From positions 688,447 to 752,446 of the forward strand of contig WELB01000030.1 of the NCBI GenBank assembly GCA_009602725.1: 64,000 nucleotides of DNA. Direction: 5' to 3'. Shown here piece after piece: positions 1-64,000 of this stretch; position 1 is the first letter of the stretch; each line of letters starts with the position of its first letter. The translations under genes and the position numbers were made by a program. Source of the DNA: Spirogloea muscicola (Eukaryota). The notes beneath the pieces are model-generated. The model made no database searches, was not told where the DNA came from, and saw only the letters and a list, made by a program, of their open reading frames with translations.

Positions 1-24
1 GGCCGGGAGCAGCGAGGCGGAGAC

Positions 25-148
25 CTTGTAGATGACGCCGACGATGGTGGTGCCGGTCTTGCGCGCCGTCGGCGGCGCCACGCCCGCGGCGAGCAGCGCG
101 GCGTTGCGCCGGCACAGCTCGAAGCTGAAGCCGCCGCCGCCGCCGCCG
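25..148 (-). CDS. PBB: 20S proteasome subunit beta-2 (beta type-7), partial first exon; 5' end lost in N gap, gene continues left of the window
   Basis: Reverse strand reads [38 protein letters not shown], then a GT donor at 24-23. The propeptide plus TTIVG N-terminal nucleophile motif is typical of plant PBB1/2. Confidence 0.9.
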
Positions 149-1316
149 NNNNNNNNNNNNNNNNNNNNNNNNNNNNNNNNNNNNNNNNNNNNNNNNNNNN
201 NNNNNNNNNNNNNNNNNNNNNNNNNNNNNNNNNNNNNNNNNNNNNNNNNNNNNNNNNNNNNNNNNNNNNNNNNNNNNNNNNNNNNNNNNNNNNNNNNNNN
301 NNNNNNNNNNNNNNNNNNNNNNNNNNNNNNNNNNNNNNNNNNNNNNNNNNNNNNNNNNNNNNNNNNNNNNNNNNNNNNNNNNNNNNNNNNNNNNNNNNNN
401 NNNNNNNNNNNNNNNNNNNNNNNNNNNNNNNNNNNNNNNNNNNNNNNNNNNNNNNNNNNNNNNNNNNNNNNNNNNNNNNNNNNNNNNNNNNNNNNNNNNN
501 NNNNNNNNNNNNNNNNNNNNNNNNNNNNNNNNNNNNNNNNNNNNNNNNNNNNNNNNNNNNNNNNNNNNNNNNNNNNNNNNNNNNNNNNNNNNNNNNNNNN
601 NNNNNNNNNNNNNNNNNNNNNNNNNNNNNNNNNNNNNNNNNNNNNNNNNNNNNNNNNNNNNNNNNNNNNNNNNNNNNNNNNNNNNNNNNNNNNNNNNNNN
701 NNNNNNNNNNNNNNNNNNNNNNNNNNNNNNNNNNNNNNNNNNNNNNNNNNNNNNNNNNNNNNNNNNNNNNNNNNNNNNNNNNNNNNNNNNNNNNNNNNNN
801 NNNNNNNNNNNNNNNNNNNNNNNNNNNNNNNNNNNNNNNNNNNNNNNNNNNNNNNNNNNNNNNNNNNNNNNNNNNNNNNNNNNNNNNNNNNNNNNNNNNN
901 NNNNNNNNNNNNNNNNNNNNNNNNNNNNNNNNNNNNNNNNNNNNNNNNNNNNNNNNNNNNNNNNNNNNNNNNNNNNNNNNNNNNNNNNNNNNNNNNNNNN
1001 NNNNNNNNNNNNNNNNNNNNNNNNNNNNNNNNNNNNNNNNNNNNNNNNNNNNNNNNNNNNNNNNNNNNNNNNNNNNNNNNNNNNNNNNNNNNNNNNNNNN
1101 CCGGAAACACATCTGCACGACGTGTGTAGCCTAGATTGGCAATGTTTTGGAGGAGGGTGTGGAAACGAGGACCCAGACAACCAAAGACGTCGATTGCCGC
1201 TGGCAGGAGCTGATCGCATTGAGGGTAGTCGGAGTCATGCTGCAGCTTTCTTTGTTCTGCAACGCCCACTGCGTGACCAGCGATGTGTGTGGATGCTGGT
1301 CCCTTGTACGCCTCCG

Positions 1317-1350
1317 TAAACCCTAAAACCCGAAACCCTAAACCCTAAAA
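1317..1350. repeat. Short interstitial plant telomere-like (CCCTAAA)n tract / telo-boxes
   Basis: taaaccctaaaacccgaaaccctaaaccctaaaa: several imperfect AAACCCT units. Confidence 0.6.
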
Positions 1351-2825
1351 GAATGAAGCAAGCTTCGAAGGGGGTGAGGGCTGTGAATGACAGCCATAAA
1401 TCGAGTAATGAGGTGCCTCCAACATAATCAAGTGTGTGCAGCGGGTGCAAGTTGCAGCCCAAGGACGAAAAGTGCCTCCCATGACATTACATTGATAACG
1501 CAAGGCAAGCCAAGAAGAGCCAAGAAGAGGGCGACAACTGCTGATCAGAGAATGAGCGAGCTAGAGGAGAAAACGCCCCACTCAGCGGCACAGCAAATTG
1601 AGGAGTTGGTATATTCGTCAAACAACTTGACTAGAAGTAGCTTATTTTTGTAAGAAAGCCGCGCCCGCCATGGCCTTGGCGACGGCGGCGGCTGCGACGG
1701 CGGCGGCTGCGACGGCGGCGGCGGCTGGGGAGCGACCGGACTAGGAGGGCCCGAAGTTGTTGAGAAGAGCCGAGGGCAGCCTGCCCTCCAGTGTCTTATG
1801 ACCCCGGCCCGACCCGCAGGAAATCGCGGGGAGGCTGAGCTGGTCGGCCAGCCCGGCAGATAAGCCGCTGACCTGTCAACCAGCGAGTGAAGGCCCATGC
1901 CATCCACCCACTCCTAGGTCAAAAGCCCTAGACCTCGTCTACCGCTGTCTGTGATGAGCGTTCCAAGGCGCTCCAGCGCAGCTCCACACAAAACAGCTAG
2001 ACCTAGACCATATGCAGCTAGCAGTCAAGAGTTTACAAAGTACACTCTTTCCAACAATTTTGACCGTGATTTTAGCACAGATGGTAAGATTGGCCAGCCT
2101 GCGAGAATGACCAAGACTAGCCTGGCTCGAGCCTGCCACACAGCGTACCTGCTCAGAAACCTTCTCTCAGTTGACACAAGCAAAGCTTGCCAGAGGTCAG
2201 GTCTAGACAAGCTTGAGGAGGTGCTCATACAGACGCAGCGACAACAACTACTGTATGCAAGAGCGTCTCAAGGCAGGCCCACAAGAGGCCCTGCAGCCCT
2301 ACAACCCAACCAGCAAGCATACCACACGAATCTCTGCAGCCTATCAGCATCGTCAGCCTTCCTGCTTGCAATTTCATGATTATTCTTGCTTCTCAGCTGA
2401 AATAGGTGTGCCTTAGGCACTAGTGCAACCTGTGATGTGAATGGCAAGCCACTGAAGGCGCCACTTGAGAGTCCCTAATACAGGGAAGTGCTTGCAAGGT
2501 CTGTCACAAGCACGTAAGAAGCTCACACACTGCCACAGGAAATAGAGCCCAAGCTAGAACAGGATAACAGGAAAGCTTCAGACGCAAGAGTACTGTGGAC
2601 AGCTCGTCACTGATGTAAAAGTCATGATGACTACATGCTGTCCTCTCAGGGATCCAAGCCCACCGGGAGCTACTCAACAGCAAAAACACCTTGGTCACAA
2701 TTGGTCACAAGGTGCATCAGTTGATAAGAGATTAGCAACATTGTGCAAACTAACTACCAATACTACCCCTAGAGGGTCTGCATATGCTCGCAAGCAATAA
2801 TATGCACACGAGAGCCTCATTGCCC

Positions 2826-4050
2826 CTAGGTGTAGAGTGTGAGCGGGCTGCCGGCTCTGACAAGCACAAAGACGCTGCCACCGTCGCCGCGGGCAATGCG
2901 CAGGTCTTTGTCCAAGTACGTGGTTAGAAGCCAGGACTGTGCACTGGCGTTGCCAATGGGCACGCGCAGCGGTGGAAGGCCTGACAACGCCCTTACCAAC
3001 TGCTCAGCTACTGCCTGCAAAGGCCTCAGGAGGCTCTGGAACGGCCGCAGATCGACACTCTGCCCGAGCACGACAGTACTGGACGGCAGCTCCGAGGAGT
3101 CCGCCACCAGCTGTGGCGTCCCGAGCACGCCCTCCTCAAACTTGATCTGCGTGGAGCCACAGGAACTGGTTAGACCATGCGCTCCTCTCGACTGACAAGA
3201 AAAGTGGCGACTCAACAATCCACTCTAGCAGCTAGCATGACCAGCACAATCAGCAACGCTCAGGGTGCTATCGTCGCCACACCTGCACCCGCTTCGGGCT
3301 GCGGAGCTCGAAGCTTGCGCGGGCGCTGAAGGAGGTTGTGGACACCGGGCCGGAGAACTGGACCGCGTTCACGACCGTCTGGGCATAGGCGTCGATGGTC
3401 TGGCTGATCTCACCGACCGTCACAAATGGCAGGTTGCCTGTGGCAAGCAGCGGGAAGAGCTCCGAGAACGACGTGTACCTGCACGGCCACATCGTAGTGT
3501 AATTCTGTTAGACGGTGGCGGCCACTCTGGCGGCGAGCTGAAACCAGACGAGGAGGCGCCATGATCTTACGCGAGAAGCCACTTGCCGCCGAGGAGGGCG
3601 AGGTCCTCGGTGGGCGCCGGCGTGGGGTTGGCGGCCTCCAGCGCGGCGATGAGCTCCGCCACCTCGCCGCGCGTCTCGCTGCTGGCCTTGAGCCCGCGCT
3701 CCGTGCCGTAGAGCGAGTCGATCAGCGCCTGCTTGAGCTCCTCCGGCGCCTCCCGGCCGCCGCCATGGCCGCCGTCGCCGCCGTGCTTGCCACTGCCGGC
3801 AGCACTCTCGGGGGCGTAGTAGCCGCCGGACGCCGCCACGGTCGGGTACGCGTTCGTGGACGTGTTGATGGCGGCGTCGTCCGGGGCATTCATCACCTCG
3901 CCGATGTCCTCGTCAGTCGCGACGGCGGACGGGTTGGCAGTGGCCAGGCTGCTGAGGTCGGCCAGCACCGCGTCGGTCGGGCCGGCGGCGCCGCGGAGGC
4001 CGTCTTCGGCGCCGTACTCGCCGGGCGGAGGCGGCGGCGGCGGCGGCGGC
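2826..4050 (-). CDS. Plastid-lipid-associated protein / fibrillin (PAP_fibrillin), at least 3 exons, 5' end in gap
   Basis: Exons encode [53 protein letters not shown] / [23 protein letters not shown] / [34 protein letters not shown] junctions. Confidence 0.92.
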
Positions 4051-4643
4051 NNNNNNNNNNNNNNNNNNNNNNNNNNNNNNNNNNNNNNNNNNNNNNNNNN
4101 NNNNNNNNNNNNNNNNNNNNNNNNNNNNNNNNNNNNNNNNNNNNNNNNNNNNNNNNNNNNNNNNNNNNNNNNNNNNNNNNNNNNNNNNNNNNNNNNNNNN
4201 NNNNNNNNNNNNNNNNNNNNNNNNNNNNNNNNNNNNNNNNNNNNNNNNNNNNNNNNNNNNNNNNNNNNNNNNNNNNNNNNNNNNNNNNNNNNNNNNNNNN
4301 NNNNNNNNNNNNNNNNNNNNNNNNNNNNNNNNNNNNNNNNNNNNNNNNNNNNNNNNNNNNNNNNNNNNNNNNNNNNNNNNNNNNNNNNNNNNNNNNNNNN
4401 NNNNNNNNNNNNNNNNNNNNNNNNNNNNNNNNNNNNNNNNNNNNNNNNNNNNNNNNNNNNNNNNNNNNNNNNNNNNNNNNNNNNNNNNNNNNNNNNNNNN
4501 NNNNNNNNNNNNNNNNNNNNNNNNNNNNNNNNNNNNNNNNNNNNNNNNNNNNNNNNNNNNNNNNNNNNNNNNNNNNNNNNNNNNNNNNNNNNNNNNNNNN
4601 NNNNNNNNNNNNNNNNCCCCGCCCGGGCGGCCTCCGGAGGGCC

Positions 4644-5623
4644 ATGGCGCCCGCTCTCGCCGGCGCTCGGGGCTTTGCCGCGGCAGCCGCGGATGGTCGA
4701 CGGCCGTGCTGCGCCCCGGCGTTGCTCCAGCGCAGCCGTTGCGGGACGAGCTGGGGCAGCTCGTCCGCGCGCAATGCGGCGCTCCTGCGGGGCGCCCGCC
4801 GCCGCGCTCGATCAAGCACGCGGCGAGTCCCGCAGGCGGCGCCGCCGGTGGCAGCGGCGGTGGCCACCCTGCAGCGCCGCACGCGGCTCGTGGACGTCAT
4901 CCGCTCCATACCGGCGCGCACGGAGCGCTACTTCCGAAGCCCGTGGCGGCGGGCCATCTACGGAGGTGAGCACGCGTGCCAATAAGCTAACCTTCACAGC
5001 TACCGCTTAACCCCAAACCCTGACACCTTGAGCAGCCACTAGCCGACCTCAAGTCCAAGTCAGGTCAAGGCGATAATGGATATCAATTTGACAGCATATT
5101 CAGTGCAAGCCCCAAGAGAGGCTGAGGCCTTCTTAACCGTAACCCTAACCCCTGTCGATTACCCGAGGTCCAAGCCCCTCAGCTGCCATGCATGCTCCCT
5201 CTTAGGCAGGACAAATCTGAATTGCGTGCCAGATGGCTGGCCTCAGCAGCTCCATACCCCTTCCGCTTCCTGCCCACGCCGAGCTACCAGGACGCTATGG
5301 CGCCGCTGCTCCACCTCTGTGTCGCGCACAACATGCTCAGGCACCTTCACATTGTGCTGCTGGCCCACTTACCACCTATTTGGGCTCCAGGCATCTCGCT
5401 CCTGGGAGGCTTCTACGTCGCGCAGACCATCTCGTTGTCTTTCGGCGCTCTTGGCGTTAACGACGTCATTGCAGCAGCCATCTGTGTCCTCTTCACCGAG
5501 TTTGTGACCAAGTACGTCCACAGCCTGCCGACGTCACCAACATTGGGCATCGCACTGCTCAATGCTTTCAAGCTCGGTTTCACCTATGGCTTGTTCATTG
5601 ACGCCTTCAAGCTTGCCAGCTGA
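4644..5623 (+). CDS. Ycf20-like chloroplast protein (DUF565, NPQ7-like), 2 exons (about 4644-4966 and 5391-5623)
   Basis: Transit-peptide-like N-terminus, RRTRLVDVIR..YFRSPWRRA, then GISLLGGFYVAQTISLSFGALGVNDVIAA..LNAFKLGFTYGLFIDAFKLAS*. Confidence 0.85.
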
Positions 5624-6063
5624 GAGGTCACTCTTGATTGGTGCCCTTTGGACCCTGTCCCTTCTGTTTTGGACTGGCTATCCACAGTCCCTGCCTTATA
5701 GTGGAAGAGCTCTCGTTCTTATAAGCTGTTGGTTACGTGACTACGATGTACTCTGCTATACTGGCCACCCAAGTCTTCTGTGAGGAACCGTTTTGCTCAT
5801 CTCGTCTCCTGATCCTTAACGAGACAAAATCGCAATATCTTGGTACTAGGTGATACTTATTCATGCAGAAGCGCACGGCAGCTTGACTTTACAAGTAGAA
5901 TTGCGTGGAAATGGAGTGACCGTCGCACACAGCACGGGCATTGAGAAGCTGGGTGTGAGCTGCTCACTCTCTGGTCGAGGGCTGTACAGTGGGAAAAGAA
6001 TGGGTGAGGGTGCGGCCGTCAGCCAGCCGCTGCTGCCCTATGATGCCTCTAACGCTGGTGTCA

Positions 6064-8517
6064 TCAGTCTCGGAGAGAGTACTTCTTGCCGGAGAAAGCC
6101 GCAAATCCAGGCTCCTCGGGCTTCACATCCTCCTTGCGCTTGCCTTCCTTCTGCTGTGACTCCTCCACCTTCTCCTTGCCCTGGGTAACCTCAGAGAATT
6201 GAGGTTCAGCATTCCGGCGCCCTCGACATGCAAGAAGCCCTGATTATCTAGCATGCAACACAATTACTGATGGTCCTTGATAACGAAGGCATAACCCCAC
6301 ACCCAAGATCCGGCCAAGAAATGAGCACTGTCGACAAATGTCGTGTGCAGGCAACCACTGATGAAGGCTCACCTTCTCACTGGTCCTGGCGCTACTGCTC
6401 CCGAAGACAAGCTTGCCAGAGGGTCTCGCTGGTCTTGTGCCGTTGGCCACAGGAGGGTGAGCTGCGGCCCCTTCGTTCCTGTCGGCAGTGCTGGGACTGG
6501 CACCAGCAGCAGCAGCACCTGGTCCGAACCTGCCAGGCAAGGCAGCCTCGACAGACTTCCCTGGCTTGCCGTCCAGCCTTTGCCCTGTCCCCGTGAAAGC
6601 TGCGAACCTCAACTCTTCAGCCGTCTCAATTGCACCAGCTGCACACAGATTCCACAAACTCAGTGTCACCACCTTCAACTCACACTTGGCTTGTACCCAA
6701 GGGTGTTCCAGTGAGTGGTTAATGAATCGCCCTTAAAGTTTGACTGTGCTTCTTGAGCAGCTAGCCATAATCACGAGATTGCACAGGAGTTGTCTGATTA
6801 AGCTCAACATATCAGATCTTGATATGATAGCAATTTTGGCTGCAAAGATGGTGATAGACCTTGAGATGATTGCACATCGGAGGCCACAGAGGTGGTGGGC
6901 CCACTGGACGCGCCTCCAGCGGCTGCCGGCGTCCTGAGGACGGGCGGCGGCTCCACATAGTCGAGGGGCGGCGCAAAGTCCACCTCACAATCCGTCTCAA
7001 TAATCGAGATGGCGGGCGGGGGCTTCGTCTCCACAATGTCAATGTAGTACTTTTTGTTGTTGTATGCCACCATAATGTTGTCGCCCGTTGTCAGGCACGA
7101 GAAGTTGCGAAGTGTTGTCTCCAGGCTGTAGTCACGGGGGGCCAGCCGCCACATGGATGCCGTCAGCCCCACACGGAGTCCGCATAGCTCAGTTTGCATA
7201 GAGATTTATCGCTAGCAGAACAAAAGGTCAGCGGTTTGCCGCATCGCCTCCACCTGCATGCAAGGCCGTGTCGTAGTGAAGGCCACTCACACAGCTTTGG
7301 GGTTGGAGATGTCCAGAAAGTCCTTGGTGTGTGGCTGCAGCTTGACATAAGTGCCCTTGGGCAGTGTCGCGCTCTTGAGCCGCACCAGATCGCCCTCTTG
7401 AAGCAACAAATTTTGCATCATCTGCAAAAGGGTGGAGGCGCCGGCGCCTCCTCCAATTTAAGCCAGAAAGTCGGGTCGCAAGTTCGTGTCGCCAACAACA
7501 ACTCGCGGCACATACCGTGGCGACCATTGTGCTCAAAGTCTGTCAAACGCAAATACTATCAAACACTTCACATGGTGGTTACAATGTGCGTGTCCAGGAA
7601 AGAGCCGCAGACAAGGATGGCCATTAGCATACCCAATACGGCATGTAGATCATGCCTTCATCAGCAACAAACTCGAGCACGCCGCAGTGGGACGCGCGGG
7701 AAACCGACGGGTTGTGGATCTCAAAGAGCATGGGGTAGTCAATTCGCAGCGAGGCTGCAGCAGAGCAAATTAGATCTGAAAATTGACAGAAGAAGCAGAC
7801 GTCCAGCCAAAGCAGGGCAAAAGGCATTGTAGGGCAATGAAGGTGGTGGGGCAAATTGCGAGCGATTGGAGCTTGCGCATGAGTAAAGATCCAGCAATCC
7901 AGGCTCACCGAGCCGGTCCAAGGCGGATGGGGGCATGATGACTGCATAAGACGCCGAGCAGGAGTGAATTGAACTTCAGTAAGACTGCCTGACAAGACGC
8001 CCCTTGGGCTCTCAACTGCGTCCTGATGCAGCAGCCAGGTGCATAGACAAGCGAAGAAGAGGAAGGCTTCTGTGAAGGGAGGCCATCAGCGGCTCACCTT
8101 TGTCGCCATTCTCCAGGTGAGGCTAACGGAGGAGCAGCACAGAGGAGGCAGCGGAAAGGCAAGAAGCAGAGAGGTCAGCGTTGCCGCGAATTGGGGCCGC
8201 AGCTAAGCTGTCACGCCGGGCACGGACCAGGAGGAGCAGGGGCCTAGCAGCGGGCGACGTGATCGTCGACGATGCTATTCCCATACATGCTCTGCGGCCT
8301 TGCATGCATGCAATACTGCTGGCCGCCAAGGCTTTGCTGGGCAGCCTTGGCACTGGGTGCCCAGAAGGTCGACGCCCGGGCTCCCACACCAAAGAGCCGC
8401 GTTGGCGGCGGCGGAGGACGGCGGCCAACCTTGTCGATGAAGGACACGGGGTAGCAGTGGTAGCTCTGTTCAAACGGGCCGGCCGGGGGGTAGGGTCCGC
8501 CGTAGCCCCCGTAGAAC
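6064..8517 (-). CDS. UFD1: Ubiquitin fusion degradation protein 1, multi-exon; start exon not found (single n near 8644)
   Basis: [15 protein letters not shown] / PHLENGDK (25-nt exon 8098-8122) / [10 protein letters not shown] / [26 protein letters not shown] / [31 protein letters not shown] / [11 protein letters not shown] / [13 protein letters not shown]. Confidence 0.93.
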
Positions 8518-9130
8518 TGCCGCCGCGAGCGCCGCCGCCGCCGCCGCAGCCGGCCACAGGACGCGCGCCGCGAGGGCCTCCGTCAGCGGCGGCTGGCCGA
8601 ACGCGCCGGAGGAGCGGCGACTGGCGGCCGGAGCCGCCGAAGNGCGGCGGCGGCGGCGGCGGCGACGGCGGCGCGGCGGTGGAGGCGGCGAAGGCGCTGT
8701 AACTGCTTCCGACTCGTTCGGAACCCTGGCGATTTGAAGACGTGGGGTTTTAGAGTCCCAGTGGGGATTAGGCTGATTGACTCGCGAAATGACAGTCAGC
8801 AGGTCGCCTGTTCGAACCACGAGCTCGGCAGTCCCTATCCCCTCGCCTCCCTAGCCGGCGCTCCTGCAGGAGCCGCCATGCTCGAGGCCTCACGCCCAGT
8901 CGCCCAGATGGGCGCTCCGTGTCGTGCTCCCCTGTGCTACATGTAGTCACGGCGCGCGGGCAACGAGAGGCGCGGCGCGCCTTCAAGGATAGCGCGACGG
9001 CCTGCGCGGCGGCACGCCTGCCGCTGTGGGTGCTAGCTCCTCCGTCGTCTGGCAGCAGTGGCGGAGGCTGAGCTCAAGCGGGTCGACAGTGTGGAGGATG
9101 CCAATCTAGGAGGCGAGAGCCCAACGAACA

Positions 9131-10764
9131 ATGCCATCTGGAGGCGCCATGGACGGTGCCGCTCGCAAGGAGGCGGCGAGCGCCGCCGCCGCCGTCTGTA
9201 GCCTCTGCCGTGGCGCGGCTGCCAAGTACCGATGCCCCCGTTGCGACGCCCGAACGTGCAGCGCGCGCTGCGTGGCCGCCCACAAGGCCGCGCCGCCGGG
9301 CTGCTCCGGCCGCCGCGACCGCACCGCCTTCGTGCCCCTGCAGGCCTTTACGGACGCTACGATCGTGTCAGGTCCGCTGCTCTGCACCCTTGGCACTGCT
9401 GAAGGCGTTGCCGAAGAGCAAGCATGGCTACCGTCGCTGGAGCAGCGAGCACGAGCCCAAGCTCAAGGTGGTGACATGTGTCATGCATGCAGACTACAAG
9501 CTCTTGGAGGAGGCGCTGCGGCAGCGGGGCAAGGCCAAGCGGCTGCGCGAGCAGCTGGAGGGCTCAGCACGGCAAGTGTCGCAGAGGGGCGGCGCTGCGG
9601 CGTCACTCTGCCGGCAGGCGCGCAATCGCGGGACTACTCTCGTCCTCCTCGCGCCTGCAATGTCCCGCAGCAAGGCCAACACCAGCTTCTACGATAGGAG
9701 GTATCTGAGGCAGCTGCCAGCAGCTACCATCGAACAAGCCTGCTGAATCGCATGGCTGCTCCTCGTCTGCAGCGAACTCCACAGCTCAGGAGTGCTGGAG
9801 GACGTAGACAGACTTGGTCATGCTTGTGACCGGGTCACAAGTCATGCGGAGAAGATGCACTTGCTCTTGTAAGATGCTGACCAACATTTGGCACGACACT
9901 GGCCTTGTAGGAGGAGGTGCATTTTCTGGAGGGTGGACTGGGTGAGTGAGGCCGCTGCAGTGACGCTGTCGAGCCCAAAGTACAAGCCTTGGCTCTTGAG
10001 CTCCTTCGTCCACTATTGATGTCTACTGTGGTGCAGCACTCTTTTACCCTGCCAGATATCGGCAAGGTCACAGAGCACCTTCGGCTCTAGATGGCGTTGG
10101 GCGCCTCACGCACTCTTTGATACTGTGACAGGGTGGATGAGAACCTAGCAATTGCTGAGGCGTTTGCAAGGGCGTTGGCAGCTCACTCTGGCCAGGCGCC
10201 AGCTCAGAGTACGGCAGCAGACTGCGATGCACACACAAGCCAGCTGCAGTTCCTTGTGCTCAAGGAGCCGTCGCCCGTAAGTCCCCACTGCTGTGGTTGC
10301 TATATACTGCTGAAGGACAACATGTACTTTGGATATTCATGCTTGAGCCAGGGGCGCATTAGTTGATTGCAGTTTCTTTTTATTGCTTACTATATTTATG
10401 ACTGACACCACATGAGTAGCGCCTCACTTTGATGCTCTTCCTTTGGTTGCAGGCGAACGAGCCAACTTACTACCAGCTCCGTGCCAATGAGCCACTCAGG
10501 CTGCAGCTAGCCAACAAGACAGTGATTGAGTACCCTGTTTTCTTTGTTGTCACACCTGCCACTGTGTCACAATATCCTCTGGCAAACGATGCAGGAACTG
10601 TCCACCCCACAGAGCACCCGAGAGATGCCGCACCCACCAATCAGATACAAGAAGAGCTGGAGCTTGGGAAGCATCCCAGAGTTGAGAATTTTGAGGAGAC
10701 GAACAGTGATGAACCAACATATCGGGGCTCTGCTGTTGCATTGCAGAATCCAGAACCTGGATGA
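9131..10764 (+). CDS. zf-HIT box C/D snoRNP assembly protein (BCD1/ZNHIT6-like), multi-exon
   Basis: CSLC..AKYRCPRCDARTCSARCVAAHK..CSG zf-HIT, DYKLLEE, AMSRSKANTSFYD, LANKTVIEYPVFFV. Confidence 0.85.
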
Positions 10765-11085
10765 AGTTACTCGGTCAGTCCTGTTATTGTGTTTTCCCCT
10801 CGCAATCCCTCTTGTCGGCGTTTGGTGGCAGGCTGTGCTTGTGTGTAATATCTTTCCTCCAAAAGTTGCTCACATTGTGAGGCTCAGAGACCCATTCCAG
10901 TGCCTTGCATGCATGCTCTGAATGCAAATGCAGAAGCTGATTGGACCGACCTTTTCCTTCAATACTGAATACTGCGGTGCACTAGAGATGGGAGTAATGT
11001 GCAGCTCTAATTGAATCTTGAAAGTCAAAAACGAATAGGCAATACATGTTTTTGGGTATGCTCAGCCTTCCAGCTTAGTAGGCTG

Positions 11086-12390
11086 TCACTTGAGCAGGGA
11101 CCTTGCCAGGTGCTCCTTTGCCGTTGCAAGGGCCTGTGAGATCGTCTGCAAGAAGACACAGAGTGCTGACATGTCACTATGTGCATCTTAAGTCTCATCG
11201 ACAGTGTTGCAACAGCTAAGTAGAAATCCAGCTTGCTACACATTGGACAGCCGTGGACCTGTTCAGAGAGGGGAAGGTCGGTGTCTGCTCCCCGCATGGC
11301 CACTCGTCCAGCAATAACGTTGGGGTCGTTTTCGAGTATGATACTGCTTGCCAGAAGAGCCATGACAAGAATTAGCCACAATGTGACATCAGAGCATGGC
11401 AATGAAGAGCGCCCCTGGAGTCTCTGGAAGGGCTTGCAGGTGTCCAGCATAAGCTGGCATCTGAAAGTACTCTACACAGAGCCAGTCTTGAAGTGAGGGT
11501 CTTGTGAAAGGGTAATGCATACCCGCCATCAACAATTTCGTCCAAGCACAGAAGGACTAGATCCAGATTCTCCAGGACCGTCTTCTTCTCCATAGCCCCC
11601 CTGCGCAGGCCAGCCAGACAGTAGGACATCTGAGGAGCAGAGCCACGTAGGAGCACACCACCATGCGAATGACCTTGTACTCACCAGTCAGGACGACAAG
11701 ATTACCCATACTAAATAAGCTGAAGACTGGAAGAAGCTTCAAGAGTTCCAGGTGCTGCCTGAGTAGCTTTGACATGGCCGTGACTCGAACCACCGGAGGA
11801 CTGACGCAGCAGACCTGAGGAGAATGGAGACGGCCTCGAAGAAGGCCTGGAGCACGGTGGCGAGTATAAGCTCGTTCTCCTCGTCGCCGCCGGTCACGTA
11901 GAAGTGCAGGTCGGCCGCAAATTTGTAGACGACGACAAAGCCGTCGATCATGCCAATCTCCGCTGCGCACCTTGCAGGGCAAGCCTTCAGGGCCAGGCCC
12001 GGTGGTGAGGGGCGGGCAGCAGCTAGGTGGGCACCCGAGGTGGCCATCAAGGCCAGGAAGGTGCACACCTTCGGTGCGCGCATTGATGCGCTGCGTCTTG
12101 TTGAAGACGGACTTCTCGAAGCCCAGCTTGGCGGCGAGCGTCGGCCAGTCGTCCGAGTAGTACTTGACCGCCACGCGCTTGCCGTCGGCGTCCAGCAGCA
12201 ATATATTCTTGATCTCGGGCGACGAGGACTGCGCGCACGCAGCGCATTGCGTGCGTGGCCGCGAGAGAGCGCCGTCAGAGGAGCTTCAGCAGCAGGTCAC
12301 TGCAGCCATGAGCTCAGCGCCAACCACCGAGTGCCCCAGCTTGATTGCTGCGCCGCGGAGCTCCGCGCGACGTTTCAAGCACACCTCCAT
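11086..12390 (-). CDS. Coatomer subunit zeta (zeta-COP), multi-exon
   Basis: ME / [33 protein letters not shown] / [21 protein letters not shown] / [23 protein letters not shown] / [14 protein letters not shown] / ..HLARSLLK*. Confidence 0.95.
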
Positions 12391-13107
12391 GGTGCGGCGG
12401 CGACGACGGCTGCCGCGGCGAGGGGATCAGCCGGCGGCCGATCAGGCAGTGGCCATGCACCAGCGGTGTTGAGCAGCCGCTGGACGTACTCCGCCTGCCG
12501 CCGCCGGCGGCCGCTCCGGCGGCGATGAGGCGTAGCAAACGAGAGGCGGCGATCGCTAAGGCAACAGCGCGAGCAGCGACGGCGGCGGGGCGCGCGGCGC
12601 CAGCGCAAGTGGCGGCGCGGAATGCGGCGTGGATGGCGGAGAGGCAGGCCAGGGGCGGGGACTGACCTACGCCCGCAGGTGGCGGGCGGTGTGAACGGGT
12701 CCCACTGCTGACGCGCCGTTAAGCTGAGTGAGCGCCGTCCCGTTAGGGACTGAGCCGCCGTGTGCTGCCAGCAGCACATGGGAAACCAACCCCCGCCTGC
12801 GCCCCTCCTCCGCGACGCCCGCCGCGGAACGCGGCGCAGACAGCGGCGCTCGACGCGGCGCAGAGCCCGCTCGACGCTCGGCTGACCCGCGCCGTCGAGC
12901 CTATCGGCTCTGCGGCCGAGCCTGCCGTTGTCGAGAGCCGCGCCTCCTGCGGCGAGGGCGGGCGAGCGCTCGGAGCGGCCGCCGGGAGGGGTGAGCTGCG
13001 CAGCGGCTGGCCGGTTAGGCCCCGGAGAAGGGGGCCGCGGCNNNNNNNNNNNNNNNNNNNNNNNNNNNNNNNNNNNNNNNNNNNNNNNNNNNNNNNNNNN
13101 NNNNNNG

Positions 13108-13145
<38 letters not shown>

Positions 13146-13399
13146 NGCGCACCTACTCTGAGCCGCCCTCCGAGCTCCCCCCTCCCCTCCCTCTCTCCTG
13201 CGCGGTGGGGCAGCCGGCTGCTCCTCCCAAGCGAGAGCTGCAGTAAGCAGACGCTCTGTAGACGGGGAGAGGCCGGCGCTTCCCGGGCGCAGGGTGGCGA
13301 CTTACCTGGGGGCACCACTAGTGAAGCCAGGTGGGCCCTTCAAGTTCCTCCTCCTTCCCCCCCGCTCCCACTCCCCGCGTTCCGCGGCGGCTCCCACGG

Positions 13400-13430
<31 letters not shown>

Positions 13431-13443
13431 GTCGGTGGCGGCC

Positions 13444-16400
13444 ATGGCGGGCGTGGCGGGCCTGGACGAGGCGGACATCTTCGAGGAGGAGGACGCGCTG
13501 GGCGACGAGATGGCGCGCCTGTCCGCCGACGACGTCGTGCGCCGCACGCGCCTGCTCGAGAACGAGATCCGCGTCCTCAGGGCACGTCCCCCCTCCCCAG
13601 CGCCTCAGACTGGACCTTTGTGTCGCAAGAGGTCTAGGGTTCGAGTCCCGCCGTCACCCCGCCCTGGCCTCCCGCACCTCGCCGGTCGGCCTTTTCAGCG
13701 CCGGCCGACTGAGCATGAACACGTCAACTAGTGACGATATCGAGCTCGCCAGTGGCTAGACGTCGGCGAGTCCCTTATGCCAACAACATCTCGCAAAGGT
13801 TTTCCAATGGAATATTGTAAAATGCGGGGCTGGGTTTTGCTGCGGCGGCTGTCTGGACTTGTACAGCTCTGAAGAAGCGGCTCCACCCCTCTGTCGTGGC
13901 TCTCACTACTGAGAGAGGTCGTCAAAGTTTAGTGTTGCAAAGGGTTTTGGTGCTGATGCTGCACGTCGGTCTCTCCGTGCTGCAGGACGAGTCCCAGCGG
14001 CTCGCACTCGAGCAGGACGCGATCAAGGAGAAGACCAAGGAGAACCTGGAGAAGGTGAAGCTCAACAAGCAGCTGCCATACCTCGTCGGCAACGTTGTCG
14101 AGGTGACCCATGGACCCAAACCCCGCACGCATCTTCTGGAAGTTGCCAGTGGCACTGGCCCTCACGCAAGGCATGAGCCACCTTTTGGTGGACATCTGCG
14201 CACGATTGTCACTCCTTTGGATTTCTAAGCGGCCTCAGCACTTCCATCAGGCGAAGTCATCAGCTCCATCTGTAGAAATCCTCTCATAGGAAATAGTGCA
14301 GCCCAATGTTTCCCACAATCAGAGCCTGGCAAGCGGTGGGCTGCAGGCACACGGTCACTGCAGCAACTCACCAGGACCCGTTTTGTTCTGCCCGCAGATT
14401 CTTGACGTGAGCCCCGAGGAGGAGGCTGAGGAGGATGGCGCCAACGTTGACCTCGACTCACAGCGCAAGGGCAAGTGCGTGGTGCTCAAGACCTCCACGC
14501 GCCAGGTGCTCCCTTCTCTCGCCGAGCCCATGATGGAGCTCATGACTGTTCTCTTGGATCGGCATTAGCCCCTTGGTGGCTTGAGCCTAGCTGCTGACAA
14601 GTCCTTGCTTCGAAGCTTGTCCTTGAGCCTGCCCCTGTTGATTTCCGCTTGTTGATAATTTGACTGCTCTAAGAATTGCCACCTTGAGCAGTGCAGACGA
14701 TCTTTTTGCCGGTTGTGGGACTTGTGGACCCCGAGACTCTGAAGCCTGCGGACCTGGTGGGCGTCAACAAGGACAGCTACCTCATCCTGGACACGCTACC
14801 GGCGGAGTATGACTCGCGCGTCAAGGCCATGGAGGTGGACGAAAAGCCGACGGAGGACTACAGCGACATTGGTGGCCTTGACAAGCAGGTCATGAGGCCC
14901 TTGCCTCCTCCTGACACGCAGCACACTCAATGTACGTTCTAAGATTGGGGTTAAAGGAACTAGATACCATGTACGGGATACAAGGGACTGCCTTCTGCTG
15001 CTTCACAATATCGACTCTGACAATAATAGAGGAAGCTGACAGAATGTTACTTGGTTATTCTGGGCTCACCAGATTCAGGAGCTGGTGGAGGCAATTGTGC
15101 TGCCGATGACGCACAAGGAGCGGTTTGAGGCGCTGGGCATCCGGCCGCCTAAGGGCGTGCTGCTCTACGGCCCTCCTGGCACCGGCAAGACTCTCATGGC
15201 GCGTGCCTGCGCCGCGCAGACCAATGCGACGTACCTCAAGCTCGCCGGCCCTCAGCTCGTGCAGGTGTGGCGCACCTCCGCTGCGCTAGCTGTGTAAGTC
15301 GAGTATTTCAAAGTGCCTCAGGTCTTCTGTACTTTATATTCATATTCGATTCTGGCCTCAAAATTATGGTCCCTTGACTCCAGATCAGAATGATTTGAGT
15401 GTTTGCTTTTCACTCTCCTCATGAAATTCAGGACTAATCGCAAACTGACCTCTGGCTCAGGAAACAGTGCAACATAACCTAATGTAGGAGCTGAAGGACT
15501 TGACTGTTCATTGCAAGGTGTAGATGTTCATTGGGGATGGCGCGAAATTGGTGCGGGATGCATTCCAGCTTGCCAAGGAGAAGGCGCCCTGCATCATATT
15601 CATTGACGAAGTCGATGCCATTGGGACGAAGCGCTTTGACAGGTCAGAAGCGGATGCTCACAATATGTGCACCATTCAAGTTCGCTCTCCTCATTGACTT
15701 GGTTGTCAGCCAATGTCAGGCGTCTTCCTTAGAGCTGCTTGTGCTGCCTACTGTTCTGAAGCCTCACTAGATGAGCAAGACAGAGATTACATCAGCTTGA
15801 CTGCTGCATCTGTTCAACTAATGTACCTTGTGATGCATGGGCATCAATATCATTGAGCTCGTAGAACGATGGGGTAGTGCTTAGTGTCTCTGCTATTCGC
15901 ATGTACACATCATTCAGCACTAATGTTGAGCCAAAGCGGGGGCGCGTCAACCTACTGAACTTCACAAGTTGCCTGGGTGTCTTGAAAACACAGTGAAATC
16001 AGTGGAGACCGTGAGGTCCAGCGCACTATGTTAGAATTGCTGAATCAACTTGATGGCTTCAGCAGTGATGATCGCATCAAGGTAAATTATGTCAGCTGTC
16101 TGGTACTTTCTCAGTCTCTGCTGAGACTCGTGTGTTGTTTCAAAGTGGTAATCCGTGTTCTCTGGGTTGGGCTGCTTGGCGTCGAATGCCTACATCGATG
16201 AGAGTGTGCTCTGCTATCCCTGGTGACTATGTACCTAAGTCTCTGATCAATTCTCGACTCGATTACTGACTGAATGCTGCTCTGTGCAGGTCATTGCAGC
16301 TACAAATCGAGCTGACATATTGGACCCTGCCCTCATGAGGTCCGGGCGCCTGGATCGGAAGATTGAGTTTCCACATCCTACAGAAGAGGCTCGCGCTCGC

Positions 16401-16948
16401 ATCTTACAGGTGGGTGATTGAAGGTCACCTTGGGGGACTATCGCTGTGACCAATTGCAGTCTTTACTGAAAAGCTGCTGTAGCATTACATATGATGTGTG
16501 CACCTGCTGCACGCCCTTGCTGACCAATCTTGTGAATACCCACCGCCTATTGGCCGCATTGGCGATCGTCACAGATCCATTCCAGGAAGATGAATGTCAA
16601 CCCTGACGTGAACTTTGAGGAGCTGGCAAGGTCAACAGACGACTTCAACGGGGCGCAGCTGAAGGCTGTGTGTGTGGAAGCTGGGATGCTGGCCCTCCGA
16701 CGAGATGCCACGGAGGTCTGTACGCGCTTTGACGGTTTGTCAACATTTGAGAACGTTTGGCCCCTTTGCTGATGCATACTCAGCTTCATCATGCAATTGT
16801 GACAAGCACCATTTGGCTGCTGCATAATGTGGTTGCGAAGCTGACGAAGTTGGTGCTGATTTGTTGGCAGGTCACACACGAGGATTTCAACGAGGGCATC
16901 ATCCAGGTGCAAGCCAAGAAGAAGGCGAATCTCAACTACTATGCATAG
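13444..16948 (+). CDS. RPT5: 26S proteasome AAA-ATPase regulatory subunit 6A, multi-exon
   Basis: [39 protein letters not shown], Walker A GPPGTGKT, Walker [24 protein letters not shown]-terminal HbYX ANLNYYA*. Confidence 0.97.
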
Positions 16949-17808
16949 GCAGACATCTGGCTCATCACCCCACATCTTGACGCCTTTAGGATGCTAGGAT
17001 GGGTGCACATTCACATTAGTGGTGCGCAGGTGGTTGGGCAACAATTCGAGCCTAGTGATGGTCGGTGATGGCCCAGTGATTGTGTTACGAGTCCCTTGTT
17101 AGTGAGTCCTTCGCTCGTCTTTTCGAGCCTTATCACCTGTATTCTGGAGGATACCCAAGCAGCCTCACTGGTTGCTGATAGACTCATGGCTGAGATGTGC
17201 ATATTGTCCTTGTGTTGCGTCTCTGGCATTACTGTGAGGGTATGCTTGATTGTGCCTGGGACATCATTGGTGGTAACAGGAGCTGGCTGCACTGGTAGAC
17301 TAAATGACCTCATTTGGCTGGCTGAGTTTGTTGAGGACTTAGTCAAGGTGGCCACTTCACGTCCCTGCCTTGCACAGCGTTACTTGTTCCTGAGAATCTA
17401 CTTTGCAAGACATGTCATGGCAGCCAATACCACACATTGCCCGAGCAGAACCCAGTTGAGCTCTCAAACAAGATACACTGCAACAGTAAGGTAGGGGCAA
17501 TTTAAGCAAGACTTGGCATGCTAGCCACCCGGGGTAATGCAAGGCGACATTTCTCAGTCGGCCCGAAAGTCTGTAGCCCAGTCAGAATCCAGCTAATGTG
17601 CTGCACTCAGGCAAGCGGCTGCACTATGTTGCAGTTGGTCGATGGACCTTCCACTCTACCGAGCAGACCTTGGTTGCAATCAACAGAGGTTGCTCAGAGG
17701 CCCTGCCTGCTTCGTCTGTGCACAAAGCTCAGATCGATCTCTCCGCAACTTGCAGGTGCTAGACCTGTTGACCCTACTTGTCCTGGAAATGTGCGGCAAA
17801 GCACATAC

Positions 17809-20800
17809 TTAATCGCACTTAATGTTTCGGTAGATACGCCTGACGAAGAGCGAAGAGCCCAGGTAACCAATGGCGCCTATAAACCACAGCCAATACGTCC
17901 AAAGCTCAGCCACGAGCTGGTGCTAGATTTAATCAACCGGATAGAAGCAAGTGCCCCTATGCATAACCGCACAGTGGCACACGCTCTCAATTTTCACACA
18001 GACCTTGGCAAATCACATCAACTAGATGTTTCCTGGCACAGCATGCCCTTCTACGTGACACACAGGATGCACAACCATCACAAGAATGTTAGCAGTATGT
18101 ATGGGCTTACCACACAGGATCCCCAAGCCGAGGCAAAACATTGCAGTATAGCCAAAGTAGAAGCATGTCTGGAAGAAGCCTGTCATCTTTGTCTTCGCAA
18201 AGTAGTAGTATATGGAGTATAGATAGACATAGGCAGCTGTGGAGGCAGCCGAGAAGAAGGACGTCCACTGCCAGTGGTAGTTCTCAGCATTGAGGAGGAA
18301 GTAGGTGCCAACAATTGTCACGCAGACCGTCACAATGATCAAGATCAAGAATACCAGTAGCATGAAACCGTACACATAATACACCTGCAACATGCAAAGA
18401 TGACACCCTGCATTGAGCACCCTACAGTGAAATCTTGAGACATAGTACAGTCGTTGTGAGGTCCTAGCGATAGATACTGCATGTCGGTAAGCATGACACC
18501 AATCAAGCAACTCCTCAGTCACCTCGGAGCTCATTACACCATACCTTGTAGTTCCAAAACGACGTGAAGATGAAGTACATCTCGATGAAGATGCTGCCAA
18601 AGGGCAGCAGGCCTCCCATTAAGGATACCACTGTGGGAGTCAAGTACCACTTCTTCTGTGGTATGGGCCTTGGGATAGTCTTCACCCTGCAGGGATTGTC
18701 AGGGATGCCGCTCCAGTTCCTCCCCACCACAGTTCCCAACAAGGCCAAGGGGAACGAGATGAAAGCCCATATCACAAACATGACCACCTGCCAAGAGCAA
18801 TACTAACTTGTCAATTCCACACCAGCTGCTACAACTGGACCTCACAGGCCTTTAACAAGCTTGACTGCTGTTAGCAACAAACTCCTTCTGCAGCATCACC
18901 ACTAGTTTGTGAGACCGCGTACCATGGTGCCGAATGGGATGGCAGCAAGCGAGTGGTAGAAGATAGCCACGGTGTTTAGGGCAAAGCCGATAGCAAAGCA
19001 AGTGAATGGAAACAGGGAGGCAGTGAGCAACATTGACTTGATCCAATGCTTGCCTGCATCCAGGCAGCAATGTCAGCTGCAGGCCGTGAGTACTAGGGAC
19101 ACATTGGAATGACTACATCTTCAACACATAGCTGGTGGAGCAAGGGAATGGCAACCAAAAAATAGACGTCAACATCTATCACTTGGAAGCGTGGGAAGTG
19201 GTGCTGCACGCCGAAAAATGGTAAGGCGCACTTCAGACTATGTCGCATGTAAAGTACTTGTTCTTGGAGAGGGACTTGTTCTTGGAGAGGGAGTGAAGAC
19301 TAGAACAATTCACTGAGTTATTGTCACCAAGTTGAGCATGAACACTGCTTACCATCGTTTCTTGAGTAAAATCCACCGCTCACAAATCCGGCAATGAAGG
19401 ATGTCAAGGAATAGCAGATGATGAATGCAGTCGCGATTGTCCCACGGCTGACAGCAGAGATTTTCATGTCAACGTCGAAGGAGATATTCTATATCCAAGG
19501 TGGAGACAGTTCTGGAGTAACAAGGCAAGCTCAAGGCGCACATCCATCGGAGATGGTGTAGCATCTAGAATACTTACCCAACATAGAGCATGCCAACAAT
19601 GGCTATCAGAATGACAAAGAGGACCAAGAGAGCCAGCTGTGCTCCAGTTCCAACAAGGGCCGACAGGAGGACGAGATAGCGAGGCGATCTGAAGACATCT
19701 CCATGCACAAGCTTCCAGCCTGACTCCTCACTTACATCTCTCTCCTGAAACAGTGACCAAACACGGTGCCCCTGAGGCCATGCTTTGCAAACGAGAAAGA
19801 CGAGTGAACATATTTGATGAGAGCACTTCACAGGTGCTCACACCCTCAGGGCATTGCATTTCCATATTTCAATCGTTATCTGAATACCTCGTCAAACCAC
19901 GGCAGTCAAAGCTCTCAGCAGCATATACCAGGTACATCATATTCAGGTGCTTGCTCTTGAAAACATACCAGGGTTTCCAAGTCATCCTCCTCACGAGCAT
20001 ACTTAGCATAGTCGTTGCGAAGTGTCCTCATTAAGATCATGGATACCAATCCAGTCAGGAAAATGACCATCATGAACGAATTGAAGATGGAGAACCAGTG
20101 AATCTGCGTAACACAGTGCCAGTTTTGGTGAGATCGTTTAAGATAATAACCTCCTTCATATGACATATGTCAGGCACTTATAGGCTCATATTCACTTAAA
20201 GAATCATGGAGTCCTGCACTACTTGTGGCTTTTCAAGCTGTATACCCCTTTGCTTTTGCACCAAGCATACCTGATGCTCAAAGAAGTTGTAATCAAGGTA
20301 GCGGTCGAATCTCTTGGAGAAGGGGATATCTGTGGACTCCCACTTGACCGAGTAAGTGAACTCCAGTGACTGGCCAGCAACCACTGATTGAGGGTTCTCA
20401 GCCGTCAAGTTTACTTGGATAATCTGAGAAGCACAGAGGCGAGAACGTTCAGCGTAGCAAAACTTGACACAGTGCTGCACAAAAAGCTTGATAACGGGTA
20501 CCACAACAAGTTGATTTGTCCTGCTGCAGTACATGATCCACAAGAAGAAGGACAGCAAATGAACAGAGTAGCAAGATGAGCTAACTTACACGATCACCAT
20601 TGTAGTTGATGTCAAACCTCTTGTGCGTGTTTATGACTACGTCTTCAGTAGCGATGCCGCTACTGGTGATGTCAGTCTTGTCCCCTTGTGGTAGTTCGCC
20701 AACAAAGCCTGGCAATCCAAGTCACGCGCTTCTTACACCAAAGGTGCCAACATGTAGCTGTTTCCTTCTCTATCAACAAATAAACTTACATGGAACCATG

Positions 20801-21780
20801 CATATGACCAGTAGAAGCTAGGAGTTGCGCATATAGCAAGTGTGCAGTACACTCACCCCAGATGGGGAGGTCGTCTGCAGATGAACATTGACATATGCAG
20901 AAAATCGTAAACGCAGCTTGTCAGTATGCAATCGCACAGGGAAAGCAGCACTGGCAAATCAGCTCCCAACAACATTGCCATGCCGCAAGACTGCAAGTCA
21001 GTTATACACAGACGAAACCTTACCCATAAACAGCTCGAACCAGTAGCGGTTCTGAATGGCATATGTGAATTTCTTGGCCTTGTTGGCGTCCAAGGTCATC
21101 TGGCAGATAGTCTGCTTTGTCATATTGTCTGCGAAGATTTACAGGACGGTCAATGTTAAGTGAAAGTATCAGAAGTGTTTGGAATCCGAAACCCATGGAT
21201 GAATTTGCATTCAGCTCCTGCTCGGCCTGCATAGGCTCTCAAGCTCTAAATAGCCCTCTCGCAGTTCAGAGTTGCAGGGAATGGTCTTCTCATTGCATTA
21301 GCTCTCCACCACGGCATCCTATTCAGCCAATGGCGGATTTGCCACTCAGCTCTCAGGCATCCACTCACGCTGAAACTTCACAGTCAGCTGGCTGTCGATG
21401 AGCTCATTGCCCTCCAGGACCTCTCCAAGCCCACCCCACTTGTGCTGTGGAGCAGTCTTGGCACCAGGGGGCCGACAGAACGGCAGCTCGTAGTAGTTGT
21501 AGGTCTCCTGCGGGTTGTTGTACGGGCCGACTTTGTTGACCCACAGAGTGACCTTGTCACCATACGCATACTGCAGTCCCGATGGCAAAGCCACGGGAAC
21601 AGTGAGGCCGTGAGGTGTGCTCAGAGGTCACTGGCGGCCTTATCGGGGGGCAGCGCGCATCAGATGCCGAGGCGAGGCCCGGGCGATGCGTCGAACCTTG
21701 TGGTAGAAATCGAAGGCGGCGCAGTGGCTGGCGAGGGCTGCCAGGAGCAGGGGCAGCAGGAGGACGCCGGCGCGCCCCAT
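17809..21780 (-). CDS. Transmembrane 9 superfamily member (TMN1/EMP12, TM9SF3-like), multi-exon
   Basis: Signal peptide [89 protein letters not shown]-terminal [12 protein letters not shown] (KxD/E motif). Confidence 0.96.
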
Positions 21781-21974
21781 GGCCGACGCTCGAGCCCGAG
21801 GCCGAGGGACTGGAGGCAAGGGCGGGCCCGCGGGCGGGCGACTACGGCGCGCCCGGCGGAGACGGCGGCGGCGGCGGCGGANGCGCGGATCGCGGCGCGG
21901 CGCGCGGGGATGCTAGGGCGGGGACAGGGGGCGGCGTATCAACCACCTCCCGCGCAAGATGTCCCGACGGGAAA

Positions 21975-22200
21975 TATATGAAAGAATCGGCTGTGAGAGG
22001 AGAAGCGGCTGCTGATATGAAAGAATCGGCTGTGAAATGCCAGCCAGATGCATACAGGTGTTCATGACGGAGCCAAAGGCTAGGCAGACAGGGCGCCCTC
22101 AATACCCCCGTGTCAGCAGTAGGAAATCAAATGAGCTGAGGGGAGGAAACAGAACAGAAACAGCTCCGAAAGAAGTGAGCTCCAAGGAGTTCGTACTGAG
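21975..22200 (-). mobile_element. 3' end remnant of RLE/CRE-like non-LTR retrotransposon family
   Basis: Reverse strand ends ..SSFDFLLLTRGY*, matching ..SFSDLYVLTRGY* of the 26755-27600 copy; the tail tcacagccgattctttcatat is shared with 26277-26300. Confidence 0.6.
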
Positions 22201-22419
22201 TGCTCTTTGGAATGGATTTATATTGTATTGAATAATGGAGGGCCTGGGGGGGGAAAATGCGTGTATATTAAGAGATGGGGAGGCCATGTGTGGGAGGCCA
22301 TGTGTGGGGAGGCCTGGGGGGGGGGGGCTGGGGGGCCGAGCGGGACGGCGGCGAGGCATACGGCGGACAGTGGGCAGGAGCGGCGGCCGGCCTGTCGCCG
22401 ACGCCGCCTCCAATGTGCG

Positions 22420-22960
22420 CGGTCCCGTCGGACTGGGGAAACCCTACCTCCCCGGTGCCCCTTCTTCCCTCGGACCTTGCTCGATGTTCTGTGGGCTGGC
22501 TTTCAACAGCCCCTCGCCCTCCTTGGGTCCCAGTGGCTCGACCTGCTAGCCAGGCTTGCGAGCCGCGCTGTGTCCCGCAGGCGAGGTGAGCAGGCTGACT
22601 TCAGCGCCGCTGGCTCGTTGGCTCAGGTCTACCGCATGCGATATCCCTTACAGCGGTCTCAATATCCCTTACAGCGGTCCATGGCCCACGCTTTGCACCT
22701 GCGTGCTGGCCGTGCTCTCGCTGCTGCCTCTGGCTTTCGTCAGGGGGATTGCTTTCCGCTAGCTAGTCTGTCAGATTTGAGGCTCCTCACTCGTTGCAAT
22801 TGAGTGATTCATCCTGCCCCTGTTCTGAGAATTGCGCTTCTGGCCCCTTCGTAGTTTGGCCCCTTCGACCCTTGTCAATACTTTTCGGGCTGGCTTCTCA
22901 CAGCCCTTGCCCCCATTGGGAGAGCCACTTCTTCTCTGAAAGAGCTACCTCTTCTTCGTT
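22420..22960 (+). mobile_element. 3' end remnant of RLE/CRE-like non-LTR retrotransposon family
   Basis: Translates LGSQWLDLLARLA..VYRMR..LQRSMAHALHLRAGRALAAASGF..SLSDLRLLTRCN*, homologous to 27230-27507 and 57185-57400; followed by the GGGCTG-loop-CAGCCC tail motif. Confidence 0.7.
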
Positions 22961-24247
22961 CCGCAAGCATTGATTGCTTATTGCAGGATGCGGCTCTCGC
23001 TTAGCTTCCAGCGCTCTAGCCATACATCAGCGTGCTGGACGCGCACTAAGCCAGGCCACTGGCTTGCAAAGTTGTGCTTCGGCTCGCAGATTAATCTGCT
23101 CGACATGTATGTGCCCATTTGTGGGCAAGTAGAGTTACCTTCAGTTGTGCTTTTCGTTCTCTTGATTCATCTTCTCTAAGTTTCCGTTTGTGATCACCAC
23201 TTCAGTGTACATCACTGTACTGGCTTGGCTTGGCCTCCCTTCCACTCGGACAAATTGCTCGCCCATGGGAGATAGGGGCTAGGAAAGGCCAGCCCAAAAA
23301 GAAGGGACAGGATCCAAAGAGCCAAAAGGCGTCGAAAAGAAAAACCATACAGCTAGACTCGAGACGACGCAGATGGAAGCTTAATACTCTGTTTGACTTC
23401 GTGAACATCATGCCCCCTTCTTCTTGCCGTCAACCTCCTCGCTTGCACCAAAGACGGCCGTACCTCGGCCCCTGAATTGCTGTTGACATGAATTCAAAGT
23501 TCATCCTTTACATAAATTGTGATGTCCTCTACAGCCGTTCCTCAGACCTGCCACATCCTCTCACAATGTTCTTGGGCGTGGTACTTGAGCTGCATCTGTT
23601 CCTCTAACTGCCCTCCCCGTGCGCAGCTGCTATGTGCTGCAGGCAGCTCAACCAGTGGGTGTGGCCATTTCGCCTGCATACACAAAGCACTAATGCCTTG
23701 GCACTTACTAGCATGCATCACTGCAACCCCCTACGCTGGCACCACAACTGGGGCATGCACGTCCTCACCCTGAAGCAGCATCTTGTGAGTGCGTGAGGAA
23801 CTTTCAGGCATCACCTTTTAGGGGTAGGCGGAGTGCCAATAGGCAAGGCAACAATTCGGCGCTATGACTTGTGAAAAGAGGCTTGGCTGACCTAGAAGGA
23901 TTGGACAACCTATATGTGAATCACGAATCTCATTTTCAAGCGCAGAGGCTTCTGCTGAGAGCAACAAGCTGTGCTGTCTACTTCCAGACTCCAGGACAAT
24001 AGGGTATATACACAGCTAGCAGAAAGCATAGGGGCTGTCACCATTGCTTGTCTTAGTCTGCAGACTGCAGTAACACATGACAAGCCAGCTGAGGAGGCTA
24101 CGTATGTACAATATTACTTCTGTCTCCAACTGCCACAGCTGCTGTTCCCCCATCTTCTGTTTGAGAACCAGGCAGGCGACCATGGCTGCCAGTAGCCATC
24201 AACATTCATGGCCAGCAGGCGCAGTGAAAATGGAGGAGGCAGCTGCC

Positions 24248-25897
24248 TCAGTACATCCGAGTGGAGCGTTGTCGCACTTTGGTCACAAATTCAGCCGGCT
24301 CTGGATAATCAGCGGGACTGATGTCCTCCACAACGTCATACTCAAACTCCTCCTCTTCCTCTTGCACGATCATCCTCCGATGAGGAGTGTTGTAGCCCTG
24401 CCTGCGTTGTTGCAGGCCCTGTGTATGAAGACATATCCAAGAGCTAAGTGAATACTGAAACGACTGCCAGGAAGCCTTCCGGCAATCAGAGGACACCCCT
24501 TCTAAGAGGACTAGCACAACAGATACAGATCACAATTTAAGCATCATCTGTGTGTTATATAGGACAAGGCTCTGCTCTTTCCTTGCATCCCATGTATCTA
24601 CCCCAATAGGCCAAGAAGATGTCCCATCACAGTGAGAGATGTGTCCATGGTAGGAACGGTTGACTCCTTACCCGTTGACCTGCTTGCGGAGCCTGGGACG
24701 CAGCATATGTGAGAAGATCAACAAAGCAGTCGTGTGCATAAGCACAACCTTGATTCCACCATCCGATCGCCATTGCTCCAGCCTTGCTTTGAAAATTATC
24801 GAGGTGCTGATCAATTTGAGCTTCGTGCTCAGATACGAATGGTCTCACAAAGGTGGAGAAGATGTACGCTGTTCCCTGCAGCACAGTGCACAAGTAGAGA
24901 TGTCCTAAGACTTGTGATACCAGCAACACATTGAGCCATTTGAGAAGACTGAAAAGCACCATAAGCGTTTCGCAGCAATCACCAACAAGTTCCATACCCG
25001 AGTCTTTGGATGCCACAAGTATACCATGAACGCAAGCTTCGCCTCATTGTACATTGGAAACCTGCACAGATGTGGGCACCGCCATCAGCCACACACCAAC
25101 AAGTCAACTACAGACATGTATATGTCCAGTAGCTTACTTATGCAGCCAATGGGTAGGGTGACAGGAAATTAGATGGCAGCTCCATGGCTCTGCAAAGACT
25201 CGTCTGCCAAGCAGGCAAGTCTCACCAAGACACGAAGACATCGAGCACCCTCTCCGCAACTGTTACCACCGCTATAATTACCCTGCATTGCACAGGCTTG
25301 CCAGGCGGTGAGTAAGGACGTGCTTCTGCCACCTGGCTGCCATGTGCTGGATATGGTTGAAGATAGGCCCCTCAACCAAGCCAATATGGACTATCTGTGA
25401 TGACTCCTCTTAGCACCTGGCCATCTTCACTGTCATGGACTAATCCATGCCCTGCTCAAATGCTGAGTAACTTGGTAGAGGGCTTACCAATACTGGCACC
25501 AGTAGCGCAAAGTCTCCAAGTCTGGTTTCTTCAACTCAACTGCCTTATAGCATCCATACGCTGGATACATATAACCCAGCACCATGCTGCGCACACAGCT
25601 TGCCGTGGTTAGAGGAAGGAGAGGGGATGCACAATAGGGTATGCAGTTTGGCACTAAAACAAGGAGAGCAGAAGACAGCTGTGCTTGTGACCACCCTGAG
25701 ACAACATCCAGCATCCAGCTGCTATAGCCCAATCTCCGCCATTCTGGATAATGGGGTCGCTGGATTGTCTGAGCTTCAAATGACTCATCCCGTCCGGCAG
25801 CCCTCACATATTCGCCTCTCTGACTCAGTTCTTACAGCCGCCACGATAGCTGCCATGCCACTTACATGAGCAGCCGGATGACCACAGCGCCCAGCAT
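24248..25897 (-). CDS. HVA22-like (TB2/DP1/REEP) protein, HVA22g-j type, multi-exon
   Basis: MLGAVVIRLL / MVLGYMYPAYGCYKAVE..LRYWCQYW / VIIAVVTVAERVLDVFVSW / FPMYNEAKLAFMVYLWHPKT / GTAYIFSTFVRPFVSEHEAQID. Confidence 0.9.
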
Positions 25898-26754
25898 CTT
25901 GGCCTCAGAGGGCGCGGTTCACATTCCTCGGGGGCGCACGGCGCATCCGTCCGCGCGCCGGCGCCGGTGCGGTCGGATGAGGACCCCGCCCACTCGCGGC
26001 TCGGCGGAGGCCGCGGACGAGACGCGCCGCCTTGTGCGGCGGCAAGGGCGGCGGGGAACCGGCGGTCGAGACGGCGCGCCGCGCCCGCNCGGGCCGGAGC
26101 CGAGGGCGCGGCGGCGATGGCGGCGCCCGCGGCAGGGCGCGGCGCGGGCAGGCCAGCAGGGAGCGCCTCGCAGACTGCGGGTGAGAGAGATAACAGAGCT
26201 GATTGTTGTCACTTGGAGTCACTTTGCACTTCAGCGCTTTTCTGGCCCCTTCGGAACTTTTGGTCATTTCTCTCTTTCACAGCCGATTCTTTCATATCAG
26301 CAGCCGCCTTCTTCTCCGGGCTGGCCAATCACAGCCATCAACCTCTGCCGGAATCGTCTGTCTTCTTACTCCACAAGAAAACTTGAGAGGATGGTTGTTC
26401 GAGGCCTTCTCGAATGTCATTCCAAATGCCCGTTGTTGGAGGAGCGGACAAGGTCCGTCGAGGCGGGAAAGCGCGGATACATATCACTACCCGCCTTTGT
26501 GGGCTTGCTTGCTGCGTCCACCCACGCAGCCCGCCGTCAGCTGATGCCGGGTGCGCGAAGCATCGCAGGAGCAAACGGCTGACGCTGCCGCCCCGCCCTG
26601 GGTGTCTTCGCCATCCGCCAAGTACCGTCGTCACGGCGAGAAAGTCGTCCAGATGCCCAGATGGTGGCGACGGTAACAGCTCTATTACAAAAAAGAGTAA
26701 GCAGCCTTTTCCAAAGCGGCCGAGGGCTGTGAGAAGGCCAGCATAAAATAAGCA

Positions 26755-27600
26755 TTCCCTCCCAGCTCCGACGCCTTTCGGACGCTGCTCCAACTTTTCC
26801 TCGGCCTTCCACTCAAATGTCTGATTGGAGTGCGCCAGTGTGAGTGTGGCTTCTGTGCAGAGGGAGTTGAGCTCGCCACTCCCATGCTGCGATGCCCCAC
26901 TGGACCAGAAGTGGTGGGCACAACCTCCTCCGCGATGCCCTGGCGAGTTTGATGCGCGACGCCAGTTACCGTGCGGTCGTGGAAGTGAACAATATCATGC
27001 CTATCACCACGGATGCCCAGGAACGTCATCATCGCCGCACACTTGACATTGTGAGCGTGCAACCTGGTGGAGGACCACGGGCCTTGGTTGATGTTGTCAC
27101 GGAGGCTTGTTAAGGTCCAGCATCGACGCACGTCGCTGACTACGCAGTGGGCAGTGCAGAACAAGGAAAGCTGCAGCACTACTTCGATTACCCCCAAGCT
27201 GCAGCTCCTGCCAGCTGCAGTCGACATCTTTGGCTGTTTAGGTCCTCGATTCCACACTCTCCTTCAGAAAATTGCCAATTTGGATTATGCACAACGTGCA
27301 GATGTGTTCCCGGCTGAGATGGGCTTGCCAGCTGCATATCTGTCGTTCTTGCGACGACGAGTTTCGGCCTGCTTGCAGCGTGCTCAGGCTAATGCTTTGC
27401 ACCAGAAAGCTGGGCGAGCTCTAGTTGGTGGCAGAAGGACTTCATATCTGCCATTCAGTATTCAGGCATCATTTAGCGACCTTTATGTATTGACCCGTGG
27501 TTATTGAGCGGGTCAATCTGCTGATGTAGGTGATGTACGTCTTTCGATGTGCTTGCCTTTGTACTTGGGCAATTTGGCCTTTGTTTCAAATACACGAAAT
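26755..27600 (+). mobile_element. 5'-truncated, frameshifted non-LTR retrotransposon: zinc knuckle plus restriction-like endonuclease C-terminus (CRE/R2-group-like) and 3' UTR
   Basis: Across frameshifts: FRTLLQLFLGLP..CECG..MLRC..HNLLRDAL..RRTLDIV..ALVDVV..AEQGKLQHY..LLPAAVDIFGCLG..RRRVSACLQRAQANAL..LTRGY*. This is the motif order of RLE domains; no RT visible upstream. Confidence 0.75.
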
Positions 27601-27957
27601 TTTTTCCAAGCTGGAAGTGCTACCAGCAAACCTTCGATCATGAGACGTGTACAGCCAATGGCTGCCAGTGCCGCTTAGGAGACAGTGAGCGCTTGTACGG
27701 TAAGGGGCGAGGGGCTATGGGGCGAGGGGCTGTGGTGCGAGGGCTGTGGGGCGAGGGCTCCTCCTTCTTTTTGGAGGGCCAGTTCATTAAGGAATGACAA
27801 GGTCCGAAGGAGCCCCGTAAGCGCAAATTACCATACAAATGGTAAGCACAACTGTTCCAAAGGTGGTGGGCGATGGTATTGAGAGGCTGGCACCTGGAAT
27901 GGGCCCGGAAGGGGGCCAAGGGTTAAAGGCGGAGATGAGTTAAAAGTAGACTCGGAA

Positions 27958-28030
27958 TGGAGAACCGGGGTATCGATCCCCGTACCTCTCGCATGCTAAG
28001 CGAGCGCTCTACCATGTGAGCTAGTTCCCC
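27958..28030 (-). tRNA. tRNA-Ala(AGC)
   Basis: GGGGAACTAGCTCACATGGTAGAGCGCTCGCTTAGCATGCGAGAGGTACGGGGATCGATACCCCGGTTCTCCA, 73 nt, cloverleaf, G3:U70, anticodon AGC; T4 run about 13 nt downstream. Confidence 0.97.
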
Positions 28031-28391
28031 CAACTCTACCGGAGGTGGGCGCCACAAAGCTATATTTCTGATGCTCTTCAAAATTGCAAGGCTTCTCTGC
28101 TCCGGCATCACAAGTGATTCAGATGTTTAGGCCTGGCGCCCAGGATTCTTACCGGCGGGACAAATAAGTCCTCACAGACTTGCGCTGCCAGTGCCCATGC
28201 CAACCAACCAGCATATCCCCCACATGAATGACTGACGTTTGCCATTGAGCGACTGCTGGAAGATAGGAGCAGTGGCTGTGGCTGCTTGCAAATGCGCGAA
28301 GTTTCGTCAAGTGTAGTCGTTGCTACCTCATCAAAAATTTGTCAAGCCCACTACAGCCCGGCCCTCAATGCGAGTTCTGCTCTGTACTGGC

Positions 28392-31300
28392 TTAGCTAGT
28401 CCTGAAGCGCAGCAATCTCTGCAGCTCCTTGCATGTTGTGAAGGCTTCCTTGCTTACTGTGACCACTTTTACTAAAGCTCTAAGGGACTGCCTAACGAAG
28501 GGGTCCTTGTCCTTGAACAGATGCTCAACTATCTGCACCAACTTTGCATCACAGAACGTCCGTAGCCACCGACTGTCAAGTCGGCATAGCAAGAGGACTG
28601 CTGCAATAGCTTTCCCCCGAAGGACCTCAGATGGATGCTGCCAAAGGGCAGAGATATTAGGTATGAGCTCCCTTGCATTGTACAGTTGTACAAATTGCTT
28701 TGATAGGCTGCACATAGACAACCATTAATAATTATTAGTCTGTGCTGAGCCACAGCTAGGCCGTCAGGGGTGGGCTAGAGTAACTTAGTAGCAAGTCAGT
28801 GCTAAAGTAATGCCTCTCGGTTTCAACTTTTATTCTGGAGAACAAGCCTCACTATCTGTCTTCCTCACATGCCCTGGAGTTGCTAGAACATCATATGCAG
28901 CCTCAGGAGGTCTTCTTTCCAAGTACGTACCTTGATCCTTTGCCTTGCAAGAGAGCAGCATTGAGCAAGCTGATGTACACTTGCTGCTCTCGCACGCTTC
29001 CTCTGGCCAGACCTGCTACAATGGTGCCAAATGATAGCTCCTTAATGACCAGGCTCAGCCACGCGGGTTGGCTACGGACGATGCGCACCAGGCAAGATCC
29101 AGCGGATATTCGTAGATGCTCGGGGCGCCCCGTCCTACAGGATGGCTTTCACCAACGTAGTCAGCGATCAGCATCTGCGCTTGCTCTCACATGTTTTCAC
29201 CTTTCTAGGACCACAATAGAAAACATGTCAAAATTTGTGCAGAAAGAGCACAGTAGGCCTACATTGCTTTCCAATGAGTAGGATCTAGTGCTTGACCAAC
29301 ACTGACAGCGATATTAATCATGCAAAGTTACCTTGTCAGTAAGACCAGATTGCTGACCACCCCTTCGCTTGCAAAGCGGACAACCCAGCCGTTTCCTTGG
29401 CTCAGTATGTTCTCCAAGGTTTTGACGGCGTAGTGTTGACTGAGACTATCTGTTCCTTGGTTAAGCAGGCGCTGTATGCTGTGCACAGTCTCGTCTGAGA
29501 CCTGCTTTCAGAAGACTTAGCAATATGTCATCACTTTGTTGAACGTAAGCATGATGATGAGACAAGAAAAGGAGCTGCAAATGCAGCTGCTTAGTAGCAA
29601 ACCTCCCAGTGGCATGAAGCATCTACTTCTTTCATAGCAGCTAAATTACATAGTTCCCAAAGCGAATGTGAGGGCATACCTTCCAACATCCTTTGATGTG
29701 GGCTGAAGTTTGGCCTCCCTCAGGCTGGCTTGAGGCTCCGTCTGAAACAGTCGCAACGAAGAAGAGCAACTCACCCAAGGAAGCCATGCCACGTTGCCTT
29801 ACGCGCTCATCTACATCCTGCAATGTTTTTGCTAGCTCCAAAACTGCATTCATCAAGAAACAGCCTGCGTTAGTCGGTCGTTTTCACTGAAGCTAGTGCT
29901 TCTCAAAGAGGATGCAGAAAGTGAAGCAGCAGCAAACACTTTCACTGTAGTCCACTCGTGTTGTTGCAGCCAAGTAAGTATACTTGCCTATATTCGTTTC
30001 GGCAAGCCAATCATGGATGTCAGTCGCGTGCCGGATGATGAGGCCAATGACATATGTTAATTTTTCACGCAAAATGGGGACTTTTGCCGCATGCAGCACC
30101 CGCACAAGGCAGGGCATGAGTGCCCCACCACTGAGCATGTTCGCAGCTTCTGTGTCAGCACACAGAAGCTCCAGGTAACCTAGAGTATTCAATCTCTCAC
30201 TCTGGGAAGTGCTAGCCTCAATACTGCTTACAATACGTTCGACATGAGCTTGTAACTCCTGTTGAGGTTGTGCAGTACATTCAGCAGGCAAGTAAGCTGG
30301 AAAGGGCAGCAATCTCTCATGGAATCTGGGAGGTTCCAGCTTCTCAATCCTTCTGTTGAGCATTATGGGCTTCACAGACTGGTCACTGTGATGCCACAAA
30401 CACTGCGTCACTGAGATGCCGGCTTGTAAACCACCCTCGGCTCGCTGCTGCTCAGAGTCTGTGCCATCTGTAAGAGTATCCACTGACACGCTTGTCATAC
30501 CACTTGCACTGTCTTCCAAGTGCAGTGCTTGCAGAGCTTCTGCTGCTGGCTTCACTTCATCGTCTGCTGGAGTTGGACCTCGCAAACTTGCTCTCCTTGC
30601 ATGGACTGGCAGACTGCTCTTCCCAGTCTCAGCATCACTTGAGGACGTGCTTCGCGTACTTTGCGTATTGCTGTTTGAGAACACGGCTGCACTGTCCTCA
30701 GCTTGCAAGGGCATGTCAGTACCCCCAGCTGAGGAAATGTCATCCTCGTCCTCTGTTGTAGTTGTGGACATGTCATCCCTTCCTTCAGCAAAGTTGAGCT
30801 CCAAGTCATGGTTCTCAATCTCCACATCAATCTCTGCTGACTGCACGGCTGAAGCCACCTGCCTGTAACCATCACCATCCGCCTCCCGCTGCAGGTTGGC
30901 CTTTGCTGCTCTTGACAGCCTAAGTATGTTGACCTCCCCATTGATTGAGATCTCCTGCAAAGGTCCCCAAGGAAACTCCTTCCTCCCCAGACTGTCGCTA
31001 CTTCTGCTGCCGTGCTTTGCTTCTTCAAAAGCAAGCCTCTCAGCACTGGTGTGCTTCTGCCCAGTGCTGTCAACTGTTTCACAGCTTCTGCCCACTTCTT
31101 CATCAGTTTGCTTGTGGAGCTGCAGGTACTTCTCAAATGCAGGCTGCCCGGGCAGCTCAAGCAGGGGAAGCTGTGCTCTCCAGAAGGGGTGCCGGAGCAC
31201 ATCACCCCACTGTATGCGACTGGCTGGGTTCTTGGCCAGTAAACGCAGCACCAAATCTTGAAAGTGTGCAGTGGGCTTTCCAGGCAGTGGCGCTGGCTCC

Positions 31301-32996
31301 TCTGTCAGGACAGAGCTCACCAGCTGTGTGAGGCTGCTGGAGTAGAACGGTGGACGGCCAGCATAGCACTCGTACATGACACAGCCAAGCCCCCAGAGAT
31401 CTGACGAGAATGAGTGCACCCCCCCTTCCTTGAGCAGCTCAGGTGCCATGTAGGAGGGGGTTCCTCTCTTTTCCTTTTCGAGCTGCACGCAGTGGAAGGT
31501 TCAGGTGACTGTCAGCCTGCATTGTAGTAGACATAGTTGAAAATAAGTCAGCATGCTTCAGCATGCACTACAGAGGGCCTAGGTTGTTATGGAGTAGGCC
31601 GACCTGCTGTACTGACTTCTTGGCAATGTCACCGAGCTTTCTTGCAAGCCCAAAATCACAGAGCTGAATCACCGAGTAGAATCTTGTCAGCTGATACACT
31701 CCTGCTCATGTCAAGTACATGGAGCAGCTCGCAGATTCACCACTAATAAGCTCGCGAATAGCAGATTTCTTCACAAGAAGGAGCCCTGTTTTGACTCCAC
31801 TTTATTTCAAAGGGACTTGATACTCTCTTACTTTGAGACGACCATTCTCGTCAAGAAGGATGTTCGACGGCTTAAGATCGCAATAAATGACTCCATTGTG
31901 ATGAAGAAACCTGCATTCACAGACCAATTGCCATCTCTGGCAATTTATCAGACCCGTAGTCAAGAAGCATCTCCTGTGCAGACTCCACCACTGAAAGAAT
32001 AGCAGCTGCTTGCAGGCCTTGGAGTAACACGACACCTTGATACAGAGGCGGCTATACTTACAGCAGCGCTTTTACCAAGTCTCGCGCGAAGTCGTGGATG
32101 GATTCTTCCGGAAGTCGAGTGTCCTATATTGATAATGCGTGCAGTTAGCAAGCATGACAAATGTGAAGATTGGTTGAGCAGGTAATGAAACTCGACATGA
32201 GGAAAGCAGCATGATGCACCTCTTCAATCCTAGCCAAGAAGTGAAGGAGAGTCTAGAAGGCAAGGGACGCAGACTTTGCCCCATAAACAGTACCCTACGA
32301 CCCAATGTAACCAACAGTCTCAGACCTGCTGCAACAAAGTCTTTAGATCACCGCCGACACAGTATTCCAAGATCAGCCACAAATGATTGTTCGTCTCGTA
32401 CCTGCATTGATGCGAGAACAAGTGGATGTTAGCAACAATCAGAGCCTCGCAATGCAGATATAAAGCTCACAGCTGGCCGTGCTACCTTGGAGAAACTCAC
32501 CACGCATAGAACTTGAGTACATTGTCGTGATTCAGCGAGTGAAGTGTCTTCACCTGGTGAAAGATAGAATGTCTCTGTGAGTTGACAGACTACCAGCAGC
32601 CTTGGGGCTGACGGTGCTTCAGCAAGCACCCTGCTGTAGGAGATAATGGAAGAGTGAAAGGTGGAAGCTCCAGCTTGCATACCTCCTGTAAGACGCGGGG
32701 CTTCTGGCTCTTCTCAACGCTCTTGATTGCACAGTACTGGATTGTCTTCTTCTTTCGTCCTTTATATACGACCTAATAACAGTATAGAGCAGCACACGAT
32801 AACCGTCTTCAGGTAGTGTGGTGCCTCCGCTCATACAGGGCATATGAAGTGAGTTACTGCTGATGACGTGGAAGGCGTCAAGCAATCTCGTCTCCGCGGA
32901 CAAGCACCTCTTCAATGAGCGGCATGTCTCTGGTCTCCCGAAACTTACAGAGTGCTTCCCTCTGCCTATCGCTTCGTAAATGTGATACTGATTCAT
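28392..32996 (-). CDS. RUK: RUNKEL/ULK4-family Ser/Thr kinase with ARM/HEAT region, multi-exon; 3' end uncertain
   Basis: MNQYHIYEAIGRGKHS / VVYKGRKKKTIQYCAIKSVEK / WYETNNHLWLILEYCVGGDL / FLHHNGVIYCDLKPSNILLDENG / LCDFGLARKL / KRGTPSYMAPEL..LWHHSDQSVKPIM / MASLGELLFFVAT / EVLRGKA. Confidence 0.93.
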
Positions 32997-33269
32997 GCAG
33001 GCCACGGACTCCAGCGGCGGCCAGGATCTCCCGGCACCACCGCTGCCGACTGTGCCGCCGCCGTTTCCTCAAGCCCCTCCTGCGGCACAGGCGGGCACGC
33101 CAGCCGAAGCTCCAAGGGCACCACACCTCCGGTATAGCACGGGCGCTTGCGCGGGCAGAGGAGCGCGCAGGACGCCGCCGCCAGCGGCGGTGGAGCGGCC
33201 TTGAGGAGGAGGTGCCGGGCTTGGATCGGGCAGCTTGCCGACAGCTGACGAGGAAGCAGCTCTTTATGA

Positions 33270-34280
33270 GGAAAAGGCGCGCGGAGCGCATGAAATGAAA
33301 GGGAGGCCAGTTCAAGCCAAGTGGGAATTGCCGTCGAGCGACCCGGCACAGAACGAAGAAGTTGCTCGCCCATAGAAGAAGAGGGGCTAGGCAAAGCCAG
33401 CCCGGAAAAGAATCGTCAATCAGCACAGAGGCTGATTGACAACGTAGCCCGTGCTGGGCTGGCCGTCTCCCAGCTATCAAATCGTGCTGGGGGTTGCCGG
33501 GGTGGCCCGTTGGCGGCGCGTTTGAAATGGCGACGAGGGGTCGCGTTTGGCGCCAAACTCTCGCCCCCCCGTTCTCAGAATCAACCAGGCAGGGGCGGAC
33601 TGGACGAGCCTAGCTTCCCGCCTGCCCTACGTGTTGCCACAGAAGGAAAGTGCGCGCAGAGGCAGAGGCCAGCCCGAAAAGAATGGACAAAAGTCCAAAG
33701 AGAGAGCCAAAATGCTCCTTGCCTTTGCACAGCTCCTTTGCTTGGCCCCTTTCGGTGGTTACTGAGCGGGTCAGCTTAGCAGCCCCCTGTCTAGAGGTTA
33801 CTGAGAGTCACCTTGCTGTTGTCTTAGTATTTAGCACTCCGGCACCTTCAGACCTTGTCCATTCCTTTGGGCTGGCCTCTCACAGCCACCAGTCAATCTG
33901 GCCGCGCTTTCGCTTAGCAGCAAGTGATGTCCATCTGTCAATGTGCTTGCCTTGGTACTTGGCCAGTCAGGCCCTCCATTATACAAGATACACTCTATTC
34001 CCCTTCGGACCTTGTCCATTCATTTTGGGCTGGCCTTTCACTTCTATCTGACAGCGACTAGCGATTGCTCCCTTTGTAAAGAAAGCGCCCTTTGTAAAAG
34101 GCCTTTCTTAGCGCTTCCTCTGGCTTCCTCTGGCCCCCTTCTCGTTCTTTGTTCATTCTTTTTTGGGCTGGCTTGTCCAGCCCCTATCCTCAATGGGCGA
34201 GCCCTTTCCTCTTTCCTTTGTAAAAGCTTCTGGCGCTCACAGCCATCGACCCCTTCCTTTGGGAGAGCCACTTTCGTTTT
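33270..34280. repeat. Cluster of dispersed-repeat fragments in both orientations, derived from the 3' UTR of the RLE retrotransposon family
   Basis: 33757 ggttactgagcgggtc and 33890-33965 match 27499-27575. Units ccccttcggaccttgtccattc..gggctggc..cagcc recur at 33845, 34000 and 34130. 33270-33325 matches 45300-45352, 48770-48818 (rc) and 59765-59808 (rc). Confidence 0.75.
33546..33557. promoter_or_regulatory. Palindromic E2F-consensus site TTTGGCGCCAAA
   Basis: Matches TTTSSCGC on both strands; lies between the divergent cell-cycle genes RUK and PSF2. Confidence 0.45.
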
Positions 34281-35408
34281 GGTGGAGGAGAAGAAAGGAG
34301 GAGGAGGAGGTGCGCGGTGCGTATGGAGCCATAGGGATGCCACATCAAGCCACCACACTGTTCAGGCAAAAAGTCAAGTGCAAATTCAAGGCGCGACCGG
34401 CACGCAGGTGCAATGCGCGTGCCATTGACCGTGCCATGATGCGCGTTCACCTCACATTAGACTGGTTGGTATGCATGTTCTCACTCGTATATACTGGAGG
34501 CCCCCGTCTGTTCTTCAGTCATTAGTCGTGTTTTTCGTCGTGTTACCTTAGCCCCTCCTAGGTTTCCCTCTCTTCTCGTTGCAATACTTTACTGGCTTGC
34601 TTTGGCCTCCCTCTCAATGCATGCGCACTGCGGGCCATCTATCCAGATCCCTGCTCGCACGAGAAAAGGAATGGGGCCCCGTAGAGGACTGGCCGTGGAG
34701 GCAAGCCTCAGTCCGGTGGCAGGCTAGCCGTGCTCAGTGGACAACGCATTTCCCATACCCTCTCGCCCGAGCCGCGGCGGCAGGCGATGCTGCTAGTGCC
34801 GCCCGAGCCTGCCGCTGCAGGCTCCGCTTCGAGCTCGCTGCGACCACAGCCGTGCACCGTCACCGCTGCGCCACCGCGCCTCTCCAGCCTAGCAGGCTGA
34901 GTGCTGAGACTGGTCACTGCTATTCGCAAGACTTCTCCCCTCCGCTCGCCGACTGAGCTGGTCAGGTGGCGTCATGTCCCAGCAACCAGCGGCGAGCGGA
35001 CACTGCATTAGAGACTCGTGGGAGGCGAGGAGGGCAGTGCAGTGACCTGGTGTCCTTGCGCTTGCGCTGGTTGTAATACTGTTCCTCAAGGCCGGTCTTG
35101 AGCTCTTTGCTTTTGGGGGCCTTCCTGACATGCTTGAAGGTATGATAACAGCGGTCCTGGCAATCTCAATGGAGTTGAGCTTGTGAAGATGCAAGGCACC
35201 ACAACAAGTACATGTGATTGAGCAAGGACATATTCGTCAATACATGCCAAAATCTCCACAATGTAGTTCAGCTTATGGCATCAGCTACAATCACAGGTCT
35301 CGACTTTCATGTCTGAACACACTGATATGACAATCCTTTCAAGTGACATGATGCTGCAGTTGATATTGTTGGTCAATCAGTAGCTTTCGTGGAGCCTGGA
35401 TTGGGATT

Positions 35409-37331
35409 ATGGAAGCTTCAAGGCCGACCTTCACAGCATCGGAGGTAAGGATACTGACTAGCTTCCTCTTTTGTCTATCCTCTTTTGTCATTGTGTCCAC
35501 TCCCTCCATTGCTACTTGTGCTATTAGGACGACATGAACTGCTCACAAGTCATGTTGTGTCCTCTTTCAGATCGAGTTTCAAGCTGAAAATGAGCTGATA
35601 TCTATTGTTCCAAATTTTCAAATGGATGCACTATACCTCCTTGGAGTGAGCACAATTCCATACTGTCGATGGCAACCCTGTCCTTCCTTGGATTGAGCAA
35701 AGCTGAGAGATTCAGGTCATATCTTCTATGACTGTGAGGAAGACTTGAAATGAGGGTCACTTCAGAGCACGTCAGAGCCCAACATAGCTAGTACTATGTG
35801 GAAAGAGGCATGCCGAGTCGTCCTTCAGGCAGATATGATGTTGCCGCATGCATTCAGGGCGAGTATGGACCTTTCAGACCACAGATGCCACTTCAGGTGC
35901 CTCTATGGGTGGCTGTTGCCTTACTGAAGCGGCAAAAGTGCATCATTCAAGCTCCAGAGTGGATGACACTGGGTAAGCTACAACATGCACATGGAGCAGT
36001 GCTTTATGGTCTCTAAAGACCCCTGGTGATGTTACCACACACACTGCTCAGAAGCCACATGGTACAAATTGCTGATATGTCACTGCCAACAGACTGTGTC
36101 CAGGTATGAGTTGCTACTGTTTCTCGTTGATGGAGAAGAAAGGAACAGTTGTACAGCTAGCTCTGTCTCAGGCTTTGTCATGTTGACAGACGAGCATATC
36201 TTGCGGCTTCTGTCCATCTCAAGATAATCTGAAACGGATTGTGCAAGAGGAGCGCAATTCGCCTCGAGAATTTCAGCCACTTCCATTCCACTATATTGAG
36301 ATCACCAAGCTTCTCATTTCCAAGTATGGACAGCAAGCAATGCTACGTAGACTCAGGCAGGCTCGCAACGATCTCTGTAGACAGATGATGAGGCCCATGC
36401 TTTGCTTGAGGCTCGATGCAAGTCTAACTGCTTGTTTTACATTGGCTGCTTCACATCTCATACAGCTCTCTCTGTGACATCCAGAACAAGTACGAGGTGA
36501 GGAGTCATCTGACCAGGATAACTCCCACAGACACTTAGAAATAGAAATGCTACTGTAGTACCCTGCACAAGCTGCCTGTGCATGAAGTTACACCTTGGCT
36601 GCCTTCTTCTGAGCACGAGCCACACAAAGTCAGAACCAGTCGAGTTCGGTGCATTCTGTGCAGGTTGAAACTCTACTCAATGATATCAAGGATGTGAGAT
36701 TCAACAAGATTGAGACTGGTCTTAGTCAACTGGATGGTAGAAGACATGCAGTCAAGGTGAAGCAATGCACTTACATTGCAGCAGGCACAGTCTGTCTGTG
36801 CATCCACGGGGCATCGAAGCACCCATAACTCACTGTGCAGCGTAATGTTGTGTTCTTCTCGACTTCCTCATGCTTTATCATTCTCATGAAGTGGTCAAAA
36901 CAGGCTTCCTTGCCAGTCATGAAAGTAGTGCTTGCCGTGACCTCACTGATTTGTGTGACCAATCTTTTGACAACACCGTCGACTGTGACCGTGCAGTTAG
37001 CCAATGTGTCAGCGATGGAGGTAAACATCATCAGGGCTTTTGCTCTGGAAGCTTTGAAGACCTTTGATAAAATAGGTGGGACACAACTGGTTCACAAGCC
37101 TCCGGCTCGGACAAGTGCACCAGAAGCTGCTTCAGCAGGATCAGGACATGTACGCCCTTTCTCCACCCTCTCTTACTCTCAGCTCTCTCTTGCAATTTGC
37201 AGAACTCATCTGTTTTTGAAATGAGCTGCATGCGGCTATGGTATGAACTCGTAGAAGACCATCTTTGACATCGCCACAAATTTACCCTGAAGTGCCTGCT
37301 CTCTATGCAGCGGATCTTGCGACAGCGATAA
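35409..37331 (+). CDS. PSF2: DNA replication complex GINS subunit PSF2, multi-exon
   Basis: MEASRPTFTASE / IEFQAENELISIVPNF / GEYGPFRPQMPLQVPLWVAVALLKRQKC..PEWM / FQPLPFHYIEI / DIKDVRFNKI / LANVSAMEVNIIRAF / RILRQR*. Confidence 0.95.
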
Positions 37332-37676
37332 GTCAACAGCCTCCAAAGGTGTTTGATAGAAGCCATTCAGCTTACTGCTGAAGCCCTTTCAATACTGCAT
37401 TGGCCTTCTTACACAGTGTACATCTGCATGCTGCTCAGCATGGCAATAGGAGCTGCTGACGAGGCTGTTGAAAGTACAAACACAATAGCCTCTATTGATA
37501 AAAAGGCAGCTCCTGGATGCATGCACAGAGAGTCTCTCCTTCGTGATAGTATGTACAAGCACCCTTGCAGATATGATCTTGGCAATCTACACACAGTTCT
37601 CTGCATTTGCTTTCACTTGCCACTTTTCTAGATTGATGATTGAGCTGCCGCAAATCAGACTGGTGACAATGTGGTC

Positions 37677-39679
37677 CTAAGCAGCAGGGATGTCTAACGT
37701 TTGAGCCACAATCTGTGGGCCCTTATACAGGCCACGACGGACCACAAAATTGTCAGGGGACTGGAACTCCTCAAGCCAGCCAAAATGTGGCTGGCTGTCT
37801 TCCTGGTCCTGCTTGCTCGACAGACCTGTAGCAGCACCCACGACATCAATAAGTGTAGTGCAGCGAGGTTGTTCTGCAGAACGAGCAAGCCCGTGTGCAA
37901 GCTGCATGCAGCAGGCCCAGGCTGACATGCAGCTGTGAGCAAGCCACATGGTGCAGCCGGCATCATGTGCAAAAGAGCGCCCACAGATGTGCATAAGAGC
38001 AAGCCACAAGTTCTACACTAAAAGCTTTTGTTGTGTTAGCACAGCACACAAACCGTGTGATGATTGAGTGTACTTGCATGTAATATCCCTCAGGAAGGTG
38101 CAAGCAAGAAAGTGCAGACTGCTCCTGTCCAATTTTCCGTAACTCCACGACTAAGTGTAAACCAAAGCAATAGGTACAAGTGCTGCTTACTTATTTGAGA
38201 TTGTGGAGGGGCAGAGACACTTTTGTAGTAGGTACAGTGGCGACCACTGGTTGGAGAGTACGGTGGAATGAGCACGTCCAGGACTGCGCAGGGGGCCAGC
38301 GCAGTGAAGGCATGTATGTTGCCTCCACTAGACGGGTACAGCACATTGGTCGGGCATGGCGCTGTGAGCACCTCATCCACCACCAGCTCAGCTAGTCGAG
38401 GGGAGCCTGCCATTGAAGGCACAACACACTTGGCCATAATGCTGCAAGGGCCTAGTGTTCGTAAATTACTTGCTAGCTATTTAATCATCACAACATTGTT
38501 GAATCGAGTGTGTACAAGTAATTACCTGTACCGCGTTGGTTGGCTGCCGCCTTTGCATGCTCCACCGATTTGGTGTTCCAGTCATAAGACTGGATGTGCA
38601 TGGAACCGTAGAGCAGCTTGCTCAATACGGTCATGCCTGGGTGATCGTGAAGTGGGATGGCGGCTGACGATGGGAAGCAGAAAATGCCCATCTGCAAGTG
38701 TTGCAACCAACAGGTCAACCAATTGTGAAGCAGAGGACGACTTTTGGAAGGCCCCCATCCTGCACGTGAGACAGGACAGCTATTGTCCATGCAAAGCTCC
38801 GTCATCTTTATCTTTACAGCCCTCTTGCTCTCTTCCTCTCTCTTCCCTCGCTTCCCCCTTCCCTATTCCCTTCTCTGCCCCTCTCTTTGCTTCCCATGTC
38901 TGTCCCTCTCTTCATTCAAAAGCTTACAGTATGCACTCAGATTCCCATGACCTGCTCAAGCCCTCTACAAGCTTGCGAGCGGTCAAGCGGCTCGATCAGG
39001 AGCCCAGACAAAGCCCTAGCTTGTCTATCTCGAGTTTGCAAAAAGAAGGATCACGATGCACAAGGCAAAAGTAGACAGTGTGAAGGTCTGGCAAACAAAC
39101 TGAGAAGGCGTCGCACTCGTGCAGATGCAGGTAGGTGATCGGCGGAGCCCACCGGGGCGGGAACGCCGAGTGCCTGCTGCGGCTGCCCAGGCCCAAGAAG
39201 CCGAGGCCGCGCTGGGACGTATCAAGCTCCGGCATCAACCCCACGTCCTCGGCCTGGAAAGCGTCTGCAAGCCAACCAGGGGCGGCAGTCTGTTCCACGG
39301 AGCTGCAGCTGCTACTTGACATGGCAACAAGTCACAAAGCAAGGTTCTTAAACGACAGAAACGGCACCCCCGGGCAAGGAGCGCAGCTGGGAGAGTCTAA
39401 GGTATGCGGGGAGGTGTTTAACGGCTGCTGAGAGCGACGAGATGGCACAGAGGCTGGCCAGCGGCATCAACGGCAGCAGATGCGTGCCAGCGGACGTCCC
39501 GCGGAGGACCAGGCCCGGGATGGCGCGGGAATTCTAGAGGCGGGTTTCTGGCGGAGGCGCTCACCCATGATCTCCCGCACCTCCTGGAGGGCGCCGGCGG
39601 GCGCGGCGCCGCCGCCGCCGCCGCCGAATGCCGCGGCGCAGGCGTCGTACAGATGCTGGACCGCCGGCGGCGCCCGCGG

Positions 39680-39680
<1 letters not shown>
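37677..39680 (-). CDS. PCO: Plant cysteine oxidase (PCO/ADO family); 5' end obscured by poly-A/n artefact
   Basis: VQHLYDAC / PPITYLHLHECDAFS / MGIFCFPSSAAIPLHDHPGMTVLSKLLYGSMHIQSYDW / LYPSSGGNIHAFTALAPCAVLDVLIPPY..GRHCTYY / YKGPQI. Confidence 0.93.
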
Positions 39681-39735
<55 letters not shown>

Positions 39736-40268
39736 NGCGGCGGCGGCGACGGCGGCGGCGGGAGTCCCGGCGCGCGGCCCGCCGCGAGAGGCGCCGGCGA
39801 TCGCGGGGCACGCCTGACGTCCACGGGGCTCAAGGTGGCGAACAAGTGACAGTGGCCCGGTCGTCAGGGCCTCCACCGTTACGAGGTCTTACGGTCGGCC
39901 GGACGCGGCTGAGGGGTACGTGTCTCATATTGTATGGATGCTCGGGGTCAAAATCTTGCCAAAGTCGAGCCCAACTACAGGCAATGTGCGACCGACCGAT
40001 CCGGTGTAAACTGGAGGTTCGGGAAGCCCGCAAGGGACCTCGCCGTCAGTAAGTTACCGCTTTGGCGGTGCAAGCCAAGTCCATAGCCGCTCCCTCGCAG
40101 CTCGAGAAAGCTGCCGCGCTCGCCGCAGGCAGGCGGCCGCCAGCGCCAGCGCCAGCGCCGCCGCCGCCGCCGCCGTCGCAAGCGGAGAGGCCTTGCCGTG
40201 GACTGCGCCTTCAATGCGGTGCCTAGGTCGCTCCCTTGGCCTGTGACTGTGCGCGCCCGGGAGGCGAT

Positions 40269-43200
40269 ATGGCGGCCGCTGCAGCAGGGGGCCCGGCGGC
40301 CGGCGCCAAGGAGGGCCGGCTCCTTGTCGACTCGTTCCTTCACCTCATGAGTGCGTTCGCACAGCCGCCTGTGCTCCCACGACGACCACTCTGATCACTC
40401 CTAGCTGCAACATTAGTGGCTGTGCTGCACATTGCCTGTGCTGATGGCGGCACTTCAACCGTGTCTCCCTGCCGTTCCATAATGGTATCATGCTCACAAT
40501 GGTATCGTGCTTTGATACCTGTATTGGTGCAGTCTCGCAGGTGTCGTCCAGGATGCTGACTTTCTTGCTGAATTTGCTGGTGGCGAGGCGCCTGACGCCA
40601 GGAGAGTACGGGGTAAGCTATTCAACATGGTTTGGTATAGTAGGACATGGGTTCAAGAGTTGCAGTGCTCATTGTGTGCTTCTCGTCAAGCGAGAGTGAA
40701 CAGAGGACTCAGTACTTGAGCAGCTCACTATGCAATCAAGGAGCAGATGATCAAGTATCCACTACTGATTGCAGGTGTCTGCCATCCAGTTCTCGCTCTT
40801 GACAACAACTATTCTCTTCATCAGCCGGGAGGGCTTCCGACGAGGATGTCTGAGAAGCAATGTGAGGTAGCTCTCACTGTTGGAGTGCACTGTCCTCTGT
40901 TGCAACTTGCTGACAACAAGGTCATAAGAAGGCTTTTGCGATCGCAAGGTTCTGCTAAGGAAGTCCCTAGCAAATAGTATGCCAGGCTGAGCTACTTGCT
41001 TCTGATAGTGCAGGACTTTCTAAACAATCTGCCCTGTGCATTGATCCAGCACATCTGTGGAGAGTCAAGCTCAGCTTGTAAGCATTGCGTGGTTGACAGT
41101 CCCCTTGGGGTTCGCTATGAGCGCAACTACGACAACAGTGGTAGTGGCATGGAGGGCTCTCAAGGGCTTGGCCCCCTTTGACAGCTACTCACTAGCTATT
41201 TATCTGCATGGTAGGCCCTACAGATTGGAAGCTATGTTGCAAATGTATCACCCTTTCTAATCTATTTGGTTTCTCTTCAAGGCAGAGGGGTCTAAGCACT
41301 TCTGCTTGTGACTGCTGAGATGTCGACCCCTTAAGAACCTCAACTGTCAGCACCTGTGTGCAGGATTGGCTGCAATCATTGAGATATGCAGTGAACCCCT
41401 TTACATAAAAGCCCAAAGTCTGGTACTTCTCCGACTAAGAGTGATGACAGAGGCTGCTGCCACACTTGCTCGATGCTGCATGACATGTTTCCTCCTTGTG
41501 GCACGCATCGGCAGGGTAAGTAGTATATGGAGCTCAGCTGTCAATGCTTGCCGAAGGGGAGGTTGTTGCCTGTGAAAGTTGTTGCAGTTCAGATTCTCTT
41601 GGACAGTGTCCTGCAGATAACAGCTGGTTACCTGTCTTCAAAATGTTGTAGGGTGGTGGCCTTGTGTTCGCTTATGCTGAGGTAGCATATAGTTCTTGCC
41701 TGTTGCTGGGCTACTGGGGTTACTTTGCCACCAGGCCTCGAGGATCCAAAGATAACAGCCTGGCAGTAAGTCAGCTCCTACCCTCAAGGTGCTTCCCATA
41801 CTCTTCTTTGTCGCGTCAGCGATAACAGCATTTGAGGAAGCCTTTGATGGTTGTGATTGTGAAAACTAGTGGCCAAAGAGCAAGCACTTATCGTTGAGCT
41901 TTGCTGCTAGTCTACTTATGACAAATGACTATTGTAGTACCTCCGGAGTGGAGGGTATCAGGCCTCTGCATTCCACCTTGACACACAGGCGTGATGCGAT
42001 TTATATGTTCCTTTTCCTTTTGTGTACAAGTCTGACTTTTGCAGTCACTTCTATGTCCATGATGTTGGTTTGTCATCTTTAATTTGACACAGGAAGGGTT
42101 ACCTTGCTGGCAAACATTCTGGGCTTCTCCGTCTGTGCGGCATCTTCACACTGCAGTCCATTCAAAAGCTAGCATTGCAGAGTGGAGATGCCCTTGTACT
42201 AGTACTCTTCGATACAGCTTACAATCAAGGAGTGTATGCCCTTGTTAGCAATCTAGGTGACAGCTGCCACCCTAGATGGCATAGTGAAGTATCAACCATG
42301 CAGTGCATGCCTGCTTATCTGCATAAATCTTAGTGTGGGTTGCCCTTCTTCTCGCGGCGTATGCTCTAATAAGCTCAACGGTCACCATCTGCTTGAAAGG
42401 TTTGCCATTCGACGTGATGCTCTGATGCAGGTCAACAACATCGTCAAATTCTGAAGTACCTCTGAAAGTTGCGTATGTGACCAGGTAGCCTTGTGGTTAG
42501 AATGGTCCTGCAGCCGTTAGAGGAAAGTGCCTTCCTTATGTTTGCAAAAGCGACTGTGGCAAATAATCAATCTCAATCAGGTAACTCATAAGAAATCCCG
42601 TAGATTCTCCTACCGAGTGATTAAGTTGCTTAGTGCTGCTAACCAACTTGATCAAAATGACGTTGTCTGTTGAGTTTCTTGCAAAGACAGACCACTTCAC
42701 CTTTACCTTGTCCAATGTTTCCTGTCAGACAGACTGGCTATGGAGCGTTTGCTACTTCTGGCACTGAAGGTCGTCATTTACATAGGTAGGGTTGACCTGC
42801 AGAGGAGATACTATGAGTAGTATAATACCATGTATAGGTAGTAAGCTTGACTTGATGGCTTATGCGTTCATATGCAAATGAGCATTGATGATAGAGGCTG
42901 CCGTGCAGGGTTCTTATTTGTTGTTTTTGGACCCAATTACTCATATGTCCTTCTTCGACTTCTTTACGGAACAAAGTGGAGTGACGGCGAGGCACCTCGG
43001 GCACTAGCATGCTACTGTCTATATGTCATGGTCCTTGCTGCCAATGGTGAGCACCCCTTCCTCGCACCTATCTCGTTTTCATCTATAGAAGGCATGGCTT
43101 AGTTGCATTATCATGCATCTGATAGCAGCTGTTGTACTGAATGTTTTGCTGCCTATTGTTATCTCTGTCGCAGGCATCACTGAAGCCTTCTTACATGCAG

Positions 43201-44405
43201 TGGTGACTGAAGAGCAGTTGGCGAGGTCTAACAGGTGGCTTGTAGGGTTTACGCTCATTTACACTGGGCTAAGTGTCCTACTTATCAAGACCCTGGGCTC
43301 AAGTGGCCTCATTCTTGCAAACTGCTTCAGTATCCTCTCATTTACCAGACTTGAATGGCCTAGCACCATTCTGACCAATCTTTTTTGCATGTCTACTACT
43401 ATCTTTCTGAGGAGGAAGCTGTGGATGTAAACACCTGAACATCTGTTGCTGCTAATCTCTGTGACACCTCTGCCAGACTCAGTGAGCTTTCAGCTTATCT
43501 TGTTTCCTTGTTAATTAAGCAGCTAGAAGAAGTCGACTTTTATTGTTATGCATGTACCTTGTTATACCTTCATAGTTGCACAGACATGGCACTGCGCATC
43601 ACCTATGCTATCTTATTCATCCGCTGGTATTTCAAGGTGAGAACAGCTCTGAAGCAAGTTGTACTCGTCTATGTCATGCCGCCTCAGAATCAGTTATTCT
43701 CTGTACATTAAGGCATGCAGTTTCTTGTAGGGAAATTTCAAATGACAGCAACCAACAAAATGCTCCAACATATGCAGTTGACGTGTGTAACAGCCAGACA
43801 GTGGTTGAGCACTCGTGATTGCAGATTCAACAGATTCAGATTCACAACACCCTCATCATTACTCCTAGTCTTACTCTCTGTATCATGCTTGGCCTGCAAC
43901 AGCTGCATTGAAAGTTTCTCCTTTCCTTTTTCCTGGCAGGCATCAGCTTCGTTCAGCCTTTGGAGAGCTTTGCCGGGGGGGCATGTCACAATGGTTTTGA
44001 TGCTATCAGCATGCACAACATGGGTCTCAAATCAAGCACTGATTGACAGAGAGCTATCTGCAGTCACAGCTGCTAAGCACATTGGTGTTGGTGTTGCCTG
44101 CGTGGCTTGCCTCCTTGGTACTATGTATCCAAGCCCATTGCAACTCCACCTGTTCCTGCATGTGAAGCCTAGTCATCCGGCTTTGCATCTTGCAACTCCC
44201 TTGCTCCCTCATTTAATTCTCCAGATTGTATGGTGGCCATCATGGTCTCATCCTCGGTTGTGCTTGCAGCAACTTACATTCATCTTGAGCAGTGCGAACA
44301 TTTTTCCTTAAAGGCTTGCTCAGATATACATACGAGCGGCCTTTCCTAATGGAATTGAGAAACCTAAGAGGGAAGCGCAACCAACAAAGTGACAAGGAGG
44401 AGTGA
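40269..44405 (+). CDS. RFT1: RFT1 (Man5GlcNAc2-PP-dolichol translocation protein), multi-exon
   Basis: SQVSSRMLTFLLN / LFISREGFRRGC / EICSEPLYI / QSIQKLALQSGD / GSLVVRMVLQPLEESA / FGPNYSYVLLRLLYGTKWSDG..LAANG / ITEAF. Confidence 0.92.
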
Positions 44406-45289
44406 TGGATGTGTGGAGTCTAACTCTTCGCTGCCAATCATTAATTCCCACTCACACACATCACATTATTTGCTGCACTTGAAGGTTGTGTTGGCTAACT
44501 TTGCTATTTGTTTTCCTGGCACATGGATCCAAGTTTCTTAACGGCGTACACTGTATAGTAGGAATTTGTGTCTTGCAGTAGGTTTGTCTACATCTAATGC
44601 TGGTGACATATTCTTGCAAGATACGCCTAGCTTGCCCGTCGCATGTCATACTGTTGAACAAGCAGTGGATGGCTTTGCCTTCTGGCCTCCACTCTAACCG
44701 GTTCTTCAAGTTGGATGTCGAGGCCTTCAAGACTTGTCCGGTGCCACGCCACACCTATGCTGACAAAATGTGGGGAGCACTGAAGGAGCAATGGTTGTAA
44801 GGGGCAGTCCCGTCATAGAATAGAGAAAAATCCTTTGCAGGGTATGGCAAACGCTATGAGAGGCCAGTCTGTAGAGACAGCTCGTTCGAAGTACGGCTAT
44901 AGGCTACGATAGGCCAACCAAAGCGCTTGACCAGTTGCTTACACGTCCACAGAAGACCAACGCATAAAACTCCAGCTACAACAAGCACTACTTCTGTCTC
45001 CCCATCTGCCTTCACCGAACACTTTCCTCTGCCTTTGTCCTATGTGGTCCTCCACTTTGTCATGAAAAGACGAGTTCTTCATCTGATTTTAACAAGGTAT
45101 ATAGGCAATAACAAGGTAACGGCGAGGAGTGGGTTCCTCAAGAAGAACGCGCAGTAAGGAGGCACAGGTGGGACACTGCCGCCCTCGTCGGCTGCCCTTC
45201 ACATGCTGAAGAGAGCCTGGCGTCTCGACGAGATGGGAACTGCCGTCTCGGGCTCCTCTCGGCGTGACTCCAGGTGGGCCGAAGGTAAT

Positions 45290-45400
45290 GACTCTCTGAT
45301 AAAAGAAGGCGCGCGGAGCACATAAAATGAAAGGGAGGCCAATTCAAGCCAATGCATTGTTCAGGCAGACACTAGTGCAAACTAAACAATCTACACGATA
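45290..45400 (-). repeat. Dispersed repeat fragment (RLE-family tail)
   Basis: aaggcgcgcggagcacataaaatgaaagggaggccaattcaagccaatgcattgttcaggcaga is near-identical to 33276-33320 and to the reverse complement of 48753-48816. Confidence 0.75.
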
Positions 45401-45584
45401 CCAGACCTTAAATACAGAGAAGGATAATAAAGAGAAGAGAAGACGCTTCCAGGAGACGCTTTCTGATCTCTAGTACGGCGTCGGCCTGATAACGGTGCAT
45501 GGTCCGTTGTACTCCGCAGTCAGAGAAGCTCCTGCGCCGCCGCCGCCAGGGCCGCCGCCGCCGCCGCCAGCGCCGCTGCCCGCC

Positions 45585-47912
45585 ATGGCGATCGAGGAGG
45601 CGGTACTGGCCGCGATCAAGGCCGCCAAGCCCGTTTTCCGGGATGACCACGACCGGGTCGCGTTCGCCGCGCACGCCGCGGTGCTGGCGTCGGGCTACAG
45701 CCTCGTGGCAGCTGGCCGCAGCGTCGACGCTGAGCCGTCAGGTCAGGGCCAGCTCTCAAGCGATGGCTACATGCAGTGGAGACGGCACTGCCTCGTCGAG
45801 CTGGAAGCCGGGCCGTGAAGTGACCCTGCGCGCTGCGGACGCATGGCTTGTCATGCAGAGGCCAAGGAGTCGGAGGCGACCAGCAGCTGGAAGAACAGCA
45901 ACGGCACGTACGCCTTCCGCTATGCGGCTGACGACGACCCCGAGCGGACGATGATTCTCAAGGGCACAGCCATGGGCGAGTCGCTCATGCTCGACGCAGC
46001 TGCTGACAGCAGGACCACCAACACAGAACTAAAGTTGGTGTTACCTTCGCCAAGCGCATTCTGCCCAACAATCTCAAGCGGATATCCAGCTTTTGATTTC
46101 ATTCTGATTATCTCAAGGCCATGACATGCGATCCAACCTGCAACCTACCTGATGCTGGTGACTGGTTCAGTGCAGCTCTGATGTCCTGCATGGGTCCGTA
46201 TCACAAGGAATTAGCCTGGAAGTACGAGAACTTGGCAGCCTGTCACAAGTCGATTTGTGCGTGTTTTCAGGGTGAAGGACTACGTGGCAGACACCAGCAA
46301 CTCAAGCTATGCAAGGCAGTACAAGAATTTGAGATTGCTTGTGGAGCATGTTGAGAGAGACATTCTCAAGGACTTATATCCGCCTATTGCAAGTGCCAAG
46401 TCGACCAGTCGTTCCAGCCAGTATGCATGCCCACTCTTCTCTGTTGGCAGTCCCGACTCTGCTGCTTACACCACTAAACAAGTCCTTGCAGTACTACTCT
46501 TGAAGCCTTATCCTGCTATTGTAAAGTACATGTTGTTGCGTGCATTATTGTATCAACCCAGACTAGTATAACACCTTTACCTTGTTCACTTTTCATGCAC
46601 TCAAAAATCATGCTGCACCCGCAGGGGGAAGACCGAGACGAGTCGGCTGATTGAGGGCGAAAACCAACCTCAGTGGCAGCCTGCTCAGGGGTACATTTTC
46701 GTGTTCATCAATTGCATTATGCTTGTTAGCTGCAAGGGATGGCTGCGGGGCCAGTACTGGAATCTGCTGTGTGCGGTCGATCAGAGGCTGTGACAGTCAC
46801 TGAAGTGCCGTTTATTTCCAAGTCAATTCAGCAGGAGTGGACTCTACGTACCCAACCAGGGACACGACGATCTTTATCCAGCGAGTGGACTCGGAGTTTT
46901 TCCCATGCAGTAAGCCACCAGCATGTAGTCTGCAGTCATCAGCGAAGATGCTCGAGTCCACTGCAGATCAGAGGCATCAGTCTGTGGGTCATTGGGCTTG
47001 TTTGACTGTAAGCAGAAACACAATTAGAAGCTATGCTTACAGATTGTCGATTGCGGTAGCGCGTGAGAAGATGATGTCAGTTTGTGGCTTTTCCTGCAGA
47101 CCTGACATGCCAGGTCTTATGGGTGGTGTTGGAATACCCGGGGGAGGTGGCATGCTTCTTGGTAAATACGATATGCGCTTGACCTAGGACTCTGCTGAGA
47201 AAGAAAGGCTGAGTCCTTGTCATACTGGAGCAGCGTTGACATTGCTTGGTCTTGACAGGTCCCAATGATCCCAGGTGGTTAGGAGTTGGAAGCAGCCAGG
47301 GGCCTTATGGTGGTGGTCTTCCACCGTAAGATGCTAGTCCTTTCGATGGAAACAGGCAGGAAGCTTCCGAGAATTTGTGTTACGTACACAACAGAGACTG
47401 CTTGTGGCTTTTGGAAGTGCATTCACAGTGCTTTCATGATCTCCAATTATTTATATTGAGCTCGATCAAGGACGACTTCTTTTCTGTGAGTTCAGCATTA
47501 TCTGCGTCATATTGCCGACGGACAGGCAATACTTTCAGTCTCAGTGCCGTCGTTTGTCATTGGTGATGCACAGAGGGGTCCCTGCAGGAGCTCGATTTGA
47601 TCCATACGGCCCTTTTGGAGTACCTGGATTCGAGCCAGACCGATTTGGCGGGTATGTTCGATCCCATTATACCCAGATGGCTTTCTTAGACTAATCAAAT
47701 TTGGGCATAGATTGCGGTGGTGATATAAGGTAGGCGAATTTGCCATCCGCCTGACTTATTATGTGGTAGCCCTACATGTATTGTTGGGCTGCGCCAAGGG
47801 GAGAGCGCAGACAACTCTTAAGCCTCAGTTTGCGCTTTACAGAGAAGGTGGAAGGGGGCCGCGGCCAGGGCCTCACGTGCACCCTGATGTGCAACATTTC
47901 TACCCCTTCTGA
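45585..47912 (+). CDS. Proteasome inhibitor PI31 (PSMF1/PTRE1-like), multi-exon
   Basis: AVLAAIKAAKPVFRDDHDRVAFAAHAAVLASGY, YAFRY, GGGMLLGPNDPRW, GVPAGARFDPYGPFGVPGFEPDRF, HVHPDVQHF. Confidence 0.9.
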
Positions 47913-48719
47913 GCCCCTGAGGACAGGATATGTTTTTGAGGGAGGCTTTGTCAAGTAGTCACAGTACAATTTTCGCAGCATGCTGGGGGACTGCATGAGC
48001 CTGCTCAGTTTGCCTGAGACCTGTACATGTGTGTATAGTAAGATGGTGCAAGAGAAGATTTTGCAGGCGCTGTCATGAAATATCCCGTCGGTGGCTTATT
48101 CGTGTCGGTCTGACAAGACATGTGAGGTGGCACAACACGCGGACGACTGAGACACGTCACCTATCTAATACTGTAAACCAGAATTCGCAAACACAGCACC
48201 TCTAGCACAACTCCGGTCGCGTAAGTGTGGATTTGTCTTTGGAACTATCGATTATACATCAACAGGCCAACCCCATCCTCCAATCTCAACCACTCAAACA
48301 CCGTGCGTATCTGCCGCTGGACCGTAGATTTGGTATCCCAGAGGCAGCCCCAGCCTACCGCCCGAAACCGCTCAAAAGCCCAAGAGAAGCCGAAAAGCCT
48401 TACGCCTACTTCGATGGGTGTGCTCCCACCTTGACGAGTGAAGGCGGGTACCGGTCAGGCTAGCGGCGGGTAAAGGTGAAAGGGTGAGGGAATAGCAATC
48501 CCAGGCTACACTGGCCTTGGGAATTAAGGGTGGAGGGGCAGGTCGGAAATAGTGGTCTCAGGCTACACTGGCCTTGAGATCGAGGAGGAGGGGGAGCCAA
48601 ATGGGCCAACGAGCCTGCTCCAAAGAAAACAGAACCATTCTTTCCGAGTTAGCTTGTCAGATTTGTTTGTGCTCACCCGTGGGTACTAATGTCATCTTAG
48701 GTACCTTAGATTAGGTCTC

Positions 48720-48895
48720 CGTATTATATAGCATTGTTTAGTCTGCACTCGACTCTGCCTGAACAATGTATTGGCTTGAATTGGCCTCCCTTTCAATTCA
48801 TGCGCCCCGCGCGCCTTCCCCCTTCTCGTACTCTGTTCATTCTTTTTCGGGCTGGTTGTTCCAGCCCCTATTCTCAATGGGCGAGCACTTTCTTC
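48720..48895 (+). repeat. Dispersed repeat fragment (RLE-family tail), cut by N gap
   Basis: Matches 45300-45375 (rc) and 34135-34205, including gggctgg-ttgtt-ccagccc-ctattctcaatgggcgagc. Confidence 0.75.
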
Positions 48896-49007
48896 NNNNN
48901 NNNNNNNNNNNNNNNNNNNNNNNNNNNNNNNNNNNNNNNNNNNNNNNNNNNNNNNNNNNNNNNNNNNNNNNNNNNNNNNNNNNNNNNNNNNNNNNNNNNN
49001 NNNNNNN

Positions 49008-49099
49008 CGAAGTCCCTTCATTGGGCGTGATACTGTTCGGTCCGAAGTCCCTTCATTGGGCGTGATACTGGTTCTGTCCGAGCCCGTAGTAGGGCGTTC
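49008..49099. repeat. 35-bp tandem repeat at the gap edge, upstream of gag
   Basis: cgaagtcccttcattgggcgtgatactg at 49008 and 49043; a third degenerate unit cgagcccgtagtagggcgt at about 49079. Confidence 0.8.
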
Positions 49100-49287
49100 T
49101 CAATTCCGTTACTATTTCAAAGACCGATACCGACACTGAAACTGTTACGGTGACGGCTATTGGCCATCAGTTTCGGATCTAGTCCGTGCATCGCTATCAT
49201 TGCTTGGTGTTTCGGCTGCCTCTTTACTGGACCGAGTGAACTCCATTTTATTGTGTGGCGGTGATATCAAGCGATTTGTGTCTGTGC

Positions 49288-50388
49288 ATGGACTTAAGAA
49301 GCGGCCGCAATACTGAGTCTGTAGGTGAACCTTCAGATATTGTTGAGCTGCCAGTTGACGTATCAGACATTGCTGCTGTGGGTGGTTCGTCTGCAGGAGA
49401 CTCCGCAGTCATCTCTCGCAGACCTCGTCGCGCCATCATGTCTAGCGGAAACAGACCCACTTACAGAGGTACGCCCGGTGGTGATCCTCTTGCAAAGGTG
49501 AAATTGCATTATTATGCAGAGCTCTGCCAGCTGAGATTGCTAGGCAGTACTATCAGTCGGGAGGATAAAATGCTTTTACTGGGTCCCTATTTTAGTTATG
49601 AGGCAGCGGATGTCTGTGAAAGGCTGAAGGACGATCTCTTAGCTATGACCACACCAGTCCCAGCTAATGCATCACCGGCAGAATTGGAAAAGGGTCCTCA
49701 GTTACTGGAGGATCCAGTCAAAGAAATGTCTAAGTCCTTGGAGGAACAATTCCCAGTAAACGCAAATCTTTATAAGCAGGAACTGCTCAGGTTTAGCCGG
49801 CTTCCGAATGAGTCGACCACTTTGTGCTACTTCCGATTTAAGAAACTCATTAAACAGTCAGAAACCCCTATCAGCGAGCAGGAACTCGCTTCGCAGTTCC
49901 TGGACGTCTTTTCTGGCAAAGATTTAAAACAGATTCAGACCTTATTGCTGGTACGTCGTCAGCAATTAGGCAAGAAAGATTACAATTTAGAGGACGTGTA
50001 TAAGGTAATGATGGAGACAGAAGCTGACGACTTTGCATTGCACATTGCGAACGAGCGATTTGCAGGCATTGGAGGTGCTATGGCAAAATATTCAAACAAA
50101 TTATCAGGGTGTAATGTCAGGACACACATTGACACACCTGTATCTTCACCTTCTGTCAAGTCATTTTCTCCTCAGAATACTTCCATAACAGGGTGTCTCC
50201 ACTGCGGAAAAAGGGGACATGTCAAGGAAAATTGCAGGCTTCTACATCAAACTTCTGGTGCTGTATGTTCGTTCTGCAATAGGACCGGTCATTTAGACAC
50301 GCAGTGTTGGCAGAAACACCCAGAAAAGTTGCCCAACTCTATGAAGGAGAAATATGGTCAAGAAAGGGTGTCAAACCAAGTTGCGTAG
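49288..50388 (+). pseudogene. gag: Retrotransposon gag with two CCHC zinc knuckles
   Basis: Starts MDLRSGR; RLPNESTTLCYFRF gag-like motif; CLHCGKRGHVKENC and CSFCNRTGHLDTQC. Confidence 0.85.
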
Positions 50389-51119
50389 TCGTCCGGACCC
50401 TCTCAAACCAAAGTCGATCAACTGACAAAACAGATTCAAGAACTGACAAAACAACTGACAGTTGCAAAGGCACAGACAAAGTCTAAAATAGTCTCGGCTG
50501 CGTTGCCATACTCAGGTCAGGAAGAAGATGAGGATACATACCCAACTGGAGAAGATGAGAATACATACCAAGGACAGCACAACCCTAACAATACTGATGG
50601 GTATGATATTCGACACGCATATACCTTATCTCTGCCCAGACGTAATCCTCTTAAGCGAGGGGAAAACGAGTTGCAGCCAAATGTTAGTTCTGGTAGTTTT
50701 CGTTACCCAGCGAGCTTTCAGCTGAAAGATATTGAAGCCGACAGCCCACCTCGCCGTGTTAAACCTGTGTCACCCAAACCAGTTATTGACATAGATCCAA
50801 AGATAAGTTCTGTGTCAACTGATAAACTACTGAATAGGATGTATTCCACACCTATCTTGAGCTTTGAAGACCTTGGCATGACAAAGGCACAGTTGGGGGA
50901 CCATATACAAGCCTCCGATAGTTCGTACCAGATAGTCACAGTGCAAGTGACTGATTCGCCGGCAGTGATGACAACAGCACCCTCAAAATTCTTAGCTGTT
51001 GACAATGTCTCATGCAGGCCACCAACTGAACGCACCGAGCAGCTGGCAGCTGTAGCAATGCTGCAGAATTCCGACGGAGTCATTCAAGTTTCTACCAAGA
51101 ATGTCACTGAGGCACCTGA

Positions 51120-51420
51120 TAAGGTCCTAATGGACACAGGTGCACAACCCATCTTACTTGGTTCTCGATTTGCTAACTTGTTAAAGATTGGGAAAAATTA
51201 TATGCAAAGTGACAAGGTCATGATCACTACAGCAACTGGTTCCACTGATAATGTGGTCGGAATTACAAAACACCCGTTGCTTATCACCTTCAATAGTCAT
51301 GATCCTGCCAAGCGTCCTCTTTCTCAGCAATTTGCTTGATAACCAAGGCAACAACATATGATATATTGCTGGGTACTGAGACCTTAATTCCTTTGGGTTT
51401 TGGAATAGACTACTATGCTG
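51120..51420 (+). pseudogene. Retroviral-type aspartic protease domain (frameshifted)
   Basis: VLMDTGAQP active site; YDILLG in the next frame. Confidence 0.85.
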
Positions 51421-52036
51421 AACAGGCATGGTACAGACCTCAATGGGAGATTTCAGGCACTACAAAAGTCATGTTGCCACTATTAAAGGGGTGGAAATCC
51501 AATAACACATCAGCTCATATTGGCATGGTTGTGTTGAATACAGGAAGGAAGGCCGTTGAGACGTCAATTGCAAATCCTGCAGAGGACTCTAAAATGCAGA
51601 CGGGTGACACCGCTGAAGGGAAGAAGGCAGCCCAACAGCCAGTTGACATTTCCCCTAAGAAGGACGCTGAAGGTTCACCTGTAACTGACTTGAATAAGCC
51701 TCCACCTGCTGTTGTGCTTGTCTCGACTTCCAACAAGTGCGGTTTGTCAACGTCCGACAATCCTGTATTGCAGCCCAATCGCCACCTCGTACCCTTGTTC
51801 ATTCAGGCTTGACACCAGCTGATTTGGAGACATTGGAGCATGCAAAGCATTGGGAACGAATTCAGGCTGCACGGATGAGTTTCCCAGTTATAGGGCACTA
51901 TCGCGCAGCCGAAGCATGGTCACCTTTTACCTTTGAGACTCAGGTGCAGCCGCGCAAGACCAACATTGGCTCCAATGACGTCAACAATATTGGCATATTG
52001 TACGAGGGAGTAATCGAGTGGAATATTCCCGAAGCT

Positions 52037-52990
52037 GGTATTGTTCTGGTCGAACTGTTTGGCGGTGCAGCCAATGGCCTCAAAGCTGTGCTACAGAGTC
52101 ATATCAAGGTGGCCAAATACTATTATGTGGATGCAGATGAGGAGGCCAGAGCAGTGGCCCAGCATCATATTGACTGGTTAATCGGCCAGTACCCCACTTT
52201 GGTGACTGAGCAGACATTCAGTCATTGGGATACAATGTTCCCGCAGGACATCACAGAAGCAGTAAAGTCAGCTTTCCCCAAGCTGCCTCATGTGGATCTT
52301 GTTATGGCGGGTTTTCCTTGTGGTGGTTTTAGCTCACTTGGCAGCGGGCTGGGCTTCAAGCATCCCCAGACAGGCCTGTTCATTACCATGATGGAGTAAT
52401 TACACGACATTCGCTCCCGTCAGGCTACGCCTTATGGATACATAATTGAGAATGTGGAGCCAAAGCCAAGCCAACATAACGCTCGACGCCATTTTACTAC
52501 GGTGTGCGACATTCTGGGACCACCCACAAAATTCAATGCAGCAAAAATGGGGTCATTGGCTGACCGCAACCGTGTGCACTGGACGAACCTAGCACCACAA
52601 CAAATGCTGGAGACTTGTATCAAGCACCAGATCCGGCCTCCAAACCTGTATGCCTACGTGGCACTTAATCCCGGCCGTGAAGTGGTACCGGTTATCCATG
52701 CACTCAACAGAGGTTCATACAACATGGAACGTTGTCATCGCATGACGTTTCCCACCTTCGTTGCAACTGAAGGCTCAGTGGATTTCCATGTGGTCAGAGG
52801 AGAGCCAGGTCAAGGCATGGTCAGAGATATAGCCACTGACACATATGAAGAACCACACCCTCACGAGCGAGAGAGGGCAATGGGTTATAATCCAGGAGAG
52901 ATTTCCCTACTCCACTTTTCTCGCACAACCAATATCCGCATCATAGGAAATTCTTTTGATGCAAATTCAATGTCTTGGTTTACAAGCGTC
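52037..52990 (+). pseudogene. C5 DNA cytosine methyltransferase domain in-frame within pol (one internal stop)
   Basis: Motif I VELFGG, II YVDAD, III QDIT, IV DLVMAGFPC, VI YIIENV, VIII ADRNRVHWTN, IX ERERAMGY, X IIGNSF; all in the same frame as RT and IN. Confidence 0.92.
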
Positions 52991-53155
52991 TGTAATGCCA
53001 TACAAGTGCAATATAGATTGAAGAAGAGAAGCTTTCTGACCAATCCACAACAAATGGCAGATTCAGACAAACAACTGTTGCAGTTGTTTGACCCACCAGT
53101 CAGAGTGGTCAACGAATCCTGACAATCAAAGACTAACAGGCAGGTATACCATTCT

Positions 53156-54600
53156 TTGCCAGCCTATCAATGGCATCTTGGTCCTGACCTGACCACCGAT
53201 GACAAAGCTAACATGCTACATATACTAAATAGCAGTCTTTCTGCTTTTGCTTTCTCATCAGCTGATTTGGGCACCTATGTTGGTTCCAAATTTCAAATTC
53301 AGCTGACAAATGAGCAACCTATCTTCCGTCAACGTTATCCCTTGTCTAAGTTTGAAAATGATTTTATAGACAAGAAATGCCAGGAGTTGCTAGCTGTTGG
53401 TTTTATACAACCATCCCACAGCTCCTTTGCAGCACCTACTGTATTACCAGCAAAGAAAGATGAGTTTGGTAATTACACAGATCGGAGAATGTGTGGAGAT
53501 TCCCGTTTGCTCAATGCTTCCACACCTTTGGATCGTTATCCCATGCCAACGACAGAGGAGATTTTTGCTTCTGTGGGTAACAGTAAAATCTTCTCAGTAC
53601 TGGATCTTCGGCAAGGGTTTAACCAAATAGATATTGAGCCTCACGACAGGCACAAGACCGCTTTTTGGGGGGTCAGTGAAGGTGTTGGATTTTTATACGA
53701 ATGGATAAAACTGCCATTTGGTCTTAAGAATGCTCCGATCATGTTTCAGCGTGTTATGGATATGGTGTTGAAACGTATTCCATTTGCACGTTGTTACATT
53801 GACGATGTGTTGGTATTCAGCAACAGCTTTGAGGAACATTTAAGCCATATCGCCGTTGTGCTTACAACCCTTCAGCAAGCTGGCCTAAGATGTCACCCGG
53901 GCAAATGTCGTTTTGGCCTACCTGAGGTTGACTACTTGGGACACCAGATATCACACAAAGGATTGTCACCACAAGCAGCCAAAGAACAAGCAGTTCTTGA
54001 CATTCCTGAACCAACAAATCTCAAATCATTACGGTCGTTTCTTGGTTTGGCCAGCTATTATCGACGTTTAATCAAGGATTTCAGCTCCATAGCCCGGCCT
54101 CTTAATGATTTGTTGAAGAAGGATGTAAAATGGCAGTGGACTCCCCCTCGTCACCAGGCGTTTAATCAGCTTAAACATGCTCTTACTCAGGCTCCAGTTC
54201 TTCGACATCCCGATTACACTCAACTATTTTACTTACACACTGATTGGAGCAAAGTTGGCATGGGCGCCGTTTTGACTCAGCGTGACGAGAACAAACATCA
54301 TCATGTTATTGCTTATGCCAGCTGCAGTAACAATTCTGCACGACAAAAGTATTCAGCATATGAAGGGGAGTGCTTGGCTGCTATGTGGGCCATTACACAT
54401 TTCAGGCCTTACCTTCATGGTCGCTCATTCCAATTAATCACTGATCATCAACCATTACAGTGGTTGTTGACTACCCAAACTTTCAGAGGCAAGCTAGCGC
54501 GTTGGTGATCCAAATTACAGGAGTATGACTTCACAGTTGTTCATCGTCCCGGTATTCAAAATCTGGACGCCGATGCTCTGAGTCGAAGTCCAATTCCTGA
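53156..54600 (+). pseudogene. Reverse transcriptase plus RNase H (Ty3/gypsy)
   Basis: RMCGD, VLDLRQGFNQI, KTAF, LPFGLKNAP, YIDD, FLGLASYYRR; RNase H LHTDWS, YEGE, TDHQPL. Confidence 0.97.
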
Positions 54601-54899
54601 TGCTGATTCCAATCCACTTGCTCACATGACTATATGGGATAAGACAGTGTTTCCTTCTCGGCTACCTCATGCTCTGAGGTCATCCACACATAACAACTCT
54701 TCAGCATATAATCTCGACATTCCTGATGATACCTTCTTTTCTAGAGATGTCTGGTTGGACACGCCAGTTTTACAGTATCTACAAACTGGTATTTATCCTC
54801 CTGACTCTACAACAATGCAGAAGGATCGAATAAAACACCGAGCACGTCGCTATGTTTGGACTGATACCCAACTTATCAAACCAGATACTGAATACGGCA

Positions 54900-55930
54900 A
54901 TCAGATTGTTCCGCCACCTGCATTGCGGACACAAATCGTGCACGATGTTCATGCCTCCTTAGGGCATTTTGGTGTGAAGCGTACTATCAGTTTGTTGGCC
55001 ACTAAATACTGGTGGTCTGGCATCACAAACATGGTGAAACATGTTCGATCCACTTGCGAGGAATGTGATCGCATTCGCAGTACTCTTTCGTTAAAGTCAA
55101 CTCAGTTTCATCCGTTGCCCATTCACAGATTGTTCTATCGGTGGAGTTTGGATTTGGCTGGTCCTCTACGTCTGGGTAAACAAAGACCCTACGTGTTAAT
55201 CATGATTGAGCATTTTACCAAATGGGTTGAAGTGGTTGTCATTCCTACCAAGTCTAGTGTACACATCGCTGAGGCCTTTTTAGACCAAGTATTATCCAGA
55301 TTTGGCGCTTGTGCTGAGGTTCTCACGGATCAAGGTTCGGAATTTCAGGGTGAATTTCAACGTCTCTTGGACCAAACCTTTATCGATCACCAACTTACCT
55401 CACGAGACCACCCTCAAGCTGATGGCTTAGCGGAACGCATGGTTCAGACAATCAAACGTGGTCTGACAAAGTATGCTCTTCGCAAAGGCACAGAAAGGTG
55501 GAACAAATCCCTGCCATGGCTTATAATGGGATACCGAATGTCCAAACAGACATCTTTGTCAGCTTATAGCCCTTACTTTCTTCTTTATGGACGTCATCCA
55601 GTCATTCCTGTCAGTCTTCAAGCTGTGGTCACAGAAGTAGTTGACTTTGATAACCCGCAAACGTGGATGAAAGTTTGTACTGAACGGGGACGTCTGTTCA
55701 AACGTCATATGCCCATTGCTTTAGACAACCTCCGTATTGCTCAACATCGCGATACCCAACGATATGCTACAATTCGCAGTGGCAATTATCAAGCCAAACA
55801 TCAGTCGATTGCTGTCAATGACTATGTATACCTCAAGGTGAAACCTCAGGATGCACTAGATGCCTCTACAGGTCCGTTTATATACAAGGTTGTTGGCAAA
55901 AACAACTCAGGCATCATTCGTTTGCAAGGA
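54900..55930 (+). pseudogene. Integrase (HHCC plus DDE core)
   Basis: HASLGH..CEEC; SLDLAG (D), LTDQG (D), HPQADGLAER (E); SPYFLLYGR; GPFIYKV GPY/F-like motif. Confidence 0.95.
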
Positions 55931-56041
55931 TGATGTGGTAGGGAAATTTCTGATCATATCCAAAATATCACACCTTGCCATCTTACCAACATTGATACTA
56001 CAATTTACCCTACCAGGCAGTGGGTCTCTGCACACTTATCA

Positions 56042-56176
56042 TGCGAAATTTGTCATCGGGAAGACCAAGCAGCCACCATGCTGTTGTGTTCTGCTTGCAA
56101 CAAGGGGTGGCATATTCATTGTTTAACACCACCACTCACAAGTGTTCCTTCCGATGATTGGTTCTGCACAGCTTGT
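56042..56176 (+). pseudogene. PHD finger at the C-terminus of pol (not in ORF track)
   Basis: Reading through TGA 55931 in frame: CEICHREDQAATMLLCSACNKGWHIHCLTPPLTSVPSDDWFCTAC (C4HC3); stop TAG at 56216-56218. Confidence 0.93.
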
Positions 56177-56801
56177 GTGGATAATGACCCAACTCTGCGA
56201 CCTGGTCAGGACTCATAGTTGGGGGGGGGTAAACTGGAAATCATCCATCACAAGCTCCAGTGACCTTCTCATTCTGACATTACACTATCTATTTTGTTTC
56301 CAGCTTAGCAATATGCAAATTTCTCGTTTTTTTATTTTCCTTTGACAATGTTTGGCGTTGCCGGTCACGCGGATTCAATGTTGTCACCTGCATTTCTCAC
56401 ACATCTCTCCTATCGACGTTAACTAGCAACCGACACCATGTAGCACGACAGCGCTGCTCAATTTGCCGTCAGTCTTGTCGTGGAAGTCCCCTATCTCAGC
56501 CAGGCATGGCATACTTGGTGTCGCTTATCAACTTTCAGGCTTGGATTGGAAGGGTTTGCACATCTTGGGCACCACTGGATTGGTTATAAATTGGGTGGTC
56601 GAGACATAGCATGCACTGTCAAAGGACGCCAAGTTGCAGGGGAAGGGGCAGCCACTGCTGCCTTGTCAAATACTCAGTCGAGGGGGCACAGCAACAGCTC
56701 TCTGGGTATGAAGCGAGTTGGGGAGTGGTGCTGTGAACAAGTAGCCCATTTGAACAAGCTGCCCGAGTGTGGAGTGAGTGATGCCACAACACCGTGGCAC
56801 C

Positions 56802-57183
56802 TCACGGCGAGTAGTCGTACTCGTAGGGCGTGATGCCGAGCATGGCGCTGACGGTGAGGTAGGTAAGGTAGAAGCCGCCGGAGAGGGCGGCGAGCGTGAG
56901 GACGGCGGAGAGGGGCCGGCGGAGGAGGTCCCCGATGGGGCGCGCGATGGAGTAGAGGCCGCCGGTGAGCACGGTGAAGAAGAAGGAGATGTAGCGCGTC
57001 ACGTTCTCCCAGAACTCCTCAGCCAGCGGGCCGTCGGGGCCCAGCGCCAGCGCGGTCATGTCGACGTCCAGGCCCGCCTTGGCGTGTGACGCCGCAGCGG
57101 CCGCCTCTGCCGCGTCGGCGCAGGCCGCGCCGGCCAGCAGAGCCAGGCCGACGCCGAGCCCGAGGCCGCGCGCCACAAACAGN
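56802..57183 (-). CDS. Ycf33-like (DUF751) chloroplast protein; 5' end interrupted by n
   Basis: ALALGPDGPLAEEFWENVTRYISFFFTVLTGG..LLRRPLSAV..TVSAMLG. Confidence 0.85.
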
Positions 57184-57184
57184 A

Positions 57185-57400
57185 GGGAAAGAGGCACTCC
57201 GCCGAGACCCAGAGGCGGCGGCCATAGCACGGCCTGCTCGCGTGTGGACGGCGTGGGCAAGGGAGCGTTGAGGCGATTGGGAGCGCTGGAGGGACAGATA
57301 ATCGCATGCGGTAGCAGGACACAAGACCCAAAGGCAGCGAGCCTCCAGGCCGTGCTGCACCCTGTTCCCGGCGCCGCTGGTCACCTTGAGATGCCGAATT
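57185..57400 (-). mobile_element. 3' end remnant of RLE/CRE-like retrotransposon family
   Basis: Reverse strand YRMRLSV.LQRSQSPQRSLAHAVHTRAGRAMAAASG matches 22628-22745. Confidence 0.7.
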
Positions 57401-57644
57401 GAAGGTCGTCTCGAGGGCATGGCTGAACAAATCTCCAGACCATGATCTCCAGTCAATGACCGCAAGCCGGAGTGATCATCAGCCGGGAAGGACCGCGGCA
57501 ACAGCCTGGCGGCGTGACGGTAGACCACTGGCGGGCCCGTTCCGGATTCAAAAGCGGCCCCAGAGCCCGCCGCAGGAGTCGCAGCCTCCCAGAGCAGAGC
57601 CCCAAGCCCCACCCCGGCCGCTCTCGCCACCGCGCGCTGCGGCC

Positions 57645-60979
<3,335 letters not shown>

Positions 60980-61477
60980 ACCTAGTCCTACACTCAGTGC
61001 CTGCAGATGCTTCAGTGCAATCACAACTGTGCCACCTTGGCCAGCTTTGTTGTATCAGCCTTGTTGTATGCCCACAGCACCAGCTAGTGCCACTTGCTTA
61101 CGATTCTGTACTGCGCCGTTGCAAGTTTCTCGGAAAGGGTTCAGCAAAGCAGCAGATGCAGCGCAAAGGGTGAGGGGCGTGCCAACAAGAGAGGTGGACA
61201 CTGGACAAGCAGCTGTCAAAAAATGAATTGCCCCACTCCTCAGGAACAGAGGTCCACTAGTCTGGTCCGCCAGGCCCTTTTGCAAGCCAGCGGTGCAAAC
61301 AAGGCCACTGCTACAAGGCTGTACTGCATCATGCAAATTGCAGCACAGTAACTTACTCTGATGGTATGTGGGGTCAAGCTTGAAGCCTGAGTCTTGGCAG
61401 CACTTGCACCCACATCTGCAAAGCTTTCTCCATCTGAGGAGCAAAATGCCGATTTCCCTACTTGCACGCACAACTCC

Positions 61478-63098
61478 CTATGCTGGCAGGTGCAGCTTCT
61501 TATTATTCTTCCAGCTGCATTGCCACAGGTTTGACCATAGAATCAGTGCCTTGCAAGGCTGACATAGGTGGGGCAAGTTCTTCAGTGGCAGGTTACTTAA
61601 CAGGAAGCAGCCAATGAGCACCATGTGCATACTTGGCAGGTAGGGAGTTTGTTCACCTATTGAGGTAGTAGTAGAAGAAGTCAGCGTAAAGGGCCGTCTG
61701 TATAATGCCTGAAATCCAGACTGCATGAACACATGGAAGGGGAGCGAACCAGCATCAGCCTTGATAGCAAGTGCACCTCTAGTGATGATTGGCAGACGTA
61801 GGAGCACAATACAATCGTGGGGAGAGCCTGCTCCCAATGATACACGTTCAAACAAGTCACTTGCCTATCCACTGCTTGTGCTTGGGCTCTGTGAAGTATC
61901 TCCATATCCAATTTAGTAGATAGAAGGCGCGGTATGCTCTGCTCCATGGCGTAGGTGAGGAGCGTAACAGTGCAATGGTCAGCCGCCAATGCCGTACTAG
62001 TTGCACAGCAGATGTGCAGCTCACATATTGCACTAACACAATGCAATTTCCAGCTTCTCTGCTGCCCGTCACAGCTACCATGGTCTCGTCTTATGCTGAC
62101 CTGACCCTAGCGTCAGGCTTCTCACAGAAAGCAAGCCCAAGCGAGCATACCCCAGGAAGAATACGTAGTTGCCTGTCAGGTTGTCAACATTCTTGGTCCT
62201 CTGCAGTAAGACCAGCTGAGGCAGAATTGCTACGGCCTCCAGATAAATAGAGAATGTCCACAGGACCTGCCAATATGCCACACAATATGTGAATTGACCA
62301 TTGCTGACAAGCCGGGCTGTGCCAGCAACCTTTAGGTTCCCTCACTGCCATGTGTTGAGCATGGGATTGTGGTTGGGACGGGCAGACAATGGGCCACTTC
62401 ACGACAGGCCAGGAACCATGCAGCCTGCGCCGAATCGATGCTGCAATGCGCAGGCATAGTCAGCCGAGCTTTCGGCCAGGAACGCCAGCACGCACTGACC
62501 TCTAGGGGCTTGTAACCATTGTTGATGAGCAGCGCGAGGACGGCACAGGGCACGATGAGGAAGACGTGCCGGAACGTATCCTGCTCCTTGTCGTACGACT
62601 GCCGCACGACCTTGTGCGAGCGCATGTACCAGACAATGGAGCAGGAGCTCCCGAGGAAGATGAGCTTCATCACCGTGTTGTACAGCGAGACGAAGTTGGT
62701 GAACAGATCCAGGTAGCGCGTCGCGAAGACGAGCGCGTACAGCTCCTGCGTCTTCAGCGACAGCCCTGCAGAATGCAGGCAGGCAGGCAGGGCTTGCACA
62801 CGCCATCAGGCAGCGCTCGTCGCCGAGGCCGCTGGTGACAGGGCCACACCACGAGGCGCGTGTTGACGACTGGGACGAAAATGACAGCCGGGCGTCCCAA
62901 TGGCTGTGATGATTCTGCCAGCGATGAATCATGCCAGGTCGACGCAGGACGTGGGCTAATCCCTAGGGGAGCGGCGGCGATGGCAGTGGCGGCGGCGGCG
63001 GGCGGACCTGCGCAGGACTTGATGGTGTGGATCTTGAGGAGCAGCAGGCAGATGCTCATCAGGTGCGTCATGTCGCCGGCCAGCCGGAAGATGTTCAT
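61478..63098 (-). CDS. ERD2: ER lumen protein-retaining (KDEL/HDEL) receptor, multi-exon
   Basis: [18 protein letters not shown] / [21 protein letters not shown] / [17 protein letters not shown] / [11 protein letters not shown] / [12 protein letters not shown] / [11 protein letters not shown]. Confidence 0.97.
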
Positions 63099-63211
63099 CG
63101 TGGCGGTGGTGGCGAGGCGCGTGCGCTCTCGCGCTTCCCGGGACGGTCGCCGGCCGAGCGGCTCTCACAGCCCTGCGCGGCGTAGGTGTCGCAGCCTCGC
63201 CGCCGCCGCCT

Positions 63212-63253
<42 letters not shown>

Positions 63254-63942
63254 CCCTTCGCCTCACCAGCTGAAGCAGGCCGCCGCCATCCCCCCACCGC
63301 TCGAGCTTGCGAGCCGGAATGCTCCGCGGCAACCCCGAGCCCGCAGCCAGCAGGTGCGGCGGCCGCCGCGCCAAATCCTTGCCGCCGCGCCGCCGCCGCC
63401 GCCGCCGCAGGACTGCCGGCGGGCGCGGGGACCGTCGGGGAGGGCCGCGAGGAATCTGTGGTTTGGCCCAATCGAGCAGCCTTCACCTGCTCAACTCTGC
63501 AGTACTGAATATCTGCAAGTTGGCTCTAGGATCTGCCGATGCGCAGATCTGCCGGGGCGCGCCGAACGGTCGGGGCCTGGGGCTCCCTTCCGGGGCTACA
63601 CGTGGCGCAGGACGACAGCACGAGGCGGCCAACGGGACTGCCGGCGGCGTCCCTCGGCGACGGCCACCACCGTTCCGTTTGTGTCAAGGGGCGCGTCTGG
63701 AGCGTGCAAAACTTGGAGGAAGGTGAATTTCTATCAGAAGAAGAGTCTCTCTCTATATCAGATTATTAGACCCAATCTCCCAGCGGCTTCAGCATTGGTT
63801 AACGGAATCCAGACGGCGTGCCGCTACCCAAGCGGCGCCCGCTGCTGGAACCGGACCAGCGCTGCGCCCCGTCCCTTACGGCGCCTACCGCCGCCGCCGG
63901 TCGTGGCAGCCCCGATCACCCCGACCGCCACGCCGCATCGAG

Positions 63943-64000
63943 ATGAGGGCCGCCGCCGCCGCCGCCCGCCTGGCGGCCCGCGCAGCCTCTGCCGCCCGGC
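63943..64000 (+). CDS. Possible start of the next gene (organelle targeting-peptide-like N-terminus), truncated by window edge
   Basis: ATG followed by MRAAAAAARLAARAASAAR in a GC-rich region divergent from ERD2. Confidence 0.3.
   Translation, partial: MRAAAAAARLAARAASAAR

What the first reader, a model, noticed from the sequence alone, without database searches (positions are those of the whole stretch)
49288..56218. Ty3/gypsy retrotransposon encoding its own DNA cytosine methyltransferase inside the pol polyprotein
Seen: between protease (DTG, about 51130) and RT (YIDD, about 53800) lies a roughly 320-aa domain with C5-MTase motifs I-IV, VI and VIII-X in canonical order (VELFGG, AGFPC with catalytic Cys, ENV, RNRVHW, ERERAMG, IGNSF). 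It shares the reading frame of RT, RH and IN, has no introns, and has no flanking insertion boundaries, so it is part of the polyprotein rather than a nested host gene. Established: standard gypsy pol has no such domain. DNMT-carrying retrotransposons have been reported in dinoflagellates and charophyte algae (de Mendoza et al. 2018), so the concept is not wholly new, but this family may be undescribed. Inference: the protease would release the DNMT inside the particle, where it could methylate the cDNA or the integration site, for example as self-silencing or camouflage in a methylated host genome. The RxRxxW motif VIII and short variable region resemble DNMT3-type enzymes.
Basis: partly seen in the sequence, partly recalled or inferred. 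Interest (0 to 1): 0.9.

Follow-up and report, generated by a model that had tools for sequence, protein, structure and literature searches.

The report
Algal retrotransposon with built-in DNA methyltransferase
This is a dead copy of a jumping gene in a green alga that carries its own DNA cytosine methyltransferase, a kind already published from another alga; what is new is a conserved stop codon right after the methyltransferase that ribosomes likely read through, which would make the enzyme as abundant as the element's coat protein.

Summary
In detail: Gag–protease–DNMT–RT–RNase H–integrase–PHD. The DNMT passes PF00145 (41 bits, cut-off 22), and its best structural matches are DNMT3 enzymes. 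The element spans 48071–56450 with a 4-bp target duplication. This copy is dead (four decay stops, two frameshifts), and diverged copies in the same organism also carry the DNMT. It belongs to the published Gypsy-DNMT3 kind (KnitGypsy-Dnmt3, PMC5890265): a Klebsormidium nitens protein has the same Gag–PR–DNMT order (31% identical), and relatives have the split A-coding-B-A-B repeats. The host is another streptophyte alga. The scan saw this kind before in moss DNA.

Two additions were not found in my paper searches. (1) The stop at 53120 between DNMT and RT is probably programmed. It reads TGA-CAA-TCA, a full CARYYA readthrough context. Two other subfamilies have a stop followed by CAR at about the same place, and 0 of 633 decay stops have CARYYA. 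The DNMT would then end the Gag ORF and be made in excess over RT. One large subfamily lacks this stop. (2) The family spans Closterium, land-plant contigs and chlorophytes, where the DNMT sits between RNase H and integrase. Activity and readthrough are untested.

The parts
48067..48070 (.). Left copy of 4-bp target-site duplication (GCGC)
   Evidence: exact 4-bp duplications also in 4 of 8 relatives examined
48071..49228 (+). 5' terminal segment A, starting TGTCATG; contains an N gap (48896-49007) and a nested high-copy repeat
   Evidence: Same 7-mer starts segment A in 7 of 8 relatives; right border taken from contig joints 49226-49230 to 56227-56233
48647..48895 (.). Dispersed very-high-copy repeat nested in segment A (borders approximate; runs into the gap)
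   Evidence: Fragments elsewhere in the window; thousands of extra contigs laid and many loose ends; no Rfam match
49288..50388 (+). gag with two zinc-knuckle-like motifs; ends at a decay stop
   Evidence: knuckle hits below cut-off; other copies differ at this stop
51050..51482 (+). Aspartic protease (DTG, Asp at 51133), broken by a frameshift between 51294 and 51333
52031..53008 (+). DNMT3-like C5 cytosine methyltransferase domain; motifs I-X in canonical order; one decay stop at 52397
53120..53128 (+). In-frame TGA followed by CAA TCA: predicted type I (CARYYA) readthrough signal between Gag-PR-DNMT and RT-RH-IN-PHD
   Evidence: motif definition PMC3542737
53486..53950 (+). Reverse transcriptase core (YIDD 53795-53806)
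   Evidence: PF00078, 97 bits
54137..54526 (+). RNase H; decay stop at 54506
   Evidence: PF17917 and PF17919
54911..55414 (+). Integrase zinc-binding and DDE core; decay stop further on at 55931
   Evidence: PF17921 and PF00665
56042..56176 (+). PHD finger at the end of Pol; ORF stop at 56216-56218
   Evidence: PF00628; nearest solved PHDs BAZ2B, KMT2D, Lid, BAZ2A
56220..56450 (+). G-run (polypurine-tract-like) and 3' terminal segment B, ending CACGACA
   Evidence: 8-12 contigs per run leave the sequence at 56450 with unlike flanks; same G-run and end 7-mer in relatives
56451..56454 (.). Right copy of target-site duplication (GCGC)

Best explanation
This is a decayed copy of a streptophyte Gypsy-DNMT3 retrotransposon whose DNMT3-like methyltransferase follows Gag and protease and likely ends that first ORF at a leaky stop, so that the enzyme would be packed into the particle in excess and would methylate the element's own new cDNA. 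Shown: domain order, conserved catalytic residues, DNMT3 fold, ends with a 4-bp duplication, other DNMT-bearing copies in the same organism, and a stop plus CAR at a conserved place in three lineages. Inferred: ribosomes mostly stop after the DNMT and a minority read through to make RT, RNase H and integrase-PHD; the protease frees the DNMT in the particle; the DNMT marks CG sites on the cDNA so that it enters a CG-methylated genome already looking like host DNA; the PHD, whose nearest solved relatives I recall as readers of unmethylated H3K4, steers integrase away from promoters.
For: Domains and fold: every listed Foldseek row is a DNMT3 entry; DNMT3B Z 24.0, rmsd 3.0 over 271 residues; M.MpeI 21.4; HhaI 19.5; family profile: DNMT3A 70 bits against HhaI 38. 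Catalytic residues across 246 aligned family domains, counted in rows without gaps: Cys 237 of 237, Glu 233 of 233, both Arg 233 of 234. Same order in 71 of 80 fetched loci, with many repeat views of one family, in K. nitens GAQ93235.1 and in Closterium proteins. Diverged copies in this organism cover the DNMT start (82 differences in 459 bases) and the DNMT-RT junction (74 in 438). DNMT dN/dS 0.09-0.30 in 7 of the 10 unsaturated pairs of relatives. Stop: window TGA-CAATCA 85 codons before the RT anchor; L001 and L002 TAG-CAGTTA at 94; 8 of 8 subfamily-B loci TAR-CAACCY at 87. In L002 it is the only stop between a 1369-aa and a 1047-aa ORF. Background: 0 of 633 decay stops carry CARYYA and 12 carry CAR. 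CARYYA also works on UGA in plants.
Against: The largest subfamily fetched (L007/L011 type) has no such stop, and P0343, P0356 and P0360 run from DNMT into RT without one, so the arrangement is not universal. The 2018 authors state that the DNMT shares the ORF with RT and RNase H. Subfamily B has CAACCY, not the full hexamer. The K. nitens domain did not methylate DNA in yeast (inconclusive). Three pairs of decayed copies give DNMT dN/dS 0.40, 0.55 and 0.90. The window's DNMT sits on a long branch (1.46-1.55 against 0.46 for its Pol) and departs from the family at motif VIII (D for H), which may mean relaxed selection in this lineage. Selection within this organism's own family could not be measured.
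Confidence: 0.62

Rival explanations
1. Same element, but the stop at 53120 is just another decay mutation and the DNMT was part of one long Gag-Pol polyprotein, made one-to-one with RT.
For: The copy has four other in-frame stops; subfamily A and several homologues are continuous; authors' statement.
Against: Only this stop, of 8 examined in the element, has the CARYYA context; 0 of 633 decay stops in relatives do; its position matches natural stops in two other subfamilies.
Confidence: 0.17
2. The stop is natural but is bypassed by splicing, as I recall for Ogre elements between gag-pro and rt, or Pol has its own transcript.
For: AG dinucleotides in acceptor-like contexts lie at or just after the stop in the window and in subfamilies B and C.
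Against: The frame is kept across the stop in the window, in L001/L002 and in 7 of the 8 B loci, which an intron does not require. The exact hexamer occurs in two distant lineages.
Confidence: 0.1
3. The DNMT acts mainly in trans or after integration (host chromatin, competing elements or viruses, or damping the element's own activity) rather than on the new cDNA; abundant Gag-level production would suit this too.
For: The 2018 paper lists host-benefit and chromatin roles; an antiviral role was proposed in PMC6338049. The element's CpG o/e of 0.59 is no lower than many host bins (0.38-0.54).
Against: Fusion to Gag predicts packaging with the RNA (established knowledge of LTR particles); no data on trans activity.
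Confidence: 0.1
4. One-off insertion of a host or bacterial methyltransferase into a gypsy copy, or a misassembly.
For: The assembly has gaps nearby; no contig spans the whole element.
Against: Same order in 71 of 80 loci and in named K. nitens and Closterium proteins; pol and DNMT trees make the same split; independent contigs bridge DNMT and RT.
Confidence: 0.01

Closest known systems
KnitGypsy-Dnmt3 of Klebsormidium nitens (de Mendoza et al. 2018, PMC5890265; parts 1-5 of 7 read, plus peer-review passages; Fig. 4c and the supplementary figures not visible)
   Same: Gypsy domains with an intronless, unpermuted Dnmt3-like domain; DIRS-type split repeats (seen in relatives); K. nitens GAQ93235.1 is Gag-PR-DNMT and 31% identical over 335 columns.
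   Different: Other host (host RUNKEL kinase 39% identical to K. nitens); stop with readthrough context between DNMT and RT, not mentioned in the text I read; this copy has only A-coding-B; a PHD is not mentioned in the text I read but may be drawn in the figure.
SymbioDIRS-Dnmt3 of Symbiodinium (same paper)
   Same: Dnmt3 domain in a retrotransposon with A-B-A-B repeats; shown to methylate CG de novo in yeast.
   Different: Tyrosine recombinase rather than DDE integrase; independent capture according to the authors.
EpiLTRs of Cymbomonas and Euglena (bioRxiv 10.64898/2026.05.21.726589; passages read)
   Same: Ty3/gypsy-like elements with a cytosine methyltransferase and a chromatin reader.
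   Different: Their DNMT is sister to DNMT4 and comes with a DAM and a chromodomain; the authors separate them from streptophyte Gypsy-DNMT3.
Type I (tobamovirus) stop-CARYYA readthrough (PMC3542737 and PMC2754532; passages read)
   Same: Stop followed by CAR YYA; works on UAG, UGA and UAA.
   Different: Here predicted in a retrotransposon between a methyltransferase and RT; not measured.

Membership tests
Streptophyte Gypsy-DNMT3 (KnitGypsy-Dnmt3 kind) | Gypsy domain order PR-RT-RH-IN with DDE integrase | tested here: met
   4-bp duplication
Streptophyte Gypsy-DNMT3 (KnitGypsy-Dnmt3 kind) | Intronless, unpermuted Dnmt3-related domain with key residues kept | tested here: met
Streptophyte Gypsy-DNMT3 (KnitGypsy-Dnmt3 kind) | DNMT groups with the K. 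nitens element DNMT | tested here: met
   Group of 17 rows holding the window, K. nitens and Closterium, support 89/80 (not starred); the window row is a long branch; only two outgroups
Streptophyte Gypsy-DNMT3 (KnitGypsy-Dnmt3 kind) | Split direct repeats A-coding-B-A-B | tested here: inconclusive
   Present in 7 of 21 relatives self-compared (L009, L011, L013, L040, L046, L068, L072). This copy has A-coding-B only, but the A|B junction stands in several contigs of the same organism and the end motifs match
Streptophyte Gypsy-DNMT3 (KnitGypsy-Dnmt3 kind) | DNMT within the Pol polyprotein ORF | tested here: inconclusive
   Same frame as RT but behind an in-frame stop; part of Gag-Pol only if read through. 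The K. nitens protein on record also ends just after its DNMT, though it is flagged partial
Streptophyte Gypsy-DNMT3 (KnitGypsy-Dnmt3 kind) | Purifying selection on the DNMT between copies | tested here: inconclusive
   Relatives: 7 of 10 unsaturated pairs 0.09-0.30, three pairs 0.40-0.90; no genome held for this organism
Active C5 DNA methyltransferase | Measured 5mC formation | not testable with these tools
   This copy has a stop inside the domain; the K. nitens test was inconclusive
Type I CARYYA readthrough signal | Stop followed by CAR YYA with the frame continuing | tested here: met
Type I CARYYA readthrough signal | Measured readthrough | not testable with these tools
   needs a reporter or proteomics
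DIRS/Ngaro elements | Tyrosine recombinase instead of DDE integrase | tested here: not met
   The 8 plus-strand ORF pieces scanned give rve and no recombinase
EpiLTR | DAM plus chromodomain plus DNMT4-sister DNMT | tested here: not met
   No DAM or chromodomain hit; the DNMT is DNMT3-like

The most novel reading that the evidence does not exclude
Gypsy-DNMT3 is not a Klebsormidium oddity but one ancient green-plant clade (chlorophytes, Klebsormidium, zygnematophytes, a land plant) from a single DNMT3 capture. The enzyme has since moved within the polyprotein: between RNase H and integrase in chlorophytes, before RT in streptophytes, where several lineages put it ahead of a CARYYA leaky stop so that each particle carries far more methyltransferase than reverse transcriptase.
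Probability: 0.5. Interest if true: 0.72.

Novelty: new member of a known kind. Interest (0 to 1): 0.5.

Why it matters
Why retrotransposons keep an enzyme that hosts use to silence them is still open. A programmed stop placed after the DNMT would show that these elements select for a high dose of the enzyme in the particle, which gives a direct, cheap test (reporter, particle proteomics, cDNA methylation). The breadth of the family (495 clusters at E up to 1e-30) and its two domain orders would move its origin from one alga to the base of green plants and supply many natural enzymes to assay after the inconclusive K. nitens test.

Tried and rejected
No whole genome is held, so copy counts and within-genome dN/dS could not be done. 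No RNA holder listed: no statement on expression. Ordinary LTR pairs were sought and not found between the two ends; a weak inverted match led to the true 5' end. Summed contig depth is lowest over the DNMT, but the tool says depth cannot rank parts, so I do not use it. A B-to-A junction was not among the 15 joints shown of 135; absence is not shown. Neither 53120 nor 52397 is among the 40 listed differences of about 2600, which is uninformative. CpG depletion as a sign of self-methylation: element 0.59, flanks 0.71 and 0.78, several host bins 0.38-0.54, no DNMT-free element as control: rejected as evidence. Viral contigs: 62 pattern matches, no relative. The protein atlas gave no result. REM1 paper not held. 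Rfam on 47900-49400: no match. Gypsy lineage (chromovirus or not) was not tested, for lack of a reference set. No complex prediction was run. Trees left out rows lacking near-full domains (45 rows kept). P0038, which I had labelled pre-RT by guess, falls among the chlorophyte-type DNMTs.
Full report
Observation. The plus strand from 51698 to 56218 is one frame holding DNMT, RT, RNase H, integrase and a PHD finger, interrupted by stops at 52397, 53120, 54506 and 55931. With X at the stops, Pfam gives DNA_methylase 41.1 bits for the isolated domain (cut-off 22), and RVT_1, RT_RNaseH, Integrase_H2C2, rve and PHD above their cut-offs. Gag (ATG 49288, stop 50386) and the protease (Asp 51133) lie upstream in other frames; against a relative's uninterrupted ORF the frames change between 51294 and 51333 and again between 51482 and 52013. 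The copy is therefore dead: four decay stops (50386, 52397, 54506, 55931) and two frameshifts, spread over its domains. Other copies in the organism's contigs differ at the 50386 and 55931 stops.

The enzyme. An AlphaFold model from a five-sequence alignment (pLDDT 75.7, pTM 0.79) matches DNMT3A/B/C/L entries in every listed Foldseek row. In the wide search DNMT3B scores Z 24.0 (rmsd 3.0, 271 residues) ahead of M.MpeI 21.4, HhaI 19.5, Dnmt2 19.0 and DNMT1 18.6. The family profile scores DNMT3A at 70 bits and HhaI or DRM2 at 36-39; the single sequence alone does not separate them. Among 246 aligned family domains the catalytic Cys (237 of 237 ungapped rows), the motif VI Glu (233 of 233) and both motif VIII Arg (233 of 234) are nearly invariant. 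The window keeps all four.

Boundaries. There is no ordinary LTR pair. Relatives with the same domain order show split direct repeats A-coding-B-A-B: 7 of 21 loci self-compared, for example L013 with A 5268-5560 and 14466-14758, B 14300-14463 and 14759-14922. They begin TGTCATG, end CACGACA, have a G-run before B, and 4 of 8 have an exact 4-bp target duplication (one near, three unresolved). The window has TGTCATG at 48071, a G-run after the PHD stop, CACGACA ending at 56450 and GCGC on both sides. In four runs of one sample, 8-12 contigs leave the sequence at 56450 with unlike flanks, and several join 49226-49230 to 56227-56233, which is the A|B junction. This copy is A-coding-B; the missing A-B was lost by recombination between the B copies or collapsed in assembly (inference, not resolved). 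The internal B|A joint of relatives is CACGACA, two bases, TGTCATG in all three subfamilies. That looks like the two integrase ends set tail to head with the dinucleotide integrase normally trims, and may let one RNA template both ends (inference).

Not a one-off. About 840 contigs per run lie on 49008-57182, nearly half under 90% alike. One diverged copy covers the DNMT start (82 differences in 459 bases) and one bridges the DNMT end and the RT approach (74 in 438). Of 80 metagenome loci, 71 have the DNMT after the protease or before RT, 4 have it between RNase H and integrase, and 5 show the DNMT alone; many rows are repeat views of one family. The profile finds 495 clusters at E up to 1e-30. 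Named members with the window's order are K. nitens GAQ93235.1 (Gag-PR-DNMT, 31% identical) and Closterium proteins. Named members with the DNMT after RT and RNase H are from Tetradesmus, Haematococcus and Monoraphidium; a Scenedesmus protein matches the DNMT only. Of 128 further proteins, 70 had the second order, 6 the first and 52 were undetermined. Locus L011 has a PPR-E-DYW gene beside the element, which I recall as typical of land plants; earlier scan notes call such DNA peat moss. Trees of 45 elements split the two orders in both RT-RH-IN (SH-aLRT 100) and DNMT (96). With two outgroups the 42 element DNMTs form one side (96/94) and the window groups with K. nitens and Closterium at 89/80 on a long branch. 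One capture followed by a move fits; two captures from related host genes are not excluded. DNMT dN/dS between relatives is 0.09-0.30 in 7 of 10 unsaturated pairs and 0.40, 0.55 and 0.90 in three pairs of decayed copies.

Host. The RUNKEL-like kinase in the window is 97% identical to EukProt record SM000131S26743, 39% to K. nitens, 38% to Chara and 38% to Physcomitrium. The host is thus not K. nitens. I recall that id style as belonging to the zygnematophyte Spirogloea; no call names the species.

The stop at 53120. It lies 30 codons after the DNMT and 85 codons before my RT anchor and reads TGA CAA TCA; none of the 7 other stops examined in the element has CARYYA. L001 and L002 have TAG CAG TTA at 94 codons, and in L002 this is the only stop between a 1369-aa Gag-PR-DNMT ORF and a 1047-aa RT-RH-IN-PHD ORF with no Met before the RT. 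P0005 and P0006 end at the same place. All 8 subfamily-B loci (two are near-identical) have TAG or TAA then CAA CCY at 87 codons. Among 633 decay stops inside domains, 12 are followed by CAR and none by CARYYA. CARYYA is the tobamovirus readthrough motif and also acts on UGA and UAA; plant reporters gave 32% for the TMV context. Against: the large L007/L011 subfamily and P0343, P0356 and P0360 have no stop there, the 2018 authors describe one ORF, and splicing is not excluded.

Mechanism. Shown: anatomy, fold, residues, conservation. Inferred: Gag-PR-DNMT is the main product, readthrough supplies Pol, the protease releases the DNMT in the particle, and it methylates the new cDNA, probably at CG as the Symbiodinium DIRS Dnmt3 domains do in yeast. 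The PHD is nearest to those of BAZ2B, KMT2D, Lid and BAZ2A, several of which I recall as reading unmethylated H3K4.

Literature. PMC5890265 (parts 1-5 of 7 and peer-review passages) describes KnitGypsy-Dnmt3 with DIRS-type repeats, Ka/Ks under 0.2 and an inconclusive yeast test. Its Fig. 4c and supplementary figures were not visible and may already show the domain order, PHD or stop. Passages of PMC12344493, PMC6338049 (it says loosely that methylase-bearing elements occur in green algae and charophytes and not in tracheophytes) and bioRxiv 10.64898/2026.05.21.726589 place the Gypsy-DNMT3 in streptophytes. Passages of PMC9940879, PMC8557442 and PMC6673714 show that PHD fingers are common in algal elements. 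Searches (listings only, except papers named above) showed no report of readthrough in these elements, of zygnematophyte members or of the chlorophyte order; subscription journals are not covered.

Verdict. Real, and a new member of a known kind. The likely leaky stop and the green-plant-wide spread add testable content. Interest 0.5.

Noticed in passing
window 48647-48895; fragments at 23252-23310, 33266-33413, 34134-34382, 34590-34639, 45305-45408, 59758-59812: A short dispersed repeat of very high copy number (adding it raised laid contigs from about 840 to 7826-11512 per run); no Rfam match; identity unknown.
   Followed up: partly
P0007, P0008, P0046, P0104, P0108; L003, L004, L018, L045: Chlorophyte-type gypsy elements carry the same DNMT family between RNase H and integrase, with catalytic residues intact; motif IV is often GWEC instead of GxPC. 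Some add a G-patch (P0047, P0049, P0075, P0090) or a chromodomain (P0093).
   Followed up: partly
L011:17220-18605; L049:3460-4155; L019:4316-5275: Flanks of the AT-rich loci encode a PPR-E-DYW protein, a LysM protein and a PIF1 helicase, pointing to a land-plant host for that subfamily.
   Followed up: partly
L002:8653-8668; L019:14600-14615; L009, L040, L046, L068: Conserved CACGACA-NN-TGTCATG joint between B1 and A2, like two integrase ends joined with the untrimmed dinucleotide.
   Followed up: partly
L007/L011 subfamily, 94-96 codons before the RT anchor: Keeps CAG TTG where L002 has CAG TTA after its stop, but with a sense codon in front, as if the leaky stop had been lost.
   Followed up: no
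P0038: Protease at 154-245 and a chlorophyte-type DNMT at 915-1250 with no RT or RNase H hit between; deletion derivative or a third arrangement.
   Followed up: no
window 56802-57380 (-), 57647 onward (+), 45583 onward (+): Neighbouring host genes that I recall as Ycf33-like, adenosine kinase and PI31 proteasome inhibitor; the element sits about 350 bases from the first. Not tested.
   Followed up: no
window 56817-57051: A second contig at single-copy depth differs at several positions in the host flank: an allele or homeolog.
   Followed up: no
window 1318-1350 and 5135-5152: Short telomere-like runs (CCCTAAA, TAACCC) inside the sequence.
   Followed up: no
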